Shown: positions 1 through 64,000 of the stretch, piece by piece | Layout: each line of letters starts with the position of its first letter | Numbering within the stretch: the first letter of the stretch is position 1 | Source of the DNA: Phycisphaerales bacterium | Lineage (GTDB): Bacteria > Planctomycetota > Phycisphaerae > WQYP01 | Assembly: GCA_027313145.1 (NCBI GenBank) | Contig: DAHVEJ010000001.1 | Location: 6,698-70,697, forward strand | Length of the DNA stretch: 64,000 nucleotides | Direction: 5' to 3' | Notes under the pieces: model-generated | Database searches by the model: none | Seen by the model: only the letters and a program-made list of their open reading frames with translations | What the model was told of the DNA's origin: nothing | Position numbers and translations under genes: made by a program

Positions 1-450
1 CAATGGCATGATGGTAAGGCACCCCCCTTTTTATTTATGCCGTATTTTGGCGGCGGCCTGCTGGGCCAGCGGGCCATAGCACGCGTGCAACCAATCTTTA
101 TCGAGGATCTCGCGGAGTTGTTTGTGCGCGCTTTGGAAATACCGGGTACGGAAAAGCGGACGTATGAAGTTGGCGGTCCGGATCCATACACCTGGGCGGC
201 TATGCTGGAAGTATTTAACACGGTGCTGCCGGGGCCGCGGCGCGCGATTTTGGGAATACCATTCTGGTTGGCTAAAGCGTTATCCGCATTTCCGTTGCCG
301 GGACTGCCGTTTAATCATGATCAAGTTGTCATGGCCGGCGAGGACAGCGTGTGTGATCTTGCGGCGGTAAAGCGGGATTTTCCGGGCTTTGCGCCGCAAC
401 CCCTGGAGTCCAGCGTTCGGGGCTATATCGCAACGATGGCCAAGGGGTGA
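1..450 (+). CDS. C-terminal part of an NAD(P)-binding epimerase/dehydratase-like (NDUFA9/NmrA-like) protein. The frame is open from the window edge, so the 5' end is truncated by the window.
   Basis: Frame 1 has no stop from position 1 to the stop at 450. The C-terminal sequence resembles SDR/NAD-dependent epimerase family tails. Confidence 0.5.
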   Translation, partial: QWHDGKAPPFLFMPYFGGGLLGQRAIARVQPIFIEDLAELFVRALEIPGTEKRTYEVGGPDPYTWAAMLEVFNTVLPGPRRAILGIPFWLAKALSAFPLPGLPFNHDQVVMAGEDSVCDLAAVKRDFPGFAPQPLESSVRGYIATMAKG

Positions 451-565
451 TTGCCGGGAATCCGTGCCGCGGAAACCGCCGGTGGGTAAATGCGACAGCG
501 GGTCTGGAACCCCTTCCTTAACGCGCTATCATGATTTATGTTGATATCTATATTTATATTGGGAT

Positions 566-1399
566 TTATTGCGTGGCCAGCGGCACCAGCAACAAGACCG
601 TTTCACGCCGAGGCACGTGGTGTTGTTGTGTCAGAAAACAACTACCCAGGGACGTATTAAGAACGCCGATATGCGCGGGAGCCAGAACGACAAAATGCTT
701 CGGTGGAAGCAGAAATGAAAACTGCAAATCAGAAAATACGTGCCGCACCGGCCCGGCTCCCGGGGTGGTGACGCTTAAACCCGGGCCGGCGGGTGCCGGG
801 TTTATACCGAGCTTTACCGCAGGTTCCAAGCTGATAACGGTTAATCCAAATTTGGTTGTGGCATTGGCGGCAATCAAAAACTGATCCTGGCAATTTCGGA
901 ATGTGCGAACCACCAGCGGTTCGGCGACGGTGTGACAGGTGAGCATCTGATGGTGGATATTGGTATGCACAGTCAGCACCGCCGGCGCAATATTGGCGAT
1001 CTGACAATATACCGCCTCCGATGTCACGCCCGGGCCGTTGATGAGTTTACGAATAGCGGACCAAACTTTAAACGAACCAGCTCCCGTTTTGAATCCGTTG
1101 GCTTTCAGCAGGGCGGCGGTGCGCTGACCAACGGGAGCTTTGGTTAACAGCTTCCAGACTTTGGGATTCTGGCTGAATGTTCCGATCGGAAGGTTCACCT
1201 CAATAACCTGAATCAGCGCGGCGCGCGGCGCATTGGCTTTTGCCGATTTTGTCGGCTTAGGCTGCGGTAATTTTGGAATCGCATAATTCGGGTGATGCAG
1301 GGGAAAATAGACCGGCCCTTTTTTTATGACCGTGCAGCCCCCCAGCATACCAAGGGCACATGCTAGAATAATGCCAACAGCGGGGTGGAACTTAATCAT
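566..1399 (-). CDS. Hypothetical lipoprotein, function unknown.
   Basis: The likely start MIKFHPAVGIILACALGMLGGC has a signal peptide and an LGGC lipobox. The longer ORF 566..1501 probably over-extends the N-terminus. Confidence 0.45.
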   Translation of the reverse strand: MIKFHPAVGIILACALGMLGGCTVIKKGPVYFPLHHPNYAIPKLPQPKPTKSAKANAPRAALIQVIEVNLPIGTFSQNPKVWKLLTKAPVGQRTAALLKANGFKTGAGSFKVWSAIRKLINGPGVTSEAVYCQIANIAPAVLTVHTNIHHQMLTCHTVAEPLVVRTFRNCQDQFLIAANATTKFGLTVISLEPAVKLGINPAPAGPGLSVTTPGAGPVRHVFSDLQFSFLLPPKHFVVLAPAHIGVLNTSLGSCFLTQQHHVPRRETVLLLVPLATQ

Positions 1400-1597
1400 C
1401 GGTGGCGTTCTATTCATGAAACGTATCATAAAGTAACTGTTTACCATAGTCGAACAGCGGTTGGCAACCTCGCGAAGAATTCCGGAATGTCGGCATGGCA
1501 CCGGCCCCCGCTACGGCCTCCGTCCGCCCTGTTCTCGTGCACCTGCCTCCCCAAGGTTTTCACCAAAAAGGCGTCAGGTGACTTTGTTTGGGGTTTG

Positions 1598-3532
1598 TCA
1601 CGGGGAAGTACGGCGGCTGCCGGTGAGATAGAGGGACAGCACCATGAGATCGGCGGGGGTGATGCCTTCAAGGCGGGAGGCTTGACCGACGGTGCGGGGG
1701 CGGAATTTTTCCAGGGCCTGCCGGGCTTCGGCGCGAAGTTCGGCGATTGTCTGAAAATTTAATTTCGGTGAAATGAGTTTATCCTCCAACTCCACCATGC
1801 GCTGGGCAGCATGTTTCTCCCGCAAGATATACCCGGCGTATCGCGTTTCAATTTGAATTTGCTCCAACAGCACGTGGTGGGATGGATCAGCCAGCAGCGC
1901 CGCCAGTTTTGGTCCGTCGGTGCCCAGCAGCGAGGGTAGAGCCTCTAATTCCACATCCGGGCGGCGCAGCAAATCCAAGGCGGTGCCGCCGCCGGGCACG
2001 CGGCAGGCTTTGAGATCATCCGTAAGCCGGCGCATGGCCTCCAATTTATTTTCCAATCGTCGGATGCGCGCCGGTTCCGCCAAGCCAATGAGTGCTGCCG
2101 CAGGCGTAAGGCGTTGATCGGTGTTATCGCTGCGCAAGGTCAGGCGATATTCCGCGCGGCTGGTGAACATGCGATATGGCTCGGTGGGAGTTTTGGTGAT
2201 CAGATCATCAATCATCACGCCGATGTACGCCTGATCGCGGCGAAGAATAAACGGTTTATCCCCGCGAATTTTTAACGCCGCGTTAATTCCCGCAATTAGC
2301 CCCTGTCCCGCCGCCTCCTCATAACCGCTGGTGCCATTAAGTTGCCCGGCGAAAAATAATCCGTCAGCGCGATGCGTTTCCAGGGTAGGTCCCACCTGAT
2401 GCGTTGGGGAAAAATCATATTCCACCGCATAACCATGGCGCAGAATCACCGCTTTTTCCAGCCCCACAATGCTGTGAACAAGTTGTTCCTGTACATCCAC
2501 CGGTAAAGAGGTGGATATGCCGTTGCAGTAAATTTCATGGGTATCCAGGCTTTCAGGCTCCAGAAAAATCTGATGCTGGGTTTTATCCGCAAAGCGGACC
2601 ACTTTGTCCTCAATGCTGGGGCAATAACGCGGGCCGCGGCTTTGAATCTGCCCGCTGTACATCGGCGCGCGGTGCAGGTTGGCGCGGATCAGGTCATGCG
2701 CCGCTGGATTGGTGTAAGTGATGTAGCAGGGCACTTGGGGCAGGCCGGGGAATTGCGGCCCCAGCGGCGCGGCCGCGGAGCCGGATAAATCACTAAATGG
2801 GATGGGCGGAATATCGCCGTGCTGCGGCTCAAGGGAGGAAAAGTCAACGCTTTGTCGCGCCACGCGCGGAGGCGTGCCGGTTTTCAGGCGTTGCAATTCA
2901 AAGCCCAGTTTTACCAAGGCACCGGACAATCCTACCGCCGCCTGTTCGCCGACGCGGCCACCTTCGGTTTTTTTTTCACCGGTGTGCATCAGGCCCCGTA
3001 AAAATGTACCGGTGGTAAGTATGGCGCAGCGGCAATTTAATTTTCTGCCGGATTTTAAGGCGATGCCGGTCGTGCGCCATTGCGGCATGTCCTGATGGCC
3101 CAGTGGATCTACGAGAATATCCTCCGCGATATCGGAGATAATCGTAAGGTTGGAGCAATTTTCCGTTAAAAGCCGCTGCACCGCCTGAGCGTAGCGGTAT
3201 TTGTCTGCTTGGGCGCGCGGCGATTGCACTGCCGGGCCTTTGGAGCGATTAAGCAGACGAAACTGAATACCGGCGGCGTCAATGGCGTGAGCCATCAGGC
3301 CGCCAAGGGCGTCAATTTCCCGCACCATCTGCCCCTTGGCTAATCCGCCGATGGCGGGATTACAACTCATGCGGCCAATGGCGGCGGGATCCATGGTGAT
3401 CATTGCTACCGTGCCGCGATCACCGAGCAGACGTGACGCGGCCCATGCGGCCTCGGCCCCAGCGTGTCCGCCGCCAACAACGATAATGTCAAAACATGCA
3501 GCTTGATCCGTCATGGGTGAAAAGTTAACCAT
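1598..3532 (-). CDS. mnmG: tRNA uridine 5-carboxymethylaminomethyl modification enzyme MnmG (GidA).
   Basis: FAD-binding N-terminus DIIVVGGGHAGAEAA and full-length MnmG-like sequence of about 640 aa. The true start is probably MTDQAAC at about 3514. Confidence 0.93.
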   Translation of the reverse strand: MVNFSPMTDQAACFDIIVVGGGHAGAEAAWAASRLLGDRGTVAMITMDPAAIGRMSCNPAIGGLAKGQMVREIDALGGLMAHAIDAAGIQFRLLNRSKGPAVQSPRAQADKYRYAQAVQRLLTENCSNLTIISDIAEDILVDPLGHQDMPQWRTTGIALKSGRKLNCRCAILTTGTFLRGLMHTGEKKTEGGRVGEQAAVGLSGALVKLGFELQRLKTGTPPRVARQSVDFSSLEPQHGDIPPIPFSDLSGSAAAPLGPQFPGLPQVPCYITYTNPAAHDLIRANLHRAPMYSGQIQSRGPRYCPSIEDKVVRFADKTQHQIFLEPESLDTHEIYCNGISTSLPVDVQEQLVHSIVGLEKAVILRHGYAVEYDFSPTHQVGPTLETHRADGLFFAGQLNGTSGYEEAAGQGLIAGINAALKIRGDKPFILRRDQAYIGVMIDDLITKTPTEPYRMFTSRAEYRLTLRSDNTDQRLTPAAALIGLAEPARIRRLENKLEAMRRLTDDLKACRVPGGGTALDLLRRPDVELEALPSLLGTDGPKLAALLADPSHHVLLEQIQIETRYAGYILREKHAAQRMVELEDKLISPKLNFQTIAELRAEARQALEKFRPRTVGQASRLEGITPADLMVLSLYLTGSRRTSP

Positions 3533-3654
3533 CCTTTTAAATATATGGGAAGACCGTTTTCAACTTTCAGCATGATAAGCAGGAAAGCCCAAAAACGTGA
3601 TCCATCGCCCGGTGCGCCTTTAAGCCGGCAAATCAGACCGGATAGAACCCTATC

Positions 3655-4752
3655 TTACCGCTGGGAAATCAGATCCGCCTCGCGTTGGCGTTGCGTAGCG
3701 CGGCGGAGAATGCGCTTTTCCCGGCGTGTTAAACTGTGCATTCCTTTCTCGCTGACTTTTTCGAGAATTTTGTCCACCATCTGCTGCTCTTTTCGGGCGC
3801 GATGATCACGTCGGCCAATCCAGTGCAGCCAGCGTTGCAAAAGCCGCTTGCGTTTAGGACCGGGCAAATCGCTGATATTGGCACTAGAGGAAATAAGCTG
3901 GTCAATGGTGCCCGGGCCATCCACCTGTAACGCGCGACGGCGCTGTAAAGAATCAAAAAACAGCATGGCGCACACCAGCATACCTACCACGTTCTTGCCA
4001 TAAGCGGCGAGCACAAATAACAAAACGGCGACCACCATGCCCGTCAGGCAGGTGAAATCCACGGATTTATACGCCCCGGTCATAGGCCAAAGAATCGCCT
4101 GCAGCAGGTAGGCCCCATCAAACCAGTAAAACGGCAGCAGATTAACGGCGACCAGAAAAATATTGGCCGCGCAAAACATATACAGGGCGGCGGCCAGGAA
4201 ATTCGGCGTTAAAAACATCGCGGTGGAATCAGGTTGCAGTTGGCCGAAGATCGCGGAGGACGATAAGGGTGTAACATGCCAATTGATACTGATGATGGTG
4301 CCGACAAACATGGCGACCAGGGCATTAGCCAGAATGCCGCCGCCCTGAGCGGCAAACATCGGCCAAGCCGCGGGCGGGTGCGTGGGCGGAATCATATTTC
4401 CGGCGGGCCACATCAGAAAGTCATCATGCCGGCCGCCGACAAGTTGAGCCGAAATCCTGTGGCCGAATTCATGGACCAATAGCGCTGCAAGAACTCCCGC
4501 GATGGCCAGCACGGCCAGCACCAGCGAGCCGGTATGCAGAGCGTAAAGCAAATCCATCGCAACCAGCAACAGCAGCCAGAAACTGGCCTGCACGCGAATG
4601 CCAAAAAAAGTTCCCAGCGGCAGCGACCAGGAAAGCAGGGATAAAACACCACCGCCCCCCCACGTTCCGCCGAACCCACGATTATAATCCCGGTCACGCC
4701 AACTCATATTTGCGGCACACTTTCCATTTGCAATATTCGCATCGGCCTTCAC
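3655..4752 (-). CDS. Peptidase M50 (site-2 protease family) membrane metalloprotease.
   Basis: HEFGH zinc motif inside a TM helix, multiple TM segments and a basic C-terminal tail. Confidence 0.75.
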   Translation of the reverse strand: MKADANIANGKCAANMSWRDRDYNRGFGGTWGGGGVLSLLSWSLPLGTFFGIRVQASFWLLLLVAMDLLYALHTGSLVLAVLAIAGVLAALLVHEFGHRISAQLVGGRHDDFLMWPAGNMIPPTHPPAAWPMFAAQGGGILANALVAMFVGTIISINWHVTPLSSSAIFGQLQPDSTAMFLTPNFLAAALYMFCAANIFLVAVNLLPFYWFDGAYLLQAILWPMTGAYKSVDFTCLTGMVVAVLLFVLAAYGKNVVGMLVCAMLFFDSLQRRRALQVDGPGTIDQLISSSANISDLPGPKRKRLLQRWLHWIGRRDHRARKEQQMVDKILEKVSEKGMHSLTRREKRILRRATQRQREADLISQR

Positions 4753-5318
4753 ACGCCAACACGATTCCTTATCAGATATTTTAACAGAACGGCAATGGTT
4801 TTCCCGTCCACGATCTCATTGGAGGCAATCATCGCGAGAATTTTATCCGGTGCCATGGCCTGCACCGTGATGGTTTCGTTTTCTTCCAGAGCCTGCGGGC
4901 CGGGGGTTAAACCGGTGGCAATAAAGGCGTACATTTTCTCAGTGAGAATCCCCGGCGAGGTGTAAAACCAGCCAAACGGTTTAATATCAATCGCTTGGTA
5001 ACCGGTTTCTTCAATAAGTTCCCTGCCGGCACAAAGTTCCGGTGGTTCCGGCGGTTCAAGCGTCCCGGCGGCTAATTCCCAGAGCCATTGGCCCACGGTA
5101 TGCCGCAGGTTGCGGATCATGACAATATCACCGTTCTGCAGCACGGGCAGGATAATCACAGCTCCCGGATGCAGCACCACTTCGCGCACCAATCGCTTGC
5201 CGGAAGCGCTGGTGACGGTGCGCAGGGCCATATCCACGCGTGTGCCCTTATAGACAATCTGGTCCTCAAATCCCATTGACGGCGTTGAACTCATGCTCAT
5301 AATCCTTTCGCGATCCAA
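4749..5318 (-). CDS. NUDIX hydrolase (ADP-ribose pyrophosphatase-like).
   Basis: Nudix box G..E....RELIEETG (AAGTLEPPE...CAGRELIEETG). Overlaps the upstream gene by 4 nt. Confidence 0.8.
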   Translation of the reverse strand: MDRERIMSMSSTPSMGFEDQIVYKGTRVDMALRTVTSASGKRLVREVVLHPGAVIILPVLQNGDIVMIRNLRHTVGQWLWELAAGTLEPPEPPELCAGRELIEETGYQAIDIKPFGWFYTSPGILTEKMYAFIATGLTPGPQALEENETITVQAMAPDKILAMIASNEIVDGKTIAVLLKYLIRNRVGV

Positions 5319-5357
5319 TTTAACACTTCGGTTCCAAGTCTCCTATAATAGCAACGT

Positions 5358-6959
5358 ATGTTACCAGTTTCCGAAACAAATGAGCCGGAATTGCCGCCCC
5401 CGGACGGGGATTTTGAAGAACAGATTGTCGAGGAAGTGCCGGTGGGCGAAGTAACGCTCATTTTGCCCACTGAGCCAACGGAATCGCGCATGGCCCGCCT
5501 GCACGCCAAAGCCCGTGCCCTGGAGCAGATTCCCGGCGTTTATCTGCTTAAAGATACACGGGACGTGGTGATTTACGTGGGAAAATCCCGATCCCTGCGC
5601 GACCGCGTCAGCAGCTATTTTATAGCCTCCACGGATTTAGGCCCGGTCAAACAGCGCCTGTTGGATTATGTCGTGGATTTTGACATCCTGACGTGTGATT
5701 CAGAAGTGGAAGCCCTGCTCATTGAGAGTCGGCTCATTAAAGATTTGCATCCGCGATTTAACGCCCGGCTCTCTGACGGGAAAAGCTACCCGTACCTGGA
5801 AATTACCACACGCGAGGATTTCCCCGGGGTCTATGTCACACGGCAGCCGCAAACCAGCGGCACGAAGCTTTACGGCCCTTTCATCAGCGGCTATGCGCTT
5901 AAACAGGCGGTCCTGTACATGCAGCGGGCCTTTAAGTTCCGCACATGTCATCTGGAAATTTATGAGGAAGATAACCGGCGGCGGCAATTTCGCCCATGCA
6001 TGCTCTACGCCATCAAGCAATGCACCGCTCCCTGTGCCGATAGAATTAGCCGCCCGCAATATCTGGAGGATATTGAACGACTGAAGAAATTTCTGGATTC
6101 CAGCCGGGGCGATGCGTTAAAGCAGATGACCGCGGACATGGAGGCGGCTTCCGCGGCGCTGGATTTTGAAACAGCCGCGCAGTTACGAGATCAGATTAAG
6201 GCCTTAAAATCCCTGGCGCACCGTGGCAAGGGGGCCAAAGTGATGCAGCCGGAATTGTTTTTCCAGGATCATCAGGCCGGCGTTCGGCAATTGCAGGACG
6301 TGCTGGAACTCGATGAACCCGTGCGGTCCATTGAAGCCATTGACATCGCCCATTTTCAGGGTGAAGCGACCGTTGGTTCACTGGTGAGTTTCATGGATGG
6401 CCGGCCGTTTAAGGGGGGCTACAAGCGATTCCGCATAAAAACGGTGACAGGCATTGACGATTTTCGGTGTATCGCTGAAGTGGTATCTCGGCGGTACCGG
6501 GAAGCGGGACATGGCAATGAATTGTATCCGGATGTCATACTCATTGACGGCGGTCTGGGGCAGCTTCACGCCGCGCAGGGAGCCTTTGCCCAGATGGATA
6601 TCAAGCCGCCGATGGTCATCAGTCTGGCCAAGCGTGAGGAAGAAATTTATATGCAGGGCCGAGCCACGCCGTTCAAGCTTTCCCGCACCAATGCGGCCTT
6701 GAAGCTCCTGCAATTTGCCCGTGATGAAGCCCACCGCTTTGCCCAAAGTTACCATCACCTGTTAATTGCCCGTCGGCAGTTTCAAGACACGCTGCGCGGC
6801 AGCACCGGGAAGCTTAAGATTAAGCGCAAAACCCGCTCAAAAGCAGCAGGTTCCGAGGCTTCCAAAGATAGTGCCACCCCCACAACCGATGAATTCAAAG
6901 TGTTATCCGAACAGGAAATTCGCGATCTGACCGCCAAACCGACTGCCCAACCACCTTGA
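5358..6959 (+). CDS. uvrC: Excinuclease ABC subunit C (UvrC), apparently lacking the C-terminal (HhH)2 domain.
   Basis: N-terminal GIY-YIG (GVYLLKD..VIYVGKS), UvrB-interacting region and RNase H-like endonuclease domain. It ends at 533 aa with a low-complexity basic tail. Confidence 0.88.
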   Translation: MLPVSETNEPELPPPDGDFEEQIVEEVPVGEVTLILPTEPTESRMARLHAKARALEQIPGVYLLKDTRDVVIYVGKSRSLRDRVSSYFIASTDLGPVKQRLLDYVVDFDILTCDSEVEALLIESRLIKDLHPRFNARLSDGKSYPYLEITTREDFPGVYVTRQPQTSGTKLYGPFISGYALKQAVLYMQRAFKFRTCHLEIYEEDNRRRQFRPCMLYAIKQCTAPCADRISRPQYLEDIERLKKFLDSSRGDALKQMTADMEAASAALDFETAAQLRDQIKALKSLAHRGKGAKVMQPELFFQDHQAGVRQLQDVLELDEPVRSIEAIDIAHFQGEATVGSLVSFMDGRPFKGGYKRFRIKTVTGIDDFRCIAEVVSRRYREAGHGNELYPDVILIDGGLGQLHAAQGAFAQMDIKPPMVISLAKREEEIYMQGRATPFKLSRTNAALKLLQFARDEAHRFAQSYHHLLIARRQFQDTLRGSTGKLKIKRKTRSKAAGSEASKDSATPTTDEFKVLSEQEIRDLTAKPTAQPP

Positions 6960-7063
6960 TTCAATAAAGCGATCCCGAGAGCACCGCGAGGCCCCTTCAC
7001 CGCTGCCCTGACCCGCCGTAGCGTTAGGCAGGAGCCCACCCGCTTGATCCGAAAATAGCCCTT

Positions 7064-7343
7064 GGAGACTGTCCGAGTAATGGCCGGGATTGCGATGGGG
7101 CTGAAATAGCCCGTATTCGCGGCGGAGGATCGAGCTGACTCTGGATAATGAGTCTGCGAGATCCGACAACAAAGCAGACGGGGCATTTCAGGCCCACCCG
7201 CAGGGCGGGATGCTTTTTGGCTCCCCTCTGCGGCGCAGTTCCTCGGCGTACCATCCGTGTCAGGTACGCCATCGTCGCTGCTTCTTGTATGTTGGAGCCA
7301 AAAATCATCCCGGCGCAACCTGGCCATTACTCGGACAGGCTCC
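7064..7343. repeat. Repeat family A, full-length copy: 280-bp element bounded by 22-bp imperfect terminal inverted repeats (GGAGACTGTCCGAGTAATGGCC ... GGCCATTACTCGGACAGGCTCC) with nested internal stems.
   Basis: TIRs at 7064-7085 and 7322-7343. Inner stem TTTTTGGCTCC/GGAGCCAAAAA (7214-7224 / 7294-7304) encloses hairpin GGCGTACC/GGTACGCC. A 145-bp 5' core is repeated at 32047-32192. Confidence 0.7.
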
Positions 7344-7613
7344 TAGATAACGCGGTGGGGTATTCCGGGAACAATGCGGGCAGTTCGAGGCATCAGGAAC
7401 AATGCACCATCATCTGGGCCGGGTGTCAAGAAACAGGTGACTGTCCCTAATTTCAGTGCCCGCCGCAGAATCTGGGGTAACGCTGTTTTCCCCACCCATC
7501 GCTTACATGCTTCAATTCAATTTGAACTTAACAACGCAAGCGGCTCTTGCCACGTCGTCAAGTCTTGCCTATAATCATTCATCAAAGCTCAACTACATTC
7601 TAGGAATGAAGCC

Positions 7614-9221
7614 ATGTTTCGCCATTGGGATTACCGTAGGTTCTGGATAGGTTGTTGGACGGTGCTGTTCTTATTGGCAACGGTATTGGCCATATTATGC
7701 CTCTGTATCGCGTTTCATGGCCCCCCCCCGGCCCTCAGCCTGCCTGTTCAAGGGCAAGTGACCGTGTCTCTAGCTACAGCGCTAAGTAGTTTTATCTATC
7801 ATCTCCCGTTTCGCTTGGCGATTTTTCTGCCATTATCAGCATTGTACGCAATCTGGGCGATTAAGGTGACAATCTACCTGAAATACGGCAGATTGTCTCT
7901 TGCTGAAAGCGACCTTTACCATGGTAAATCTCGCAACGTCAGTGACGAACTGCTCCCATCACGGCGTGCCCTTTTGGATATGATTATTAACACCATCAAA
8001 AATAATGATGGTCGAAGAACAATAACGGTCGAAAGCCGTTGGGGGGATGGGAAGAGTTTTCTATTGCAACAATTGGAGAAGGATCTGGGTTCGCAATTTG
8101 CGACCGTATGCCTGGACGTCTGGGAACACGCTACCGAGCAGGATCTCCATTTCGCTTTTTTCGAGGCTCTTTTGCGTAATGAGCATGTCATATTCAATCG
8201 CCGCGTGCGCGGCACCATACCCTGTCTGAGCTTACTGCTGACACTCATCCGCCGCGCCCTCTTCGGACTATCCAGCCGTTCATCGCTCTCTCTTTATTGG
8301 GCCGAAGCCGAATTCCAAGTTCCGTTACCAAGGCTGGGCTGGCAGTCGGACATGGAATCAATTTTTGGAAAGCTTAAAACCGGTAACAGGAAGGTGGTCT
8401 TTATCCTTGACGAAATCGACCGTGCCAACCCGGAAATCTGCCAGGCGGCAGTCTCATTAACCCAGCGAGCGCTGCGTGCGCCAAATGTATTCGTCGTGAT
8501 GCCATACGTTCGCGAACAAATGGAGTTCAAGGCATTCAATCCGCTGAGGCCGACTATGGCAGACATCCAGTCAACCATGTTCGGCGTGCTTTGGAAAGAT
8601 TGGAACCAGCTTCGAGATACCGAGGGTTTGAAATCCTCCCAAGGAAATCAGCTTCACTTGCAAGCTGATTGGCTTGGTTTCCCCGATAAATGGATGGGGG
8701 GCAAGATGGCCAGCAGCAGCGCTAGGCCAAAACGCCAAGGACAAAACCTCCGCGCCCGCATGGGCTACGCCAAATCGGAGAGCCCCTTCCAATATCTCAC
8801 GAATCGCCTCCACTGGTCCTTGTTAAAGCACTACCTTCAGGCCACTTCCCCGCACCAAAAACTGCTACGCTTTGCTTTCGCAGAAAAATTCCTGTTTGAC
8901 ATCCACTTCACAATCGACCCCCTGACCGACGTTGATATAGCCGCATCCCTCGTCAGTGTTTCTGAAATCCGGACGGCGCTCGGCGAGGGGATTGTAAACG
9001 ATAAAAGCTTCACGAACCTTGTTTGGGAGAAGATCAGGACCCACCCCGCGAAACCGCAAATAGCGGTGCCCACACTCAGACACTTTAAGAGTCGACTACT
9101 TGAGATGCTCCAAAAATGGAACGATAAGTCAACTACAAGCCAGCCCACTGCAGGCGATATCGCATCCTTAGCTACTATTGTGTACTTAGCCTATTTCTGG
9201 GCTGGTGCGTATGATACTTAA
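7614..9221 (+). CDS. KAP-family P-loop NTPase with N-terminal transmembrane segments.
   Basis: Walker A of KAP type (ESRWGDGKSF) and Walker B VVFILDEIDR. Four or more N-terminal TM helices. Local GC is clearly lower than its surroundings. Confidence 0.6.
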   Translation: MFRHWDYRRFWIGCWTVLFLLATVLAILCLCIAFHGPPPALSLPVQGQVTVSLATALSSFIYHLPFRLAIFLPLSALYAIWAIKVTIYLKYGRLSLAESDLYHGKSRNVSDELLPSRRALLDMIINTIKNNDGRRTITVESRWGDGKSFLLQQLEKDLGSQFATVCLDVWEHATEQDLHFAFFEALLRNEHVIFNRRVRGTIPCLSLLLTLIRRALFGLSSRSSLSLYWAEAEFQVPLPRLGWQSDMESIFGKLKTGNRKVVFILDEIDRANPEICQAAVSLTQRALRAPNVFVVMPYVREQMEFKAFNPLRPTMADIQSTMFGVLWKDWNQLRDTEGLKSSQGNQLHLQADWLGFPDKWMGGKMASSSARPKRQGQNLRARMGYAKSESPFQYLTNRLHWSLLKHYLQATSPHQKLLRFAFAEKFLFDIHFTIDPLTDVDIAASLVSVSEIRTALGEGIVNDKSFTNLVWEKIRTHPAKPQIAVPTLRHFKSRLLEMLQKWNDKSTTSQPTAGDIASLATIVYLAYFWAGAYDT

Positions 9222-9247
9222 ATAACTTGAACCGAAGGAGCTCCACC

Positions 9248-11173
9248 ATGGCGGCCGATAAAGCGGAACACAGTGAGAACCAGACGATTAAAAGCCCACG
9301 GGAGTATCCCCTGCAAAGTCTCTCATCGAACGTCTCGCTGAACACAAAGAGCGAGGAAACGCAAGCCGTTTCCTCCAAGGAAGAATCAACCGCGGAGAGC
9401 GTTTACGAACGCATGCTGAAAGACTCCTGGCGTCTGGGCCAAATTAAGCCCGACGCCGAAGGATGTAAGGAGTTTGTGAAGGCTTTTGCATCAAAATACC
9501 CCCACGATATGGTGATCGACCACTCGCCATATGCGCAGCGTCTGTCCAAAGAGCTGTCAACGGACTATTACCCGGATCGCTATGAGAAGATGCCCGGTAA
9601 CGCCATCCGACTCGAGCTGCTCGAGAGGTCACGCGACGCTGGGCAACGCGCATTATTTTTGAAAAATATAATCCCGAGCGCGGTGCTATCATTATCGGGC
9701 CGCAAACTACTTCGTCCAGTTCAACTGGTTGATTTCCTTTTGGATATCACCGAGCCGATCCCGGTATATCGTGCGGTGGACCTTGCCAAATGGATCGCGG
9801 CGTGCCGCGGTCACATCGCGAGCGTATCAACCAAGCTGCGTGACACCGACTACTACGGAACTGTGGGAAACTTGGCAATCCGAGTCGGGAGGCAAGACGA
9901 CCACAGGTGCCGCCGCGCTGCCATATATTATTATCATGAAATCCTTTCAGCCTACGCGCTCCGCGGCGCGGACTCTTACACGGCTGGCGATTACCATCTC
10001 CTCGAAAGTACAGCCAATAACTTGGCCGTGCGAGTTTCCGATGAAAACGAGTCGGAACAAAGGGACGACTTGCTCCGTAAACTTAAATATCTCTCAATCG
10101 GCGCGGTTCTCCGTTCGCGCACTGATAAATCCACTGCCACCCAGGCTGGCAGCGAGGCCATCTCCACTCCCACAAATGGTTCCGATGAGGGTTGCGGGCC
10201 AGCGCTCACGATCCTCCAAAACACAGGGGTTAGGTTTTCTGAGACGTCAGGCCAGTTCGACCAATGGCCAATTATTCTCGGCGGGATGATGACCATCCGT
10301 GAACCGTGGTCGAAATTGTTCAAGCAGAGCCACGAACTATACGCGTTTGTATATGCGACGGCAGCGGTCGCAAGAGCGTGCACAACCGATACCATTCACC
10401 TCGCACCCTCCGCATGCTTCAACGCTGGCGTTGAAATGCTCCGGTCAAACCGGCGATCCGCTTACGTGGCTGCCCGCGCTTTTATAAACTGTCTGGGTTT
10501 GGTATGGTCGCTTGATGCGTCCCCGGGAAACCTCCTCACTGCCCTTCGTGAGCACGATGGCCTCGACTGCCTCACTAATCTTTTGGGGGCCCTGGTGGAA
10601 TCGGGTGACCAACCGCGCCTCAAAGACTCATTGCAACTTCTCGTCTGCGGAGCAGCTCCAGCACTAAAGGAAGCGTCTTACGACGATAGTCGGCGTATCG
10701 AGAACAGCTCACGAAAGCTGAAGCTGGACTTCGACCTCCCCAAGGATTGCTCGACCGATGAGATGAAAACGGCAGCTTTAAACGTCTTGCGGAAGATGAG
10801 CGAAGACATACCCAACATTCCGCCACCTGGCGAAATTGGACTGGCGAACTGGGCCGCCAGTGCCCTACCGAATGTATTTTTCTCAGTGATTGGCCCTCAA
10901 GGAACCAAAGAACTTGCGGACAGCCTTGCTTCGATCCTCGCCGAGGTCAGCGATAAAGTTAACGAACCTTTGAGTGGCCTCTTGGAATTCTACAAGCCAC
11001 TTGCCGGGAGCGAAAACGCCGAAACTGGTAAAGGCCCGCTAGTCGATATCGGCGCGATAAATCAGCCGAATTGGAAGGAGATAGCGAAGGCGGCAGTCAA
11101 CAATTCCGCAAATAGTCCTTCCGCCTTTGCAACGGCCCTCCGACAGGCTGCACAATGGGCTTCCGAGAAGTGA
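9248..11173 (+). CDS. Hypothetical 641-aa protein of unknown function, probably co-transcribed with the KAP NTPase.
   Basis: Long ORF in low-GC context. The GAAGGAG RBS sits about 7 nt upstream of ATG 9248 (the ORF track start at 9227 lies inside the RBS). No motif recognised by eye. Confidence 0.6.
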   Translation: MAADKAEHSENQTIKSPREYPLQSLSSNVSLNTKSEETQAVSSKEESTAESVYERMLKDSWRLGQIKPDAEGCKEFVKAFASKYPHDMVIDHSPYAQRLSKELSTDYYPDRYEKMPGNAIRLELLERSRDAGQRALFLKNIIPSAVLSLSGRKLLRPVQLVDFLLDITEPIPVYRAVDLAKWIAACRGHIASVSTKLRDTDYYGTVGNLAIRVGRQDDHRCRRAAIYYYHEILSAYALRGADSYTAGDYHLLESTANNLAVRVSDENESEQRDDLLRKLKYLSIGAVLRSRTDKSTATQAGSEAISTPTNGSDEGCGPALTILQNTGVRFSETSGQFDQWPIILGGMMTIREPWSKLFKQSHELYAFVYATAAVARACTTDTIHLAPSACFNAGVEMLRSNRRSAYVAARAFINCLGLVWSLDASPGNLLTALREHDGLDCLTNLLGALVESGDQPRLKDSLQLLVCGAAPALKEASYDDSRRIENSSRKLKLDFDLPKDCSTDEMKTAALNVLRKMSEDIPNIPPPGEIGLANWAASALPNVFFSVIGPQGTKELADSLASILAEVSDKVNEPLSGLLEFYKPLAGSENAETGKGPLVDIGAINQPNWKEIAKAAVNNSANSPSAFATALRQAAQWASEK

Positions 11174-11443
11174 AACGCGTGCGGGAACTGTTTTGGGGTG
11201 CGATGCAATACAGATTTGCGGCAACCCGCCCGAATTCGGAGTTGTGGGAGCATGCATGTCGGTGTAAGTCCTCGTTGCAAATTGTAGATTACGGAACCGC
11301 CCTGATGGTCGGACTGAACAAGCACTTTCACCGTAACGGCGCGAGGCCGGGGTTACAGGTTACGGGCTACGGGCTACGGGTTAAAGTGTCACGTCCTGAT
11401 AAAGGTTGTCACTGTTGGCAACGGAATTATCAGGAGTTTTGGT

Positions 11444-11818
11444 ATGCGTGTACGTGTAATAAAGCGGTATAGTGAGTACTTCAAAAGGCAGGTGGTTGAC
11501 GAGTTGGAGAATGGTCGATTCACATCGATTACCGAGTCGCGGCTTCACCACGGGATTACGGGCGGAACGACGATTCAGACGTGGTTAAAAAAATATGGAA
11601 GGAATCATTTGATGGCGAAGGTGGTACGGGTGGAAAAGCCAGGCGAACAAGATCAGTTACGTGCGTACAAAAAGAGGGTATCGCAGTTGGAGCAGGCCTT
11701 GGGGAAGACTCAGGCGGAGAACCGCCCTCTATTTGAAACGATCAAGACGCTTCTCATGAACGCCTGGGCCGGTAAAAATCCCGGCCTGCTTACCGATGTT
11801 CTGGTCGACTCCTCCTGA
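11444..11818 (+). mobile_element. IS3-family transposase OrfA (HTH/leucine-zipper part) with no OrfB (DDE) following: truncated IS remnant.
   Basis: MRVRVIKRYSEYFKRQVVDELENG... is typical IS3/IS911 OrfA. An inverted repeat CCTGATAA..TTATCAGG and a TGTCACT terminus lie just upstream at about 11395-11435. A permease gene starts 80 bp downstream. Confidence 0.7.
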
Positions 11819-11901
11819 ACTTACCTGCCGGAGCCGCTGAGCGGTAAACAGTTACGGGTGCCGGTTATAGCCGCTTGCTCCAGATAAATCCCTGTCGGCG
11901 A

Positions 11902-12870
11902 TCAGCCTTTAATTCCGGTGGTGGCGATGCCTTCAATGAAGGTGCGTTGGGCGATAAAAAAGAGGATTACTACCGGGAGGATGACCAGAACGCTGGCGGC
12001 CATCAGCAGGTTCCATTGGCTGCCGCCTAATTGGGATTGAAACGCGTCCAGACCCAAGGCCAGCGTAAACTGATGGGAGTGCTGCAGGTAGACCAGCGGG
12101 CCAAGGAAATCATTCCATACGCCGAGAAAAGCGAACAACGCCACGACACTTAATGCCGGGCGGGCCAGAGGAAGAACAATGCGAAAAAATATTCCCAGTT
12201 CAGAGCAGCCGTCAATGCGCGCCGCTTCAGAAAGTTCATCCGGGATGGTAATGAAAAATTGCCGCAGCAGGAAAATGCTGAATGCGGAACCAAACCAGTA
12301 AGGGACCCAGAGGGGGCGGAAAGTTCCCAGCCATGCGATACCGGTATAATCACCGAGCCACTTGAAGATAATAAACATGGACACCATGGTGACGGGGAAC
12401 GGAATCATCATGGTGGAGAGCATTAAAGCAAATAACACGCCCCGACCGCGGAAGCGAATTTTGGCAAACCCATACGCCACAAAAGCGCTGGAAATCGTGG
12501 TACCCAGCACCACCAGCACGGCGATGGTCAGGCTGTTACGCGCCCAAAGCAGCATGTGATACTGACGCTCTGAAAACAAGTTGACATAATTCTGCCAGCG
12601 GAAAGGCGCGGGAATCAGGGTTGGCGGATATTGCGTAGCACTTGATTCGGTTTTGAAACTCGTATCCAAAAGCCAGAGAAAGGGCACCAAAGCAAGAAGT
12701 GATGCCATAAGCAGTAACGCGTGCGACAAGATACGCCGGCTTATATGCCGCGCAGGGCCCGGGGGGGATTCAGGTGGGGCAGCGGGACCTTGAGAAGCTT
12801 CCGCGGCGGCCGGGAAATTTCCACGCAGCAAATCCGTGGAGACCATATTGACCGGAAGTTTTTCAGCCAT
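11902..12870 (-). CDS. Carbohydrate ABC transporter permease (MalG-like).
   Basis: EAA loop EAARIDG and six TM segments. The N-terminal extension in the ORF is probably over-called. Confidence 0.85.
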   Translation of the reverse strand: MAEKLPVNMVSTDLLRGNFPAAAEASQGPAAPPESPPGPARHISRRILSHALLLMASLLALVPFLWLLDTSFKTESSATQYPPTLIPAPFRWQNYVNLFSERQYHMLLWARNSLTIAVLVVLGTTISSAFVAYGFAKIRFRGRGVLFALMLSTMMIPFPVTMVSMFIIFKWLGDYTGIAWLGTFRPLWVPYWFGSAFSIFLLRQFFITIPDELSEAARIDGCSELGIFFRIVLPLARPALSVVALFAFLGVWNDFLGPLVYLQHSHQFTLALGLDAFQSQLGGSQWNLLMAASVLVILPVVILFFIAQRTFIEGIATTGIKG

Positions 12871-12873
12871 GCG

Positions 12874-13764
12874 TCATTTTCCCTGATAATGAACCCAATG
12901 CCGACTGCTCCAGAATGCGACGCCGGTAAGAATCAGTACCATCAATAATTCCACCCAGGCCATGGCGCTGGCGTAGCCCATGTGCAAAAAGCTGAAGGCG
13001 TTGTCGTAAAGGTACATGGTAAATAAATAGGTAACCCGGTCCGGGCCGCCCTGCGTCATGACATACGGCACCGTGAAATTCTGAACAACACCGATAATAG
13101 CCATGATGAGATTAAAAAATATGACCGGCGAAATACCCGGAAGTGTCACATGCCACAACTGCCGAGCCGGGCTGGCACCGTCAATTTCCGCGGCCTCATA
13201 CAACTCTTTGGGGACATCCTGCAAGCCGGCAAGGTAGATGACAATGGTGTTACCTAAACCCCAGAAGCTCATGATCGCCAGGGACGGCATCGCCCACTGC
13301 GTTGTCGTCAGCCACCCCGGCGGGTGGGCAACCCCCAGATATCTTAGAACGGTATTAATTAATCCAAGCCGCGAATTAAACAACCAGAGCCACACCATGG
13401 ACGATGCCACCAGAGGCACCAGTGACGGCAAAAAAATAATGGCGCGATAAATGGAAATCCCCCTCACGCGGCTATTTAGCAATAGCGCTGCTCCAATGGC
13501 GATGATCATTCCCGCGGGGAGCGTCAACAACGCGTAATAACCGGTGTTTCGCAAAGATTCCCAAAATACCGAATCATGCAGCATGGCATGGTAATTTCTC
13601 AGGCCCACAAAGACCGGCGGTTGCAGCAACGGATAATCGCAGAAACTCAAATAAAGTGACAGGCCGATCGGCAACGCCATAAAAACAGCAAAGCCAATAA
13701 GCCAAGGCGAAAGAAATGCCAGGCCCTTAGCCGTCTGCCTTATCTCATTTCTCCACTGAATCAT
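12874..13764 (-). CDS. Carbohydrate ABC transporter permease (MalF-like).
   Basis: EAA loop EAAEIDGASPARQLWHVTLP. Polytopic. Confidence 0.85.
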   Translation of the reverse strand: MIQWRNEIRQTAKGLAFLSPWLIGFAVFMALPIGLSLYLSFCDYPLLQPPVFVGLRNYHAMLHDSVFWESLRNTGYYALLTLPAGMIIAIGAALLLNSRVRGISIYRAIIFLPSLVPLVASSMVWLWLFNSRLGLINTVLRYLGVAHPPGWLTTTQWAMPSLAIMSFWGLGNTIVIYLAGLQDVPKELYEAAEIDGASPARQLWHVTLPGISPVIFFNLIMAIIGVVQNFTVPYVMTQGGPDRVTYLFTMYLYDNAFSFLHMGYASAMAWVELLMVLILTGVAFWSSRHWVHYQGK

Positions 13765-13822
13765 TAAACCGATTCCTCCAGTGACCCGTGTGATTCCGCG
13801 GTCGCCGCACTATTTTTCATCA

Positions 13823-15265
13823 TCATTTTTCAGCCCTTCGCAATCGCTGAACGCGTTCATAACTGTCATATTCACGCTGCAGGCGATGTTGCGCTTTCTC
13901 AAGAGCGCGGGTGGGCGTGCGTTCTAGCAGGGCCACGGCCTGGGCCTCGGTATTAAGTTCATCAATAACTTGAGGCATTATCGGAATTTGCGGCAATCCA
14001 CGCGCGTTGGGACTGTTGGCAAGTTTCTCAAACACATCAATGTATGGATTGGGATTATGTTCGATAAAATCTTTACTGACTTTGCGTAGCGGGGAGTTCT
14101 TGCTCATCATGCTGCAGAGATGCTCCATGACCTTCTGGCGTTGAACGTACGCAATAAACGTAAAAGCCTGCTTAATATGTTTGGCACCGCGCGGAATGAC
14201 AAAGGCGTCAAAACCACAATAGGAAACATCTTTCATTCCCGGCACCGCCGATGGAAATGGGGCTACGGCCCAACCATAATTTTTGCGTCTCTCCGCCAGC
14301 GGCATCGTTAGAGCCTTGGCGTAGGACCAGTGCAGGGTGGAGAGATGCTTGGCATAACTATAAATGTAATTGGCCATCCATGGCCCCTGCTGCTCCATGG
14401 CCAGCGTTCCGAGCATGAACGGATTTTGCGCCGATTCAAAATTTCCCTGGGCGGACGTAAAAGAGTTAATGGCCTGGGGCCCCAGCCACTTGGAATAACT
14501 GGCGATCCAGCGATACGCGGCGACGTCCTGCGGGCTGGTGAGGGTGAATTTACCGGTCTTGGCATTCCAGATATGCCCGCCAAACCAGAAAAACACTTCC
14601 GGAAAATACCAGCCCGGTTCGGTGGGCAAAAATCCGGCCCGCAGCAACTGTCCCTGGGGGCCGAATTTAGTCAGCACGCGGGCATAAGCGTCAAGCTGCC
14701 GGATGGTTTGTGGGGCTTGGTTGGGGTTTAACCCGGCGGCTCTTAATTTGGCGGCATCACGCTTGAAAATCAATTTATTGTAGACCAATGCAATGTCGGC
14801 CGGCGTACTTACCAGCGCATACAGCCGACCATGATAGTGGCACGCGGTCCAATAAACCTTCTTATACGTTTTGCGGGTAATACCATACTCTCGGGCAAGA
14901 TGCCCCAGAGGGGTCAGGGCACCGAGGGATGCATACTGCGCCACATCATTATCCCAAAGCCCCGCGATATCCGGAGGCACACCGGCGGCGGTGGCTATGA
15001 GTGTTTTTTTGTCGATATCCGCCATGGAAACAAACTGCACAAAAATATGTTTTTTCAAGCCCACCGTCGCATTGAAGTCATTGACGATGATCCTCATCTG
15101 CTGTTCTTCCGGCCCGGTCCATTTCTCCCAGTAGGTGACAACGACGCGGCCTTTGGGAACTCCGGCTTTTTGCCGAGGCCCAAAAAACAAGATGGCCAGC
15201 GCGGGCACCAGCAATAACACGAAGCCGATGTTTTTCAGCATTCGTTTCATTTGCGACCTCAACAA
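13823..15265 (-). CDS. ABC transporter extracellular solute-binding protein (family 1, sugar).
   Basis: N-terminal signal/TM anchor and SBP family 1-like sequence. Sits in an operon with the two permeases. Confidence 0.8.
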   Translation of the reverse strand: MLRSQMKRMLKNIGFVLLLVPALAILFFGPRQKAGVPKGRVVVTYWEKWTGPEEQQMRIIVNDFNATVGLKKHIFVQFVSMADIDKKTLIATAAGVPPDIAGLWDNDVAQYASLGALTPLGHLAREYGITRKTYKKVYWTACHYHGRLYALVSTPADIALVYNKLIFKRDAAKLRAAGLNPNQAPQTIRQLDAYARVLTKFGPQGQLLRAGFLPTEPGWYFPEVFFWFGGHIWNAKTGKFTLTSPQDVAAYRWIASYSKWLGPQAINSFTSAQGNFESAQNPFMLGTLAMEQQGPWMANYIYSYAKHLSTLHWSYAKALTMPLAERRKNYGWAVAPFPSAVPGMKDVSYCGFDAFVIPRGAKHIKQAFTFIAYVQRQKVMEHLCSMMSKNSPLRKVSKDFIEHNPNPYIDVFEKLANSPNARGLPQIPIMPQVIDELNTEAQAVALLERTPTRALEKAQHRLQREYDSYERVQRLRRAEK

Positions 15266-16437
15266 AACCTTGGCGACATTTATACTATGCGCAAAATTCC
15301 TTTTTCGCCACTAGGAGCATGTCCGGGTGCTCTGTAACGCCTAAAAAAACGCCCGGCAATTCAGCAGCCAAAGGCCACCGAATTGCCGGGACAGGTCTCT
15401 CCCCCCCTCCGGGGGGGGTGAGCCTTGCGCCTTCCGCCGTGGGAAAGGCGCAAAGCCACCGCACTTCTCTCTCTTTCTCCCTCCGCAAATTGTCTTTCTA
15501 CCAGGCGCGCCCAAAGGCGCTGACGAACTTGAATCTTTGGCCGCAACTCAGGAGCGTTCCCGGGTAATACCCGGACAGGCTCCTAGACGGCCATGGCGCT
15601 CTAACTCATCCAAACCCGTCCGATGACGGATAAACAAACCTCTCGCTCCCTCCATGGGGAAATCAAGCCACAAAATTTTTCTCATACGGGCGAATACCGC
15701 GAACCATAAGCTCATCGTGAGACCCATGGATTGCTGATTTTGAATTGCGTCAGCACGCGGATTAATTTTCGCCTCTTCTCTTGTGCAGTGTTTCAGTCGA
15801 TATGTGTCTGAATTCTTGTTACCTGCACAGTTAATGTATCGGCAGATACGCCCCGGAAGCACACAAAAAATTCGCGATTTTCCCCAGCAAATTCAGGGGT
15901 TCCAATAACATTACGCCCTGATAAAACTCCGCCGGTAAAAACGGCCGGCGAAGCACTTAGAACGCCGGAGTCAGTAGATGGTGACACCGGGCGCGCCCTG
16001 CGACCAAAATATCAGTGATCGCGATTCCGACGCATTCTAACTCCTATGTGCTCATGCAACGCCTAACCCATATCTCGCCATCCCCGCAGGTGATCTGGGC
16101 AATTTTCCCGGGCGGGGTCAATATTGTTGTTTAATGGGTGGGATCGCGCCAATGACAGCCGGAACCTTCGGCTGCGGCGGGCGAGTTTTTCGCGACGCGG
16201 CGGCACATTAAATGTGCCGGCTAACATCACTGATGAGGTGCCCCCCCGCGGGTGATCTGGGCAATTTTTCATCCACCGTGCCCGGTCATGCGTATAATGG
16301 GGTGACTTGGTGGAGTGCACTGTAAAAAGTCGAGTCGGCATTGTGCCGGCATAAGTATGAATAAGTTGTTGCGGTGATGCTGATGGTGGTCATCGGTACG
16401 CTAAAACAAGGTCTCTTTTTTGTGGAGTTGCGTTATG

Positions 16438-16839
16438 AATCGCAAAATTATTTCCGGTATCGCAGGTTTATTGGCGGTCAGCGCCATGTCCGTCAGCGCA
16501 TTTGCCGTGACAACCAAATCCGTCACGGTCAAGGGCCAACTGCTGGATATGAAGTGCTACTCGGCTCTGGGTGCCACCGGCCGCGCCCATGGCAAAACCT
16601 GTGGGAAGAAATGTCTAAGCGAAGGCGTCCCGGCCGGCATTCTCGTTCATGGCCACGCTTGGGTGCTGGCCACGAATTCTCGCCCCCTGGCTCCTTATGT
16701 GGGCCTGAATATTGAAGTCATGGGCAAAGCCAATTCCAAGGATCATGTTCTGGTTCCATCCATGATCAAGGTCGATGTGCATGGCCATTGGAAAACCATC
16801 GTCGGCAAAGGCGCTATGGCCGGGATGCCCGGAATGTAA
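16438..16839 (+). CDS. Small secreted protein of unknown function.
   Basis: Signal peptide MNRKIISGIAGLLAVSAMSVSAFA. Followed by a canonical terminator. Confidence 0.55.
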   Translation, partial: NRKIISGIAGLLAVSAMSVSAFAVTTKSVTVKGQLLDMKCYSALGATGRAHGKTCGKKCLSEGVPAGILVHGHAWVLATNSRPLAPYVGLNIEVMGKANSKDHVLVPSMIKVDVHGHWKTIVGKGAMAGMPGM

Positions 16840-16862
16840 GGTTTCCGGCCGACCACGGTCTG

Positions 16863-16906
16863 GCTCAAAGAATCGGCAGGCCTCCGGGGCGAACCCCCGG
16901 AGGCCT
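16863..16906 (+). terminator. Rho-independent terminator.
   Basis: GGCAGGCCTCCGGGGGCGAACCCCCGGAGGCC followed by TTTTTTTT. Confidence 0.8.
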
Positions 16907-16919
16907 TTTTTTTGAGCTG

Positions 16920-19628
16920 TTACATTACCACAGAATTAACTGCGGCGGTCGTCAGCGTTTCAGGGCCTCCGAGTTTGGCATCCGTGCAGGGCTGCAGGGT
17001 AATGACGGTATTTAAGTGGATGTCCGCCGAGGAACTTCCCACCAACACTTTCAACGTTCCCGGTTGGAGCACGAATTTGCGCTGCGTTTCCTGCCAGTAC
17101 CATAGCGCCTGCTCGGTATATGGAACGGTGAATTCCACACGTCGGCTTTCGCCGGGTTTAAGCTCCAGGCGTTGAAAGCCCACAAGCTGCTTGATCGGCC
17201 GCTTGACCGGAGATGCGGGTGCCTGCACATACAGTTGCGCCACTTCCGCACCGGCGTACAAGCCGGTGTTGGTTATCACTGCTGAAACCACAACCGATTC
17301 ACCAGCACCGAGTGTGGCCCTTGAAATAGCAAGGTCGCCGTACTTAAAGCTCGTGTAGCTTAAGCCGTAGCCGAACGGATACAGCGGATCGCCTTCAAAG
17401 TACATGTACGTGCGGCCTTTCATAATGTCGTAGTTATGGAATGGCGGGAGTTGATCCACCGACTTATACCAGGTACAGCAGGTTTTGCCGCCCGGGTTGT
17501 AATTTCCAAACAAAACGTCGGCAATGGCGGTTCCCTGAGCCTGCCCGGCGAACACAGCCGATACAATGGCCGGAAGGTGTTCCTGTTCCCAATTAACGGC
17601 TACTGTATTGTTGCTGGAGATGACCAGCACGGTTTTTGGATTGGCTTTGAAGCACGCCTGAATTAATTCGTGCTGTACACCGGTGAGTTTGGTATTTTTG
17701 CGATCATGCGCTTCAGCGTCCACCTGTTGATCCACGCCGCAGACCATGATGACCACATCGGCACTTTTTGCGGCGTCTACCGCCTCGGCGAACATCGTGT
17801 CATCTTTCGGGCCCTCCACGGTGCAGCCCGGCTTGAAGACCACCACCGGCTGACCCGGCCGGGGTTGCGGTTTGGGAGGCGCGGTAACAGGCTGAAGCTG
17901 GAACCATTCAACATTGCACATGGGGCCGCCTTGGTGCCCGGCGAATTTGAAAAATACTTTATGTTTTCCGGTTATGCCGCTGATAGCGGCGGAAACCGTC
18001 GTCCAATGCTGCCAGCCGCCGGTTCGCGGCACCGTCAGAGTCGCAATTTTTCTGCCATCCAGCGAGTCGATATGGACATGAATAACCGCTCCACCGCTCG
18101 GGCTGGAAACGCGAATGGCAATATGATTTTTACCGGTAAAATCCTGGGGCTTGTATTGCACCCACGCCCCGTCGTCAATCCAACCAATGTTCACACCGCC
18201 TTCACTGGAACCTTGCGTTTGCACACCCGCGCTGACCGCTTGGAGTTCCTGCGGCCAAACGTGCTCATGCGGGAGATAAACCGACGCCCCCAGAGCGTGG
18301 GCAATGCCCTCATACGGTGAAATACGCACAAATGGCGAGCCACTGTAGCCGCCAAGATGGCACTGGCCTGCCGTAGGCCCGATGACCGCGACGGTTTTGA
18401 GATCTGATTTTTGCAGGGGCAAGAAGTTATTGTCATTCTTCAACAAAACAATGGATTGCCGTGCGGCTTTCAGCGCCAATTCCCGATGAGCTGGGGAATC
18501 AACCACATCAAAGCCGATGCTGTTATAGGGAACGCTTTCCGGAGAATCAAATTCCCCAAATAGCACGCGGACGGTCAACAGGCGTGTAACCGCCCGGCTG
18601 ATATCCGCTTCACTGACAAGCTCATCCGCCACAGCCTTGCCCAGATGCTTGGGCAACGTATCGCCGCAATTAAGATCGCAACCAGCCTGCATAGCGGCAC
18701 CAGCCGCCTGATGCAGGGTAGGCAGGTAATGGTGCGGATTGAAAATGTTATATATGGCGTCACAGTCGGAAGTGACATAACCGCGAAAACCCCAGCGATC
18801 CCGCAGCAAGCTGGTCAAAAGAAAGCGATCGGCGCTGCAGGGGACCCCGTTAATTGCGCTGTACGCACTCATAAAGGTAAAAACGTCCGCATCCAAAGCG
18901 CAGGTGCGATAGGCCCGTGTGTAATATTCCCAGAAATTCCGCGGGCTTACTGAAGCGGAAACACTGGTGCGATCATCATCGGTATTGTTGCAGATAAAAT
19001 GTTTGGCGCACGCGGTGGTTTTCAGGTAATTGGGATTATCCCCCTGCATGCCCTTAATGACGTTTACCGCCCAAGTTCCCGCAAGGCATGGATCTTCTCC
19101 CGGCGCTTCTTCACAACGCCCCCACCGCGGGTCACGATGCAAATTCAATGTTTGCGGCGAATAATAAGCTAATCCGACATTTTCTTTTTTGTTGTAGGCC
19201 CGCGCCTCATCCGACACGGCGGTATATACCTCCAACGCCAAGCTTGGATTCCACGAGCAGGCCATCGCCAGCGGCAGCGGGAAGCTGGTCACGGGACCAC
19301 CGCGCACCAAGCCGTGCAACGCTTCACCGGAATAGTAATTATAGGCCGGCAGGCCAATGCGTTTGATGGCCGGAGCCTGGTTGCCGGTCTGGGCGATTTT
19401 TTCCGCCAGAGTCATTTTGGCTACCATGGCGGAAGCCCGTTGCCAGGCTTTTTTATAGGCCGCTTCGGATATACCAACACGCTCGAATTCAGGCGAGCCA
19501 GCCTTAATATCTGCGTTTCCCTGCGACTGCTCTGCGCACCCGGCCAGAGTCGCTGCGCCAACGGCCGTTGCCCCGGCAAGAAAAGCCCTGCGATTGATAG
19601 TATGCTTGACGACCAGTGAATGTGACAT
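16920..19628 (-). CDS. Glycoside hydrolase family 3 beta-glucosidase/beta-xylosidase, Tat-secreted.
   Basis: Tat motif NRRAFLAG with an AGCA lipobox-like site. GH3 motifs (KHF..N, GFRGYVTSDCDAI) and a C-terminal beta-sandwich. Confidence 0.9.
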   Translation of the reverse strand: MSHSLVVKHTINRRAFLAGATAVGAATLAGCAEQSQGNADIKAGSPEFERVGISEAAYKKAWQRASAMVAKMTLAEKIAQTGNQAPAIKRIGLPAYNYYSGEALHGLVRGGPVTSFPLPLAMACSWNPSLALEVYTAVSDEARAYNKKENVGLAYYSPQTLNLHRDPRWGRCEEAPGEDPCLAGTWAVNVIKGMQGDNPNYLKTTACAKHFICNNTDDDRTSVSASVSPRNFWEYYTRAYRTCALDADVFTFMSAYSAINGVPCSADRFLLTSLLRDRWGFRGYVTSDCDAIYNIFNPHHYLPTLHQAAGAAMQAGCDLNCGDTLPKHLGKAVADELVSEADISRAVTRLLTVRVLFGEFDSPESVPYNSIGFDVVDSPAHRELALKAARQSIVLLKNDNNFLPLQKSDLKTVAVIGPTAGQCHLGGYSGSPFVRISPYEGIAHALGASVYLPHEHVWPQELQAVSAGVQTQGSSEGGVNIGWIDDGAWVQYKPQDFTGKNHIAIRVSSPSGGAVIHVHIDSLDGRKIATLTVPRTGGWQHWTTVSAAISGITGKHKVFFKFAGHQGGPMCNVEWFQLQPVTAPPKPQPRPGQPVVVFKPGCTVEGPKDDTMFAEAVDAAKSADVVIMVCGVDQQVDAEAHDRKNTKLTGVQHELIQACFKANPKTVLVISSNNTVAVNWEQEHLPAIVSAVFAGQAQGTAIADVLFGNYNPGGKTCCTWYKSVDQLPPFHNYDIMKGRTYMYFEGDPLYPFGYGLSYTSFKYGDLAISRATLGAGESVVVSAVITNTGLYAGAEVAQLYVQAPASPVKRPIKQLVGFQRLELKPGESRRVEFTVPYTEQALWYWQETQRKFVLQPGTLKVLVGSSSADIHLNTVITLQPCTDAKLGGPETLTTAAVNSVVM

Positions 19629-19796
19629 GCGTTTCTCCTGAATAAAGGAACATCATTATCATACGTCGCGCTGAATTATTTGCCCGAATCTCTTTCACCA
19701 AGAGTTCGTTACCCGCAGTTGTTTCGTATGATATTGTGCCGACATAGAACCCGCAACATTGCAACCTCCGGGCAGTAGCGGGGTAGCGGGGTTCGT

Positions 19797-19907
19797 GGCA
19801 ATATTTCCGGGCAGGCGGCGAAATCGACGGCATACATGCCGGCGCTAAGATAATGGATGGTCTTGGAAACGCGCACGGCAGGGCCTTGCCCGGATTTATT
19901 GCCACGC
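19797..19907. repeat. Repeat family B copy 1 (111 nt), about 86% identical to 41261-41373, with imperfect inverted ends (GGCAATA.../...TATTGCC).
   Basis: Direct sequence comparison of the two intergenic segments. Both are in the same orientation. Confidence 0.7.
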
Positions 19908-20033
19908 CAGTCTCGGGGTGACCTTCGGGGCAACGTCGGGAAATTAATTCAGTGCAGATTTCGCTGTGGCCACGCCACGATTGCTAAATCGCTATAGAAT
20001 ATCTGTTGTAGGATCAGGAAAGGATCGCGATTC

Positions 20034-21713
20034 ATGCGTATTGCCATGGCCCAGCTCAACCCCACCGTCGGTGATATTGCGGGAAATACCCGGCGCATCA
20101 TCAGCGCGATGAATCAGGCAATCGGGCAAGGTGCCGAATTGCTGGTGTCGCCGGAATTGTCCATCATTGGATATCCGCCGCGGGATTTGCTTTTAAAACC
20201 CAGCGTGCTGCATCAGATGCGGAACGCTGTAAATGATATTGCCCGGCACAGCAAAGGTATTACCACCATGGTCGGCTACGCGCAGGAAAATCCCGGTGTG
20301 TCGGGCCGCACGCTTTACAATGCCCTGGCGGTGGTTCGGGATGGGGCGATCCTTCATCGGGGCGTTAAAAGCCTGTTACCAACTTATGATGTTTTTGATG
20401 AAAGCCGATATTTTGAACCCGGCCCCAAAACGGAAACGGTGATGCTCGGTTCGCTGCGCATCGGCTTGTCGATCTGTGAAGATTTATGGAATGACGAGCA
20501 GGTGGTCGGCCGGCAGATGTATACATTTAATCCTGTCGAGGCACTGGCCAAGGCCGGAGCTAATATGCTGGTCAATATCAGCGCTTCACCCTTTACGCTG
20601 GGGAAAAATGATTTTCGCCGAAAGCTTATCAGCCATCAGGCCCGTCGATGGAATATGCCCATTGTGTACGTGAATCAGGTGGGAGCGAACGATGAACTGA
20701 TTTTTGACGGCTGTTCCATGGCCTTTGACGCGGCGGGAAATCTGCTGGCGCAAGGCAAAGATTTCGAGGAAGATTTGATCGTTTTTGATTTGCCGGGGCC
20801 GGCGAAGCTGGATTGCCCGCCGCCGCGGACGGGAATTGCCTCCCTGCACGCGGCGCTGGTGCTGGGCTTGCGCGACTATGCTCGTAAATGTGGGTTCAAA
20901 ACAGCGGTGCTGGGACTTTCCGGGGGTATTGATTCCGCGGTAGTCGCGGCACTGGCGGCCGAGGCTTTGGGCCAAGATAATGTGACGGCCGTTGCGTTAC
21001 CCTCACGTTATAGCTCAGACCACAGTTTAAGCGATGCCCGCAAGCTCGCCGATGCGATCGGCATACATTTTTATGAACTTCCCATCGAAGCAGCACACCA
21101 GGCAATGGAAAAAACCCTGGAGAAATTTTTCCATAACACCCCATCGGGTCTGGCGGAAGAGAATTTACAAGCGCGTATCCGCGGCAATCTGCTGATGGCG
21201 TTGTCTAATAAATTCGGCCACCTGCTGTTAACCACCGGTAATAAAAGTGAAGTCGCCACCGGGTATTGCACACTTTACGGCGACATGTGCGGCGGCCTGG
21301 CGGTCATCAGTGATGTACCGAAAATGATGGTGTATGAACTGGCCAGAGAAATTAACCAACAGCGCCTGCGTTCGGGCCTGTCGGCAGCGATTCCCGAGGG
21401 ATCCATCACCAAACCACCGAGTGCGGAATTGCGCCCCAACCAGACAGATCAGGACAGTCTTCCCCCCTATCCGATGCTGGACGCAATTTTACGGCTTTAC
21501 GTGGAAGAGGAAAAATCGGTCTGGGAAATTATCGCCGCCGGCTTTGATAAACCGACAGTATTGCGCGTTGCGCGGCTGGTGGATATCAACGAATATAAAC
21601 GCAAGCAAATGCCACCGGGGCTGAAGGTAACATCCCGTGCGTTTGGCTACGGTCGCCGCATGCCTATTGCGCAACGCTACGACCCCGCAGCGATGGCCCA
21701 ACAGCCGGAATAA
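20034..21713 (+). CDS. nadE: Glutamine-dependent NAD+ synthetase.
   Basis: N-terminal CN-hydrolase domain and a C-terminal NAD synthase domain with PP-loop SGGIDSAVVAALA. Confidence 0.95.
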   Translation: MRIAMAQLNPTVGDIAGNTRRIISAMNQAIGQGAELLVSPELSIIGYPPRDLLLKPSVLHQMRNAVNDIARHSKGITTMVGYAQENPGVSGRTLYNALAVVRDGAILHRGVKSLLPTYDVFDESRYFEPGPKTETVMLGSLRIGLSICEDLWNDEQVVGRQMYTFNPVEALAKAGANMLVNISASPFTLGKNDFRRKLISHQARRWNMPIVYVNQVGANDELIFDGCSMAFDAAGNLLAQGKDFEEDLIVFDLPGPAKLDCPPPRTGIASLHAALVLGLRDYARKCGFKTAVLGLSGGIDSAVVAALAAEALGQDNVTAVALPSRYSSDHSLSDARKLADAIGIHFYELPIEAAHQAMEKTLEKFFHNTPSGLAEENLQARIRGNLLMALSNKFGHLLLTTGNKSEVATGYCTLYGDMCGGLAVISDVPKMMVYELAREINQQRLRSGLSAAIPEGSITKPPSAELRPNQTDQDSLPPYPMLDAILRLYVEEEKSVWEIIAAGFDKPTVLRVARLVDINEYKRKQMPPGLKVTSRAFGYGRRMPIAQRYDPAAMAQQPE

Positions 21714-21880
21714 GGGTTGGATAAGCCCGGTAGAGATCTCTTCATCAAGACAATTTTGAATTCCGCTGTAACTTTCTCCCGCCACGCGCGTTTGGCTAGC
21801 TTGTAGGCGACCGTTAGGGGATTACATCGGATGGTCCGATGGTCCGCAGGTGGTGCGTTCCAGTTAGTAAGGGGTTTTTT

Positions 21881-22369
21881 ATGCGTAAGTTTGTAGTAGC
21901 TTTACTGGCGGTATTATTGGTCGGTGCCATCGCGCCAATCATACCGCAGGCGGCTCAGGCACAAGTTGCCACGAGCACGGATCAAACCGGAACCTTAACC
22001 GGAAAAGTGGTGGATGCCAATGGAAATCCCGTCAGCGGAGCCATGGTAAATGTCATGCTGATCCCCAATAACGGCCCACGGCAGCGCGGTCGTATGAGGC
22101 CTAATCAGGTACAGCCGGGGCAGACGGTTTGGATTAAGCGAACCATGGTGCGTGGTATCACCAAAACCGCTGATGACGGCACATTTACCATCAATAACGC
22201 CCCCGTTGGAAGATATCGCATTTTCGTATTTGACCGCGGCGTCGGCTTTGGCCACGTTCAGAAGCCTGTTTCGGTGGCTTCGGGCGCAACCGGTGATGCC
22301 GGCACAATTACCTTGCAAAAAGGCCGTCCGGGCCGTGGTGGCCGCCGTGGCCCACCGCCGGGCCGCTAA
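21881..22369 (+). CDS. Secreted carboxypeptidase-regulatory-like (CarbopepD_reg) domain protein with a Gly/Arg-rich tail.
   Basis: Signal peptide MRKFVVALLAVLLVGA. The TGKVVDANGNPVSGAMV beta-sandwich motif. Confidence 0.5.
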   Translation: MRKFVVALLAVLLVGAIAPIIPQAAQAQVATSTDQTGTLTGKVVDANGNPVSGAMVNVMLIPNNGPRQRGRMRPNQVQPGQTVWIKRTMVRGITKTADDGTFTINNAPVGRYRIFVFDRGVGFGHVQKPVSVASGATGDAGTITLQKGRPGRGGRRGPPPGR

Positions 22370-22500
22370 TATACGAGTTTTTAACTGCATGGGCCTGAGG
22401 GGCGTAGCGGCCTATTGCCGCCCCATTCGCTGAGCCATAGCGCCAAAGTCCCGATCTCCTTCTAAACGGCTCACACCCTCATCATGCAGGGTAACAACCC

Positions 22501-22535
22501 CGTCCCGCAGGCTGAACCCTGCGGGACTTTTTTTG
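22501..22535 (+). terminator. Rho-independent terminator.
   Basis: GTCCCGCAGG-CTGAAC-CCTGCGGGAC followed by TTTTTTT. Confidence 0.75.
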
Positions 22536-22770
22536 GGCATTACACCACTATTTGACTTTATCGCTAAATAAGAATATAAGAATATAGCGAATGAGGCGGC
22601 GGGGCTGCTTGGGTTTGGAACATTCTTGACCGAGTATAATGTTCTGGGACTCCGGTTGCTTGCTGCTTCGCTAATTCCCTGTGGCCGCATCTTGGTGGAT
22701 GCGGTCGGTTGCTGTGGAAATCGGCACCGCATCAACTTGTTTGTGCGCCGAGTTTTATTGAGGTGTTCTT

Positions 22771-22971
22771 ATGACAGTTGATCGTGGTGTACGTATCGTG
22801 GCCGGTGCAATGGTGCTTATCAGCGTGGCCTTGGCGGTATGGGTTAATCAGTGGTGGTTGGTGCTGGCCGCTTTTGTCGGCTTGAACCTGATCCAATCCG
22901 CCTTCACGGGCTTTTGCCCTGCGGAGAAAATTCTGGGACAATGTGGCTTGAAGCAAACGCATCAGGCGTAA
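22771..22971 (+). CDS. DUF2892 (YgaP-like) small inner-membrane protein.
   Basis: 66 aa with two TM helices and the conserved GxCP motif (FTGFCPAEKIL). Confidence 0.55.
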   Translation: MTVDRGVRIVAGAMVLISVALAVWVNQWWLVLAAFVGLNLIQSAFTGFCPAEKILGQCGLKQTHQA

Positions 22972-23027
22972 AATGGCAACGGCTGTTGTCTTGAGTTTGT
23001 GACAGTTTTAAATCGGGAGCGTGGATC

Positions 23028-24182
23028 ATGGCGAAACGCCGGCTCCAACTGAAAAATATTGCCCGTATTGCCGGGCGCATCGCAGGGGTGCTTCTGGCCA
23101 TACTATTGGTGGTGGCGCTGCTGCTGTGGAGCACGGGAGCGCTTAAGGCGAAAATCTCACCGGGGTCGCTACCGGTGCCAACCACCAAGCCATTCCAGGG
23201 TGCCACGGCCATCGTGGCGGTCCAATCCATTTCGCAGAATCTCCGCGCGGTGGGCACCATCACACCGATCGCACCGGTACTGTTGACACCGCGAATCGTA
23301 GGGCGAATTGTTTTCAGCCGCTTAATCGCCGGTGGCACCGTGCGAAAAGGTCAAGTGCTGGTGCGCCTGGATTCGGCGCAGCTCAAAGCCCAGGTGGCGC
23401 AGACCGCAGCTGCGGTGTTGTTGGCCAAAGCACAATTGCGCCAGGCGTTGATTGACCAGAAGCGGGACAAAACACTGTTAACCACTGGCGATGTCACCAC
23501 GGCAACGATGGATGTGGCAGATACCGCGGTAGCTTCGGATCGCGCGAATCTGGCACATGCCTTGGCGGAAATGCAGGCGGCACAGGCCGTTCTGGGCTAC
23601 ACCACCATCCGCTCGACGATCAACGGAATCGTGATGCAAAAATATGTCAACGTGGGGGATACCGTTATGCCCGGTCAGATGCTGGCCAAACTTTATGATC
23701 CCCATAAACTTCAGTTGGCGGCCGTGGTGCGGGAATCTCTCGCTTCTTTGCTGCACCTGGGGCAAAAGATGTCCGTGCGACTGGAAGGTTTCCACGCCAC
23801 CGTGCAAGCACACATCCGACAAATTGCGCCGCGTGTCAATGCGCAAAGCCGCAGTTTTATTGTGAAAGTTACCGGCAAATTTCCGTCCGGTGTATGGCCG
23901 GGAATGTATGGCAATCTAATTATTCCTACCGGATCGCATAAAGTTTTGGTGGCACCCCAAGCCGCCATTAAGCATATTGGTCAACTGGATCTCGTGACGT
24001 TACTTGTCCATGGGCGTCTGGTGCGTCAAACAGTTCAACCCGGGCGGCATATTGGTTCCATGCGGGAAATTCTTTCCGGCGTGGTAGCCGGACAGCGGGT
24101 GGTCGTGGCGTCCACGAAATCCCAAATCTCAAATCCCAAATCTCAAATGAGTCATTCCACCACCGTGGAGATCAACCCATGA
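23028..24182 (+). CDS. Efflux RND transporter periplasmic adaptor subunit (HlyD/MFP family).
   Basis: N-terminal TM anchor, coiled-coil and lipoyl/beta-barrel regions. Stop overlaps the RND start (ATGA). Confidence 0.85.
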   Translation: MAKRRLQLKNIARIAGRIAGVLLAILLVVALLLWSTGALKAKISPGSLPVPTTKPFQGATAIVAVQSISQNLRAVGTITPIAPVLLTPRIVGRIVFSRLIAGGTVRKGQVLVRLDSAQLKAQVAQTAAAVLLAKAQLRQALIDQKRDKTLLTTGDVTTATMDVADTAVASDRANLAHALAEMQAAQAVLGYTTIRSTINGIVMQKYVNVGDTVMPGQMLAKLYDPHKLQLAAVVRESLASLLHLGQKMSVRLEGFHATVQAHIRQIAPRVNAQSRSFIVKVTGKFPSGVWPGMYGNLIIPTGSHKVLVAPQAAIKHIGQLDLVTLLVHGRLVRQTVQPGRHIGSMREILSGVVAGQRVVVASTKSQISNPKSQMSHSTTVEINP

Positions 24183-27100
24183 GCACCCCACCGGACCCCC
24201 GCGCTGGTGAACTAAGTCTCATTGAGCGCGTGGTCAAAATTTTTCTGCATTCCAAGCTCTCGCTGGTGCTGATTTTATTAGCGGTGCTTTTGGGTGCCGC
24301 GTCACTGTTGATTACCCCCCGTGAAAAAGATCCACAGATTATTGTCCCGATGGTGGATATTTATGTGAGTTATCCCGGGCACAGCGCCAAAAGCGTGGAA
24401 CAACTGGTGACCACGCCGTTGGAAAAACTACTGTATCAGATTCATGGCGTTGAATATGTCTATTCCACCAGCCGGCGCGATCAGTCCATGGTCACAGCCC
24501 GATTTTTTGTCGGGCAGGACGTGGAACGCAGCGTGGTGAAGGTGTTTCGCAAAATTAAGCAGCATCTCAATCGCGTGCCGACCGGCGTAACCGGTTGGGT
24601 CATTAAACCGGAAACCATTAACGATGTGCCGATTGTTACCCTTACGCTGACCAGCAAAACCGCCACCGCCGTAGCTCTAAGGCAAACCGCCGAAGAGTTG
24701 GCCGCTCGCCTTGCTGCGGCACCGGACGTGTCACGCGCGTATGTCATCGGTGGTCGACCACGCGTGGTCTATGCCTACCTAAGCCCGTCAAAAATGCACG
24801 CCTACAACATTACGCCCCTGGAAATAGATCATGAAATTCAGGCGGCGGATGTCACCATGACCGCGGGCAGTTATCAGCGGAACAACAATGAAATTCATGT
24901 GCTGGCCGGAACCGCGTTGGCCAATGCCCGACAATTAGGAAGATTGGTTGTGTCCGTATGGCATCAGCAGCCGGTGTATTTGAGCAATGTCGCAAAAATT
25001 GTCGATGGCCCCGCCGAAGTGCATTCGTATGTCTGGCATACGTGGGGACCGGCTGCCAACGTGCCTGAGGACCATGATTTTCCCGGCACCCTCCTGGCCG
25101 GGAAATCCGCACGCCGCATGCACAGCGCGTCGCCCGCGGTCACCGTGGCAATCGCCAAAAAGGCCGGGAGCAATGCGGTAACGGTAGCGGCAGATGTTAT
25201 CCATCGGGCACGCGTGCTGGCCGGGGTGATGTTGCCATCCAACATCAACATGATCGTTACGCGAAACAGCGGTCTTTCGGCAAACGCCAAAGTCAACGGT
25301 CTGGTGGACGGATTGCTGGTAGCGATTGTCATTGTCATTGTGCTTTTGACCATTGGACTGGGATGGCGGGAATCCATTGTCGTGGCGGTGGCCATTCCGG
25401 TGGTGTTCGGACTTACGTTGGCTTGTAACCTGATGCTGGGGTTTACCATCAATCGGGTGACGCTTTTCGCACTGATTCTTTCCCTTGGGTTGCTGGTAGA
25501 TGACCCTATCGTGGATGTGGAGAATATCAGCCGACATTTTGCCTTGGAAGGCAAGGCCACGCGACTTATTGCCTTAAAGGCCATCTCCGAAGTTCTTGGC
25601 CCGCTGATTGTCGCCACGCTGGCGGTCATTCTTTCCTTTATTCCAATGTTTTTTATCACAGGGATGATGGGGCCTTACATGCGGCCGATGGCATTTAATG
25701 TGCCGGTGGCCATGCTCATGTCGATGCTTGTGGCGTTTACGATCACGCCCTGGATGGCGTATCACATGTTGAAAAACAAGCATCGTGAAACGGAATTGCT
25801 GGCCCGCGAGGAATCAGCAGATCCGCACGTTGTGCCCGCCATCCAGCAAACCATTCGGTATCGGGTGTTTTCAAAATTGCTGGGGTCCATGCTGGAATAT
25901 CGCTTAGCGCGGTGGGGATTTCTGCTGGCGGTTGCGGGCGTTACCGTCGCCGCGGTCGCCTTGCCGGCCATGCGAATGGTGCCCCTGAAAATGCTGCCGT
26001 TCAGTGATCAGAGCAATTTGTTAATTGTTATCCACGCGCCGCGCGGCACCACGGTGCAGGGTAGCGATGCCGCCACACGGGCACTGGTGCATCGGCTGGA
26101 ACGGCTGCATGAAGTGGTGGATATTACCAGTTATGTCGGGGTCGCGGCCCCGATGGATTTTAATGGTCTGGTGCGGCACTATTTTATTCGCAATCAAGTC
26201 AACGATGCGCAGATTGCCATTGATCTGGCCGGCAAACAGCAACGCGCCATGCAAACCCACGAAATTGCCCTGCGTATCCGCAACAGCCTCACCGCCATTG
26301 CTCATAAATATGGCGTGCGCATTCAAATTGTGGAAGCTCCGCCCGGACCGCCGGTGCTGGACACCATCGTCGGGGAAATTCACGGATCCCCCACCACCAG
26401 TTACCATCAGATGCAGTTGGCGGCCCGCACGTTGCGCCATCGTCTTTTGCTGGAGCCGGATGTCGTCGATGTGGATGATTCGGTGCAGGCACCGCAAAGA
26501 CAAATGGTGTTCGTCACTGATAAACGTAAAGCGGCGCTTAGCGGTGTGACTACCAGTGAAATCTCCCGCACGCTGGCACTGGCGTTAGGCGGTACTGTTG
26601 CCGGAACGATTCACGCCCCCCGCCAGCGACAGCCTTTAAATATTATTCTCCGCTTACCAATAGCCCGGCGTTCCAACCGGGCGGAATTATCCGGCATATT
26701 TGTGCGCGGCACCGGGGGTGTATTGGTGCCCTTGGCGGAATTAGGGCATTGGAAGCGTACTTTCAGGGGGCAGGCTATTTACCATAAAGACTTGCGCCGC
26801 ATTGTCTATGTGTATGCGGATACTGCGGGCCGACCGCCGGTAAACGCCATCTTGGATGTTGAGGCGGATCGCGTGCCGGATGGTTGCACGCCGAAAATTG
26901 CGGCAATGACTTGCGTCGGCAATGGCTGGATTCATGAAGTCAAACCGCGGCCACTTTCTGATCGATCCTTTTTTCACGACGGATCAGGAATCGCCTGGCA
27001 GTTGCCGCCGGGAATCCATGTTAATTTCGCAGGGGAAGGTGAATGGCGCGTTACCATCCATGTTTTCCGTGACCTGGGCCTGGCGTTTGGTGCCGCGATG

Positions 27101-27613
27101 ATCGGCATTTATGTGCTGCTGATTGCCCAAACGGGGTCCTTCCTTTTGCCGCTGATAATCATGCTGGCCATTCCCCTGACAATCCCCGGCGTCATGCCCG
27201 GGTTCTGGATATTGAATGTGCTAACCGCCCATCAAGTCGGTGGTTACCGCGCTTCAGTATTTTTTACCGCCACTGCCATGATCGGTATGATCGCCCTGGC
27301 CGGCATTGTGACGCGCAACGCCATTATTCTCATTGATTTCATTCATCGGTCGTTGGCCAACGGGCAATCGCTTTACGATGCGATTCTCGAAAGCGTGGTG
27401 GTGCGAATGCGGCCCATTCTGCTTACCGCCGCCGCGGCGATGCTGTCATCCATTCCCATTTTGAGCGATCCAATTTTTTCCGGTCTGGCCTGGGCACTGA
27501 TCTTCGGGCTGTTAGCCTCGACGATATTTACACTCTTCGTAATTCCGGTGACCTACTACATTCTATTTATAAATAAACCCGGCCACGGAGCGCCAACGCA
27601 AGGTGAATCATAA
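24179..27613 (+). CDS. RND efflux transporter permease (AcrB/HAE family), 1144 aa.
   Basis: 12-TM architecture with two large periplasmic loops, typical AcrB-like sequence. Confidence 0.93.
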   Translation: MSTPPDPRAGELSLIERVVKIFLHSKLSLVLILLAVLLGAASLLITPREKDPQIIVPMVDIYVSYPGHSAKSVEQLVTTPLEKLLYQIHGVEYVYSTSRRDQSMVTARFFVGQDVERSVVKVFRKIKQHLNRVPTGVTGWVIKPETINDVPIVTLTLTSKTATAVALRQTAEELAARLAAAPDVSRAYVIGGRPRVVYAYLSPSKMHAYNITPLEIDHEIQAADVTMTAGSYQRNNNEIHVLAGTALANARQLGRLVVSVWHQQPVYLSNVAKIVDGPAEVHSYVWHTWGPAANVPEDHDFPGTLLAGKSARRMHSASPAVTVAIAKKAGSNAVTVAADVIHRARVLAGVMLPSNINMIVTRNSGLSANAKVNGLVDGLLVAIVIVIVLLTIGLGWRESIVVAVAIPVVFGLTLACNLMLGFTINRVTLFALILSLGLLVDDPIVDVENISRHFALEGKATRLIALKAISEVLGPLIVATLAVILSFIPMFFITGMMGPYMRPMAFNVPVAMLMSMLVAFTITPWMAYHMLKNKHRETELLAREESADPHVVPAIQQTIRYRVFSKLLGSMLEYRLARWGFLLAVAGVTVAAVALPAMRMVPLKMLPFSDQSNLLIVIHAPRGTTVQGSDAATRALVHRLERLHEVVDITSYVGVAAPMDFNGLVRHYFIRNQVNDAQIAIDLAGKQQRAMQTHEIALRIRNSLTAIAHKYGVRIQIVEAPPGPPVLDTIVGEIHGSPTTSYHQMQLAARTLRHRLLLEPDVVDVDDSVQAPQRQMVFVTDKRKAALSGVTTSEISRTLALALGGTVAGTIHAPRQRQPLNIILRLPIARRSNRAELSGIFVRGTGGVLVPLAELGHWKRTFRGQAIYHKDLRRIVYVYADTAGRPPVNAILDVEADRVPDGCTPKIAAMTCVGNGWIHEVKPRPLSDRSFFHDGSGIAWQLPPGIHVNFAGEGEWRVTIHVFRDLGLAFGAAMIGIYVLLIAQTGSFLLPLIIMLAIPLTIPGVMPGFWILNVLTAHQVGGYRASVFFTATAMIGMIALAGIVTRNAIILIDFIHRSLANGQSLYDAILESVVVRMRPILLTAAAAMLSSIPILSDPIFSGLAWALIFGLLASTIFTLFVIPVTYYILFINKPGHGAPTQGES

Positions 27614-27840
27614 CCCCGTTACGCCCGCGTTTATCTTCGTGATCCGTTATATTTGACATTTGGTTATTTAGGTTTACCACGAAGCTATTTCCTGATCCAG
27701 ATAATATTGTTTGTTACCGCCAGCGTGGCGGAGCCGGGAGTCAGAAGTTAGGAGTTGGGAGTTAGGAGAATGCAGCGCTGCGCTTCACTCAATGGCCAAC
27801 GGCCAAGGAACCATGAGCAAATTAAAAGGAATTCCATTTT

Positions 27841-28075
27841 TCTGATTATTGATCATTGATCTTTGATCATTGACTTGGGCGCGGAAACCCCGCGGCCCGG
27901 AGCGCAGAAAGCGCCGACGGAATTGGCTTTCAGAGATTGTTTCATCCCCGGCAACCATGCTGTAATGTTCACCTTTCCACTGCTCGCCTGTTCTATTGGG
28001 CCGCCGCCCAATCCGCTCTACTTTCAACTCTCTACTGCTCGCCTGCTCTAATCGGGCCGCAGCCCGATTTGTACT
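27841..28075. repeat. Compound repeat: TGATCA cluster (27849-27872) plus two REP-like palindromic units (27978-28016 and 28033-28073, each with hairpin GGGCCGC(A/C)GCCC).
   Basis: Reverse complement of the REP doublet recurs at 36563-36660. The second unit overlaps the last codons of argF. Confidence 0.7.
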
Positions 28076-29004
28076 GCCAGCAGGGCCTTCTGGAAATGGA
28101 GGCGGTTTTCGGCTTGTTGAAATACGATGCTGCGGTCAAAATCCATGGCTTCATCGGTTATTTCCACGCCCCGATACGCCGGCAGGCAGTGCATGACTAC
28201 CGCATGGGCCGGGGCGGCGGAAATGAGTTTGGCGTTAATCTGGTAGGGGGTAAAAATCTTCATCCGCTGGGCTTTTTCAGTTTCCTGTCCCATACTGACC
28301 CAGGTGTCGGTGTAAATAATATCCGCGGCAGCAACCGCCGCCATGGGGTCGGTGGTAGCCTGAAAATCAAATCCCGGAATGCTGGATGCGGCTTGAACAT
28401 CGGACGCGTGCAGTTCATAACCAACGGGCGCGGCGATACGGAATTTCAATCCGAACACCGCGCAGGCTTCCATGAGTGATCGGGCGACATTGTTGCCATC
28501 GCCCACGTACGCCAGCGTCAGGTCGGAAAGAGATCCGAAGTGTTCGCGAATGGTCAGCAGATCGGCCATGACCTGACAGGGATGGCTGCGGTCGCTAAGG
28601 GCGTTGGTGACGGGGCGATTGCTGAAACGGGCCAGTTGCACAATGGTGTCATGGGCAAATGTCCGGGCCATAATGGCGTCACAGAATCCCGAAAGAACGC
28701 GTGCGGCGTCAGGGACGCTTTCGCGCGTGCCTAAGCCGATTTCACCGGGGGTAATGTAAATGGCGGCCCCGCCCAGATGCGTCATGGCCACTTCAAAACT
28801 CACCCGTGTGCGCAACGAGGGCTTTTCAAAAATCATGGCCAGGGTTTTGCCCGCGGCGACGGGGTCATTGCGTCCCGTGGAGCGGTATTGTGCTTTAAGC
28901 CGTTGGGCCACGGCCAGCAGATGCTCCAGCGTGGCGCGTGGCATGCCGAGAATGTCAATGAAATCAAATTTGCCGCCCGACGGCGCGCTGTTGGTCTGGT
29001 TCAT
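28048..29004 (-). CDS. argF: Ornithine carbamoyltransferase.
   Basis: STRTR carbamoyl-phosphate binding motif and an HCLP motif. Confidence 0.92.
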   Translation of the reverse strand: MNQTNSAPSGGKFDFIDILGMPRATLEHLLAVAQRLKAQYRSTGRNDPVAAGKTLAMIFEKPSLRTRVSFEVAMTHLGGAAIYITPGEIGLGTRESVPDAARVLSGFCDAIMARTFAHDTIVQLARFSNRPVTNALSDRSHPCQVMADLLTIREHFGSLSDLTLAYVGDGNNVARSLMEACAVFGLKFRIAAPVGYELHASDVQAASSIPGFDFQATTDPMAAVAAADIIYTDTWVSMGQETEKAQRMKIFTPYQINAKLISAAPAHAVVMHCLPAYRGVEITDEAMDFDRSIVFQQAENRLHFQKALLAVQIGLRPD

Positions 29005-29061
29005 GATAACGCCTCAGTTCAGATTATATATCCGCTGATATTGGGATAAATACTCATGTCA

Positions 29062-29955
29062 TTAAGATCGGATAATTTCCGTGCCCACGCCCTGATCGGA
29101 ATAAATTTCCAGCAGCAGGGAATGGGGAAATCGGCCGTCGATAATATGTGTTTTCTGCACGCCGCCATCCAGGGCAATAAAACAGGCCTCCACTTTGGGC
29201 AGCATTCCTTCGCCGATATTTCCCGCCGCCACAAGTTTCTCAATTTCCTCGCGGGAAACGCTGCGTAGAAGGGAAGCGGGATCATCCTTGCGCCGGCGTA
29301 TACCGTGCGTATCGGATACCAGCACCATTTTCTCCGCCCGGCATGCGGCGGCGACAAATCCGGCGGCGGTATCGGCGTTGACATTGAGCTTGCCGCCCGC
29401 GTTATCCAGGGCGATTGGGGCAATGACCGGGATATAGTCCGCCGCGGCCAGGGCCTGCAGCAATTCCGAGTTCACGCGCGTAATCTGCCCGACGCGGCCA
29501 ATATCAATGCGTGGATTGTTTTGATCGGATAAGTACAGTTTCTCGGCAAATAATACCGCGCTACCCAGCGAATTTAACTGCATGGCCTTGCCGCCAAGTT
29601 CACCGATGGTCTGCACAATAAACGTATTGATGTCATTGACCAGCACATGCTCCGCAATGGCCAACGTGCGGTCATCGGTATAGCGGCGGCCCATAACAAA
29701 CTGGGCCTCAATGCCCGCTTCGTTCATGGCCTGCGTGATCGCTTTGCCTCCGCCATGCACCACCACCGGCCTCATGCCCACGGCATGCATAAATACAATG
29801 TCAGTAAGGACCTTGCGGAATTCCTCGCGGGAATCCATAAATGAACCACCGAGCTTAACGACCACAATTTTCTCGTTGAAACGCTGGATATATCCCAACG
29901 CCTCAATAAGCGAGCCGGCTTTATCAAGAATTGTTTTATCCATGGCCACGTCCAA
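29062..29955 (-). CDS. argB: Acetylglutamate kinase.
   Basis: VVKLGGS amino-acid kinase motif. Full-length similarity. Confidence 0.92.
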   Translation of the reverse strand: MDVAMDKTILDKAGSLIEALGYIQRFNEKIVVVKLGGSFMDSREEFRKVLTDIVFMHAVGMRPVVVHGGGKAITQAMNEAGIEAQFVMGRRYTDDRTLAIAEHVLVNDINTFIVQTIGELGGKAMQLNSLGSAVLFAEKLYLSDQNNPRIDIGRVGQITRVNSELLQALAAADYIPVIAPIALDNAGGKLNVNADTAAGFVAAACRAEKMVLVSDTHGIRRRKDDPASLLRSVSREEIEKLVAAGNIGEGMLPKVEACFIALDGGVQKTHIIDGRFPHSLLLEIYSDQGVGTEIIRS

Positions 29956-30268
29956 GGGAAACTCCCATTAAAATGTAGGGTTCATCTAACTCCGCGCGGC
30001 TGGAAAATAAGCCGCCCCCGGCTTGTTCCGTCAAGCGTGGAGGCCTCATTAAGTATCCAATATTCCCGCGCAGGGAACAAACAGGGCGATGAGAATACGA
30101 TTGCTTGGCGTACAAAGCAAGGTTTTCCCGGCAGAAAAGGTCGAAATTTTTGGTGCCACCCCCCAAAATTGCCCGAATTTCAGCAATAAACTAAAAACAC
30201 GCCGCTTTGTCACTTGAAACTGCCCTGCCTTTGCCACTAGCATCATGCGGTGATCAATGTGATGTTGT

Positions 30269-31666
30269 TTGGATTACACAATGCCTTTGGATTCTATCTT
30301 GCAGGAAACGCCCCATACCCCCGGCCCTCCGATTCTTGACCCGCGCCCTTACAGCCGAAAAGATGCCGGCGATGTACTGGCGGTAGGCTTGGCCACCACC
30401 GTTTTGATGTGGTCAGTGGGGTACATTTTCCGCATGCCCGGAGACCGTGTGCCCGCACCGCTGATACTGGCGGCACTGGTGGCCATACTCATCGGTGGCG
30501 GCTTTATGGGCGCTTGGCGCACGCGCCGCGGGCCGATTGGCGGATTATGGGTTGGATTGATCAGTGGATCATTGAATCTTCTGGTGCTGGGTTCATTGGG
30601 CAGAGACCTTACCACTGACCATCGCATTATTGCTTATGAATTTCTCTGGGCACCCGTGAGTGTGATTTCCGCCGGGCTTCTGGCGTGGATCGGGGGTTTT
30701 TTTGGTGCCCGGTTAAATCCGGAGCGGCGGCAATATCTGCATCCGGAAGGTTCGCTGACGCTTTCGACCGGAATTGCGACCTTGGTTTTGATTATGGCCG
30801 GCGGCATGGTGACGGGCCTGAATGCCGGGCTTTCCGTGCCGGATTGGCCGGATTCATTTCGCTTCGGCATGTTCTTTTTCCCGTTATCCCACATGACCGG
30901 CGGCGTATTTTTTGAACATACCCACCGCCTGTTCGGCACGCTGGTGGGGCTGGCCACACTCATTCAAACCATTTATTTATTCCGGCATGAAAGCCGACGC
31001 TGGGTTAAGTGGACATCTTTTATCGCTTTGATCATGGTTATTTTTCAAGGCCTTATGGGCGGCTTGCGCGTCACGGGGCATTTTACGCTGGCCAAATCCC
31101 GGCTCGGAATGGACCCCAGCACCCCGCTGGCCATTATTCACGGGGCATTTGGCCAGGTATTTTTTGCGGTGTTGGTGGTCCTGGCGGCGGTGTGCTCTCC
31201 CAGTTGGACCAGCAACCTGCAGCCTAAGCCGCGATTAAGCGCAAAAATTGGCCGCAGTATGGCGTGGGCACTGGTGGGTGTACTTCTGGTGCAGTTGACG
31301 CTGGGAGCCATTCTACGACACGTCGGGGGCGTCCTGCTTTTGCATATCAGCGTTGCCGTCATTGTTCTGCTGCTGGCTCTGTTTTCCGGTGCGCGCGCCT
31401 GGGGGTTAAACCCGGACCAACTGATTCTTAAACGCGTCGGCCTGGCTTTGCTTTGCGTCGTGTCGCTGCAGGTACTTTTGGGCGTCTGCGCGGTGATCGC
31501 CCTGGGCGGGGGCGGTCCTCTGGAGCATCCAGATATGGCCCAAGCGGTCGTGACCACCGCGCATCAGACCACCGGTGCGGTGCTGCTGGCTATTGCGGTG
31601 CTGCTGGCCGTCTGGACCGTGCGGCTGGAATCGCCGGTTAGCCTGAAGCATCTGGAATCTATATAA
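30269..31666 (+). CDS. COX15/CtaA-family heme A synthase-like membrane protein with an N-terminal extension.
   Basis: Polytopic, with conserved His-containing motifs (EHTHRLFG, HGAFGQ, LLLHISVA). Confidence 0.6.
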   Translation: MDYTMPLDSILQETPHTPGPPILDPRPYSRKDAGDVLAVGLATTVLMWSVGYIFRMPGDRVPAPLILAALVAILIGGGFMGAWRTRRGPIGGLWVGLISGSLNLLVLGSLGRDLTTDHRIIAYEFLWAPVSVISAGLLAWIGGFFGARLNPERRQYLHPEGSLTLSTGIATLVLIMAGGMVTGLNAGLSVPDWPDSFRFGMFFFPLSHMTGGVFFEHTHRLFGTLVGLATLIQTIYLFRHESRRWVKWTSFIALIMVIFQGLMGGLRVTGHFTLAKSRLGMDPSTPLAIIHGAFGQVFFAVLVVLAAVCSPSWTSNLQPKPRLSAKIGRSMAWALVGVLLVQLTLGAILRHVGGVLLLHISVAVIVLLLALFSGARAWGLNPDQLILKRVGLALLCVVSLQVLLGVCAVIALGGGGPLEHPDMAQAVVTTAHQTTGAVLLAIAVLLAVWTVRLESPVSLKHLESI

Positions 31667-31701
31667 TAACACCGGCAAAATGAATCAGGAGATTCATAAA
31701 C

Positions 31702-31938
31702 ATGAATCTATGCGACAATTTTTCTCGCAAACTTAACTTTCGTTGCATATTGGTGTTGACGGCAATAGCTTCGATGCTCATGCTTGGCGGGTGCCAAGAG
31801 GAGCTTTTCAGCGGACGTGACCAGAATATTCAGGGAAAATCACAGTATTTTCCCGATCCGCACCCGATTGAGCAATCCCATTCCGATACGGGCACAGGCG
31901 GAGGGGCAATGCCCTTTGGCGGTCAGAATGGATTCTAA
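31702..31938 (+). CDS. Small hypothetical lipoprotein.
   Basis: Signal peptide with an LGGC lipobox. Confidence 0.4.
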   Translation: MNLCDNFSRKLNFRCILVLTAIASMLMLGGCQEELFSGRDQNIQGKSQYFPDPHPIEQSHSDTGTGGGAMPFGGQNGF

Positions 31939-32046
31939 TGTTTCGCGATTGTGCTTTGTCGCCCCTGATTTTCAGGCTTTACCCACCGCTTTAATCTCCC
32001 GATAAGCTCGTACATTTGTCTTAAGGCTACCTCGCCGCATAAGATA

Positions 32047-32192
32047 GTCTAGGTGCCTGCCTTTCCGAGTAATGGCCGGGATTGCGATGGGTTTGAAATG
32101 CGCCGTATGCGATACGGTTGATCGAGCCGACTCTGAATAAGTAAGTCCGCGAGATTCGACAACAAAGCTGGCGGGGCATTTCAGGCCACCCG
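32047..32192. repeat. Repeat family A, partial copy (5' 145-bp core only, no right terminal repeat).
   Basis: Matches the left TIR and core of 7064-7208 at about 85% identity with small indels. Confidence 0.7.
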
Positions 32193-32246
32193 CGATGCGA
32201 CGGCCCGTCGGATAATGTTTGTAGTGCTGCCGATTCAGGACGAAGT

Positions 32247-32936
32247 ATGGCCAAGACCGTAAGTGAACAACAACTTAACCCTGATGAGGGGCAGGAATAT
32301 CTTAATATTCTTGAACCCCTGCTGCAGGCGGGTGATTTAAATCGGACGGCGGAATGTATTAAACAGTTCTGGTGCGGGGGCAAACTGTGCGCATTTTTAA
32401 CGCACGACGAGCCGGAAGTTCGCCGCGCGGCGGCCATGGGATTAACCCTGGTCGGAAATACGCGAGCCATTGATCCACTGGTTACCGCGCTTCATGATAC
32501 GGATTTGCGGGTTTCTGAACTGGCCCAGGATGCGCTATGGGCGATCTGGTTTCGTGCGGGCAACGCCCGTGCCTGCGGCCACCTCAAGTGCGGAGCACAC
32601 CATCTCAAGCACGGAAATCTGGATGCGGCGATGGAAAAATTTAACCTCGCCATTCAGGTCGATCCCGGATTTGCCGAGGCGTACAATCAGCGAGCCATTG
32701 CTGAATATCTGGCGGAGCGATATACCGATTCCATGGAGGATTGTCGCCGGACATTGGCCATTATTCCGCGGCATTTCGGGGCCATGGCCGGCATGGGCCA
32801 TTGCCATGCCAACCTGGGAAATTTTCCCGATGCGCGGCAATGTTACTGCCAGGCTCTGGAAATCAACCCGCTTATGGATGGCATCGCGGCAGCTCTGGAA
32901 AAGATTCAGGCACTGCTGGAAAAACCGGCGGCTTAA
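32247..32936 (+). CDS. HEAT-repeat plus TPR-repeat protein.
   Basis: PBS-lyase HEAT-like repeats (EVRRAAAMGL.., DLRVSELAQDAL) followed by TPR-like repeats. Confidence 0.55.
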   Translation: MAKTVSEQQLNPDEGQEYLNILEPLLQAGDLNRTAECIKQFWCGGKLCAFLTHDEPEVRRAAAMGLTLVGNTRAIDPLVTALHDTDLRVSELAQDALWAIWFRAGNARACGHLKCGAHHLKHGNLDAAMEKFNLAIQVDPGFAEAYNQRAIAEYLAERYTDSMEDCRRTLAIIPRHFGAMAGMGHCHANLGNFPDARQCYCQALEINPLMDGIAAALEKIQALLEKPAA

Positions 32937-32946
32937 GCGATTTTTA

Positions 32947-33723
32947 TTATTCTATCAGCGCCCGGCCAAACAGTCGCACGGCATTGGCGGAAGTAATTTC
33001 ACCGGTTTGTTCGATTGTCCACCCGCGTTCGGCGGCGACACGTTCGGCCACATACGCGGTAAATGCCGGCTCATTGGGTTTTATTTTTCGCACCGCCTGG
33101 GGGGTCAGGTAAGGCGCATCGGTTTCAATAAGTAAACGATCTTCCGGAACCAGTTTGCACGCCTCACGCACATCCGGGGCGTTTTTGTAGGTAATAACCC
33201 CGGTAAACCCGATGTACGCCCCCAATTCCAGCCATTGCGCACATTGCTCGGGTGTGCCGGTAAAACAATGCACCACAAAACGCATATTCGCGTGCCGGCG
33301 CATAATTTCCAAAGCATCCGCATGGGCGTCGCGCACATGGAGAATCATCGGCATACGTAATTGCTCGGCAAGATCAATCTGCCGCTGGAATACGGTTTTC
33401 TGCACCGGCGGCAGAGCCGAATTGCCATGATAATCAAGCCCGCATTCACCCACCGCCAGCACCTTTGCCGAACTGCCTATTGCGTATTGCAATTCATCGA
33501 CAAAATTTTCCGCGGCCTCGCCGGCATAATGCGGGTGAATACCCAGCGCCCCAAAAACTTGTCCATGCGCACCAAGCGTTTCCAGTACCCGTGGGTGATC
33601 CGCTGGATGCGTGCCAATGCAGATCATCCGAAACACGCCCGCCACAATCGCGCGTTGCACCACCTCCGCCTGCCGCTCTTCCAGGCCCTCATACGTAAGA
33701 TGGCAATGTGTATCAATCAACAT
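32947..33723 (-). CDS. tatD: TatD-family metal-dependent hydrolase/DNase.
   Basis: MLIDTHCHL start and conserved His/Glu/Asp positions. Confidence 0.9.
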   Translation of the reverse strand: MLIDTHCHLTYEGLEERQAEVVQRAIVAGVFRMICIGTHPADHPRVLETLGAHGQVFGALGIHPHYAGEAAENFVDELQYAIGSSAKVLAVGECGLDYHGNSALPPVQKTVFQRQIDLAEQLRMPMILHVRDAHADALEIMRRHANMRFVVHCFTGTPEQCAQWLELGAYIGFTGVITYKNAPDVREACKLVPEDRLLIETDAPYLTPQAVRKIKPNEPAFTAYVAERVAAERGWTIEQTGEITSANAVRLFGRALIE

Positions 33724-34106
33724 AACGGGATTTTACCATACCGCCACGTCACAGGGGAGATCTGAAAGCCCACCGGCCCGGCCGGAGCGGACGAGGGCAT
33801 CGGCGGCGCATTGGGATTTGGAACACTCGTGGTATACTCCTTTCAGCAGGTCCCGGTGCCCCGGGAGATCGGGACCCGTGGCCGTTGAATCCGTCCCGGA
33901 AAACCGAGGCGTGGCTTCGTTGGTGGGCCAGACGGGCGATCGAAAAACAGGCCCGACGGCAATTACCTCTTCGAGCTCGAAGCTCAACCGGGTATTACCC
34001 GTGGGCTGGTCAGATACGACGGCGGGCTCAAAGCCCATAAGCATACTCGACCGGCCCCGAACTGATCGGCCCTGATCCATGCCCGCTTTTTAATTACGAA
34101 CAAATT

Positions 34107-35195
34107 ATGCGATTGACCGAATCCAGTTCGTCCCGTACCCAGTGGCATAAGCATAACAAATTCCCTGCGCAAAACGGAACTCGCTTTCACAGAACCAATC
34201 AACCCGAAACATGTCATGCCCGGTACGACGCCTTCGGCAACGCCTTGGGCTTCAATGCGGCCACCGCATTAACAACATATCTGTACAGCTCAATGCCGTA
34301 TGATGCGGCCAGCGGCAATCACTACGACCACGCCCGGTTCTACGATTCCAGCACCGGCGAATTCACACAATCGGATTATGGCTACGCAGGTTCGCTTGCC
34401 AATCCGATGACTGATCTGCCGTACGCCTTCACCGGCGGCGATCCGATAAACATGCTGGATTTGAGTGGGAATGGCTTTAGCCTGCCGGATGTAATAGTCG
34501 CTATGGGGATTATTTCGACGCTGGGTGGGCCTAGCATCGGCGGCTTCGGCGCTGCAACGGGAGGGAGTCTCCTTCCCGACGCGGCGATATTTGGGTTCAG
34601 AATTACCTTGGACCGACAGCAGTTTGCCCGCTTCGGTTCTAACGTCGCCCTCGCGCTCGCCGGGGTCGGCGATGTCTCACCATTCTCGATGGTGCTCTCG
34701 GAGCTCGCGGGGTTCTTGGGCACGTTGAACTCGGAAATAGCAGGCCTGGTCGGCGGCAGTGCCTCTGCCGGGGTCACTGCGGGCCTTGAACTCATCGCAG
34801 ACCGCAAGGATGAGGTGCTGGGTGTCTACGGGTTCGTCGGTGCCGCTGTAGGAGTTTCTGCGGGGAGTGGGAACGTGAGCACGTCCATCTACGACGGCGT
34901 GGTCTGGGACGTGCCTAAATGGACGGACTACGCAGGTCCGTTTATTACGGTCGGCGGGACGGTCAGCCCCGGGATGCTCGGCGCAGGGGTCAACTATTTT
35001 TATGCGGTCGGCAACCCGAGCCAGCACGGCATTCTTACTTCGTTGAGCCAAGGTGCCGGGAGCGGCCTCGGCGGGTCGTATACGAAGTACAGAGCACTCG
35101 ACGAGGTCGGCCAAGGGCCAGGGGCGGTTCTGCCGTGGTTGGAGCTCTCGTGGCCACCGCCTTATGACTTCCTGATGCCATTGAATCTTGGTTGA
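34107..35195 (+). CDS. Orphan RHS/YD-repeat C-terminal fragment: end of the RHS core fused to a glycine-rich variable C-terminal (putative toxin) domain. N-terminally truncated.
   Basis: RYDAFGN, YDAASGN and ARFYDSSTGEFTQSD...DLPYAFTGGDPINMLDLSGN match the RHS-core terminus (RxYDPxxGRFxxxDP...NLYxYxxNNPxNxxDPxGL). An in-frame stop 23 codons upstream leaves no long N-terminal RHS body. Confidence 0.7.
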   Translation: MRLTESSSSRTQWHKHNKFPAQNGTRFHRTNQPETCHARYDAFGNALGFNAATALTTYLYSSMPYDAASGNHYDHARFYDSSTGEFTQSDYGYAGSLANPMTDLPYAFTGGDPINMLDLSGNGFSLPDVIVAMGIISTLGGPSIGGFGAATGGSLLPDAAIFGFRITLDRQQFARFGSNVALALAGVGDVSPFSMVLSELAGFLGTLNSEIAGLVGGSASAGVTAGLELIADRKDEVLGVYGFVGAAVGVSAGSGNVSTSIYDGVVWDVPKWTDYAGPFITVGGTVSPGMLGAGVNYFYAVGNPSQHGILTSLSQGAGSGLGGSYTKYRALDEVGQGPGAVLPWLELSWPPPYDFLMPLNLG

Positions 35196-35201
35196 GGCGC
35201 C

Positions 35202-36110
35202 ATGGCGCGTAGGAGGCTATCCATGAGGTTATTTTCAACCGTCCGTTCGCTCTTTTCGACTTTGGCAATCTTGGCGGGCCTGGCGGCGGCCCTGTCCTTC
35301 GTAGCCGATTTTGCGTTGACCTATTCGCACGGGGGCGGGGTCACTCCGTACACGCGCGAATCGAGTGGACACTATTTTCTAGTCGCGCACGGGGCATCGT
35401 ATCAGGTTTCGGGTACCTTATTTTGGCCCGCTTGGTGGCTTGAGCGTATCGTTTTTGGAGGCTGCGCAGCTTTATTGGTGGAGCTCGTGATAGAGGTAAT
35501 TTCAGTGCTTTGGTACGGCGCTCGAGGATTGCCCCCGCCGCAGAGTGCGGTGCCACTCCGGATGAACGGCAAACGCGGCGAACGCGCGGCCGCCGTGGAA
35601 CATCCTAATATCCTGTGGTCCGAGCCTTATCTTTACGAGATCCGAAGGCTGCCGCGCCCGGCGGCATTATATTCATGGGTACCGGGCCGTGTCGTCATGG
35701 CGGTCTTTGCCTTCACGGCGGTGATCTTTGCATCCTGCGCGGCAGCGCAATACGCCGCTGGCCAGCCGCACCGCGCTGTGGCAGGCCTCTGGTCCTTCGC
35801 GGCCATCTGGCTGCTGGTCGTGGTGCTTGCTGGGGCGGTGGGAGCTGCCTGTTACCTGGCGCTGGTGCTCGCCCCGGCGGGCGTGTTCATCTGGAAAGGC
35901 AAACTCCTGCTAGAGAAACCACCGGCATCGCTGAGTCCGGACGATATTGATCGAGTCGTTGTTGAGTTCCCCGAGCACGGTTACGGGATTGTCCAGGTTC
36001 ACACAAGGAAGGGAATACGCACAGTGGGAATACCCGCTGGGACAAACCTAGCGGAGCTGCAAAATTTTTTGGGGGAAAAGGTTTCGGTGACGAAGGATGG
36101 GCGGCAATGA
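35202..36110 (+). CDS. Membrane protein, candidate immunity protein for the adjacent RHS C-terminal domain.
   Basis: Sits immediately downstream (7 nt) of the toxin tip, with multiple TM helices and no other recognisable domain. Confidence 0.4.
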   Translation: MARRRLSMRLFSTVRSLFSTLAILAGLAAALSFVADFALTYSHGGGVTPYTRESSGHYFLVAHGASYQVSGTLFWPAWWLERIVFGGCAALLVELVIEVISVLWYGARGLPPPQSAVPLRMNGKRGERAAAVEHPNILWSEPYLYEIRRLPRPAALYSWVPGRVVMAVFAFTAVIFASCAAAQYAAGQPHRAVAGLWSFAAIWLLVVVLAGAVGAACYLALVLAPAGVFIWKGKLLLEKPPASLSPDDIDRVVVEFPEHGYGIVQVHTRKGIRTVGIPAGTNLAELQNFLGEKVSVTKDGRQ

Positions 36111-36245
36111 CCGTACTCGCCGATGACAGCTACAGGTATGGCGCTGATGGTTTGAAAACTGGAGCCGTGGAATACACGCTGAGTGTGGACGGCAGCCCTG
36201 GCACCATAACCTCGTCGCGGAATTATGACGCGCTGGATCGTTAAT
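36108..36245 (+). pseudogene. Residual YD-repeat (RHS) fragment, 45 codons.
   Basis: Translation ...SYRYGADGLKTGAVEYTLSVDGSPGTITSSRNYDALDR contains two YD-repeat units. Start overlaps the previous stop (ATGA). Confidence 0.55.
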
Positions 36246-36524
36246 ACAGGAAGTGTCCAGCGATGGTGCCAGAACAGCAGTGCCGAACCGCACCGGGAAA
36301 GCGAAACCGGGACGTGATTAGTTAATTGAGATAGCGGCAGATTTAGTGGTTTACTGGATTGTGGTTGGCGCGGCGATAAAATGGATGGCATTCTGATGCT
36401 TGGGTGGCCGCAGCGGTTGCGGGGTGCCGGGATGGATCGGGTTCCCACCCCCGTCCTCCGCTTTCCTCCACCGCCAACCGTGGTGAATTCCGTCGTGTCT
36501 GCGTGCCTTCTGAAACGGCCGATT

Positions 36525-36665
36525 ACAATGATCAATGATCGATGAACACTGATCAATAACAGGGCAAATCGGGCTGCGGCCAGATTAGAGCAGGTGAGCA
36601 GCGCAGAGTTGAGGAGTCGAACGGATTGGGCTGCGGCCCAATAGAACAGGTGAAGTTAGAGAGTT
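36525..36665. repeat. Compound repeat: TGATCA cluster (36528-36560) plus REP-like doublet in inverted orientation relative to 27978-28073.
   Basis: CAAATCGGGCTGCGGCCAGATTAGAGCAGGTGAGCAG is the reverse complement of 28036-28073. The second unit at 36623-36660 matches 27978-28016. Confidence 0.7.
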
Positions 36666-37384
36666 GAACGGTCGAGCAAATAAGGCTGATAGCAAAAGGG
36701 CGGTTGTCGCCGAAAGGGGAAACTTCTTCTGCGACCGGTTGGCTGTTTACTGCTCCGAGATTTGTATGGTCCGGATTTATTCCGAAAGTCGAAACACTTT
36801 CAGTGTCGCGTGCACTCCGAGGGACAAGGAATCTCTGCCGTGCGCACACCGAAGGCGATTGTTTCTATTTGGTTCGCTCAATGCCCAATAGCCGACCATG
36901 ACGCGCAACAAACTGATCCGTTGTGAAATGTAACGGGCACGTAACGAGTTTATAAAAGTGGCGGCGGCTTTAGCTGTTGCTGGATTGTGCTTGGCGCGGC
37001 GGCAATCGCGATGCTGAGTGCCGCCCCGGCGGTGAGAAAGTTGATGGTATCCGGCAGGCGGCGTTGCGCTTAATGGACAATGAGTAACAAAACGGCCCCG
37101 GCGCGGGGCATTCATGAGACGTAGTGGGGGGCGCCGCTTATAGGTTTTAGGTTGCGGATCGCTTTGGGGTACGGGGCCGGGCGGGCGCGCGGGCACGATG
37201 CCCGCGGCTTAATGGGTGGCGGTGCGCGGGATTATGCGTGGTTTTTTCCGCACCGATTTGTCCCGAGCACGACCAATCCCGGCGCGGCTTAATTGGATGC
37301 GGAAATCGGATTGACCACACCGTACACGTTGCAGAGAAAGGAGTTTATTCCAGGCGCGCCGGGATGGATGTTTACAATCTCCAA

Positions 37385-37470
37385 TGATCACTGATCACGG
37401 ATCACGGATCAATGGCCACAGATCAAAAAATCTGGAACCTCCGATATTTTGTTCATCGATCATTGGTCTT
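37385..37470. repeat. Third TGATCA/GATC cluster (at least 7 GATC in 90 bp), ending in the family-A terminal motif GGCCATTGGTCGGACAGGCTCC (37499-37520).
   Basis: Direct reading of the sequence. Resembles the 27849-27872 cluster (GATCATTGGTCTTTGGTCTTTGA vs GATCATTGATCTTTGATCATTGA). Confidence 0.6.
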
Positions 37471-37553
37471 TGGTCTTTGAGCGAAGCGCCCACGGTCGCG
37501 ATTCCGGCCATTGGTCGGACAGGCTCCCGGATTTCGTCAGGAAACGGCGCGGA

Positions 37554-38369
37554 TCACGCGTTGATGCGGCCTTCCCAAGGGCTGCTGGCGGTGGCGTAGA
37601 GTTTGCGGGGAATGCGGCCGGCTTCGTAGGCCAGGCGGCCGGATTCGGTGGCCAGCATCATGGCGCGGGCCATTTTGGCGGGTTCGGCTGCTGCGGCCAC
37701 GGCTGTATTTAATAATACTGCGTCAACGCCTAATTCCATCGCTGCCGCTACATCGCTGGCGGTGCCCACGCCGGCATCCACAATAACCGGATACGTTGGA
37801 TCATTTTCCTTCAACTGCTCAAGAATAATGCGAATGGCGTTGGGATTCAGCACGCCCTGCCCCGAACCGATGGGTGAACCCGCGGGCATAACCGCGGCGG
37901 CACCGGCTTCTTTAATGCGTTTGCACAGCATGACATCGTCCGAGCAGTAAACCAGAACCTGAAAGCCGTCCTTAACCAGTGTCTTCAAGGCTTCCAGGGT
38001 GCCAACGGGTTCGGGGAGAAGTGTTTTGGTATCTCCCAGGCATTCCAGTTTTACCCAATCGGCACCGCGGTAGCCCGAGCCGGTTAACATTTCGCGGCCT
38101 AATTTCGCCACGCGCACCACTTCTTCGGCGTTAAAACAGCCGGCGGTGTTGGGCAGGAGAATGTATTTTTGCGGATCAATAAAATCCAGAATATTGCGGC
38201 CGGAATTTTTATCCAGCAGTCGCTCGCGCCGCACGGCGACCGTAACAACTTGTGCTCCGCTTTCGTGGTGGCATTTCTGCATGAGTTCCAGAGAACTGTA
38301 TTTGCCCGTACCGACAATCAGTCGGGATTGCAATTCGTAAGGTCCGATTTTCAAGGTTGTGGATGTCAT
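37554..38369 (-). CDS. thiG: Thiazole synthase.
   Basis: Full-length ThiG similarity ([19 protein letters not shown]...). Confidence 0.95.
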
Positions 38370-38381
38370 TGGTTTTCCTGT

Positions 38382-38582
38382 TTAGCCGCCACCGACAAAG
38401 GTGACAATTTCTACCGTATCACCTGATTTCAGGCCGGTAGTTACGTAGGCCTTTTTGGCCACAATATCGCGATTCAGCTCCACCGCCACCCGCACGCTCT
38501 GGAGCTTATAATGATCCAGCAGGGCCTGAATGGTGGCCCCGTCGGGCAAGTGAAGTTTTTCGCCGTTGACGCAAAGTTCCAT
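38382..38582 (-). CDS. thiS: Sulfur carrier protein ThiS.
   Basis: 66 aa with ubiquitin-like fold sequence and a C-terminal GG. Confidence 0.85.
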   Translation of the reverse strand: MELCVNGEKLHLPDGATIQALLDHYKLQSVRVAVELNRDIVAKKAYVTTGLKSGDTVEIVTFVGGG

Positions 38583-38650
38583 GTTATTATTTTACCCGCT
38601 TTGCGCGTGAAGTGTAATATTTCCTGGGAATGCGAATGCGTGTGCCGGCG

Positions 38651-39070
38651 TCATTCGGTCATTTTCAGCCAACCGGCGGCGGAAACACCCCAAAGCAGAT
38701 TCAAAAACAGGACAAACAGAGGAGTGGTTAAGCCGTGGTTTAATCCCATGAGACGCTGCCCCAGGAAAATCGGGAACACGACAAAAAGCTGACACGCCGC
38801 GGGCAGCAGGCCCAGCAGCAGGCCGCGTTTCAATACAGAGTTGGTCAGCACGGGCAGCACCAGAAACAATCCAAATATTCCGCCCCATACAATGTGTGAA
38901 TAAATCCACGGCTTGTCAGCACTGACCGACAAGTTGCAGCCCAGCATGTGAAATACGCCCATGCGGGATAACATCCAGGCTGCCAGCATATTGACTACAG
39001 CCCCCACGACCCCGGCGGCAAAACTTAATGATAATTGTCCCGGAACACTGGAAGAACCCGAACCAGCCAT
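38651..39070 (-). CDS. Hypothetical 4-TM membrane protein, co-oriented upstream of thiS-thiG.
   Basis: Hydrophobic segments. Gap of 69 bp to thiS. Confidence 0.5.
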   Translation of the reverse strand: MAGSGSSSVPGQLSLSFAAGVVGAVVNMLAAWMLSRMGVFHMLGCNLSVSADKPWIYSHIVWGGIFGLFLVLPVLTNSVLKRGLLLGLLPAACQLFVVFPIFLGQRLMGLNHGLTTPLFVLFLNLLWGVSAAGWLKMTE

Positions 39071-39252
39071 GCTTTACTCCTGCAAATCCGCCCGGCATGA
39101 TACCAGAACGCAGGAGAGGAGGTAGTTGATGGAATTCGCCCGGCAGGACGGCCGCCGGCAGCCTGAAAAAGATAAGACAAACGGCAGCCCAAGTGTTTTG
39201 CCGGGTTGACCTATCCCTCGCGTGGCTGCCCCCCTTTTATTTCGCATGGCGT

Positions 39253-41070
39253 TTATCCGGTGCCACCGAATTTGTTCAATGTCTGTCGCATGGCCGAAGC
39301 GGGCGTATTGCTGTAAACCCGGCCACCGATGCGATTGACGATGTGCGCGATCTCGCTGCCTTTCCTTCCATTGAGCCAAATCGTCGTCATATTGTGTAAT
39401 TGAACCCCGTGGGCGGCAGGGGCCTCAATAGCGCTTTCGCATTTGATGACGGCATCACGAAAATAACAGTAGATTCCCAATCCCCAGGCTTCGTGGTGGG
39501 TAACTGTGTCCTTCACCTTATACGATGCGTAGCCATCGGTTTGGCCCACCATCCAGGATGCCTGGTTGGGCGGGTCGTAGGGCATTTCCGATTGATACAT
39601 GTACACGCGACCGCGGTTGCCATTCCAAAGCGTCTGGTATTGCTCGTGGTGCTCATTGAATAATCCATAACAGGTCACATCATCGCCGTTGACTACCAGT
39701 CCGTGCTTTGTGGGATTGGTTTTCCAGCCGACGCCATTGCCATGATCCGCCCGCCAAATCCAGATGTTATCCGTCACAACGTGGCGACTGTTAATGATAA
39801 TACCTGCATCGTTGCGACCCGCGGCCGGGCCGGCCGTTCGCACGGTTAAGTCATAAAGGAAGCTTGGATTGGCGGAGTGATCGGCCGCGCTGCCAACAGG
39901 ACCCAGTTCCAGCAGGCACGGAGAGTTGACCGGACCGGCATCCACAATAAGTCCGGCGATGGTCACGCCATCCACGTCAGCTACCGAAACGGCGGGCCGG
40001 CCGGTCATGGCTTTGAGCGAGGGCACGCCCAAGCCCAGAAGTATGGTGTTCGGTTGCGTCACGCGTAGTGTGTTATTTAATTTGTAAGTGCCGGGTGTAA
40101 AAATAAGATGTTTGCCGGCGGCCAGTGCCTTGTTCAGGCTGGAAGCCGAGTCTTTGGCGGGGTGCGCGATATAAAACCGATTTATGGGAATTGATTCGCC
40201 CGCCGTAGAGCCCGAAGCCCACGATACACCGACCGTGTTGCGCCGCAGCGCTGGAACAAAGACCGCAAATTCGCCGGATTTGTCGACAATGATATAGGGC
40301 TTTTCACGAATCACCGGCGTTTGGTCAACCACCGTATACGCGGGATTGGGAAACGTGTTCCCCGGAGCGTTTTGACACCCCACAAAAACCATGTTCCACA
40401 CGGCGTTGTTCCAGGCCGACCACTTGCTGTTGCGCGACAACCATTGCTGTTGTGACGCCGGGGCCACTTTGCCATCCACCACGGAATCAGCCAGAAACCC
40501 GCCGCTGGCCCAGCCCGCGCCGCAATTACATGACTTCCACACGTCATAGAGATCCAGGTTGCCTTTTACGTGCAGGCGACGCATCGGCGAGGCTTGGGAC
40601 ACCGCAATACGCGTAGTGCCTCCGGTGGCCGAGGGCAACACCGCATAGTTACTTACGGTCCGCCAGAAGTTGACTAAGGCCGCTCCGCCACTCCACTGGG
40701 CGTTGATGTTTACTCCGCCGTCAATAAGTACATCGTCGGGATTTTTCCCCAACCCCGCGACTTCCGTGTAAAAGCCGACGTTAAAATTCACCCGATAATT
40801 ACCGGGCTTGAATAAAAATGCATAGCCTTGCGATGCAAATTGATTCGACTCCATTTTTCTAAAAATAGTTCTGGTGATTTGATTAATCCCCTCGGCCGGC
40901 ATGTTCGCATCGAAAACATAAACATTTTCACCGAAGACCGTCTTGTTGGCCCGAGAAAGGGACGCGGCACGTTCCGCGGTCAGCAATGCCTGGGCGTCCG
41001 TTCGCGCAGGTGCCATAGATGCGACTGCGGCGGTGGACATAATTTTCATAAATTGTCGTCGGTTTGGCAT
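39253..41070 (-). CDS. Tat-secreted right-handed parallel beta-helix (pectin-lyase-fold) protein, probable polysaccharide-active enzyme.
   Basis: Tat motif RRQFMKI. Repetitive beta-helix sequence with N/G/V-rich turns and an N-terminal pectate-lyase-superfamily-like region. Confidence 0.5.
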   Translation of the reverse strand: MPNRRQFMKIMSTAAVASMAPARTDAQALLTAERAASLSRANKTVFGENVYVFDANMPAEGINQITRTIFRKMESNQFASQGYAFLFKPGNYRVNFNVGFYTEVAGLGKNPDDVLIDGGVNINAQWSGGAALVNFWRTVSNYAVLPSATGGTTRIAVSQASPMRRLHVKGNLDLYDVWKSCNCGAGWASGGFLADSVVDGKVAPASQQQWLSRNSKWSAWNNAVWNMVFVGCQNAPGNTFPNPAYTVVDQTPVIREKPYIIVDKSGEFAVFVPALRRNTVGVSWASGSTAGESIPINRFYIAHPAKDSASSLNKALAAGKHLIFTPGTYKLNNTLRVTQPNTILLGLGVPSLKAMTGRPAVSVADVDGVTIAGLIVDAGPVNSPCLLELGPVGSAADHSANPSFLYDLTVRTAGPAAGRNDAGIIINSRHVVTDNIWIWRADHGNGVGWKTNPTKHGLVVNGDDVTCYGLFNEHHEQYQTLWNGNRGRVYMYQSEMPYDPPNQASWMVGQTDGYASYKVKDTVTHHEAWGLGIYCYFRDAVIKCESAIEAPAAHGVQLHNMTTIWLNGRKGSEIAHIVNRIGGRVYSNTPASAMRQTLNKFGGTG

Positions 41071-41260
41071 TTATTATGTTGCTCCTGGAGACACACGTTG
41101 CATTTTCGACTGCGCGGACAGGCTCCCAGCCTTCAGTGCCTTGATTGTTAATTTAATGGTCGCAGGTCGTGGTCGCAAGTGCAACGGGTGATTGGCTGCC
41201 GCAGGTCCGTTGGCCGGTGCGCTGCCGCGTAAAGTATCGCGCATCGGTTTTGTTGGGCGG

Positions 41261-41373
41261 GGCAATATTTCGGGGCAGGCGGCGAAATCGACGGCATAAA
41301 TGGCGGCACTAAGAGAATGCTTGGCCTTGGAAACGCGCATCGCAGAGGCCCGGCCGAATTTATTGCCACGCCC
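41261..41373. repeat. Repeat family B copy 2.
   Basis: About 86% identity to 19797-19907, same orientation, intergenic. Confidence 0.7.
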
Positions 41374-41538
41374 GTTATGTTGTCCCTGCAGGAAAATGGC
41401 TTGCTTATTGAGAGGAGAAGGAACATACTTGAACGTGTCAATAACATGATCGCGATGATGGGCGGCGGGTGGTTGTTGGTGGGTCCGCAGCCGAGGCGCG
41501 AACGGGCGTTGGGTCTAAATGAAAAGGAAGTGTGCTGC

Positions 41539-41763
41539 ATGAACTGGAAGTTGGCGGTAGGAATCGTACTGATTGTATTGGGCGGGGCAGCTTTAGCGTT
41601 TAACGGTGTGACTTGGTATAGCCGCAAGCCGATCATCCGCATTGCCACGGTACACATGGATGTAACGGTCAAGCATAAACTGTTTGCCGAACCGATGGTG
41701 GCGGGTCTGGCCCTCGTTGCGGGCATAGTTCTGGTGGTGCTAAGCCGCAAGTCACCGCGTTGA
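41539..41763 (+). CDS. Small 2-TM membrane protein (74 aa).
   Basis: Start MNWKLAVGIVLIVLGG. The upstream part of the ORF 41317..41763 overlaps repeat B and is probably not coding. Confidence 0.4.
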   Translation: MNWKLAVGIVLIVLGGAALAFNGVTWYSRKPIIRIATVHMDVTVKHKLFAEPMVAGLALVAGIVLVVLSRKSPR

Positions 41764-43530
41764 GAATACGAGAGTCACAGGAGCCAGCGGCACGTCGCCG
41801 GCATTTTGAAAGCCAATGTATGTGAGGCTGTTAAGGCCCAAGCGGTATGTATGGTGCGGTTGCAATTTTACCGGCAACACGCAGACTTTATGGCCGTTGG
41901 TCCAATAAGGCCGCCTTCCCTGGGGAATTACTGGAAATTCAGGACCTCCGCCAGTCCAGGAAAATCCGGACGACATGGGCACGTTGAACGTGACACGGAT
42001 GGCAGTCAACCTCGGGTCCACATTCCGTGCGCCATTGGCGGGGACCAGATTGACGATCCGGGGCTTTATGGCCAGCGCCCGCAATGCCACACCGGCGCCG
42101 CGAGTGGTAAAGTAAATGGCCGCCGGTCTTGCTGCTACGCCGCCGGCGCTGCGAAAGCTCATGAAGCTTGGGGAATTGATGCCCACACGGTAGTAACGGG
42201 CAGCTTGCAATCTCACTGGCAAAACGCAGGTGCGAGCGTTCTGCCAGTGTGGGCGCAGACCCGGAGGACTCGGCGGAAAGTACGGCGGGCCGCCGGTCCA
42301 TGAAAATCCCTTCGCCATATTCCGATCAAAGGTAACGGTGATCTGTGTGATTTTGGGATCCACATCGGTTGCTCCGATATGCGGAAACGTGGCGATGATT
42401 TTCGGCCAAGGGCTGGAGGTGGGCGTAACGATTGCAGGTCGGGCCGCAACCCGCTGCGGCGGTGTACCGGCTAATCCCGCGAGCATCAGTGCGGCCAGCG
42501 CCAGGCCGCTGAACAATGCCACCGCAATCACCGGGTATCGGTGGGTTTTTCTGAATTTGGCAATCATGTGAATCCTCGCTTTCATTTGGTTTTCGCTTTC
42601 CCATATTCCGGCCATGCCCGGCGACGCAGCCGGGCAGCGGAAATGTTCGAGTACTTTAATAATGGTGCGCCCGTACGCCTGATTATCGCTGCCATCGCCG
42701 CGTGACAAGGCCAGAGCATCGCAGGCGGCTTCCCGGTCGGTTTGCATGCGGTGAAAGGCGTGCCACGCCAAGGGATTAAACCAGTGCAGCGCCAGGGCCA
42801 GCGTCGTCAGCCAGTTCACCGGGATGTCCAGGCGTTTGACATGTCCTATCTCGTGCAGGAAAACAAAGCGCAACTCCGCGCTGGAAAAACTTTCCGTGAA
42901 GCCGGCAGGCAGCAGCAATCGTGGTCGCACGAAGCCATACAGCACCGGGCCGCCCACGGCGGAGCTTTGAATCACGGCCAGCGGAGTATGAATCCGCATT
43001 TCCTGCTTGCAATCCTCCAGTAAATTCAGCACCGCAGCGTCGGTCAGCGAACGCTGGTGCCGTATTTTGCGGCGTGTCCGCCACCCGGTGCCTAGCTGTC
43101 CCGCCAGTAGAGCCGCAGTACCAGCAAGCCAAATTCCAGCCAACGAATTCTGCCATTGATCCAGCCAGAACAGCGCGGCCTGGCCGGTTTTGGCAGCCAG
43201 CGCGGCAATATGACCGCCGACGGTGGACACGGAATGTTCGCCGTCGCCCCGTACTTCGGACAGTGTCGCAGTCGCGGGGGACGCGGGGGCAAGGACAGTC
43301 CTCGCCGGGAGTCGAAGCAAACGCAGAAGATTAAGCGACGCTGGCAGCGGCAAGGGCAGTACCAAGCGGAGCACCACCAGCAGCCAGAACGCGTGACGCC
43401 ATTTTGGCGGCACCCGGTTGTGAAATAGCCGCAGGACCAGCAGCACCAGCAGCACCAGCACCGTCGCCTCCAGGCTGGCCCGGAGCACGGAGAAAAAAAT
43501 GAGATGGAGGGTGTTCAATGTAATGCTCAT
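41752..43530 (-). CDS. BlaR1/MecR1-type M56 peptidase sensor-transducer with tandem Ig-like C-terminal domains.
   Basis: N-terminal TM segments, HEXXH (FLHEIGHVKR) M56 motif and two C-terminal repeats (...FSWTGG.P.FP...). Confidence 0.85.
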   Translation of the reverse strand: MSITLNTLHLIFFSVLRASLEATVLVLLVLLVLRLFHNRVPPKWRHAFWLLVVLRLVLPLPLPASLNLLRLLRLPARTVLAPASPATATLSEVRGDGEHSVSTVGGHIAALAAKTGQAALFWLDQWQNSLAGIWLAGTAALLAGQLGTGWRTRRKIRHQRSLTDAAVLNLLEDCKQEMRIHTPLAVIQSSAVGGPVLYGFVRPRLLLPAGFTESFSSAELRFVFLHEIGHVKRLDIPVNWLTTLALALHWFNPLAWHAFHRMQTDREAACDALALSRGDGSDNQAYGRTIIKVLEHFRCPAASPGMAGIWESENQMKARIHMIAKFRKTHRYPVIAVALFSGLALAALMLAGLAGTPPQRVAARPAIVTPTSSPWPKIIATFPHIGATDVDPKITQITVTFDRNMAKGFSWTGGPPYFPPSPPGLRPHWQNARTCVLPVRLQAARYYRVGINSPSFMSFRSAGGVAARPAAIYFTTRGAGVALRALAIKPRIVNLVPANGARNVDPRLTAIRVTFNVPMSSGFSWTGGGPEFPVIPQGRRPYWTNGHKVCVLPVKLQPHHTYRLGLNSLTYIGFQNAGDVPLAPVTLVFSTR

Positions 43531-43907
43531 GGCGGTCCCTGTTCCTCCAATAAGCGTTTTAACTCTCGAATTTCCTGGGTGGAAATCCTGCCGTTTTCAA
43601 CAAAATGCGCCAGCATCGGCTGCATCGCGCCATCGAATACCCGCTCAAGAAATCGTTCGCTGGCCAGAGTAGTGCAATCGGCTTGACTGACCAGCGAACG
43701 GTACCGGTAAGCCCGCCCCTCCTTGCGGAAGTCAAGGACCTTCTTGGCGACCAGACGGCCCAAGAACGTCTTAATGGTTTTGGGATGCCAAGCGGGATCG
43801 GTGCGGACCAAAACCGAAATGACATCATTCGCCGAACAAGGTTCCGCAGCCCATACGACCTTCATGACCTCCCACTCGGCTTCGGAAATTTTGGGAATAT
43901 TTTTCAT
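43527..43907 (-). CDS. BlaI/MecI/CopY-family transcriptional repressor.
   Basis: Winged-helix Penicillinase_R-like sequence (EWEVMKVVW...SANDV...KTIKTFLGRLVAKKVL). 4-nt overlap with the M56 gene. Confidence 0.85.
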   Translation of the reverse strand: MKNIPKISEAEWEVMKVVWAAEPCSANDVISVLVRTDPAWHPKTIKTFLGRLVAKKVLDFRKEGRAYRYRSLVSQADCTTLASERFLERVFDGAMQPMLAHFVENGRISTQEIRELKRLLEEQGPP

Positions 43908-43997
43908 AAGCTGGCCCTTTGCTTACATTTGTAATCGCCAATAGATTACACCTGTAATCCTGAGATGTCAACTCATGCCTGCCGTGAAAATCAAAAT

Positions 43998-44738
43998 TTA
44001 CCGAAAGTATCCCTGTAAAAACAGCAGCCCGCCGGAAACTAGCAGGCCGACATAGACGCAGCGGTAGAAGCCTTCCCCTTTGATTTTGCCATGAAGGTAT
44101 CGTCCGATCAGCATGGCCAACGCCAAACCGGGAATGGCTACCAGAAAATAGCGCGTCACCGCGGGCTGCCACAAGCCTAACGCAGCGTCGCTGACCAGCA
44201 CTACGAGGCTCGCGGGCAGGAAATATCCCTGAAGCGTAGCGCGAAAGTGTTGTGGCGACCAGCGCCGCAATATTCCGTAAATAACCAGCGGCGGCCCGTT
44301 AATCCCATAAGCGCCGCCGAGCACCCCGGATATAAAGCCTGCACAGACCAGCCAGCCTGTGTGCTCCCGCTTTAGATGGATCAGGGAGTTCGCCAGCAGG
44401 AAGACACTGGCGAAGCCGGCGATCAAAAGGCCGAGGATCATTTTTGCCAGGTGATTCTCAAATTTCAAAAGCAGCCATAAGCCCAGGGGAATGCCCGCCA
44501 AAGAGGTCATTACCAGCCAGCCGGCGCTGCGAAAGTGAATGTATCGCCAATCCTGCACCACAACTGTCGCCGCGACAATCACGGACACCAGCACCGCCAA
44601 CGGCACCGCCACCGCGACGGGGATGCGCAAGGCCAATAAAGGGACAGCCACCAGTGCCTCACCGAATCCCACCGTGGAGCGGATCAGCGCGGCCAGAAAA
44701 ATCACAGCGATAACATACATATCCGTGGCGCTGATCAC
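43998..44738 (-). CDS. TauE/SafE (DUF81) family sulfite/anion exporter.
   Basis: Two-fold repeated 4-TM architecture with conserved GxGGG-like motifs. Confidence 0.75.
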   Translation of the reverse strand: MISATDMYVIAVIFLAALIRSTVGFGEALVAVPLLALRIPVAVAVPLAVLVSVIVAATVVVQDWRYIHFRSAGWLVMTSLAGIPLGLWLLLKFENHLAKMILGLLIAGFASVFLLANSLIHLKREHTGWLVCAGFISGVLGGAYGINGPPLVIYGILRRWSPQHFRATLQGYFLPASLVVLVSDAALGLWQPAVTRYFLVAIPGLALAMLIGRYLHGKIKGEGFYRCVYVGLLVSGGLLFLQGYFR

Positions 44739-44766
44739 AGTTGATTACCCCGCTGATTGGAGAGAC

Positions 44767-44982
44767 TTATGACGGGATGTGGTCGGCGTATTTGCGGCGG
44801 AAGTCTTCCAGTGAGCTGATGCCCGCAGGCAGTTCCGCCTGGTCGATAAGCAAAACGGGTATGCCATCGCGAATGGGATAGCGCAATCCGCCCACCTCGC
44901 CAACCAGAAAGTCGCCTTCCAGACGAAGGCGACTTCGGGTCAACGGGCAAACCAGAATTTCCAGTAATTCCGCATCTAACAT
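44767..44982 (-). CDS. Trm112-family small protein (UPF0434).
   Basis: LLEILVCPL...YPIRDGIPVLLIDQA signature. Confidence 0.7.
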   Translation of the reverse strand: MLDAELLEILVCPLTRSRLRLEGDFLVGEVGGLRYPIRDGIPVLLIDQAELPAGISSLEDFRRKYADHIPS

Positions 44983-45028
44983 TTCGGCTCCTACGGCTTA
45001 GGTTACAACGCAGAGCTTCCGGCCACAA

Positions 45029-47362
<2,334 letters not shown>

Positions 47363-47421
47363 CGGATAGAATGATAATTGCTGTCGCGGCAAATGGCAAG
47401 CGTGGCAGCGTGTCGCGTGAT

Positions 47422-47630
47422 GGAGCACCGTGGTGATAACCCGGCGGTTGGCTTGCGGCATGAGATCAACCACCGGATTACCATCCGGTGCTATGCGGAC
47501 GCGTCCGGTTAAAGAAAAAAGGTACCTGACACCTTTTTTCATGGCCGTGGCATAGAGCACCGTGGTGATAACCCGGTGGTTGGCTTGCGGCATTGGATCA
47601 ACCACCGGATTACCATTCGGTGCTCTTGAG
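47422..47630. repeat. Two 75-bp direct repeats (47422-47495 and 47557-47630, about 90% identical). Each contains hairpin CACCGG-ATTACCAT-CCGGTG. They are separated by an A/T-flanked bidirectional terminator-like hairpin (47509-47536).
   Basis: Direct reading. Lies in the divergent intergenic region between the ArsR-methyltransferase gene and manA. Confidence 0.65.
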
Positions 47631-47852
47631 AATTGCACCACTCCGGCGCGCCCGAAGAGGTAAGCGCCCGAGGCGATCAGGCTCAATGCGTGTCAGTCGG
47701 ATCAAAGTTTCACTGCGGTTTGGCCGATAATGATGGCGAAGGGCCGGGTTGGGACATAACATTGGCGTGTGCGGGGGCCTAAGAAGGCGCTTATAATTGC
47801 ATACGGCCGACATGCCCGGCGCTAAGATATATAAATAAAGGATTGCACCACT

Positions 47853-48896
47853 GTGAACATATACCCCATGAAATTTTCCCCGGTTTTTCAGGAACGCATC
47901 TGGGGCGGCCAAAAAATTCGCCAGCATCTGGGCCGACCTGTGCCCCACGAATTTTATAAATCGCGTATCGGCGAGGCATGGGAATTGGCCGATCTTCCGG
48001 CAGGTTCTGTGAAAACCGATTCGGCGGGCGCGGTGCCGGACGGGAGTTTATCCAGCCGGATTATCAACGGGCCACTGGCTAAACGCTCTTTGCATGAGGT
48101 GATCGGACAATATGGGCCGGAAATCATGGGCCGGGCCGCAGCGGGACATTCGCATTTCCCGCTGCTGATAAAATTTTTGGACGCGGCTTCGGATTTATCG
48201 GTGCAGGTGCATCCCGATAAAGCCTATGCCGCAACGCATCCCGGGGCGCAACTTAAAAGTGAGGCGTGGTATGTGCTGGAAGCAGCGCCGGGTGCGAAGA
48301 TATATAAGGGGGTGAAGCGCGGCGTAACCCGTGACATGTTCGCGGCGGCGCTGCAGGCCGGAACGGTGGATCGGCTGTTGCTGGCGGTACCGGTGCAGGC
48401 GGGAGATTGTCACTTTTTGGAATCCGGAACTGTTCATGCCCTGGGTGCCGGGGTACTGGTTGCGGAAGTACAGACTCCCAGCGACACGACTTTTCGCGTC
48501 TTTGATTGGAATCGGCTTGGCCCGGATGGCAAGGCCCGTACCCTGCATATTCAGGAAGCTTTGGAAGTCATAGATTTTTCGCCGCCGGCACCGGCGATAC
48601 CCCAACGTCGGAATTATCTCGTTGAGGACACCGTTGTAACCGAGCTGGTTTCCTGTGATTACTTTTCCATACATCGGCTGACTGTGCCGGAGGGAAGTCA
48701 GACCTTCCCCGCGGATTGGATGGATGAAAAACCTGAAGTGTGGATGTGCCTTTCCGGACAGGGCGTGCTGGAAATACTGGATGCCGCGCCGCTGGCCTTT
48801 GCGCCGGGGGAAACCCTGTTAATTCCCGCCAGCGCCCGGCAGATTCGCCTGCGTGTGGTCAGCGTGTGTACACTGTTGCGAATCCGACTGCCTTAA
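47853..48896 (+). CDS. manA: Mannose-6-phosphate isomerase, type I.
   Basis: N-terminal PMI type I signature (KFSPVFQERIWGG), the VQVHPD zinc-binding motif and a cupin fold. Confidence 0.8.
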   Translation: MNIYPMKFSPVFQERIWGGQKIRQHLGRPVPHEFYKSRIGEAWELADLPAGSVKTDSAGAVPDGSLSSRIINGPLAKRSLHEVIGQYGPEIMGRAAAGHSHFPLLIKFLDAASDLSVQVHPDKAYAATHPGAQLKSEAWYVLEAAPGAKIYKGVKRGVTRDMFAAALQAGTVDRLLLAVPVQAGDCHFLESGTVHALGAGVLVAEVQTPSDTTFRVFDWNRLGPDGKARTLHIQEALEVIDFSPPAPAIPQRRNYLVEDTVVTELVSCDYFSIHRLTVPEGSQTFPADWMDEKPEVWMCLSGQGVLEILDAAPLAFAPGETLLIPASARQIRLRVVSVCTLLRIRLP

Positions 48897-48948
48897 TCGC
48901 GGACCGCCTGTGCGTTTTCGCCTCCTACAATGTATTGGAAATAATACG

Positions 48949-49905
48949 ATGAAAGTACGCTTACAAAAGTTCATGGCTGATTGCGGGGTGGCCGCCCGGC
49001 GCAAGTGTGAACAACTGATCTTGGAAGGCCAAGTGCGTGTCAACGGGCATGTGCCGGTGAAATTGCCGGTGTTGATTGATCCGGAAAAGGACACCATCAC
49101 CGTGGGCGATGATCTGGTTGAAGCGCTGCAGCCGGAAAAGCTGCTTTACATCCTGCTTTATAAGCCGAAAGGCGTGCTGGTGACCCGGAATGATCCAGCG
49201 GATCGCAAAACCGTCCATGAATTACTGCCGGGCATAACGGCGCGACTATTTCCCGTCGGTCGGCTGGATATGGATTCCCGCGGGTTGGTGCTGATGACCA
49301 ATGACGGTGAATTGGCCAATGCCATATCGCATCCACGTTACGGCGTGGAAAAAACCTACGTTGTCACGGTGGATGCCCGCTTAACAAGCGAAGCGGTGGA
49401 AAGAGTGCGTAAGGGTATCTGGCTGGGAGCGCCGGATGGCGGGCGGGCCGTGCGGGCGGAAGGCTTTGCCTTGCGCGTGCTGTCGCGGCAACGCGGCAAG
49501 ACGATTTTGGAAGTAACCATTGCGGAAGGAAAAAACCGGGAATTCCGCCGCGTGCTGGCCCGTTTCGGATACCGTGTTGCGGATATATTCCGCGTGGCGA
49601 TTGCGGAAAAAATTACAGCCGCCGGATTAAATCCGGGCGAATCTAGAGCGCTATCACCGAAGGAATTGCAATGGCTGCGCACGGTCAGTTCGCCGGAATA
49701 TCATGATCAGAAGCGACAGGCGACGCAAAAATGGTTCGAACGCAAGGAAATGGAAAAGGAACGAAAACGGCTGCAACATTCGCCCGCCACCACGGACTTC
49801 CATGCCGCCAAGCCTTCCACAAAGCCGCGACCGCGGGTCGCGCCCCGGCAATACACCGGCAGAGGCGGAAACGCGCGTCCGGCGTACCCGCGTAATATTA
49901 GATAA
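48949..49905 (+). CDS. rluB: Pseudouridine synthase (RsuA/RluB family) with a basic C-terminal tail.
   Basis: S4 domain (MKVRLQKFMADCGVAARRKCEQLI), catalytic motif GRLDMDSRGLVLMTNDG and a Lys/Arg-rich tail. Confidence 0.85.
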   Translation: MKVRLQKFMADCGVAARRKCEQLILEGQVRVNGHVPVKLPVLIDPEKDTITVGDDLVEALQPEKLLYILLYKPKGVLVTRNDPADRKTVHELLPGITARLFPVGRLDMDSRGLVLMTNDGELANAISHPRYGVEKTYVVTVDARLTSEAVERVRKGIWLGAPDGGRAVRAEGFALRVLSRQRGKTILEVTIAEGKNREFRRVLARFGYRVADIFRVAIAEKITAAGLNPGESRALSPKELQWLRTVSSPEYHDQKRQATQKWFERKEMEKERKRLQHSPATTDFHAAKPSTKPRPRVAPRQYTGRGGNARPAYPRNIR

Positions 49906-49965
49906 CACATTTAATGTACCGATTTAACGCCCCGGCACGCGACGGACGCAGTTGAGTAATAAAAT

Positions 49966-52900
49966 ATGAGTAAGAAAATAGAAAACCAGAATACTTCAGG
50001 GTTGAAGCAGGGTGCGGCCGGACCGATGGAAAGCCATCCATTTCTGGATGTGTTAAAACACCGGGTCATGGTATTTGACGGCGGATTAGGCACGCAGATA
50101 TTTGCCGCGAATCTGACGTTGGCCGATTTTAACAATCTGGAAAACTGCCCGGAAGTGCTGGTGCTTTCCCGGCCCGATGTAATTCAATCCATCCATGAAT
50201 CGTATTATGCCGCCGGGTCTGATACGGTGGAAACCGATACGTTTGGTGCCAGTAAAATTGTTCTGGCGGAATTTGGCTTACAAGACCAGTGCCGGGAAAT
50301 AAACAGGAAGGCTGCGACGCTGGCGCGCAACGCCGCGAATAAATTTTCCACACCGGATCGTCCGCGCTTTGTCGCCGGTTCGATTGGCCCGGGCACCAAA
50401 GCCATCACGCTGGGCAACACCACGTTTGACATCATGCATGATTCCTACCTGGAGCAGGTTCGCGGCTTGCTCGATGGCGGGGTTGATGCGATTCTCATTG
50501 AAACATGTTTTGACCTGCTGCAGGCCAAAGTTGCGGTGATTGCCGCGACCGATGCCATGGAGGAAATGGGCGTTCGCGTTCCGATCATGGTGCAGGTAAC
50601 CATGGAAACCGTCGGCACGATGTTGCTGGGTACGGAAATGAACGCGGTGATTACCACACTGGAAGCGCTTCCGGTGGATGTCATCGGCATGAACTGCGCC
50701 ACCGGTCCGGAGCTGATGCGCCCGCACGTGGAAACCTTGAGTCAGAATTGTACGCGCTATTTATCCGTGCAGCCCAATGCCGGCCTGCCTGTGCTGCATG
50801 AGGGCCGCACCCATTTCCCGCTTGGAGCGGCGGAACTTGCCAAGGCCCATGTGGAATTTGTTCAGCAGTTTGGTGTCAATATTGTCGGCGGATGCTGCGG
50901 CACCACACCGGAGCATATCCGCGCTGTGGCGGCGGCGGTGGCACAATTAAAACCGGCAGTCCGCAGCGCACACGGGCGGAAAATGGATGCCGCGCATGCG
51001 ACTATTTCATCGTTGTATAGCGCGGTGGACGCCCGGCAGGATAATTCCATTCTCATTATCGGCGAACGCACCAATACCAACGGTTCCAAAAAATTCCGGG
51101 ATTGCCTCCTGGCCGCGGATTGGGACACGTTGACCGCCATCGGGCGCGAACAGGTGAAGGAAGGATCGCACGTTGTTGATGTCTGCGTGGATTATGTGGG
51201 CCGCAACGGCGTCCCGGACATGACCGATATTGTCCGGCGCTTTGCCAAGGAAGTCACCGCGCCCTTGATGATCGACTCGACACAGTTGGATGTCATCGAA
51301 GCCGGATTACAAGCCGCCCCGGGCAAGTGCATTGTCAATTCCATTAATCTGGAAGATGGCGAAGAAAAACTCGCCCGCATGGCCGCGTTACTGAAGCGCT
51401 ACGGGGCCGCCGTGGTCGCAGGCACCATTGATGAAGACAAAATTGAGGCCATGGCCAAAACCGCCGATCGTAAAATTGAAATTGCCAAAAGGCTGTACGA
51501 TCTGCTGGTTAATAAATACGGCATTCCGGAAACGAATATTTATTTCGATCCGCTCATATTTCCCATTGTTACCGGGCAGGAGGAAGTGCGGCGACTGGCG
51601 CTGGAAACCATTGACGGCATCCGTCGAATCAGTGAGGAACTGCCCAACTGCCATACCACGCTGGGGCTTTCCAACGTTTCCTTCGGGTTAAAGCCGTATG
51701 CGCGGCTGGTGTTAAACAGTGCGTTCTTCAATGAATGCGTCAAGGCGGGCTTGACCAGCGCGATTGTCCACGCCAGTAAAATTTTGCCGCAGAATAAAAT
51801 TGACCCGGAACATTACCAATGGGCACTGGATCTGATTTATGATCGGCAGCGGGAAGATTATAAGCCGCTGCAACTGCTGACGAATCTGGGTGCCCCGGCC
51901 AAAGTGGCGGAGGCCACAGAACAACTGCCGCTGGAGGAAAAACTGCGCCGGCACATTATTGACGGTGATAAGCAAAAACTGTCGGAACATCTTGATCAGG
52001 CCATGACCAAGTATGCGCCATTGGACATTATCAATGATCATCTGCTGGCCGGCATGAAAGTGGTGGGCGACTTGTTCGGCAGCGGGCAGATGCAGTTACC
52101 GTTTGTGCTTCAAAGTGCGGAAGTCATGAAAGCGGCGGTAGCCTATCTGCAACCCTTTATGCCCAAGAGCGAAGGCCAAAGCCGCGGAAGAATGGTTCTG
52201 GCCACCGTTAAGGGGGACGTGCACGACATTGGTAAAAATCTGGTGGATATTATTTTATCCAACAATGGCTATACGGTGGTCAACCTGGGCATCAAACAGC
52301 CCATCGCCAATATCGTACAGGCCGCAAAAGAACATAACGCCCAGATCATCGGTCTTTCCGGCCTGCTGGTAAAGTCCACGCTGGTCATGCGCGATGATTT
52401 GCAGGAACTTAATCGCCTGGGAATTGACATACCGGTAATTCTTGGCGGTGCGGCACTCACCCGCGGTTATGTGGAAAAAGATTTGCGCGATATTTACAAA
52501 GGCCCCTTGTTCTATGGCAAAGATGCCTTTGAGGGCTTGCGCGTCATGGACCACGTGGCAACCGGAAAAATCAGCGAGATTCTCGTTGCAACCGGTGAAT
52601 CCAGGCAACAGGCGGATTTGCGAGCCAAAGCAGGGGCCTCCCCGGTGACGCCGGAAACCGACATCCCCAAGATTACCTGCGATGATTATGCCAACTCCGG
52701 TATACGCACCGACGTTGCGGTGCCGGCGTTACCTTTTTACGGGTCGCGCGTGGTGACGGATATTCCGGTGGATGCGGTATTTCCCTATATTGACGAGGTG
52801 GCACTTTTCCGCGGCCAATGGCAGTTCAAAAGCGGCACCATGCCGCGCGATGAATTTCGTCAGTGGACGGAAAGCCATGTTCGCCCGATTTATAACCGCA

Positions 52901-53514
52901 TCAAGCAGAAATGCCGCGACCTGAATCTGCTGCGCCCGCAGGTGGTTTACGGCTACTTCTGGGTTCAGGCGGAAAAAAATGATTTAATTGTTTATGCCGA
53001 GGATAAAAAAACGCAGCGTCTGCGTTTTCATTTTCCCCGGCAACCGGGGCGCAAACGTTGGTGCCTTTCGGACTTTTTCCGTTCCGTGGATTCCGGCGAA
53101 ATGGACGTTCTGGCGTTGCAGTGCGTGACGGCGGGATCGGCCGTGGCCCCGTATGAAAAACAACTGTTTGAGCAGGGTGATTTCACCGAGTATCTCTACA
53201 TTCACGGGATGGGCGTACAGATTGCGGAAGCGTTGGCGGAAATGTGGCATAAACGCGTTCGCCAGGAATTGGGCATTGCGGATAAAGATGGTCCCACCAT
53301 GCGCGATATTTTCGCCTGCCATTTTCAAGGCTGCCGCTACAGCTTCGGCTACCCGGCCTGCCCGGATTTACAGGATGAAGAAAAGCTTTTCGCCCTGTTG
53401 GATCCCGCGCGCATCGGCTGCACATTATCCGAAAATTGGATGATTCAGCCGGAGCAATCCACCTCCGCGATGATCGTTCACCACCCCGAAGCCCGTTATT
53501 TTAACGTGCTGTAG
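49966..53514 (+). CDS. metH: Cobalamin-dependent methionine synthase.
   Basis: All four modules (Hcy-binding, pterin-binding, B12-binding and AdoMet activation) in 1182 aa. Confidence 0.97.
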   Translation: MSKKIENQNTSGLKQGAAGPMESHPFLDVLKHRVMVFDGGLGTQIFAANLTLADFNNLENCPEVLVLSRPDVIQSIHESYYAAGSDTVETDTFGASKIVLAEFGLQDQCREINRKAATLARNAANKFSTPDRPRFVAGSIGPGTKAITLGNTTFDIMHDSYLEQVRGLLDGGVDAILIETCFDLLQAKVAVIAATDAMEEMGVRVPIMVQVTMETVGTMLLGTEMNAVITTLEALPVDVIGMNCATGPELMRPHVETLSQNCTRYLSVQPNAGLPVLHEGRTHFPLGAAELAKAHVEFVQQFGVNIVGGCCGTTPEHIRAVAAAVAQLKPAVRSAHGRKMDAAHATISSLYSAVDARQDNSILIIGERTNTNGSKKFRDCLLAADWDTLTAIGREQVKEGSHVVDVCVDYVGRNGVPDMTDIVRRFAKEVTAPLMIDSTQLDVIEAGLQAAPGKCIVNSINLEDGEEKLARMAALLKRYGAAVVAGTIDEDKIEAMAKTADRKIEIAKRLYDLLVNKYGIPETNIYFDPLIFPIVTGQEEVRRLALETIDGIRRISEELPNCHTTLGLSNVSFGLKPYARLVLNSAFFNECVKAGLTSAIVHASKILPQNKIDPEHYQWALDLIYDRQREDYKPLQLLTNLGAPAKVAEATEQLPLEEKLRRHIIDGDKQKLSEHLDQAMTKYAPLDIINDHLLAGMKVVGDLFGSGQMQLPFVLQSAEVMKAAVAYLQPFMPKSEGQSRGRMVLATVKGDVHDIGKNLVDIILSNNGYTVVNLGIKQPIANIVQAAKEHNAQIIGLSGLLVKSTLVMRDDLQELNRLGIDIPVILGGAALTRGYVEKDLRDIYKGPLFYGKDAFEGLRVMDHVATGKISEILVATGESRQQADLRAKAGASPVTPETDIPKITCDDYANSGIRTDVAVPALPFYGSRVVTDIPVDAVFPYIDEVALFRGQWQFKSGTMPRDEFRQWTESHVRPIYNRIKQKCRDLNLLRPQVVYGYFWVQAEKNDLIVYAEDKKTQRLRFHFPRQPGRKRWCLSDFFRSVDSGEMDVLALQCVTAGSAVAPYEKQLFEQGDFTEYLYIHGMGVQIAEALAEMWHKRVRQELGIADKDGPTMRDIFACHFQGCRYSFGYPACPDLQDEEKLFALLDPARIGCTLSENWMIQPEQSTSAMIVHHPEARYFNVL

Positions 53515-53789
53515 CTGCGCCGCGTGGCCATAGCGCTGCACCAGATGCCGCATCGCACGGCAAATTGCGGGTAGAAAAAGAGGCTGACCTGGCCGTGATA
53601 AAATACCCATGGGTAATAATTGGCCGGAAGTATGCAGGAGGCACTACCCATTATCGACGACTGTTCGTATGGGGCGGATATTCCAATTGTCCAAGGGTAT
53701 TTCTCAACAGCACGTGAAAATCGGCGTGATTCCATCTGCATGGTCAAGGCCGACCATTTACTCTTGCGTAACGAAAAGGAGTATAAACG

Positions 53790-54512
53790 ATGACGGTCAT
53801 TTCTCTTTGTCTTGATACGCTGGCAGGCACAGCTCCATCGCCCCCGTCTCCGGACGCGCAAACTGTGAAGTTTATTATCGATCAAGTGGAGCACTTCTAC
53901 GGTGAGATGTTCCTTGGGATGACTGCCATTTACGCCCTAATCACTGCTATTTTCGGCTATCTTCTGCCTAAACAGCGTCTTAAATCCCTCCATAAAAAAG
54001 TCCAGGGGGCGCGCGCGGCGGCCCAACATGCCGTTACGACCATCGACCAAAAGCTTGCCTCCGCCAAGGAGGAGGTTGCCGTCGCTGTGGAACAGCTTCG
54101 GCACCTGACAGCTGCTGTCATGCGTTTTAACACGGGCCTGTTAGTGTACGCATCCGGCGCTCGAAAGGTGGAGATCGCCAGCATGAAAAGTGGCAGTCTG
54201 TCACAAAATCCCGATCTAATCCCTGCAAGCAAGGAAATGCTCATCGCCGCTCATGAATTCTTCGCCGCGGGTGATCGCCGAGCCTTCGGTGTCGCAGTAG
54301 GGCTTTCCATCATCTGGCTTAAAGAGCACTACAAATTCGCCCCGATTCCGTCAGATCGCCAGTTCCACGCCCTCATTGCTCAGACACAAAAGGAATACAG
54401 TGAAGCCATAAACCAGAGGGGCTGGGGAGAAACACCGGAATTACAACCATCCGAACAATTGGATTGGTTTCTCGGCTTGGGGTGCCGCAATGAAGCCGAA
54501 CCACCAAAATAA
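53790..54512 (+). CDS. Hypothetical protein (240 aa) with one TM segment and a coiled-coil region, located inside the metH-associated insert.
   Basis: ORF with a good RBS (AAAGGAG). Its first about 15 codons are paralogous to the ORF at 58240. Confidence 0.5.
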   Translation: MTVISLCLDTLAGTAPSPPSPDAQTVKFIIDQVEHFYGEMFLGMTAIYALITAIFGYLLPKQRLKSLHKKVQGARAAAQHAVTTIDQKLASAKEEVAVAVEQLRHLTAAVMRFNTGLLVYASGARKVEIASMKSGSLSQNPDLIPASKEMLIAAHEFFAAGDRRAFGVAVGLSIIWLKEHYKFAPIPSDRQFHALIAQTQKEYSEAINQRGWGETPELQPSEQLDWFLGLGCRNEAEPPK

Positions 54513-54826
54513 CACCGCCCCGGCGGACTTGCATTAACGGGGCGGGGTTGTGGGGTGGAGAGTTTTATATTGCGACTGGCAACTGGCTATGAAGGGGAAA
54601 GTTCGTACAAGACCCTTGCACCGATGGGCAATTCGCCGGAGGTATGAAAAAGGCATTATGCGGCGCTGGTGCCCGAAAGAGGACTCTGTTTTATATGATT
54701 TTGCCCTGGATATACAAGCCCCTCGGTATTGCTGCGAAACCTCCAACTGCGCAATGTTTGCCCTGCAAGCTTATTCGGGAGGTGAAAAGTACTGCTATTT
54801 TCGAGACTTTATGGAAATCACGGATA

Positions 54827-57112
54827 TCAACGCCCCGGTTCCCATGGCGTTACACCGTGGCGACGCCACCAAGCCGTCACCTTTTCGACCACATCCGGCG
54901 CGTCCTTGTAAGAAACCCCAGTCCAGAATTTCGGGCCAAGCCGCATGCGCTTTCCGCCTATGATTCGAGCGTGTACTCGCTCGAAACCAAATTCGCTGGG
55001 TTTCTGGGTCGCCTTTGCCAAGATCAGGAGGGGCATGCCGTGATAGGCATCTATCCGATCTTTCAGCGTGAAGCCGGGATTCCAGAGACGGGAGGGGACC
55101 CAGATTGGTCGTTTGATTAAATAAAGCAGGTAGGGAACTACACCACGGGGTTGATAGGCCATCAAATAGTTCAAAACCGGAGAGATCGGATCGTTGGCCT
55201 GATCGATAGGCAGGCGCCGGCCCCGGGCTATAGCGTTGGCCACGCCTTTTAAATATGCTGCCAACAATGGCCCCATATAGGGTGAATGCCAGTGCAGCAA
55301 TTCACTGTCGGCAAAGTCGCGATCGTTGTAGAAACCGCTTGAGCGATACGGTGTGATCATGAGCGACAAGATGATGTCTCTGTTACCAATGACCACCCTG
55401 CGCCGGGTCCATTTCGGGCCGCCCGCCCCGGTAAGAAACGTGAATTCGTCACCGACTATCACCCTGGTGGGCGTCCGATCCCATAGCGCGTCCATGGTGG
55501 TCCATCGTATCGTTGCGTGATCATCGGTAAGCTGTTGCGACAAGACCCAATCGACCCACGCACCCGGGAATTTTTTAATCGCTTGCACGCCGGCAAGGCG
55601 CTCGGGCATGTCGCCGGAGTACACGGCACCCACCGCACCGATAATCCGTGGCGATAGCCCGCGTGCGAAATAATCCAAAGCTTTCGCTCGCGGTAGTAAC
55701 GACACTGCCGCAGCCCAACTGGATATGGCTGCATTGAGGTTCATCTGGCGTTGAAAATTGCCCCTTGACATATCACGACACGCGCCGACCAGCGATTGCA
55801 GGCGTGCCACCACCAAGCCGACATACGAATTTGCCGGCGCAGCGATCGGCAACGTAACGCTCACCGCGGTCGACGGTAACGTCGGGAGTTGTCGTGGGCC
55901 GAGCGTGCCCGAGAAGTGCCGAAACTTCCGAGACTGACTGTCGGCCTGGCTCAAGTCGGCAATAGGTTTGAACCCGGGATGCCAAGCCTTCAGTCCCTGT
56001 CTCCGCCAATAGTTACGAATTAGGATCAAGGCCCTCTTCTGCGCCGCTTCGCTGGAGGCGTGTACCCAAGCGGAATGCGGTCCGCCGCGGAAGCCATATC
56101 CCGCGGGGTTTTTGCCAGCCGTGATTATAAGCAACCGTATCGGCAAGGAAAGGCTGTCCTGATAGTGCGAAATGCCATGGGAAGTCCAAGAGTCGCTAAG
56201 GCCACCGACCTTACGGGTCTGAGCAAGAAACAGCAGGTATGGAACTGCCGCGCGCGGCCGGAAGGATGCGCATAACCGGATGTACCGGCGGGCCTCCAAG
56301 GGGTCGGGATCCCCCAGCCGGTTAAGCGGCCCGGCGGCGAGGCCAAATTTCGCCACCATGATGGCACTTCGTCGGATGGGAGCCGCCAGCAGTTGGACGA
56401 TCAATCTGCGATCTCCACGGCGGAGAAGCATGGAGAATATTCTAGGGAGATCGCGGTTGTAACTCGCAATCGAATCAGCCGTAGGAACGGTAAGTAGCAA
56501 GGGCTGTCGCAACATAGTGCGCACGGGGGTAGGAAAATTAGGCCCCTGCAAAATGGGATACAGGTGGCGAAGCTCCACGGAGTAGTCGCTCTGCAAGACA
56601 GATTTTCCCAGGGCATCCTGCAGAAGCGCCTCCGTCGTAAGAGGCCCCCAACGCTGACGCTGGATCGCCGCGGCTGCCGACAATTGGACATACTGGTCCC
56701 AATCGCGAAGTAGATGGGCGACGATCCAGTCCTTTCCCTTCCCTTGCGTCCTCGAGATCGCCGGTAATGAACGGGCGCGGACAAAGGGGTCCGCCGAGAA
56801 GGCGGGGGCGATGATGGGCAGAACGGTATTTTGCATCCCCCAATTCAGTTCTTGCAGGCGGAGGTGAGCATCGGTGATACCGGCAGCGGCCGCAGCCCAC
56901 CTCGCGGCCTCGGCATTAAATTTAAGTATGGTGCGGAGCTGTACCGGACTGCGGATGTTGCGCATCCATGACGCGAGTTGCAGAGCGAGCTCCGACTGCG
57001 CATATCTCGAAGGCGCAGTATCTACGGCGGAACCTCGGATAACGGTGGGCGTCACCGTCATCAAGAGCACGGCGGCACCACAACACCACCGCTTATTCCT
57101 AGACAACCCCAT
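54827..57112 (-). CDS. Large hypothetical secreted protein (about 760 aa) with internal repeats, located inside the metH-associated insert.
   Basis: Signal peptide MGLSRNKRWCCGAAVLLMTVTPTVIRGSA. Internal repeat VPYLLFLAQTRK... / VPYLLYLIKRPIW.... No recognisable catalytic motif. Confidence 0.5.
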   Translation of the reverse strand: MGLSRNKRWCCGAAVLLMTVTPTVIRGSAVDTAPSRYAQSELALQLASWMRNIRSPVQLRTILKFNAEAARWAAAAAGITDAHLRLQELNWGMQNTVLPIIAPAFSADPFVRARSLPAISRTQGKGKDWIVAHLLRDWDQYVQLSAAAAIQRQRWGPLTTEALLQDALGKSVLQSDYSVELRHLYPILQGPNFPTPVRTMLRQPLLLTVPTADSIASYNRDLPRIFSMLLRRGDRRLIVQLLAAPIRRSAIMVAKFGLAAGPLNRLGDPDPLEARRYIRLCASFRPRAAVPYLLFLAQTRKVGGLSDSWTSHGISHYQDSLSLPIRLLIITAGKNPAGYGFRGGPHSAWVHASSEAAQKRALILIRNYWRRQGLKAWHPGFKPIADLSQADSQSRKFRHFSGTLGPRQLPTLPSTAVSVTLPIAAPANSYVGLVVARLQSLVGACRDMSRGNFQRQMNLNAAISSWAAAVSLLPRAKALDYFARGLSPRIIGAVGAVYSGDMPERLAGVQAIKKFPGAWVDWVLSQQLTDDHATIRWTTMDALWDRTPTRVIVGDEFTFLTGAGGPKWTRRRVVIGNRDIILSLMITPYRSSGFYNDRDFADSELLHWHSPYMGPLLAAYLKGVANAIARGRRLPIDQANDPISPVLNYLMAYQPRGVVPYLLYLIKRPIWVPSRLWNPGFTLKDRIDAYHGMPLLILAKATQKPSEFGFERVHARIIGGKRMRLGPKFWTGVSYKDAPDVVEKVTAWWRRHGVTPWEPGR

Positions 57113-57257
57113 GTTTCGTGCTCCAGTTTGCGGAGGCCGGCGCGGCGAAGTTGGATCGTGGCCGTTCGTGGCCTTCAGGTCACTCAAGCACACAACGGGC
57201 CTGAACGCAAACAACTATAAACACTCCCATCGAGCCATGCAAGAACAAACCAAGAAC

Positions 57258-57584
57258 AGTAATTTCTGCATCCACGGGATGGGCGTACAGATTGCGGAAG
57301 CGTTGGCGGAAATGTGGCATAAACGCGTGCGCCAGGAATTGGGCATTGCGGATAAAGATGGTCCCACCATGCGCGATATTTTCGCCTGTCATTTTCAAGG
57401 CTGCCGCTACAGCTTCGGCTACCCGGCCTGCCCGGATTTACAGGATGAAGAAAAGCTTTTCGCCCTGTTGGATCCCGCGCGCATCGGCTGCACATTATCC
57501 GAAAATTGGATGATTCAGCCGGAGCAATCCACCTCCGCGATGATCGTTCACCACCCCGAAGCCCGGTATTTTAACGTGCTGTAG
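57258..57584 (+). pseudogene. Duplicated 3' fragment of metH (last about 108 codons), near-identical to 53190-53514.
   Basis: Protein tail HGMGVQIAEALAEMWHKRVRQELG...HHPEARYFNVL is identical. Only a few synonymous nucleotide differences. Homology continues about 60 nt past the stop codon. Confidence 0.85.
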
Positions 57585-57682
57585 CTGCGCGGCACGGTCA
57601 TGGCGTTGCATCAGATACCGCATTGCGCGTCAGATTGCGGGACACGCCATGGAACCTGATCTATCGCAATACGCAAGGCCCA

Positions 57683-58144
57683 TTAACCAGCAGCACATGT
57701 GAGCGTGATATAGGAAAAGGCCGAACACAGCGCCAGATCAACGCAGAACCAGATTATGAACCTTGGTATTTCGCCGGAAACTTCGAGTTGGGGCAACTTG
57801 TAGGTACAAAATAGAGCGGCCCACCTCAGCCCGGATTCAAATGCAACCAACAATCGCTGTCCGCCCGTCAATGTCTTGGCCGAAACGTCCCTTGCACCGA
57901 GCCACCCGGTCACCAGGAAGAATTGCTTCCCCAGGCGCGGTATCGTAAGAAGGAGCAGGAGGGTACCGGTTATTAAAAAGTTAAGGAAAAGCATCAACAT
58001 GACAGTACTTGGCTTTAAATGAACGAAAACCGCAGGTTTTTGCGAGTAACGAAACAGGATCCATGATAATCCCGTCAGCATCAATCCGAGGAGCGCCGAC
58101 CTGCACAGGCGTTGTGGAATTGTCAGCACCCTTGAATCCGCCAT
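57683..58144 (-). CDS. Hypothetical 4-TM membrane protein.
   Basis: Hydrophobic ORF. Confidence 0.4.
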   Translation of the reverse strand: MADSRVLTIPQRLCRSALLGLMLTGLSWILFRYSQKPAVFVHLKPSTVMLMLFLNFLITGTLLLLLTIPRLGKQFFLVTGWLGARDVSAKTLTGGQRLLVAFESGLRWAALFCTYKLPQLEVSGEIPRFIIWFCVDLALCSAFSYITLTCAAG

Positions 58145-58388
58145 TGCGGGACCCCCATGTTCATTTCAAATCTGTTTCGTGATGATACGGACAGCGATGG
58201 AATACGGCAACGCTTGCCTAACGAAAAGGAGTATAAACCATGACGGGCTTTTCTTTTTGCTCTGGCGCGCTGGCAGGAAGTGGAAATCATGCGGACAAAA
58301 TGCCTGTAGATGACGGTAACTACGGACGGATGGTACAACTATGCGAACGACCATGCGCAGCAAGACCCATACGAGCACCGGTGCGCCG

Positions 58389-58865
58389 TCACAGTGCAGG
58401 CGGCTTGATCAGCCGGAGGTCGAGCCTGATTTCCTGTTTCGGGCCGATCGTGCAGCTTGCGAAATCGCGATGAGCGGGATTAAGCAGGTAATTCCATTCG
58501 CTGGGGACAATTACGCTGGGCAATCGCAGAACGGCTGATCTCGCGCCAGCCACCCAGGTATCGCCGATCTTTTGCACGGTGGCGGGCGAAGGGGATCTGC
58601 GCCATGCCGCAGGAAGCGCAGCAGGGTCGAGGGTTGTCATGAGCGTCTGATCAAATGTTACGGGGAAAATCACATAATGCCGCATAAGGTCCTGAGCCTG
58701 CAGGTGCACGAGCATCTCCAGGATCGCCAGCGATATACTTCCGGTGGTGTACACCACGGCTGTGCCAGGACTGTTCCATCGCCCTCCGTAGGTCTTTGCG
58801 CCACCTCCGGTGAACGCGGTGGCTGCATGCCTGGCCTTGGTGATGCGCCACGCATGGATCATCAT
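58389..58865 (-). CDS. RES-domain toxin (MbcT/ParT-like) of a RES-Xre toxin-antitoxin pair.
   Basis: RES signature region (GGRWN...AVVYTTGSISLAILEMLVH). 4-nt overlap with the upstream antitoxin. Confidence 0.8.
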   Translation of the reverse strand: MMIHAWRITKARHAATAFTGGGAKTYGGRWNSPGTAVVYTTGSISLAILEMLVHLQAQDLMRHYVIFPVTFDQTLMTTLDPAALPAAWRRSPSPATVQKIGDTWVAGARSAVLRLPSVIVPSEWNYLLNPAHRDFASCTIGPKQEIRLDLRLIKPPAL

Positions 58866-59329
58866 GTGAAGACTCCGTGTTCAAGTCGGCCCATGAGGTT
58901 CTCAACTTCGCGGGCACCGACCTCCGTGGACGCAAACTCCAGTGGAATTTCGCCGCCGAGTCCTGGCTGCGGGCTTAGCAGCCATTTGCGAGCCTCCGCA
59001 GTGTCACCCTCAAACAGGTCAATTGCCATATCAAAAATGATGGACATGCGCAACACCCGGTCCGACTCATCGGCTCGCAGCCTGCCCTGGCTTTGCCGGC
59101 GGGTCAGCGTGCGCTGCGGGATGGCCAGGCAACGGGAAACCTGCGTCCAGGGTAGGTCGGTGGTCTTCTGGAACTCGGCCAGAGTCTTAAACGGAAAGCC
59201 GGCGCGGACCTGGCGAACCGTCTTTTTCACATCGTCGACGGCGATTCCCAGTTTGCGGGCCAAACGTATCCGATTTTTGGTTCCGACCGTTCCCTTGGGC
59301 ACTCGTTCTTTAACGGCGGACATGAGCAA
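58862..59329 (-). CDS. Xre-like antitoxin (DUF2384/MbcA/ParS family) of the RES-Xre pair.
   Basis: HTH N-terminus and a C-terminal toxin-binding domain typical of RES antitoxins. Confidence 0.72.
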   Translation of the reverse strand: MLMSAVKERVPKGTVGTKNRIRLARKLGIAVDDVKKTVRQVRAGFPFKTLAEFQKTTDLPWTQVSRCLAIPQRTLTRRQSQGRLRADESDRVLRMSIIFDMAIDLFEGDTAEARKWLLSPQPGLGGEIPLEFASTEVGAREVENLMGRLEHGVFT

Positions 59330-59642
59330 CTCCTGTGTTAGCCATATGGCTATATTATATGCGCCACATGGCCCCTATACAACACTCCATGGCAATTCGC
59401 CGGAAATATGCCCAGCACCCACCCATTTGGCATGCACATTCGTAAGTACGGAAAGGCATGAAGTTTTTTTGGCAAGGCTCTATTCGGCGGGTATGAATGG
59501 AGAAATAAGAACGTAACCCGCTTCGCCGATGACCAGCCCCACGAGAAAACCCATCACGCCAAAGGCTATGCGGATATTCCAGTACAGGTGCAGTTTATAC
59601 GTGGCGATCTCGCCTCCGTGTGTGGTAAGGAGAACCGCTCCG

Positions 59643-60287
59643 CTACATCTCGAAAAAACTCATCTTGCCGAGCCTCGGCAAGTAAGCTTTGACCGCTTCT
59701 TGCAGGGAAACCGTTGTCACCCATCGCCATCCGCCCATACCGAAGTAGCCCATTCGCTCAACAGTAAAGGTCCTGTCGCTGGAGCGTGAAAGCGTGAACT
59801 GCAAGACCGGGTCGTACGACTCTTCTCGCTGCGCCCGCGCTAAGGCCTCCTGCCGCTTCTGTGCGAGGTATTCGTCCACTTGATCGTCTCCCACGACTGT
59901 TCGGAGGCGGTGTAATGCGATCATTGCCAGAGTATCGGCTTGTGAACATTCGTTTTGCCGACGCGTGGTCTCTTCGGAGGTTCCATGCGGTTCGTAGATA
60001 ACAATTGTGCGGTTTTTAATCTGCACGCGATAATGGGTTAACGCTAGTGCTTCAAGCTCCTTGCGAACCAGCATCTCTTCCGCCTCTGTAATAATCCGCT
60101 TGCGGCGCACGCGCACGGAGACTTGGGCGTTTACGTTTTCAACAATCTCCATTCCCGGCGGAATCGCATCCAAGGCTCCCTCGCTGCTTCGGGTCATCAC
60201 ATAGCCGACCTTACCGGTAGCGGTTGGCCGCAGATGCAGGTAGTAGGTTATATTTTTGCGATTAACGTAGGAGATCACCGCACACAC
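59643..60287 (-). CDS. Hypothetical protein.
   Basis: ORF of 214 aa with no recognised motif. Confidence 0.4.
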   Translation of the reverse strand: MCAVISYVNRKNITYYLHLRPTATGKVGYVMTRSSEGALDAIPPGMEIVENVNAQVSVRVRRKRIITEAEEMLVRKELEALALTHYRVQIKNRTIVIYEPHGTSEETTRRQNECSQADTLAMIALHRLRTVVGDDQVDEYLAQKRQEALARAQREESYDPVLQFTLSRSSDRTFTVERMGYFGMGGWRWVTTVSLQEAVKAYLPRLGKMSFFEM

Positions 60288-60493
60288 TCCAGCTCAGAGG
60301 GATCCGTATTTTTCAAGCAAAGGGATCCCATGCCTGAGCTATTATATTTTCGTCCCGCATGAAGGCCCCTGTCAATGTGTCACTAATTTAATTCAGCCCC
60401 CCGATTGCATTCCTTTTTTTCCGCGTGCTGCCAAGGCCGACGGCAAAAGGCCGGCGGCAGGCCGCGATCAGGTTTACCAGAGAAATATGTTGG

Positions 60494-61180
60494 TTAATTC
60501 GCCACCCGGTATCGCGTCCAGATGATGCCGCCGGGAAGCAGCTTAATTGACTTGAGCTGAAGCGCTTTTGCCTGGCGCGATGTATGCCCATTGTCTGCGT
60601 CAAATACGCTGGGTGTCCCGATCGAACCGTCCGCAACTGGTACAACAACATGACTGATTTCATCGATGAGAGACGCTTTCAAAAACGCCCCCCACATAAT
60701 CCCACCGCCATCTACGCGGATCGTTTTTATCCGGAAAAGCTTAGCCAGCTTAGTGATGGCCCTTTTCAGGTCGATGGAGGTTTTGCCGGCAAAGATATAG
60801 GACACCTGCTTTTCTTGGAGGTGTTTCAAGTACGCTGTCGAAACCGCCTCCGTCAAAACTTCAATGACATGTTCCGAAGTGACCATGTTGGAGTCCCAGA
60901 AGCATTTTCCACGCGGGTCAATCACCACGGCGTATGTTTTTGCCGAATGGCGGCCCACGAAATCCTTTTTGGGGATCGACGCATGCGCCCGGCCGAGCCG
61001 GTGAACCTTGGCGCTGGAAAATTCCTGCATAGTCTTGCAGCCCACCACCCATGCGTCCGACTTAAAAGTTTCGGCAGTGCGTTCAAATAGGCCGGCAAGA
61101 TTCCGCACCGGCCAGATGCGGGTTTGGATCCGTCCGTCAATGGAGCTAAGAATATGAGCGACGATGTAGGGCTTGGTCAT
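60494..61180 (-). CDS. Dihydrofolate reductase family protein (RibD C-terminal domain-like reductase).
   Basis: MTKPYIVAHILSSIDGRI start typical of RibD_C family. Confidence 0.7.
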   Translation of the reverse strand: MTKPYIVAHILSSIDGRIQTRIWPVRNLAGLFERTAETFKSDAWVVGCKTMQEFSSAKVHRLGRAHASIPKKDFVGRHSAKTYAVVIDPRGKCFWDSNMVTSEHVIEVLTEAVSTAYLKHLQEKQVSYIFAGKTSIDLKRAITKLAKLFRIKTIRVDGGGIMWGAFLKASLIDEISHVVVPVADGSIGTPSVFDADNGHTSRQAKALQLKSIKLLPGGIIWTRYRVAN

Positions 61181-61312
61181 TTCGACATCCCCTTGTATTG
61201 GTGATGGTGTAGATCATGGTCATTCACAATTCCTCTGTGGGGCCAAGCGACTCGTAAGTGCCGGTGCTCAGTGGCACCATAGATTTCCCAAAATCCGGGG
61301 CGCTCGGACGCG

Positions 61313-62320
<1,008 letters not shown>

Positions 62321-62382
62321 TTAAATCTGAAACATTTCACGCTGGTGTAAAAAACTCCCTACGGCGGAGTGACCGCCGCCAA

Positions 62383-63438
62383 CTATGCTTTCAATGAAGC
62401 CATATCAATACTGAAGCGGTATTTCACATCCGATTTTAGCAGGCGATCATAGGCCTCGTTGATTTTCTGAATCGGTATAATCTCCACATCTGATGTAATT
62501 TGGTGTTGGCCGCAGAAATCCAGCATTTCCTGGGTTTCGGCAATACCGCCAATGGCGGAGCCGGAGAGACTTCTCCGGGCCATAATCAAGCCAAAAGCGC
62601 TCACCGCCAGGGGCTTTTGCGGAGCGCCCACCAGGGTCAGATTGCCGTCCCGCTTGAGCAGATTAATATAGGCTGCAATATCATGATCGGCGGACACCGC
62701 GTCGAGAATAAAATCAAAGCTTGATGCGTGGGCCGCCATTTCATTGGAATGGCGGGATATGACTACTTCATCGGCCCCCAGCCGCAGGGCGTCATCTTTC
62801 TTTCCCGGTGATGTCGTAAATACCACCACATGGGCACCCAGTGCATGTGCAAACTTTACCCCCATGTGCCCCAAGCCGCCCAAGCCCACCACGCCTACTT
62901 TTTTACCCTTCGTTACGTTCCAGTGTCGCATGGGCGAATAGGTGGTAATGCCGGCACACAGCAGCGGCGCGGCCCCGGCTAAATCAAGATTTTTGGGAAC
63001 GTGCAGCACAAATCGTTGGTTTACTACCACGCTTTCCGAATAGCCGCCGTAGGTTACCGCGCCTGTGTGTTTATCGGGAAAATTGTAGGTAAGCGTCACG
63101 TTTGGGCAGAACTGCTCCAAACCCTCGCGGCAGTGCGGGCATGTGCCATCGGAATCGACCATGCAGCCCACGGCCGCCAGGTCGCCGGCCTTAAATTTTT
63201 TTACCGCCGCGCCTACTTTAGTAACACGTCCGACAATTTCATGCCCCGGTACACAGGGGTAAACGGTGGGCATTACCTCGCTCCATTCATTACGGACCTG
63301 ATGCAGATCGGAGTGGCACACGCCGCAGAAAAGAATTTCAATTTGCACATCCTGATCGGTCGGCTCCCGCCGCTGGATAGTGGTTCCGCCCAGCGCCGCA
63401 GTGGCACTGGCCGCTGAATATGCTTTTGCCTGATACAT
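62383..63438 (-). CDS. Zinc-type NAD(P)-dependent alcohol dehydrogenase (YahK/cinnamyl-ADH-like).
   Basis: GHE..G zinc motif (CGVCHSDLH, VPGHEIVG) and Rossmann GLGGLGH. Confidence 0.9.
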   Translation of the reverse strand: MYQAKAYSAASATAALGGTTIQRREPTDQDVQIEILFCGVCHSDLHQVRNEWSEVMPTVYPCVPGHEIVGRVTKVGAAVKKFKAGDLAAVGCMVDSDGTCPHCREGLEQFCPNVTLTYNFPDKHTGAVTYGGYSESVVVNQRFVLHVPKNLDLAGAAPLLCAGITTYSPMRHWNVTKGKKVGVVGLGGLGHMGVKFAHALGAHVVVFTTSPGKKDDALRLGADEVVISRHSNEMAAHASSFDFILDAVSADHDIAAYINLLKRDGNLTLVGAPQKPLAVSAFGLIMARRSLSGSAIGGIAETQEMLDFCGQHQITSDVEIIPIQKINEAYDRLLKSDVKYRFSIDMASLKA

Positions 63439-63482
63439 GTTTAAATACTCCTGTTTTCATTACAGTCTGATACATTATACAC

Positions 63483-63884
63483 TTAGCGGCAGGACTCATA
63501 TTGCTGATCGCTGACTTTCTCCAGCCAGTCCACCGCACTGCCATTGAGTTTCTCCTGAATCGCGATATGCGTCATGGCGGTGGTGGCGGTTGCGCCATGC
63601 CAATGTTTTTCGCCTGGGGCAAACCAGACCACATCTCCGGGACGGATTTCCTGCCGATCTCCTGCCCACTTTTGTGCCCAGCCGCAGCCGCCAGTGACAA
63701 TTAACGTCTGGCCCAGCGGGTGCGTGTGCCAGGCTGTGCGGGCACCGGGTTCAAAGGTGACGCCGGCACCGACAACGCGAGCAGGTTCGGGCGGGGCCAT
63801 AATCGGATCAATCCGGACCGTGCCGGTAAACCAGTCTGCCGGACCCTTTCCGGAAGGTTCTGAGCCGATGCGTTTGATTTCCAT
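63483..63884 (-). CDS. Cupin-domain protein.
   Basis: Cupin motifs G(X)5HXH ([12 protein letters not shown]) and the second motif. Confidence 0.65.
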
Positions 63885-64000
63885 AGGAGGTCTCCGTAAA
63901 AGCGATTCTGCGTAATTTTAGGCATCGCGCGAACGACACGTTCGTGCAAAATTTCATCGGGCCTTGCGCAAGGCGATCAGTATACCCAGAGAAGTCATGC

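Follow-up and report, generated by a model that had tools for sequence, protein, structure and literature searches.

A multi-size MITE family of Phycisphaerae-type genomes, very probably mobilised in trans by an IS1182-family transposase

Few MITEs of the IS1182 family have been described. MITEPye1 of Paracoccus yeei, which is related to ISPye18, carries 18-bp terminal inverted repeats (TIRs), 4-bp repeats and a long stem-loop (PMC11578231), and the ISMac2-related MITEs of Methanosarcina acetivorans, also of the IS1182 family, measure 160-169 bp, have TIRs of 25-26 bp, reach 7-14 copies and are flanked by direct repeats of 4 bp (or 0) (PMC3852290). Among the IS1182-family elements themselves, ISPse1 generates 4-bp direct repeats (PMC3281130), and ISPsy36 uses the palindromic 4-bp target GGCC (PMC8027508). 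The elements described here, which we call family A, resemble MITEPye1 in being non-coding and intergenic, with IS1182-type TIRs of ~18 bp, short (4-bp) direct repeats, a stem-loop and presumed mobilisation in trans; they differ from it in sequence, in host phylum and in abundance, with dozens of copies per MAG as against 1-3 per chromosome for MITEPye1, and unlike MITEPye1 they contain nested elements and come in several size classes, from 49 to ~370 bp. The ISMac2-related MITEs belong to the same class, that of IS1182 deletion derivatives, but have an archaeal host and an unrelated sequence.

A second group of comparable elements is formed by the IS630-type MITEs, such as RUP of S. pneumoniae, Correia/NEMIS of Neisseria and Nezha of cyanobacteria, whose ends match IS630-family or unknown transposases. 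Family A shares with them the size range, hairpin-forming TIRs, an apparent TA duplication, a high copy number and a location near genes; unlike theirs, however, its ends match IS1182 elements. ISMno8 and ISMno38, together with more than 120 metagenomic elements, have the terminal sequence of family A and its CTA...TAG flanks, but they are autonomous (1.4-1.7 kb, with a transposase of 417-477 aa), share no sequence with the family-A interior, and occur in other phyla (Alphaproteobacteria, Nitrospira). Family A is seemingly a MITE ordinary in kind and one that appears to be uncatalogued: no paper on such elements in Planctomycetes was found, and a literature search with the terminal 12-mers returned unrelated primers only. 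It would add high-copy, multi-size MITEs of IS1182 type in Planctomycetota to the few described.

We analysed a 64,000-nucleotide stretch of DNA (the window), in which the one full copy, A1, has uvrC (5358-6959) on one side and a KAP NTPase gene (7614-9221) on the other, standing 270 bp upstream of the latter. The sequence of A1, GGAGACTGTCCGAGTAATGGCCGGG...CCTGGCCATTACTCGGACAGGCTCC (7064-7343), is 80-93% identical over its entire length to 37 full copies from Phycisphaerae/Planctomycetota MAGs, its nearest relative being a copy in WY1.bin60 (93%). Its parts and immediate flanks are as follows.

7061-7063, no strand: left flank of A1, reading CTT as a degenerate form of CTA and forming the left half of the CTAG/TA target duplication.
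7064-7343, plus strand: full copy A1 of the putative MITE family A; 280 bp, GGAGAC...GGCTCC, bounded by TIRs and without a conserved ORF.
7064-7096, plus strand: left TIR of A1, GGAGACTGTCCGAGTAATGGCCGGGATTGCGAT, which pairs with 7313-7343.
7096-7196, plus strand: left internal hairpin module, with the inverted repeat 7096-7114/7178-7196; helices 3-6 of the consensus fold.
7197-7218, plus strand: terminator-like site, a small G+C hairpin with a T-run after it, CCCGCAGGGCGGG ATGCTTTTTG.
7206-7312, plus strand: right internal hairpin module, with a 19-nt stem at 7206-7224/7294-7312 and an inner hairpin at 7245-7252/7263-7270.
7313-7343, plus strand: right TIR of A1, ...GGCCATTACTCGGACAGGCTCC, which pairs with the left TIR.
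7344-7346, no strand: right flank of A1, reading TAG and forming the right half of the CTAG/TA target duplication.

An earlier note on this DNA had described a 280-bp unit with terminal inverted repeats and nested internal stems, and on this point it was sound. A repeat finder places a 28-nt inverted repeat (89%) at 7061-7088/7319-7346, the TIRs proper being ~31 nt long; inside them lie a 19-nt repeat at 7206-7224/7294-7312 (95%), which includes the 11-bp stem TTTTTGGCTCC/GGAGCCAAAAA that had been reported, and the 8-nt hairpin at 7245-7252/7263-7270 (100%). A further 19-nt repeat at 7096-7114/7178-7196 (84%) was absent from the list given there. The perfect 11-bp inner stem is specific to A1, the family consensus being mismatched at that place. 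As a single strand, A1 folds at -158.2 kcal/mol, compared with -103.8 ± 5.2 kcal/mol for dinucleotide shuffles (z = -10.6), and the complementary strand gives z = -10.0; the predicted shape is multi-branched, with a closing stem, two long hairpins and the small G+C hairpin. A1 is complete and slightly decayed: its left TIR departs from the family consensus at two positions (7068 and 7071), and CTT stands in place of CTA at its left flank.

Genomes, one per species and divided into 8-kb blocks, were searched for family copies with the left-end 20-mer GAGTAATGGCCGGGATTGCG, and at least 102 blocks matched. Among the matches listed, at least 98 blocks belong to 11 species-level Planctomycetota/Phycisphaerae MAGs, and the richest of these hold at least 23 (JA4.bin8), 19 (ZJ5.bin40), 15 (clean1592), 12 (BP7.bin26) and 10 (KM4364-03) blocks. 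Family A comprises well over a hundred copies across Phycisphaerae-type planctomycete genomes. Full copies are 90-96% identical to one another within a MAG and 82-99% between MAGs.

When units bounded by both end motifs were collected from the fetched blocks, 69 non-redundant copies of 49-373 bp were obtained, and these fall into discrete size classes. Twenty-six measure 275-280 bp (~278 bp), 12 measure 288-294 bp (~289 bp) and carry an extra CCCGGCGCGCCGGGA palindrome, and 6 measure 364-373 bp (~367 bp); at the lower end of the range there are 22 copies of 49 bp and 2 of 57 bp. The 49-bp minis consist of TIR, loop and TIR only (GGAGCCTGTCCGAGTAAT-GGCCGGGATTGCG-ATTACTCGGACAGGCTCC, with 18-nt arms and a 13-nt loop). 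The ~367-bp form consists of the 278-bp element and, nested within it, a family-B MITE, which is found at a similar position (consensus ~216-231) in 6 different loci, and the composite has therefore been copied as a unit. Some copies consist of the left half only, and these stop near the equivalent of 7197-7218 in A1 (consensus 136-152). The length variants of 277, 278, 280 and 289 bp disrupt any reading frame.

Variation along the element is uneven. The TIRs are its least variable part, with a column entropy of 0.04-0.13 against 0.20-0.38 in the interior, and the consensus TIR helix (helix 1, 30 pairs) is 98.7% paired in 38 copies; the right internal module is the most variable region (entropy 0.375).

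Similarity among the copies ends sharply at GGAGCC on the left and at GGCTCC on the right, and immediately outside these limits the flanks are strongly biased: C (31/38), T (32/38) and A (34/38) precede GGAGCC, and T (36/38), A (28/38) and G (30/38) follow GGCTCC, deviations being mostly CCAG at the left flank and CTGG at the right one. Beyond 3 nt the flanks are random, and no longer or shifted direct repeat was seen under any boundary model. One copy (L061) is inserted in another multicopy repeat, whose uninterrupted paralogues read ...GAAGCTAGAAG... (GCTAGA) or ...GTTAGR...; the filled site, ...GAAGC-CA-[element]-TA-GAAG..., is 2 bases longer than these paralogues, and the evidence from empty sites is this one comparison, which is paralogous rather than orthologous. 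As far as sequence can tell, family A inserts at CTAG with a short duplication. There are two equivalent readings, a 2-bp TA duplication around GGAGCC...GGCTCC and a 4-bp CTAG duplication around GAGCC...GGCTC, and they are inseparable because the target is palindromic and the element starts with G and finishes with C.

Family-A copies cluster on TAG stop codons. The palindromic CTAG and the G...C termini together restore TAG on either side of an insertion, which is a plausible reason why many copies sit on stop codons. The 49-bp minis lie mostly at gene 3' ends (19 vs 4), because CTAG overlaps TAG stop codons.

The same termini are found on complete, autonomous insertion sequences. When viral contigs were scanned for the 18-nt terminus, 3 matches came up, and in 2 of them an ORF (MSKTFRPWDVDQ...) begins ~60 nt further on. 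Metagenomes were then searched with a pattern made of the TIR, N{45,75} and a motif coding for WDVDQ, which recovered more than 120 loci, 60 of which contain complete ISs of 1416-1656 bp, each with a single ORF, mostly of 417-477 aa. The ends of these ISs read GGAGCCTGTCCGAGTAAT... and ...(A/G)TTAC(T/C)CGGAC(A/G)GGCTCC. All 54 distinct autonomous IS sites are flanked by CTA...TAG. The transposases score 362-380 bits against NCBIfam NF033551, 'IS1182 family transposase' (cutoff 270), all IS5 models lying far below cutoff, and contain the Pfam domains DUF772, DDE_Tnp_1 and DDE_Tnp_1_6. Among annotated elements, ISMno8 and ISMno38 of Methylobacterium nodulans ORS 2060 come nearest to them, with 60-63% amino-acid identity.

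At the nucleotide level the agreement is confined to the ends. On plasmid pMNOD02, ISMno8 reads cagCTA|GGAGCCTGTCCGAGTAAGCG...GTTACTCGGACGGGCTCC|TAGtca, and its left end equals the family-A consensus terminus GGAGCCTGTCCGAGTAA at 17/17 nt; the right end (IRR) of one metagenomic IS (L116) shares 24 consecutive identical nt with the left terminus of family A and is ~96% identical (23/24) to the right terminus of A1. Over its first 17-24 nt the family-A consensus TIR is the same, base for base, as the ends of ISMno8 and the metagenomic IS1182-family elements. No similarity between family A and the autonomous ISs was found past the terminal 18-29 nt, so no direct parent of family A was identified.

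The search for a mobilising transposase elsewhere, which the earlier note had recommended, came back empty: tblastn against the window and against ~600 kb of MAG DNA with MITEs gave no IS1182-family transposase and no compatible autonomous IS, and none of the TIR pairs 0.6-3 kb apart in those ~600 kb encloses a transposase. Neither family A nor any other window sequence co-occurs in the metagenome loci of the autonomous ISs, and the nearest named hosts found in a homologue search with the L116-type transposase are Nitrospira, not Phycisphaerae. Several candidates were rejected: two TIR pairs (L025, L086) turned out to flank unrelated genes by means of two separate copies, a third (L037) encloses a group II intron within a family-A copy, and the ORFs beside truncated left ends (L073, L086, L102, L100, L090, L083, L050, L028, L087, L098) are ordinary host genes. 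MAG assemblies usually lose IS copies, and the absence of a transposase from the MAG blocks is weak evidence for that reason.

Taken together, we consider it very probable that family A is a non-coding, non-autonomous MITE on which an IS1182-family DDE transposase acts in trans. Its members are short, lack a transposase or any conserved ORF, are bounded by TIRs, occupy many loci and show a target duplication (in one comparison), and they match the autonomous ISs both in their TIRs and in the CTA/TAG flanks. The identity of the family ends with IS1182 element ends points to the IS1182 family as the type of partner, and we infer that such a transposase, present in the host lineage now or at some time in the past, would have moved these copies. 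Provided in trans, it would recognise and cleave the ~18-31-nt TIRs and place the element at the palindrome CTAG. The interior, that is, the two hairpin modules and the small G+C hairpin, would be passenger DNA dispensable for mobility, because the 49-bp TIR-loop-TIR derivative has been amplified alone; this mini may set the minimal transposition substrate and is a candidate substrate for an ISMno8-type transposase.

Two points speak against a pure passenger view: the left internal module is more conserved than might be expected of neutral passenger DNA, and compensatory pair changes are in small excess (6 vs 1.0 in shuffles). It is conceivable, if doubtful, that the left module (7096-7196 and its relatives) is more than a passenger, namely a selected structured RNA or DNA cargo. 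In the first version, a transcript from the left module would end at the adjacent hairpin and T-run; in the second, the structure of the module would also serve a group II intron as its specific homing site. One and the same intron is present in 3 independent related family-A copies, in all of them at exactly the same site (consensus 102/103), which corresponds in A1 to 7165|7166, GAGATCCG^ACAACAAAG. If this were true, the MITE would be a vehicle by which an intron 'safe haven' and a functional module spread in Phycisphaerae genomes. The homing of a group II intron into family A, like the clustering of copies on TAG stop codons, may be worth a closer look.

It has also been proposed, in the same earlier note, that the repeats are either a small structured RNA family or a MITE, and of these two the MITE has prevailed, by its sharp ends, its TIR-only derivatives, its CTAG target and its IS1182 termini. 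That family A is a non-coding RNA gene family or a cis-regulatory RNA, the nested helices being the product and the repeats the gene copies, we regard as improbable. Both strands fold very stably (z = -10.6 and -10.0), the left module shows good conservation, and the terminator-like hairpin and T-run at 7197-7218 would fit a transcript. A covariation count, run on 38 full copies that are 82-99% identical and accordingly of low power, found two-sided changes in 6 of 84 consensus pairs, where shuffles give 1.0 ± 0.9 and slid controls 0-3, and all 6 compensatory pairs lie in internal helices; these 6 pairs amount, however, to 8 cells, each in single sequences, with none in the 30-pair TIR helix, and of the RNAalifold energy of the 38 copies (-129.1 kcal/mol) the share of covariation is only -1.17. 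In a strand-neutral pair set, the plus strand has more G-U than A-C pairs (15 vs 6), but the excess is non-significant and the structure was built from the same sequences. The full copies have no orientation preference relative to neighbouring genes (left 14 vs 11, right 14 vs 13), no Rfam match was found for the window at the gathering threshold or for the element at E <= 10, and no promoter-like site was found within the element. Moreover, the 49-bp minis multiplied without the interior, and the termini are transposon ends with a target duplication.

The preferred reading, an IS1182-type MITE, has also to be set against other transposase families. The flanks can be read as C-TA-[GGAGCC...GGCTCC]-TA-G, with TA duplicated inside CTAG, and a TA duplication is the classic signature of IS630, reported for some IS427-group elements too; a MITE of IS630/Tc1-mariner type (like RUP, Correia and Nezha) or of IS5/IS427 type would account for this. 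The IS630 reading was our initial hypothesis and was abandoned after IS1182 elements with identical ends turned up. The same 17-24-nt termini and CTA/TAG flanks are carried by elements with an IS1182 transposase that scores far under the IS5 cutoffs, none of the elements seen with these ends was of IS630 or IS427 type, and TA within CTAG cannot by itself separate transposase families, so that an IS630 or IS5 origin is very unlikely.

The partner suggested in the earlier note, a RAYT of the IS200/IS605 type (a Y1 transposase) moving a REP- or REPIN-like palindrome, is hardly credible: the 49-bp minis are simple hairpins, superficially REPIN-like, and lie mainly at gene 3' ends, but that bias is accounted for by the overlap of CTAG with TAG stop codons, the arms are not palindromic REPs and lack a GTAG/CGTC tag (compare PMC3733652), no RAYT gene flanked by 49-bp units was seen, a target duplication is present, the ends match a DDE IS family (IS1182), and a Pfam scan of ten neighbouring ORFs gave no Y1-type ORF or domain.

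Reading family A as an IS1182-type MITE also brings order to several other motifs of the window. The 12-nt end motif CGGACAGGCTCC, whose recurrence had been pointed out before, occurs 6 times with at most 1 mismatch, where 0.32 occurrences are expected and 0 of 100 shuffles reach 6; at 2 mismatches the extra matches are at chance level only. Apart from A1, the features concerned are the following.

15314-15583, plus strand: second MITE, E2, with the same termini as family A, GGAGCATGTCCGGGTG... / ...CCCGGACAGGCTCC; flanks CTA (15311-15313) and TAG (15584-15586).
32052-32193, plus strand: family-A copy A2, a decayed left end (3-nt insertion in the TIR) and the left module; the right half is missing.
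37500-37527, minus strand: solo A-type left end, a remnant, GGAGCCTGTCCGACCAATGGCCGGAATC on the minus strand; A-type TIR sequence.
41115-41126, plus strand: unpaired 12-nt end motif, CGGACAGGCTCC, with CAG next to it on the right; either a remnant or a match by chance.

Three occurrences of the motif had been taken for solo ends. Two of them, at 37516-37527 and 41115-41126 (a few bases from the values first given), are unpaired: the end at 37500-37527 is 79% identical to the right end of family A over 29 nt and has no partner within range, and the motif at 41115-41126 shows no more similarity to family A. The third, at 15572-15583, is not solo, being paired with an inverted copy at 15314-15325 (CGGACATGCTCC) to delimit E2, which is 270 bp long and has perfect CTA/TAG flanks. 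The interior of E2 has no similarity to family A, and no further copies of it were found among the fetched loci. The mini-hairpin near 15555, which had been likened to a collapsed TIR pair, has to be reinterpreted as well; CCCGGGTAATACCCGG (15559-15574) is the inner portion of the right TIR of E2, and true collapsed pairs are the 49-bp minis of related genomes. Besides family A, this end type has also produced E2 and the remnant at 37500-37527, and one common terminus unites the scattered motifs of the window, two MITEs and two solo ends.

The second copy, A2, is real, as had been claimed: over 32059-32193 it matches the left 134 nt of A1 at 84% identity, after which similarity ends, and it is 84-89% identical to positions 4-136 of the family consensus. 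CTA at 32049-32051 directly precedes A2, which lies upstream of a gene for a TPR/HEAT protein and is a dead half copy. The proposal that full copies mark the edge of a KAP island finds no support, A2 being a decayed half copy 25 kb away and the GC content staying flat (0.525-0.558) over 6-34 kb; A1 and A2 were likewise discarded as borders of an island or a composite transposon, there being no GC shift and A2 having no right end.

Open reading frames across the two copies, at 6782-7327 (minus strand, 181 aa) and 32027-32470 (minus strand, 147 aa), are accidental and extend beyond the element. They yield the same peptide (PEMPRLLCCRISQT / PEMPRQLCCRISRT) because the underlying DNA is repeated, which agrees with the earlier remark that both copies had been falsely translated. 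An exact-sequence look-up of the proteins near A1 found only a 4-kb Logan contig and no empty site; this contig begins downstream of A1, and the assembly therefore broke at A1. Family A accounts for spurious ORFs and contig breaks in Phycisphaerae MAGs, and its relevance lies mainly in annotation and assembly, the general view of transposon function being unaltered. The family-B repeat, found nested in the ~367-bp form of family A, is also present in the window, at 47412-47492 and 47551-47626.

The family-A MITE, a non-coding element with IS1182-type ends, appears to serve as a homing site for a group II intron. Three family-A copies with differing flanks contain the inserted intron, and the junction is identical in all of them (GAGATCCG^ACAACAAAG, consensus positions 102/103), as is the orientation; it is this recurrence of one exact position and orientation in copies with different surroundings that leads us to read the MITE as a homing site. 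The equivalent site in the full copy of the window, A1, lies at 7165/7166. The intron-bearing copies, found among the fetched genome loci with a family-A 20-mer match (L-numbers), are:

L037:58-2340, minus strand, group II intron in family A
L081:1-224, group II intron in family A
L045:1-142, group II intron in family A

The intron matches RF02005 (D1-D4, 59.8 bits) and RF00029 (44.2 bits) in Rfam, and its ORF of 525 aa is RT-like. L037 is assigned to an Acidobacteriaceae bin; it is probably a mis-binned contig.

Five independent copies of family A retain only the left half, and their breaks, taken as BLAST end points, all fall within ~16 nt (consensus 136-152):

Window 32052-32193, left-half-only copy A2
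L092:998-1147, left-half-only copy
L058:4909-5059, left-half-only copy
L039:152-298, left-half-only copy
L089:3119-3261, left-half-only copy

This common break point adjoins a small G+C hairpin with a T-run, and it may have arisen by hairpin-promoted deletion, by a one-ended event or from a modular origin of the element.

Because the CTAG target and the G...C termini of the element restore TAG on both sides, family-A insertion onto a stop codon would be neutral. By crude ORF calling, the junction TAG is the stop codon of the adjacent ORF in ~10 of 69 copies (24 minis, which are short TIR-loop-TIR forms, and 45 longer units), and a gene 3' end lies no more than 100 bp from a 49-bp mini in 19 cases, a 5' end in 4 (24 mini copies, L004-L095). 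Where flanks of the 69 copies depart from CTAG, the left one has mostly changed from CTAGG to CCAGG and the right one from CCTAG to CCTGG, a direction of change that would be expected for very-short-patch-type repair or CTAG avoidance rather than for random decay.

Family B, a small hairpin repeat of ~80 nt (GAGCACCGTGGTGATAACCCGG...CCGGATTACCATCCGGTGCT), is nested within family A at roughly one position in six related loci (L021, L027, L043, L046, L055 and L056). The window holds two copies in tandem, 132 bp apart:

Window 47412-47492, family B copy 1
Window 47551-47626, family B copy 2

An unrelated palindrome, CGCAATCCCGGC-GCGAGTAATG-GCCGGGATTGCG, on two contigs of one Chitinophagaceae MAG also contains the 20-mer with which the genomes were scanned, so that another kind of hairpin element shares part of the interior of the family-A TIR (GCCGGGATTGCG):

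L019:1046-1080, palindrome with the 20-mer
L079:41-75, palindrome with the 20-mer

Other repeats were observed in the window. A further dispersed repeat of 118 nt (19794-19911 versus 41258-41375, 85% identity) has relatives in L002, L055, L085, L087 and L088. An inverted pair of ~90 nt each (27984-28076 versus 36560-36653, 8.5 kb apart; 87% identity over 53 nt and 90% over 39 nt) brackets the region 28-36.6 kb; tandem sub-repeats are present in both members, and L022, L059 and L069 carry relatives. Finally, two copies of a 300-nt segment lie 4.07 kb from each other (53192-53491 versus 57262-57561, 98% identity), and close by a 68-nt segment is also doubled (53760-53827 versus 58210-58277, 82%), which together look like a recent partial gene duplication.

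Follow-up and report, generated by a model that had tools for sequence, protein, structure and literature searches.

A conserved two-gene module of a membrane-anchored KAP NTPase and a predicted helical partner in a horizontally acquired insert of a Phycisphaerae-like genome

Introduction

Between uvrC and a sugar ABC permease gene in a Phycisphaerae-like genome lie the genes for a KAP-family P-loop NTPase (gene A) and for a 641-aa protein (gene B), which raise the questions of whether they were acquired horizontally, whether they belong together, and what they might do. A sequence-only reading of the window (the whole 64,000-nt stretch of DNA that was analysed) had taken them for an acquired cassette and for a candidate defence or abortive-infection module. 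In this study, we followed both proposals through composition, synteny, homologues, structure prediction and neighbourhood.

Results

The pair lies in an inserted segment (Table 1) that is delimited by breaks of blastn synteny at 6986 and 11902 against three relatives of ∼90% nucleotide identity (L025, L026, and L027). In these relatives the site is empty, and uvrC is followed by 118 nt of unrelated spacer and then by the sugar ABC permease gene. The insert contains a MITE-like repeat, the gene of the 535-aa KAP NTPase, the gene of the 641-aa protein and an IS3 OrfA-like remnant. Its GC content, 0.524, falls below the window mean of 0.550 (standard deviation of same-size windows, 0.012) and within the lowest 0.3%, so that the drop in composition noted earlier is real though small. 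Furthermore, both its dinucleotide delta* (99.5 versus 41 ± 16) and its tetranucleotide distance (0.0183 versus 0.0120 ± 0.0019) are the highest in the 64-kb window. At 90% identity, the KAP protein forms a cluster of a single member and the adjacent uvrC a cluster of 34. The empty site, the atypical signature with the lowest GC, the MITE and IS3 flanks and the singleton KAP cluster together strongly support the conclusion that the 4.9-kb insert is horizontally acquired DNA in a Phycisphaerae-like genome, in agreement with the cassette proposed before.

The GC dip comes mainly from the KAP gene (0.507), and the partner gene (0.544) is at background; the oligonucleotide signature is a clearer anomaly than GC, whose shift is small.

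On the left of the pair, the inverted-repeat element that had been described proved genuine, and its ends could be refined (Table 1). An exact 15-mer is present within both ends (7071-7085 and 7322-7336). When at most two mismatches are allowed, it occurs four times in the window, where chance alone predicts 0.12 matches. Comparison of the repeat with Rfam gave no match. A partial second copy with 84% identity was located at 32061-32193, sharing the left ∼135 nt only, and because of this copy in the same window the family may be host-native and lie outside the cassette. On the right, the ORF that had been called a truncated IS3 OrfA keeps its likeness to OrfA, but its profile scores are weak (HTH_Tnp_1, E 0.055, 14.1 bits, below the cut-off of 24.1; IS2 TnpA, E 0.009). 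It shares 34.5% identity over 96% of its length with a Bernardetia "transposase" ORF, which directly precedes an IS3-family OrfB. There is no OrfB in the window, where just 83 nt separate the ORF from the permease gene, and no further copies of the ORF were found there. Since an OrfA-like ORF stands alone without OrfB, we regard it as an IS remnant and not an intact IS.

Table 1. Coordinates of the insert and its features within the window.
Feature	Position	Strand	Basis or remark
Inserted segment	6987..11901 (4915 nt)	.	blastn synteny breaks at 6986 and 11902
MITE-like non-coding repeat	7061..7346	.	imperfect 34-bp terminal inverted repeats, 7061-7094 and 7314-7346
Sigma-70-like promoter match TTGCCA-17-TATAAT, 11/12	7547..7575	+	39 nt upstream of KAP start codon
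Gene A, 535-aa membrane-anchored KAP-family P-loop NTPase	7614..9221	+	Pfam PF07693 match
N-terminal membrane anchor, aa 16-34 and 69-87, weaker segment between	7659..7874	+	Kyte-Doolittle
Walker A RWGDGKS, aa 142-148	8037..8057	+	subfamily alignment A3
Walker B ILDEIDR, aa 264-270	8403..8423	+	subfamily alignment A3
Subfamily-specific motif KAFNP, aa 306-310	8529..8543	+	invariant in 10/10 A3 sequences
Shine-Dalgarno-like AAGGAG	9235..9240	+	7 nt before ATG 9248, read from sequence
Gene B, 641-aa all-alpha partner, predicted soluble	9248..11173	+	uncatalogued family
Partner-family conserved core, aa 390-449	10415..10594	+	alignments A1, A4, A5, A8
IS3-family OrfA-like ORF, 124 aa	11444..11818	+	similarity to Bernardetia OrfA; right edge of insert

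The assignment of gene A to the KAP-type NTPases, first made from its motifs, was confirmed by a match to PF07693 above the cut-off of 20 (46.6 bits, E 3.7e-12, aa 123-296), which spans profile positions 7-188 of 293 only, and both Walker motifs are intact. Across the ten subfamily members of alignment A3, K147, D266, E267, I268, D269, R270, and KAFNP are invariant; the invariant Walker A lysine and the Walker B DEID suggest that the protein is probably an active NTPase. The N-terminal membrane helices suspected earlier were likewise recovered as two hydrophobic segments with Kyte-Doolittle peaks of 2.88 and 1.81, and, judged by hydropathy, every one of the 13 homologues examined has 2-4 such helices ahead of Walker A. 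Between Walker A and Walker B there is a weak hydropathy peak (1.55, aa 201-219) that contains two Arg. The transmembrane (TM) helices of KAP proteins are classically inserted in the P-loop domain, as Aravind et al. reportedly described in 2004. Four KAP TM helices were placed outside the NTPase domain in a 2026 preprint. Sigma-70-like matches are as numerous region-wide as expected by chance, and the one upstream of gene A is the sole near-perfect site, as a consensus match only. Identity with the STAND NTPases was rejected for gene A (nSTAND_NTPase5, 17.9 bits, below the cut-off of 34).

The 641-aa protein, which had been said to carry no recognisable motif, indeed gave no match to Pfam, NCBIfam, PADLOC (2023 release) or PDB sequences. 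Its start at ATG 9248 is supported by the AAGGAG site and by the same start in a Logan gene call. The AlphaFold model (pLDDT 84.8) is all-helical, its 27 helices being preceded by ∼47 disordered residues at the N terminus, and its nearest structural neighbours are generic TPR-like solenoids only; none of the nuclease, protease or pore-forming folds that had been envisaged was seen. This confident all-alpha model suggests that the partner is more likely a scaffold or sensor than an enzyme. Searches with TPR and other repeat profiles gave no TPR match among 70 partner-family members, the only profile matches being TetR_C_8 and HEAT_RRP12_N, in one member each and at chance level. The conserved core of the family follows the pattern FNAGV...R..(L)N.LGL.W.L...AL....GLDC.(V)NL.GA, in which N392 and N444 are invariant. 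A recognisable effector domain was found in neither the gene A nor the gene B protein.

The two genes are co-oriented as first described, but they are 26 nt apart and not 27. At all ∼25 distinct loci with downstream room, the KAP gene is immediately followed by a homologue of the partner or by what remains of one, with a spacing of -8 to +32 nt and stop and start codons that often overlap; searched from the partner side, four of four distant relatives have a PF07693 gene immediately upstream. No KAP-partner fusion was present among 10 long partner relatives. Divergence in one protein tracks divergence in the other (Mantel r 0.92, p 2e-4), with the higher rate in the partner (mean identity 24% versus 32% for KAP). 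Thus the expected co-occurrence of the pair in other genomes was found, in at least four phyla (Planctomycetota, Actinomycetota, Myxococcota, and Proteobacteria), and it is strongly supported that KAP and partner constitute an undescribed conserved and co-inherited two-gene module. Many carriers belong to Streptosporangiales or other Actinomycetota, or to Myxococcota, and the partner family comprises 150 clusters at 50% identity among 1.84 billion representatives. The partner is truncated to 351 aa in L005, L015, and L031 and reduced to a C-terminal remnant in L030, from which dispensability may be inferred. In two Sphaerisporangium species the module apparently occupies the same chromosomal position, with homologous flanking ORFs, which suggests stable vertical inheritance there.

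The proposal of a defence or abortive-infection module gained almost nothing from the genomic context. Only one of 61 neighbouring ORFs at nine genome loci, a small sample, was defence-like (a HEC-02-like ATPase, L023). At the remaining loci the neighbours with Pfam annotation had metabolic or housekeeping roles, and none carried a defence-related domain; examples were glyoxalase, aminotransferase, MarR, Usp, hemC, rsmE, polysaccharide deacetylase, COX15, and an RND pump. Searches of 72,556 plasmids, 50,697 phage genomes and 2.9 M IMG/VR contigs yielded no homologue, and at most loci there was no transposase or integrase near the pair.

Discussion

The account that we favour, at somewhat under an even chance, is that the acquired module is a split conflict system made of a membrane-tethered NTPase and a sensor. 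The two proteins would assemble in fixed stoichiometry on the cytoplasmic side of the membrane, and within this complex the helical partner may act as a ligand- or protein-binding sensor or adaptor, comparable to the repeat arm of a STAND/NLR protein placed on a separate chain. The KAP NTPase would be a nucleotide-driven switch, and oligomerisation or the membrane domain would deliver the output. The likeliest role would lie in inter-genomic conflict, with exclusion of phages or mobile elements through membrane perturbation or nucleotide depletion; we propose it on the strength of reports on PifA, on single-chain KAP defence proteins and on the transmembrane NTPase Tmn. The rare and patchy spread across phyla, which is typical of accessory conflict genes, also counts toward such a role. 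Counted against a defence reading are the neighbours, the lack of mobile copies, the lack of an effector domain, matches to defence profiles limited to the P-loop, and the suggested vertical inheritance in Sphaerisporangium. A more specific version, which we put forward tentatively and hold to be doubtful, is a previously undescribed two-component family of membrane immune sensors, a "split NLR at the membrane," in which the dedicated TPR-like subunit would bind a molecule of the invader and thereby trigger the transmembrane KAP ATPase, which in turn would collapse membrane function or the nucleotide pool. If this were true, such a system would have spread horizontally over at least four phyla while missing from Pfam and the 2023 PADLOC release.

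Several known systems resemble the proposed conflict module in part. First, EF_KAP and three metagenomic relatives are KAP NTPases with TM helices and a fused C-terminal region of unknown function; they protect against phage as single chains, and this protection needs the Walker B motif and the C-terminal region (PLoS Biol 2026, PMC13552941). Compared by description, the module shares with these proteins TM helices, a KAP NTPase, a region of at least ∼300 aa without known domain, and the status of rare accessory genes. It differs in that the region is a separate protein of ∼600 aa, a conserved family of its own with predicted translational coupling, in that all membrane helices are N-terminal, and in that neither a serine recombinase nor a defence neighbourhood is present. 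Second, PifA of the F plasmid excludes phage T7 and shares the KAP P-loop family with gene A. Its defence reportedly works by depolarising the membrane and letting nucleotides leak, and KAP ATPases were described as often bearing repeat or accessory domains (PMC13001434). In contrast to gene A, PifA lies on a plasmid, reportedly has no TM helices and comes without a dedicated gene B-family partner; a PifA-type identity was rejected, the match to the PADLOC model PDLC02361 (E 0.0034, 14 bits) covering only the P-loop at aa 126-175. Third, QatA, an ATPase of the KAP type like gene A, acts alongside partner proteins in QatABCD, a defence system of several genes. Gene B is related to none of QatB, QatC, and QatD, the insert contains none of them, and identity with QatABCD was rejected (NCBIfam NF041923, 12.6 bits versus a cut-off of 600). 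The top PADLOC match of gene A was PDC-S20 (E 2e-9, 35.4 bits), which was also rejected as an identity, being limited to the P-loop (aa 116-186, profile positions 22-93 of 464). Unlike the two-gene module here, the PDC-S20 candidate consists of one gene. In addition, STAND/NLR sensors with TPR arms (Avs and related) combine a P-loop switch with helical-repeat sensor logic, to which the TPR-like arm would correspond, whereas here the NTPase is of the KAP family, the putative sensor is on a separate chain, and a membrane anchor takes the place of the N-terminal enzymatic effector. Tmn, a membrane-anchored P-loop NTPase like gene A, reportedly senses a protein of the phage and arrests infection via a membrane-linked effect; it belongs to another NTPase family, has its TM helices inside the P-loop domain, and is encoded by one gene, without a helical partner.

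Other explanations were weighed against the conflict module. KAP proteins of the Kidins220/ARMS type are proposed to regulate the assembly of membrane complexes, and an unlikely though serious alternative is that the pair is a non-defence signalling or scaffolding module, in which KAP would regulate NTP-dependent membrane-complex assembly and the partner would recruit a cellular client. In bacteria with complex lifestyles, such a client might serve the envelope, transport or development, for instance. The overwhelmingly metabolic, regulatory or envelope neighbours, the many carriers in Streptosporangiales, other Actinomycetota or Myxococcota, the apparent shared position in Sphaerisporangium, a modelled fold of the protein-binding type without enzymatic or toxic fold, and an Lcl_C-domain third gene after the pair in two loci would all fit such a module. 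Against it, the pair is missing in close relatives and sits in a foreign-composition insert with mobile-element debris, the family is rare and scattered over phyla, no recurrent neighbour gene indicates a pathway, and the truncated and remnant partners argue for dispensability.

We consider it improbable that the pair is selfish cargo of a mobile element, serving addiction or exclusion, brought by the flanking IS and MITE and of no benefit to the host. The IS3 OrfA remnant and the MITE-like repeat do flank the pair in the window, the insert is strain-specific, and in L040 the pair is followed by IS21 IstB and HTH_29 genes; however, most loci have no transposase or integrase nearby, plasmid, phage and viral-contig copies were not found, and the repeat, with its second partial copy, may be host-native. 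Least probable of all is that both genes here no longer function and are decaying remains of an old insertion, since, although the neighbouring IS is already truncated and the partner is shortened or nearly lost elsewhere, both ORFs are full length relative to the family, K147, DEIDR, KAFNP, N392, and N444 are all retained, and a near-consensus promoter match and a strong ribosome-binding site are present.

Foreign origin of the insert

The contigs of a close relative (L025-L027) matched window positions 1571-6986 and 11902-15313 at 89-91% nucleotide identity, and held an unrelated spacer of 118 nt where the window holds 4915 nt between uvrC and the sugar ABC permease. In dinucleotide composition this insert reached a delta* of 99.5 against 41 +/- 16, the highest value among same-size windows, and its tetranucleotide distance was the maximum as well. 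The GC content was 0.524 versus a window mean of 0.550, within the lowest 0.3% of same-size windows, with 0.507 for the KAP NTPase gene (gene A) and 0.544, equal to the background, for its partner (gene B). The sequence-only reading had proposed an acquired cassette of atypical composition. The deviation proved modest for GC and clearer for di- and tetranucleotides, and acquisition is strongly supported by the empty site in the relatives together with the most deviant oligonucleotide signature. The insert is an island that can be demonstrated directly, and the module it carries is a horizontally acquired accessory unit. In addition, the 90%-identity cluster of the UvrC protein comprised 34 sequences, one of them annotated from a Phycisphaerae MAG, and that of the KAP protein was a single member.

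Features of the insert and its borders
Feature	Position	Strand	Remarks
uvrC	5358-6959	+
'Family-A' repeat, left of the pair	7061-7346		286 nt, 34-bp imperfect inverted ends
Sigma-70-like site, 5' of gene A	7547-7575		TTGCCA-17-TATAAT, near-consensus; consensus match only
Gene A, KAP NTPase	7614-9221	+	535 aa
Gene B, partner	9248-11173	+	641 aa
IS3 OrfA-like ORF, right of the pair	11444-11818		124 aa
Sugar ABC operon, permeases	11902-12870 and 12874-13764	-
Sugar ABC operon, binding protein	13823-15265	-

Both flanking elements claimed for the pair, an inverted-repeat element on the left and an IS3 OrfA remnant on the right, were present, the second as an OrfA-like ORF. This ORF shared 34.5% identity with a Bernardetia ORF located directly 5' of an IS3-family OrfB, and no OrfB for it was found within the window. 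Inspection by eye revealed no clear target-site duplication at the insert borders, and an RNA element within the insert was rejected, as no Rfam match was obtained at E<=1. The two genes were co-oriented as described and separated by 26 nt, not the 27 nt first read, with AAGGAG 7 nt 5' of the second ATG.

The KAP NTPase and its partner family

Gene A matched Pfam KAP_NTPase with 46.6 bits (cut-off 20). As claimed for this ORF, it carried the KAP Walker A (RWGDGKS, aa 142-148) and Walker B (ILDEIDR, aa 264-270) motifs behind strongly hydrophobic N-terminal helices (aa 16-34 and 69-87), and its product is apparently an active, membrane-anchored P-loop NTPase. Two to four N-terminal hydrophobic helices were found in 13/13 homologues examined. 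The alignment of the subfamily (A3) displayed conserved LLPSQ, Walker A GRWGxGKSF, DVWExQxExDLH and Walker B VLDEIDR motifs, an invariant KAFNP and a helical C-terminal region of ~230 aa. Against PDB sequences, the KAP profile did not go beyond a generic P-loop resemblance to Cdc6/Orc1 (E 0.002). Models of known defence proteins likewise met gene A over the P-loop only, namely PDC-S20 (aa 116-186), PifA (14 bits) and QatA (12.6 bits versus a cut-off of 600). By the tests run, the module is not a member of PDC-S20, PifA or QatABCD.

Gene B, for which no motif had been recognised by eye, had no match in Pfam, NCBIfam or PADLOC either. None of 70 family members matched Pfam or PADLOC above chance level, and the partner profile found no relative among PDB sequences, where designed helical repeats at E>0.02 were all that it met; the family is uncatalogued in these libraries. 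Word-indexed homology searches with the single sequence or a 7-sequence profile returned P0001 alone, and the 90% cluster of the window partner had a fragment of 56 aa as its representative. When all 1.84 billion representatives were scanned with HMMER, the family came to 150 clusters at 50% identity. Because the partner alignment contains no conserved stretch of 7-10 residues, it was unusable for locus search, and the KAP alignment was used instead.

An AlphaFold model of the partner from an 81-sequence alignment was confident (pLDDT 84.8, pTM 0.81); the one from a 2-sequence alignment was unusable (pLDDT 37.5). The former showed a disordered tail of ~47 residues followed by 27 helices and 0 strands, and no hydrophobic membrane segment was found. 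Foldseek detected nothing significant among PDB and viral models. The partner is predicted to be a soluble helical-repeat-like protein, all-helical and new-looking. Its core motif reads FNAGV...R..LN.LGL.W.L...AL....GLDC.VNL.GA, with N392 and N444 invariant and F391, R410, G417, G438, C441 and V443 nearly so. C441 is replaced in some members, and a catalytic cysteine is therefore unlikely. The effector fold sought in this protein did not appear, and no enzymatic signature was seen.

Conservation of the gene pair

The KAP relatives found numbered 13, and all those looked up had an uncharacterised gene directly 3', coding for 608-633 aa except in one lineage truncated to 351 aa; these proteins were homologous to gene B and had the core motif in common. 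Scanning species-representative genomes with the KAP alignment yielded 10 loci, distributed among Streptosporangiaceae, two species of Sphaerisporangium, other Actinomycetota, Egibacteraceae, Myxococcota, Sulfuricella, an 'Enterobacterales' MAG and an unclassified bacterium. A partner homologue was detected by HMM directly 3' of the KAP gene in nine of them and, among metagenome loci with room downstream, in 7/8. Neither remaining locus was accepted as an exception: profile-profile comparison placed the downstream ORF of genome locus L019 in the family as a divergent sequence (hhalign 98.8%, E 7e-17), and metagenome locus L030 kept the C-terminal ~40 residues of the partner (3096-3251). The genes were separated by -8 to +32 nt, ATGA or GTGA overlaps being common. 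Even distant or unusually long partners (1316, 1213, 819 and 793 aa) had a PF07693 gene directly upstream in 4/4 cases.

Across 13 loci, the divergence of the two proteins was correlated (Mantel r 0.92, p 2e-4), with faster change in the partner (mean identity 24% versus 32% for KAP). The claim of a conserved pair is strongly supported, as pairing is kept across loci, and the two genes are a fixed, co-inherited and tightly coupled module. No description of such a pair was found in the literature searched.

Two extensions of this arrangement were rejected. First, a KAP-partner fusion was not borne out, since 10 long partner relatives (814-1316 aa) had no Pfam domain of any kind, and the two longest and two others each had a separate upstream KAP gene. 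Second, no upstream ORF was common across loci, and a downstream Lcl_C-domain (PF07603) gene occurred in two loci only: in a Logan metagenome contig (L002, 4477-5967, E 5e-29) it lay 50 nt 3' of the partner, and in a Sulfuricella MAG (L022, 3993-4862, E 8e-26) it overlapped the partner stop codon.

Signs of decay were seen in some lineages. Only the C-terminal 351 aa of the partner remained in four independent assemblies of one Streptosporangiaceae species (L005/L006/L015/L031), and L030 also showed such signs. At a further locus, L024, the pair was broken up among several reading frames, perhaps through an assembly artefact.

Candidate function and genomic context

Membrane-associated conflict functions were suggested for KAP NTPases two decades ago. 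To our knowledge, phage protection by them was shown only in 2025-2026, and solely for single-chain fusions to unknown regions. In Enterococcus, phage protection is provided by KAP NTPases that have transmembrane segments and a fused C-terminal region of unknown function; Walker B and this region are both required (PMC13552941). Repeat or accessory sensor domains have been described for KAP ATPases, and PifA was reported to depolarise the membrane (PMC13001434). Tmn, an unrelated transmembrane NTPase, is reported to sense a phage protein and halt infection by a membrane-linked effect (preprint). In working logic the module is closest to the single-chain KAP defence proteins, or to a STAND sensor divided between two polypeptides; by the tests run it is not STAND.

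By analogy with these systems, the two proteins may assemble into a complex on the inner side of the membrane, in which the partner would serve for recognition or as an adaptor and the KAP NTPase would be a nucleotide-driven switch with its output via its membrane domain or oligomer. The role would most likely be conflict, that is, phage or mobile-element exclusion. Genomic context gave this reading no support. The expected defence islands did not appear in the sample (one defence-like ORF among 61 neighbours at 9 loci), Pfam-annotated neighbours elsewhere were ordinary metabolic, regulatory or envelope genes, no copies were found on plasmids, phages or IMG/VR contigs, and two Sphaerisporangium species seem to hold the module at the same position. 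On these grounds the defence role first suggested for the pair is plausible but unproven, and we adopt it tentatively; a non-defence membrane signalling or scaffold module is somewhat less likely. Smaller weight still falls to selfish cargo or a decaying leftover.

If defence holds, the system would be added from poorly sampled phyla (Planctomycetota, Actinomycetota and Myxococcota), and with sensor and switch on separate chains it would be convenient for dissecting the regulation of KAP NTPases. If it does not, a strictly co-inherited membrane NTPase-adaptor pair would still stand, and the partner merits family definition under either reading. What is new here is a clean two-gene version of a KAP-NTPase-based system with an obligate partner family.

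Individual loci had further neighbours. The sole defence-like one, at L023 (5190-6254), was a 355-aa ABC-type ATPase (PADLOC HEC-02A E 1e-78, HEC-02B E 3e-64) ~1.4 kb upstream of KAP and in opposite orientation to it. In L040, KAP and the 1316-aa partner were followed by an HTH_29 gene and by a fragment of IS21 IstB (12440-13621), a second case of mobile-element debris beside the module. A MORN + FGE-sulfatase protein was encoded two genes upstream of KAP in both L040 and L041.

UvrC and other repeats of the window

The UvrC of the window was short (533 aa), its GIY-YIG match (21.5 bits) lay under the Pfam cut-off of 22.6, and no C-terminal HhH domain was detected in it; a related NCBI entry is named just 'UvrB/UvrC motif-containing protein'.

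A second 'family-A' copy (32061-32193) matched 7069-7203 only, that is, the left ~135 nt (84% identity), and diverged beyond, with no matching right inverted end nearby. The terminal 15-mer had a 2-mismatch match at 37506-37520 (-), 5.4 kb from this copy; this match may be fortuitous or may mark the distal end of a larger element. In addition, a 300-nt direct repeat (53192-53491 and 57262-57561, 98% identity) and a 68-nt repeat (53760-53827 and 58210-58277, 82% identity) were spaced by about 4.1-4.4 kb, which suggests that a gene or a block of genes was recently duplicated in tandem. Finally, a 73-nt unit containing GGAGCACCG...GGTGATAAC..CCGG..GGTTGGC occurred at 47420-47492 and 47552-47624 (93% identity, 132 nt apart), and a string resembling it was present in the 118-nt uvrC-permease spacer of L025 (11620-11700); the unit may represent a REP-like intergenic repeat family of the window lineage.

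Follow-up and report, generated by a model that had tools for sequence, protein, structure and literature searches.

Two intergenic copies of a short repeat lie in the 64,000-nucleotide stretch of Phycisphaerales DNA that we analysed (hereafter the window), and we hold with high confidence that both are old insertions of a 119-bp non-autonomous MITE, which shares its ends with an insertion sequence (IS) resembling ISKra4 and ISMich2. This identification is based on terminal inverted repeats, 8-bp target-site duplications, dispersed copies and a matching autonomous IS, and it bears out the small MITE that the original prediction had offered as the alternative to a family of sRNAs or cis-regulatory RNAs. 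Genomic parasites of this sort are common, and the element is no dedicated regulatory RNA.

The two copies, referred to here as copy A and copy B of family B (Table 1), have the same orientation and are 85-86% identical, in agreement with the figure of about 86% given originally. They have an exact 25-mer in common that is found nowhere else in the window (2 matches, with 0 expected) and is absent from 100 shuffles. The inverted ends first reported, GGCAATA.../...TATTGCC, are real, but their boundaries had to be corrected, since alignment of the copies together with their flanks showed that conservation continues for 6 nt past these ends on each side (GGGCGT/GGCAAT ... ATTGCC/ACGCCC, with slashes at the earlier boundaries). 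The termini are imperfect inverted repeats of approximately 25 nt (GGGCGTGGCAATATTTCCGGGCAGG ... CCTGCCCGGATTTATTGCCACGCCC), which deviate from a 22-nt pattern by 0-4 mismatches per end over 11 loci, and the spacing of the terminal repeats is exactly 119 bp in 10 of these loci and 120 bp in the eleventh. Most differences between copies A and B fall in the 3' half, the 5' half being almost identical, and the clustering of mismatches noted earlier thus holds for this pair. In the family, as judged from 10 independent copies, the distribution of substitutions is overdispersed (dispersion 1.68), two variable segments being about 25% divergent compared to 8-11% elsewhere, but spatial autocorrelation is not significant (p = 0.32), and the unevenness is in part an ascertainment effect of the 20-mer used for finding copies. 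The 119-bp element has no coding capacity and is crossed only by spurious overlapping ORFs. False translation of both copies had rightly been suspected, as the ORFs that run over them (19504-19905 and 41148-41750, both on the minus strand) are spurious readings and include AIYAVDFAACPEILPR, which is the minus-strand reading of the conserved core.

Table 1. Features of the two window copies (window coordinates), 8-mers flanking further copies, and full-length insertion sequences with the same ends (coordinates within the named locus).
Feature	Position	Strand	Remarks
Copy A, MITE of 119 bp, non-coding	19791..19909	+	Family HMM E = 1.4e-36; terminal-repeat pair 119 bp apart
Copy A left terminal inverted repeat GTTCGTGGCAATATTTCCGGGCAGG	19791..19815	+	First 22 nt: 2 mismatches to the 22-nt pattern common to MITE and IS
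Copy A right terminal inverted repeat, reverse complement TGGCGTGGCAATAAATCCGGGCAAG	19885..19909	-	Terminal 22 nt: 1 mismatch to the 22-nt pattern
Copy A left target-site duplication GTAGCGGG	19783..19790	.	6/8 match to right-hand GTCTCGGG
Copy A right target-site duplication GTCTCGGG	19910..19917	.	
Copy B, MITE of 119 bp, non-coding	41255..41373	+	Family HMM E = 2.3e-36; terminal-repeat pair 119 bp apart
Copy B left terminal inverted repeat GGGCGGGGCAATATTTCGGGGCAGG	41255..41279	+	First 22 nt: 2 mismatches to the 22-nt pattern
Copy B right terminal inverted repeat	41349..41373	-	Terminal 22 nt: 2 mismatches to the 22-nt pattern
Copy B left target-site duplication GTTTTGTT	41247..41254	.	7/8 match to right-hand GTTATGTT
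Copy B right target-site duplication GTTATGTT	41374..41381	.	
L031 flanking 8-mer GCCACACG	left / right		8/8
L025 flanking 8-mer GCAATATT	left / right		8/8
L064b flanking 8-mer GACGGGGC	left / right		8/8; ortholog L023 7/8
L064a flanking 8-mers CGAACCTC / CGCACCTC	left / right		7/8
Full-length ISKra4-like IS, L093	11-1561		
Full-length ISKra4-like IS, L099	144-1709		
Full-length ISKra4-like IS, L100	89-1654		
Full-length ISKra4-like IS, L150	5549-7105		
Full-length ISKra4-like IS, L151	4181-5745		
orfA, L099	203-526		
orfB, L099	456-1682		
orfA, L093	1151-1456	-	
orfB, L093	37-1254	-	

Further copies were sought with the 20-mer GGCGGCGAAATCGACGGCAT in one genome per species, which returned 77 stretches that were then analysed by BLAST and HMM. 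Full-length relatives among these stretches came only from the Planctomycetota MAGs WY1.bin60 (JAKAEZ01) and YP3.bin105 (JAKATV01), which are 98-99% identical where they overlap and have two orthologous insertions in common. The additional copies that the original prediction had looked for by homology search therefore exist: the two MAGs add 9 distinct full-length loci to the window copies, which brings the total to 11 distinct loci, with unrelated flanks, across three genomes or MAGs. None of the flanks of the MAG copies is homologous to the window, indicating that the repeat is dispersed, and all family copies are intergenic, lying sense or antisense to their neighbour genes and upstream or downstream of them. 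The remaining matches to the 20-mer, from Neisseria, alphaproteobacteria and others, extend over only 20-27 nt around the seed and were rejected as chance or coding matches that do not belong to the family. We also observed an orthologous family-B pair in both MAGs (L013 81-193 and L037 3585-3697) in which the first 11-16 nt of the left end are missing and unrelated sequence stands in their place; this copy is truncated and presumably immobile.

The 8 nt directly outside the element ends are direct repeats and are the footprint of staggered-cut transposition. At this one offset, the flanks of 10 independent loci matched at 56 of 80 positions, compared to 15-27 matches at the 15 other offsets tested. 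When flanks from different loci were cross-paired, 20.6 +/- 3.6 matches were obtained, with a maximum of 34, and not one of 37,006 derangements reached 56. Since the duplications around the two window copies have decayed to 6/8 and 7/8, and since family copies are mutually 75-92% identical, the window copies appear to be old insertions, probably immobile by now, in intergenic DNA that contains promoters.

In addition, we scanned metagenomes with the end pattern GCGTGGCAATWWWTCCGGGC, which yielded 56 loci, and paired the inverted terminal-repeat matches. Short elements with the same ends were found in sizes of 127-130, 138-141, 151-152, 182, 194 and 278 bp, another such element of 171 bp is present at the MAG locus L007, and perfect 8/8 duplications flank ten of the sister elements. 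With the exception of L129, the interiors of the short sister elements are unrelated to family B. Long elements of 1551-1566 bp with perfect terminal repeats were recovered as well, three in the scan (L093, L099 and L100) and two in look-ups (L150 and L151). Read from the sequences, the ends of these long elements (GGGCGTGGCAATTTTTCCGGGC) are identical to the left-end consensus of the MITE at 24 of 25 positions. The interiors of the short sister elements gave no match to the IS interior, and neither did that of family B, such that only the ends link MITE and IS. L150 and L151 are located on longer contigs, that of L150 being 126 kb in length, and both come from ENA assemblies that also hold relatives of the nadE and LAM55 genes of the window organism. 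Both ends of L150 carry the same three variant bases (GGGTGTGGCAATTTTTTGGGGC) and have thus changed in step.

The long elements encode two ORFs, orfA with about 100 aa and orfB with 405-408 aa, which overlap in L093, L099 and L100. Relative to orfA, orfB is read in the +1 frame; in L099, CTTTTTCCCCC is part of the overlap. orfB matches the NCBIfam model transpos_ISKra4 (E = 1.6e-47 and 1.4e-48) at 162-166 bits, below the curated 205-bit cut-off, and also matches transpos_ISLre2. In Pfam, the L099 protein matches UPF0236 (38.4 bits, with a cut-off of 24.3 bits) and the L093 protein has no match. Judged from these profile matches, the protein is probably a DDE transposase, encoded in two ORFs, that belongs to the ISKra4 family sensu lato (prokaryotic Mutator-like p-MULT 4). 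Its homologues number in the thousands, and most of their contigs measure about 1.5-2 kb, which is what a repeat that interrupts assemblies should produce; a tblastn search of the window and the fetched MAG loci detected no transposase of this kind. No 8-bp duplication was found at any offset around the five full-length IS copies. We suspect that flanks were chimerically joined across the 1.5-kb repeat in short-read assemblies, or that copies recombined with each other, and that the MITEs, being below k-mer or read length, assemble correctly, unlike the 1.5-kb IS.

This assignment agrees in most respects with the published description of the group. p-MULT elements have inverted repeats of 18-39 bp that end in C and direct repeats of 8 or 9 bp (Guerillot et al. 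2014, PMC3942029), and p-MULT 4, with its ISAzba1, ISMich2 and ISKra4 groups, has been reported in Planctomycetes (PMC3942029). Here, the transposase of the partner IS matches transpos_ISKra4, the inverted repeats are 25 nt long and end in C (...ACGCCC), the direct repeats of the MITE, at 8 bp, are within the reported 8-9 bp, and Planctomycetes are among the reported hosts. The window element differs in that it lacks a transposase and has only its ends in common with the IS, while the IS differs in that its transposase scores below the curated cut-off and its full-length copies lack a direct repeat. The ISMich2 group has a two-ORF transposase that is restored by a -1 frameshift (PMC3942029), and the present IS, which is about 1.56 kb long with two overlapping transposase ORFs, resembles it except that orfB is +1 relative to orfA, not -1, which is the sole misfit to that description. 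In the literature we found no description of MITEs for this ISKra4-type IS family.

Correia/NEMIS elements of Neisseria and RUP of Streptococcus pneumoniae are bacterial MITEs, and the duplication of the Correia/RUP type is TA. Family B resembles them in being 100-150 bp long and non-coding, in having terminal inverted repeats of about 25 nt and a target-site duplication, and in its many dispersed intergenic copies, its potential to form a long hairpin and its presumed mobilisation in trans. It differs from them in that the duplication is 8 bp instead of TA, the ends match those of a Mutator-like ISKra4-type IS, the host belongs to the Phycisphaerae (Planctomycetota) and no promoter or IHF-type features were detected. 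MULE-derived MITEs of eukaryotes are non-autonomous derivatives of the Mutator superfamily with 8-9 bp duplications, and the terminal inverted repeats of MULEs are often long. They are alike in the 8-9 bp duplications and in having only the terminal repeats in common with the autonomous element, but the host here is prokaryotic and the terminal repeats are much shorter than those of many MULEs. In the mechanism that we infer for mobilisation of the window element, the transposase of such an IS, acting in trans, would bind both element ends, excise or copy the element, and insert it by a staggered cut, repair of which would generate the 8-bp direct duplication.

Copies A and B are both located in intergenic DNA. 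Copy A does lie upstream of nadE (20034-21713, plus strand), with its right end 124 nt from the ATG at 20034, and its left end lies 163 nt away from the start of the gene on the other side, which is divergent and codes for a GH3/CBM6 glycosidase (16920-19628, minus strand). The enzyme gene next to copy B (39253-41070, minus strand), whose start is 185 nt from the start of the copy, encodes a 605-aa protein that is annotated LAM55_pectate-like in the precomputed Pfam annotation of the database; the region on the other side, where a small membrane protein gene had been proposed, contains a small ORF of doubtful status and, at its 3' end only, a BlaR1-like gene. A promoter and terminator scan detected no sigma-70-like promoter in either intergenic region, and the sole terminator-like site in the scan is a weak one inside copy A. 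The idea of a sigma-54 promoter was ruled out by the motif spacing read in the sequence.

Given a mobile origin, the window copies could since have been domesticated and now modulate their neighbours as an mRNA hairpin, a terminator or insulator separating divergent genes, or a protein-binding site. Such a role would be compatible with the MITE identification, and we regard it as unlikely, though less so than the other alternatives. Start codons lie at distances of 124-185 nt from the two copies, both of which are placed in divergent promoter regions, and this placement would suit a regulatory role, as would the preference of ISKra4 and ISLre2 elements for insertion 50-250 bp from genes in a large-scale survey (PMC9208149) and the targeting, by several ISKra4-group members, of sites just upstream of sigma-A promoters (PMC3942029). 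The reported insertion preferences would, however, be enough to explain why the window copies occupy divergent promoter regions. The position of the copies is not conserved relative to any gene family, and neither a promoter nor a terminator signal was detected. Uneven substitution rates along the element could be read in favour of domestication, but this unevenness has no significant spatial structure and partly reflects the 20-mer ascertainment. Likewise, two other samples contain 99.6%-identical strains that retain copy B, but retention among strains that similar is uninformative on selection. Any effect on nadE or other neighbours is putatively incidental. A bolder version, to which we assign a somewhat smaller chance, is that the ISKra4 machinery delivers family B and its sisters to promoter-proximal sites and that the conserved interior GGCGGCGAAATCGACGGCATAAATGCCGGCGCTAAGAGAATG might act as a portable regulatory module or small-RNA cassette; if so, this module would rewire genes such as nadE in Phycisphaerae.

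The original prediction had favoured an sRNA or cis-regulatory RNA, which we now consider most improbable. Such a structured RNA would be made either within the leaders of nadE and other genes or from a promoter belonging to the element, and its long hairpin, closed by the element ends, would be the acting structure. Copy A, in its position upstream of nadE, does fold into a long hairpin (-53.4 kcal/mol, z = -4.97 compared to shuffles), and the consensus fold of 12 copies is essentially the two ends paired with each other, with standard pairs in 91.2% of the cells of the consensus structure. Shuffles, however, reach 91.0%, and copy B folds no better than shuffles on either strand (z = +0.44 on the plus strand and -0.39 on the minus strand). 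The covariation score was 0.111 compared to 0.107 for shuffles, with 142 of 500 shuffles scoring at least as high, and 2 pairs had double changes where 1.8 were expected; the RNAalifold covariation term, at +1.26, likewise gave no sign of covariation. Since pairing and covariation equal those of shuffles, substitutions in the two arms are independent and the complementarity is inherited from the terminal repeats, which fully explain the pairing; the conserved secondary structure that had been looked for is absent. Comparison with Rfam 15 at gathering thresholds gave no match anywhere in the window; for the surroundings of copy A, with the limit relaxed to E <= 10, it gave only a chance IRES match of 7.5 bits. 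Further arguments against an RNA are the occurrence of copies both sense and antisense and both upstream and downstream of genes, the lack of a sigma-70-like promoter, with a single weak terminator-like site confined to copy A, and the nadE genes of relatives at 80-89% protein identity (80% at the nucleotide level), which are without the element and where homology begins about 50 nt upstream of the ATG. An RNA function would also leave the target-site duplications and the IS-matched ends unexplained. The remaining alternative, a REP/REPIN repeat moved by a tyrosine transposase of the RAYT (IS200/IS605-like) kind, or else a repeat spread by recombination without transposition, would fit a short, intergenic, dispersed and partly palindromic element but has next to no probability, being refuted by the 8-bp target-site duplications, which RAYT-type and IS200/IS605-type mechanisms do not make, and by ends that are identical to those of a DDE-transposase IS and, as read from the sequence, are not self-palindromic units with a GTAG or CGTC head, such units being 20-40 nt long in REP/REPIN repeats.

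We additionally compared the two insertion sites with those of relatives. The nadE homologues examined together with their contigs were 98%, 89% and 88% identical, and at the LAM55 homologues, which were 86-91% identical, the intergenic DNA was unalignable or synteny was broken. A clean pair of filled and empty orthologous sites was recovered for neither copy, as relatives at 80-96% nucleotide identity were rearranged or unalignable there. In the closest relative found (L135, ENA ERZ27237538), which is 96.5% identical at the nucleotide level and corresponds to window 19951-23995, homology upstream of nadE stops 83 nt before the ATG. This contig carries a gene for an unrelated DDE_Tnp_1 transposase upstream of nadE (179-1540) and ends in that IS, suggesting that the region upstream of nadE is a repeated target of mobile elements. 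In further genomes (L141, L142 and L143), whose LAM55 gene is 89% identical to that of the window, a sister MITE of 127 nt (2178-2304) has ends of this type as well; the window lacks a site corresponding to its insertion. The names carried by close nadE and LAM55 homologues place the window organism in the Phycisphaerae (Planctomycetota).

Short-read assemblies of close strains break within the element. The Logan contig L001 (SRR10333328), which alone among recorded contigs encodes the exact nadE protein, starts at window position 19805, inside copy A, and the Logan contigs from ERR3200806 and SRR25885115, both 99.6% identical to the window, end at 41333, inside copy B. That short-read contigs from three samples end inside the window copies is expected for a repeat, and the identification of the element as a MITE explains why assemblies of this lineage break at these points. 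For annotation, the MITE identification removes two spurious ORFs and one false RNA-gene lead, and it leaves the understanding of any pathway unchanged. It also documents, in Planctomycetota-rich metagenomes, a superfamily of MITEs of 119-278 bp with ISKra4/ISMich2-like IS ends, for which the perfect 8-bp duplications provide the insertion footprint of that transposase clade.

Finally, the window contains several other repeats. A second family of about 130 nt, presumably the family A of the original prediction, is present at 7069-7194 and 32061-32187 in copies that are 83-91% identical, and a 77% copy occurs on the metagenome contig L128 (704-841). In this family, a GGGCTGAAAT motif close to the 5' end is complementary to the ATTTCAGGCCC found close to the 3' end; Rfam gave no match to it at gathering thresholds, and its ends are not of the ISKra4 type. 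At 16089-16268 we found a degenerate relative (87.5% over 136 nt) of the 171-bp sister MITE of YP3.bin105 (L007 3671-3841), which has the same terminal repeats as family B. The window unit keeps one of these ends, TGGGCAATTTTCCCGGGCGGGG, while the other terminal repeat is missing, and it is bracketed by an 18-nt direct repeat, GGTGATCTGGGCAATTTT (16089-16106 and 16251-16268). A dispersed repeat of about 270 nt at 27684-27944 recurs at 85% identity in WY1.bin60 (L023 3020-3289) and contains the short tandem motifs gttaggagttgggagttaggag and tgatcattgatctttgatcattga. Two duplicates, one of 300 nt (53192-53491 and 57262-57561, 98%) and one of 68 nt (53760-53827 and 58210-58277, 82%), lie approximately 4.1-4.5 kb apart and look like paralogous gene starts or a segmental duplication. 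Near-tandem copies of 73 nt, 93% identical and 132 nt apart, are located at 47420-47492 and 47552-47624.

Follow-up and report, generated by a model that had tools for sequence, protein, structure and literature searches.

Two inverted hairpin repeats near argF as probable copies of a modular intergenic repeat family in uncultured Planctomycetota

We have analyzed two sites of hairpin-bearing repeats that lie in inverted orientation, 8.5 kb apart, in a 64-kb window (the whole stretch of DNA considered here) of an uncultured planctomycete, whose closest relative found is the MAG YP3.bin105. The question raised by this locus is whether such a pair brackets a segment that can invert, as the original prediction proposed, or whether the two sites are simply members of a dispersed repeat family. 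Both are probably decayed members of a modular, lineage-specific family of intergenic repeats, an ordinary dispersed repeat, and their inverted arrangement is a coincidence, the odds of which are 50% with two copies. Nothing points to a switch, to a segment that inverts or to an epigenetic site, and the finding as first posed is of little importance. The coordinates of the features are given in Table 1.

Table 1. Features of the two repeat sites and their surroundings, in window coordinates.
Feature	Position	Strand	Remarks
Left block 'a' of the composite intergenic repeat	27684..27735	+	88% identity over 52 nt to L019 4582-4633
(GGAGTTA)n run in the variable 'heptamer slot' of the composite	27737..27768	+	TRF period 7, 4.6 copies
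(TGATCAT)n run, the first predicted TGATCA cluster	27843..27873	+	TRF period 7, 4.4 copies, 87% matches; 3 GATC
X block of the composite	27878..27965	+	Two small GC hairpins, then GGCAACCATGCT...; matches in L001, L019, L014
R-only unit A1	27957..28016	+	Pyrimidine heptamers and hairpin ATTGGGC-CGCC-GCCCAAT (27995-28012); nhmmer E 1.5e-5; CM R1 47.2 bits, E 3e-8
R-only unit B1	28010..28072	+	Hairpin ATCGGGC-CGCA-GCCCGAT (28051-28068); CM 55.9 bits
argF (ornithine carbamoyltransferase), 3' end remodelled by R module	28048..29004	-	Pfam OTCace, OTCace_N
Strain-variable segment carrying copy 2	33775..36930	not assigned	Orphan Rhs tip, downstream ORF, non-coding patchwork
Z block of the composite	36517..36563	-	Encloses second TGATCA heptamer run (36526-36557); TRF period 7
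R module B2	36564..36598	-	One-mismatch hairpin ATCTGGC...GCCCGAT; CM 56 bits, E 4.8e-10
Full family unit	36625..36754	-	Degenerate 5' arm, H head (TTCGGCGACAACCGCCCTTTTGCTATCAGCCTTATTTGCTCGAC), pyrimidine heptamers, R module A2 (36621-36654)
Third GATC cluster	37382..37480	not assigned	Imperfect inverted pair (TGATCAC/GGATCAC)n + (TTGGTCT)n, with Z-like fragment

Each site holds two tandem units with a measured period of 55 bp, rather than the 40 bp first proposed, and each unit ends in a hairpin with an 8-bp stem and a 4-nt loop. Copy 1 (27957-28072, + strand) and copy 2 (36564-36654, - strand) are homologous and inverted to each other. All four of their hairpins (R modules) have E values of about 5e-10 to 3e-8 under a covariance model (CM), which, run with filters off, finds no further R-type hairpin in the 64-kb window. 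The hairpin that had been ascribed to both units of copy 1, ATCGGGCCGCAGCCCGAT, is present in the second; the first has ATTGGGCCGCCGCCCAAT instead. Copy 2 had been taken for the exact reverse complement of copy 1, but the complementarity of the arms is 87% over 53 nt and 90% over 39 nt, and the longest exact run between them, from an alignment inspected by eye, is 18 bp. Copy 2 also continues past its predicted end as a full 130-bp unit (nhmmer E 3.6e-21), which corresponds to profile positions 7-136 and to row window_c2 of alignment A1. TGATCA runs do accompany both doublets, but the first is about 95 bp from copy 1 and not adjacent to it; read in element orientation, one run precedes its doublet and the other follows its own.

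The family is built from the hairpin R (CTGCTCTAATCGGGCCGCAGCCCGATT), a 45-nt head H (GTCTCGGCGACAGCCACTCTTTTGCGCCAGCCGAATTTGCTCTAC), the blocks X and Z, and heptamer arms. On one strand AATCGGGC...GCCCGATT of the R module is preceded by CTCT and followed by (C/T/G)G; on the other strand AGAG follows. The R hairpin is 97% paired (counted by cells over 55 distinct copies), with compensation of C-G to U-A in 6 sequences. Heptamer runs separate the modules, purine-rich 5' of H and pyrimidine-rich 3' of H, which allows a full unit to form one long hairpin. Complementarity is a property of the arms as a group: the two arms of a given unit do not match each other specifically (permutation p 0.39). 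Full units have fold z scores of -3.1 to -4.5; those of the window copies are only -1.3 to -2.3, which points to decay. Copy 1 lacks H, and the H of copy 2 is decayed. Doublets and multimers are arranged head-to-tail. R-only units recur every 55 bp and full units about every 140 bp, and the unit of pyrimidine heptamers plus R occurs in one to four repeats. Family members are found in tandem arrays (4 units in L011 and 3 in L017, both upstream of the same tRNA gene) as well as in larger composites.

Both window sites match such multi-copy composites, in L001, L014 and L019: copy 1 as part of the segment 27684-28068, and copy 2 together with its Z block. Positions 27879-28068 have 87% identity with L001 4144-4331; with three L019 sites and two L014 sites the identity is 82-85%. 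The counterpart of block 'a' in L019 likewise stands ahead of a heptamer slot and an X block. The Z block is also found after R(B) in L001, L014 and three L019 copies and, including its heptamer run, is conserved in six composite copies across genomes. The heptamer slot is variable, with (GGAGTTA)n in the window and (GCATCTC)n elsewhere.

An exact-pattern scan of 185,579 species genomes located 23 loci in six related MAGs of the Planctomycetota, plus 3 chance-like loci without family flanks, a biased census because the search pattern was derived from this window. The covariance model gave 59 matches in 237 kb (window and loci), among them echoes of the palindromic R modules on the reverse strand. 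No family match was found in 80 metagenomic argF loci (at most 88% protein identity) or in viral contigs. One family-bearing MAG is labelled Acidobacteria, yet its DNA is 78-90% identical to that of a planctomycete MAG. Apart from a 21-nt overlap with the end of argF, the copies are intergenic. Their orientation to genes is unbiased (11 co-oriented with the downstream gene, 9 convergent), which is essentially the ubiquitous, randomly oriented REP background that the original prediction had named as its own refutation. The element is retained at orthologous sites in genomes that are 10-14% diverged, with changes in how many modules it has and of which kind; five locus pairs between ZJ5.bin40 and JA4.bin8 are orthologous and differ in module count. 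Such stability argues against recent transposition. In practice, repeats of this family break assemblies and mislead binning.

The overlap with the last codons of argF, which had been predicted, was confirmed: on the reverse strand the B1 hairpin encodes the last six codons (IGLRPD), and the TAG stop comes from the CTA of the module next to it (28048-28050). ArgF matches TIGR00658 with 363 bits, and the profile stops at residue 312 of 318. The hairpin-encoded tail IGLRPD* and the R module are common to L020 (95% identity) and L003 (90%). The L031 argF (88% protein identity) ends in GGQ*, more distant orthologs end in GHA* and similar, and all of these lack the R module. Judged from these sequence comparisons, the argF copy is old, its tail having been kept over at least 10% sequence divergence. 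One insertion would have replaced the native end (GGQ*) with the hairpin-encoded LRPD*; the L031 argF end is the one empty site, with a single junction visible before the contig ends. The locus would be a clean example of a housekeeping gene whose final codons and stop were rewritten by a repeat insertion that was then conserved.

How does this family compare with known repeats? The label 'REP-like' was right in kind, since the R hairpin is a short, conserved, multi-copy, mostly extragenic imperfect palindrome. Like proteobacterial REP/BIME elements, the modules show compensatory stem changes, often lie at gene 3' ends and form mosaic arrays of variable composition with other conserved motifs; tandem heptamers between the modules set them apart. 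REP stems are directly flanked by an unpaired GTAG or CGTC tetranucleotide (Di Nocera et al. 2013, PMC3733652), whereas the stem of this family adjoins neither, and GTAG occurs solely inside distant heptamer arms. REPINs, in which inverted doublets form a hairpin, are the predominant organisation of REPs (PMC3116915); here the doublets are direct with a 55-bp period. A tblastn search for RAYT in the window and 30 loci (about 250 kb), with an approximate IS200 TnpA query, found nothing, the best E value being 3.4. The non-coding full unit of about 140 bp, with complementary arms and a long hairpin (z -3 to -4.5), resembles a MITE or foldback element, but no target-site duplication or empty site was recovered and the arms are generic heptamer runs. 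We know of no parent transposon for the family. The BOX element of Streptococcus pneumoniae (boxA-boxB(n)-boxC) is likewise modular and intergenic, with a variable number of internal modules, stable-hairpin potential and no encoded protein; it is not known to have a heptamer microsatellite component, and its sequence and phylum are unrelated. Heptameric intergenic SSRs include the STRR of heterocystous cyanobacteria, GGGAATC in Xanthomonas and GGGGAYT in Nostoc (PMC4692102). Shared with these are the strong and specific intergenic excess of period-7 tandem repeats, the occasional inverted stem-loop pairs, and the variation in length and sequence between close relatives; the difference is that many different heptamers occur per genome here, interleaved with R, H, X and Z, and in Planctomycetota. 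A mosaic family with no Rfam entry and no GTAG/CGTC tag appears to have been uncatalogued in this poorly studied group. A CRISPR array was rejected as an explanation, since the 'spacers' are conserved between copies and genomes and each window site has two units; none of the ten ORFs scanned at 24-41 kb matched a Cas family.

We suggest that the family spread at the DNA level as non-autonomous DNA. The mobilising enzyme was not found, nor was a clean pair of empty and filled sites with a target duplication, so that mobility is something we infer. Present evolution would chiefly involve slippage during replication of the heptamer runs and unequal recombination between modules. If the modules have a role today, it is most likely a generic one. 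The hairpin clusters, each placed between two converging genes (acrB-like and argBF at one site, Rhs/ORF and thiG at the other), could be barriers at RNA 3' ends or terminators lacking a U-tract.

A stronger version of that role, in which the modules are host-selected terminators or mRNA 3'-end protectors and their copy number reflects selection for inter-operon hairpin clusters, is possible but unlikely. In its favour are the convergent genes around both window sites, the compensatory changes in the R hairpin, and the extremely stable heptamer-run hairpins directly beside the argF start or stop in more distant relatives (z -10.4, -9.9 and -5.4). Moreover, clusters of hairpins without U-tracts have been proposed as intrinsic terminators in several phyla (PMC8355165). 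However, about half of the copies are upstream of and co-oriented with the next gene, some of them 0-7 nt from predicted starts. The R modules have no T-run and fail a simple intrinsic-terminator scan, and arrays of up to 4 units with conserved, unstructured H, X and Z exceed the needs of a terminator.

A purely selfish or neutral model does not account for the strong conservation of H, a 45-nt segment with no supported secondary structure, and this conservation hints at a possible binding site or RNA function. Related lineages have very stable hairpins of locus-specific heptamer runs at gene borders. It is conceivable, but we think improbable, that H and R with generic purine/pyrimidine heptamer arms constitute an undescribed class of foldback-type mobile element or structured non-coding RNA; a dedicated mechanism would then make the heptamer runs and keep them complementary, as opposed to passive slippage.

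Quite improbable is that each H+R unit is a small-RNA gene, with H as the functional body and R as its terminator, amplified in tandem like multi-copy sRNA arrays. Paralogs agree closely in H (40 invariant columns in alignment A1, which comprises 22 full units), units invariably read from H to R, arrays are co-oriented with tRNA genes, and some units have TTGACA 17-18 nt upstream of TCTTAT or TCTTTT. Against this, most units lack such promoter-like hexamers, RNAalifold finds no conserved structure in H (covariation term about 0), and the window copies have lost H or carry a decayed one. No Rfam family was matched even at E<=1: in the L011 array this threshold gave only tRNAs and, overlapping the first of them, two sub-threshold matches, and in window positions 36100-37600 one chance-level match (E=1); Rfam 15 had no match at gathering score in the window. 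A peptide-coding unit was ruled out by indels of 1-3 nt and frame shifts.

The original prediction took the TGATCA runs for regulatory sites that respond to Dam-like methylation or are bound by a protein recognising TGATCA, a role that their sequence context makes very improbable. There are three clusters of GATC-bearing heptamers inside 10 kb, and TGATCA is mildly over-represented (24 in the window versus 14.4 expected; 3 of 100 shuffles reach 24). The observed/expected ratio of GATC is however 0.94 window-wide, and the first two 'dense' clusters have 3 GATC each, a number that ten other places in the window also reach within 60 bp. The local density is due to period-7 microsatellites. Seven heptamer runs of differing sequence occur in the window against 0.25 expected from shuffles, whereas periods 5, 6 and 8-12 have 0-1 run each; three of the seven have no GATC, runs of GGGTTAC, AAATCCC and GGAGTTA have none, and the same composite slot holds different heptamers in different copies. 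The clusters also lie at the 3' ends of convergent genes rather than at promoters. The family loci have 20 heptamer runs per 100 kb, and period-7 repeats are over-represented outside genes, as in STRR-like intergenic SSRs; polymerase slippage is the proposed cause in Xanthomonas and Nostoc (PMC4692102). Heptamer microsatellites are thus pervasive here too, often as long hairpins at gene borders. The third GATC cluster, predicted at 37385-37470, was confirmed with slightly wider limits. It lies 74 nt beyond the thiG stop, was detected by TRF and as inverted repeat I10, folds at -34 kcal/mol (z -2.0) and is 97% conserved in L028.

Inversion of the 8.5-kb segment from argF to Rhs is extremely improbable and largely refuted already. 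It has in its favour two homologous inverted copies at that distance, but these arms are 87-90% identical, with at most 18 bp of exact match. Contigs of four relatives (L020, L003, L027 and L028) reach past the bracketed interval, and none has an inversion junction: L020 is collinear with the window over the left junction, as are L027 and L028 on the right; L003 is collinear across the interior and has as its left neighbour a different gene without a match in the window. The annotated interval genes (argF, argB, a ctaA-like gene, a TPR protein gene, tatD and the Rhs tip) are of the housekeeping kind and include no recombinase, and the ORFs 35202-36110 and 32027-32470 have no family match. Copy 2 itself is missing from the closest strains. 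It sits in a 3.2-kb segment with an Rhs core-plus-toxin tip (34107-35195; TIGR03696 Rhs_assc_core, 38 bits versus a cutoff of 32.5) and the downstream ORF from 35202, which in the 99%-identical L027 and L028 is replaced by some 300-400 bp of different sequence. Distinct from this family, a classical MITE whose terminal inverted repeats are 25 bp long lies elsewhere in the window, at 7061-7344.

The hairpin doublets of this window are copies of an ordinary dispersed repeat, which we assign to a new family of the REP/BIME/BOX kind; the original prediction is confirmed in part. At the 3' end of argF (copy 1) there are two head-to-tail units with a period of 55 bp, each consisting of a pyrimidine-rich heptamer-like stretch followed by a hairpin. 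An equivalent two-unit arrangement (copy 2) is found on the opposite strand. The arms of the two copies are complementary at 87% (53 nt) and 90% (39 nt), and the longest unbroken identity between them, as read from the alignment, is 18 bp. The hairpin units and their inverted homology stand as predicted, but the copies are homologous rather than exact reverse complements, and the unit is not 40 bp long. A covariance model of the hairpin module (R), run with filters off, detected exactly four R modules in the 64-kb window, with all else at noise. Copy 1 comprises two R-only units. Copy 2 is longer than first reported, since a full-unit profile matched a near-complete unit of the conserved head (H) plus R with an E value of 3.6e-21, followed by an R-only unit. 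The window copies fold barely better than shuffles (z -1.3 to -2.3), and the family units here are decayed.

Coordinates of repeat modules, period-7 arrays (Tandem Repeats Finder) and associated features
Feature	Locus	Position	Strand	Motif or remark
MITE-like element	window	7061-7344		~285 bp; terminal inverted repeats ~25 bp, GGAGnCTGTCCGAGTAATGGCCGG ... CCTGGCCATTACTCGGACAGGCTCC
Period-7 array	window	11350-11383		GGGTTAC
IS3 orfA-like ORF	window	11445-11818		MRVRVIKRYSEYFKRQVVDELENG...
RND adaptor ORF	window	23028-24182
Period-7 array	window	24117-24148		AAATCCC (AAATCCC/AAATCTC)n
Composite match	window	27684-28068
Period-7 array	window	27737		GGAGTTA
Period-7 array	window	27843		TGATCAT
Copy 1	window	27957-28072	+
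Copy 1 hairpin, unit 1	window	27995-28012	+	ATTGGGC-CGCC-GCCCAAT
Copy 1 hairpin, unit 2	window	28051-28068	+	ATCGGGC-CGCA-GCCCGAT
argF ORF	window	28048-29004	-
Partial MITE copy	window	32059-32193		left-end fragment
Variable segment	window	33775 to ~36930
Rhs ORF	window	34107-35195
302-aa ORF	window	35202-36110
Direct duplication	window	36291-36375, 36932-37031
Z block, copy 2	window	36517-36563
Period-7 array	window	36526		CAATGAT
Copy 2, two-unit arrangement	window	36564-36654	-
Copy 2, H+R unit	window	36625-36754	-
Period-7 array	window	37386		GATCACG
Period-7 array	window	37463		TTGGTCT
Partial MITE copy	window	37496-37530		right-end remnant
Long hairpin pair	window	47412-47492, 47551-47626
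Inverted heptamer-pair hairpin	L034	2889-2965		z -10.4
Inverted heptamer-pair hairpin	L036	1166-1243		z -9.9
Inverted heptamer-pair hairpin	L055	1273-1371		z -5.4
Inverted heptamer-pair hairpin	L072	961-1030		z -3.2

When one genome per bacterial species was scanned for the exact pattern, 26 loci matched, and 23 of them came from six related MAGs. Five of these MAGs are labelled Planctomycetota or Phycisphaerales and one Acidobacteria; the latter has stretches of DNA in common with the planctomycete MAG ZJ5.bin40 at 78-90% identity. Its contig (L001, JAJYVR010000238.1, "Acidobacteria bacterium FK2.bin41") has repeat composites in common with ZJ5.bin40 (loci L014 and L019), and the contig has either been placed in the wrong bin or carries a wrong taxon label. 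The remaining three loci (Brevundimonas, Spirochaeta and Geminicoccus) lack any flanking family feature and look like chance matches.

The anatomy of the full unit was derived from an alignment of 22 full units (A1). In order, it comprises a purine-rich heptamer arm of the AGTAGAG or CAGGTGA types, ACCGCAGG with a short variable stretch, the 45-nt head H (GTCTCGGCGACAGCCACTCTTTTGCGCCAGCCGAATTTGCTCTAC), a pyrimidine-rich heptamer arm of the CTCTACT or TCACCTG types, and the hairpin module R (CTGCTCTAATCGGGCCGCAGCCCGATT). Single units are found, as are R-only 55-bp multimers (for example in locus L007) and arrays of ~140-bp units. In L011 and L017 such an array precedes the same tRNA gene, with four units in L011, where another tRNA lies ahead of the array, and three in L017. 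Pairing in the R stem is 97%, with a compensatory C-G to U-A change in six copies, and a full unit read from either strand folds into a long hairpin (z -3.1 to -4.5). H showed no conserved RNA structure: RNAalifold recovered nothing but the R hairpin, and the covariation term was about 0. The G-U wobble variants in R that could indicate the functional strand are too few, and are biased by the search pattern. By eye, the arm heptamers seemed to pair unit by unit (AGTAGAG/CTCTACT, CAGGTGA/TCACCTG), but a duplex-energy permutation test refuted this (mean -18.6 kcal/mol for self arms versus -18.3 for non-self arms, p 0.39). A small ORF in H behind an AGGAGG motif was rejected because its frame varies among units, with indels of 1-3 nt, and a CRISPR-like array because the "spacers" are conserved between copies.

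The family works like a combination of REP/BIME or BOX mosaics with STRR-type heptamer repeats. It does not belong to the GTAG-/CGTC-tagged REP superfamilies, whose tag is absent, and it differs from REPINs in that its doublets are direct. Rfam contained no family for the repeat, neither at gathering score nor at E<=1, and no description of it was found in the searchable literature. The R and H patterns had no match in viral contigs that would point to a phage origin. No RAYT/IS200 gene was found in ~250 kb, although the test is a weak one.

The modules also form larger composites. The entire intergenic region at copy 1 matches a multi-copy composite of L001, L014 and L019, in which a left block is followed by a heptamer-filled slot, an X block bearing a pair of small GC hairpins, and the first and second R modules, R(A) and R(B). 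The window has GGAGTTA in the slot; the other copies have GCATCTC. In five composite copies from these loci a Z block (CCCTGTTTTTGATCAGTGCTCATCGATCATTGATCATTGTAACCGGCC) comes after R(B), and copy 2 has the same block, so the TGATCA run next to that copy belongs to the conserved make-up of the repeat.

The predicted overlap of the repeat with the end of argF, which encodes ornithine carbamoyltransferase, was borne out: the last six codons lie within the second hairpin and the TAG stop in three adjoining bases of the module. R also covers the end of argF in L020 (95% identical DNA) and L003 (90%), where the protein ends in ...LLAVQIGLRPD. The L031 ortholog (88% protein identity) and more distant orthologs have no R module and end in ...LLAVQLGGQ, ...GHA, ...GGA and so on. 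This distribution indicates that, after L031 had split off, R entered the native 3' end by insertion or joined it by recombination. The argF copy is old, and R supplies the gene with four new codons and its stop. What lies upstream of R differs: the window has R+R, L020 has H+R, and L003 has a full unit whose arms are of the TGATCA type. The acrB-argF spacer is an indel hot spot. In L020, 778 bp (369-1147) replace its heptamer-rich part (window 27641-27898); by eye, two ORFs appear to lie in this insert, one small and antitoxin-like, the other truncated and PIN-like.

The interpretation with the best support is a repeat family of the REP/BIME/BOX kind, non-autonomous and acting at the DNA level, whose movement would have largely ceased, present change occurring through slippage in heptamer runs and gain or loss of modules. 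Two MAGs that are 10-14% apart share the element at orthologous sites in five pairs of loci. We infer that the family was mobile; no complete empty/filled site pair was found for it. A generic role of the hairpin clusters at the RNA level is plausible. Convergent 3' ends flank both sites in the window as well as the third GATC cluster, which lies 74 nt beyond the stop of thiG. Hairpin clusters that lack U-tracts have been proposed to act as terminators (PMC8355165). R itself does not pass a scan for classical terminators, and no terminator-like match at the window sites coincides with an R hairpin. A sigma-70 scan of the same sites gave no promoter-like sites. The view that the H+R unit is an sRNA gene is weakened by the absence of conserved structure or covariation in H and by the decay of the window units.

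For the 8.5 kb between the two copies, inversion by the inverted pair had been proposed. This proposal is not supported. L020 is collinear with the window over the left junction, and in L027 and L028, two metagenome contigs, tatD is joined to the thiG side in the same orientation as in the window. In L003 the interior is collinear, but the gene to its left is another one, without a match in the window; the intergenic site has therefore undergone an indel or a rearrangement, not an exchange with copy 2. The annotated genes inside the interval (argF, argB, a CtaA-like protein, a TPR protein, tatD and the Rhs tip) include no recombinase, and two interior ORFs have no family match. An exact identity of 18 bp is short for efficient homologous recombination, given minimal processing segments. 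Relative to the gene on the R side, 11 family members are co-oriented and 9 convergent, the randomly oriented background that the original prediction had named as its counter-case.

Copy 2 lies in a segment in whose place L027 and L028, 99% identical to the window on both flanks, have ~300-400 bp of different sequence. Strains of this 99% identity are present in samples SRR25885106 and ERZ27237454. Exact protein look-ups gave no record for argF or thiG and, for tatD, short metagenome contigs alone. The segment encodes an Rhs-associated core domain (TIGR03696) with a glycine-rich C-terminal region and, downstream, an unannotated product that is possibly an immunity protein; as a whole it resembles a cassette made up of an orphan toxin tip and an immunity gene. 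Such cassettes are known to vary among strains, and the absence of the whole segment from 99%-identical contigs identifies it as a strain-variable one. An imperfect direct duplication (~70-100 bp, ~75% identical) brackets the stretch with copy 2; the 99%-identical strains have only one copy of the duplicated block.

A Dam-like or TGATCA-binding site, proposed from GATC density, is not supported either, since GATC is at expectation in the window (283 versus 301), the first two clusters have three GATC apiece, and the clusters are heptamer microsatellites, the density being a by-product of one heptamer flavour; methylation is not needed to explain any of their properties. Nor do they form a fixed cluster-plus-doublet unit in inverted orientation, as had been claimed: the run near copy 1 is ~95 bp from the doublet and on the other side of the element from that of copy 2. 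Among runs with at least three copies, period 7 accounts for 7 in the window versus 0.25 in shuffles, and periods 5, 6 and 8-12 for 0-1. Heptamer repeats are over-represented in intergenic DNA of Nostoc and Xanthomonas, with polymerase slippage invoked as the cause (PMC4692102).

In 80 metagenomic argF loci, period-7 runs occur at 8.7 per 100 kb versus ~1 for periods 6, 8 and 9. Inverted heptamer pairs form hairpins of extreme stability right next to the argF start or stop in more distant relatives (L034, L036, L055 and L072), the heptamer differing from locus to locus. The interest lies mostly in this wider pattern of heptamer-run hairpins across these lineages. One window run sits in the C-terminal tail of the RND adaptor ORF; the family profile stops before it, at residue 363 of 384, which means that coding sequence has taken up a heptamer repeat.

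The MITE-like element is of the classical type and has homologs in L005 and L027-L029. Of its partial copies in the window, one falls within the 8.5 kb and the other abuts the thiG stop, beside the third GATC cluster. A conserved long hairpin of ~75-80 nt (z -5.9) occurs twice in tandem, with a stem-loop resembling a T-run terminator between the copies; three loci (L010, L015, L025) in two other MAGs show 86-92% conservation of it. It had no Rfam match and may represent a further family of palindromic repeats or else an RNA that lacks annotation. Finally, a short ORF immediately downstream of the (GGGTTAC)n run resembles, by eye, IS3-family orfA (helix-turn-helix plus leucine zipper) and shares 95% identity with DNA of MAG WY1.bin60 (L024).
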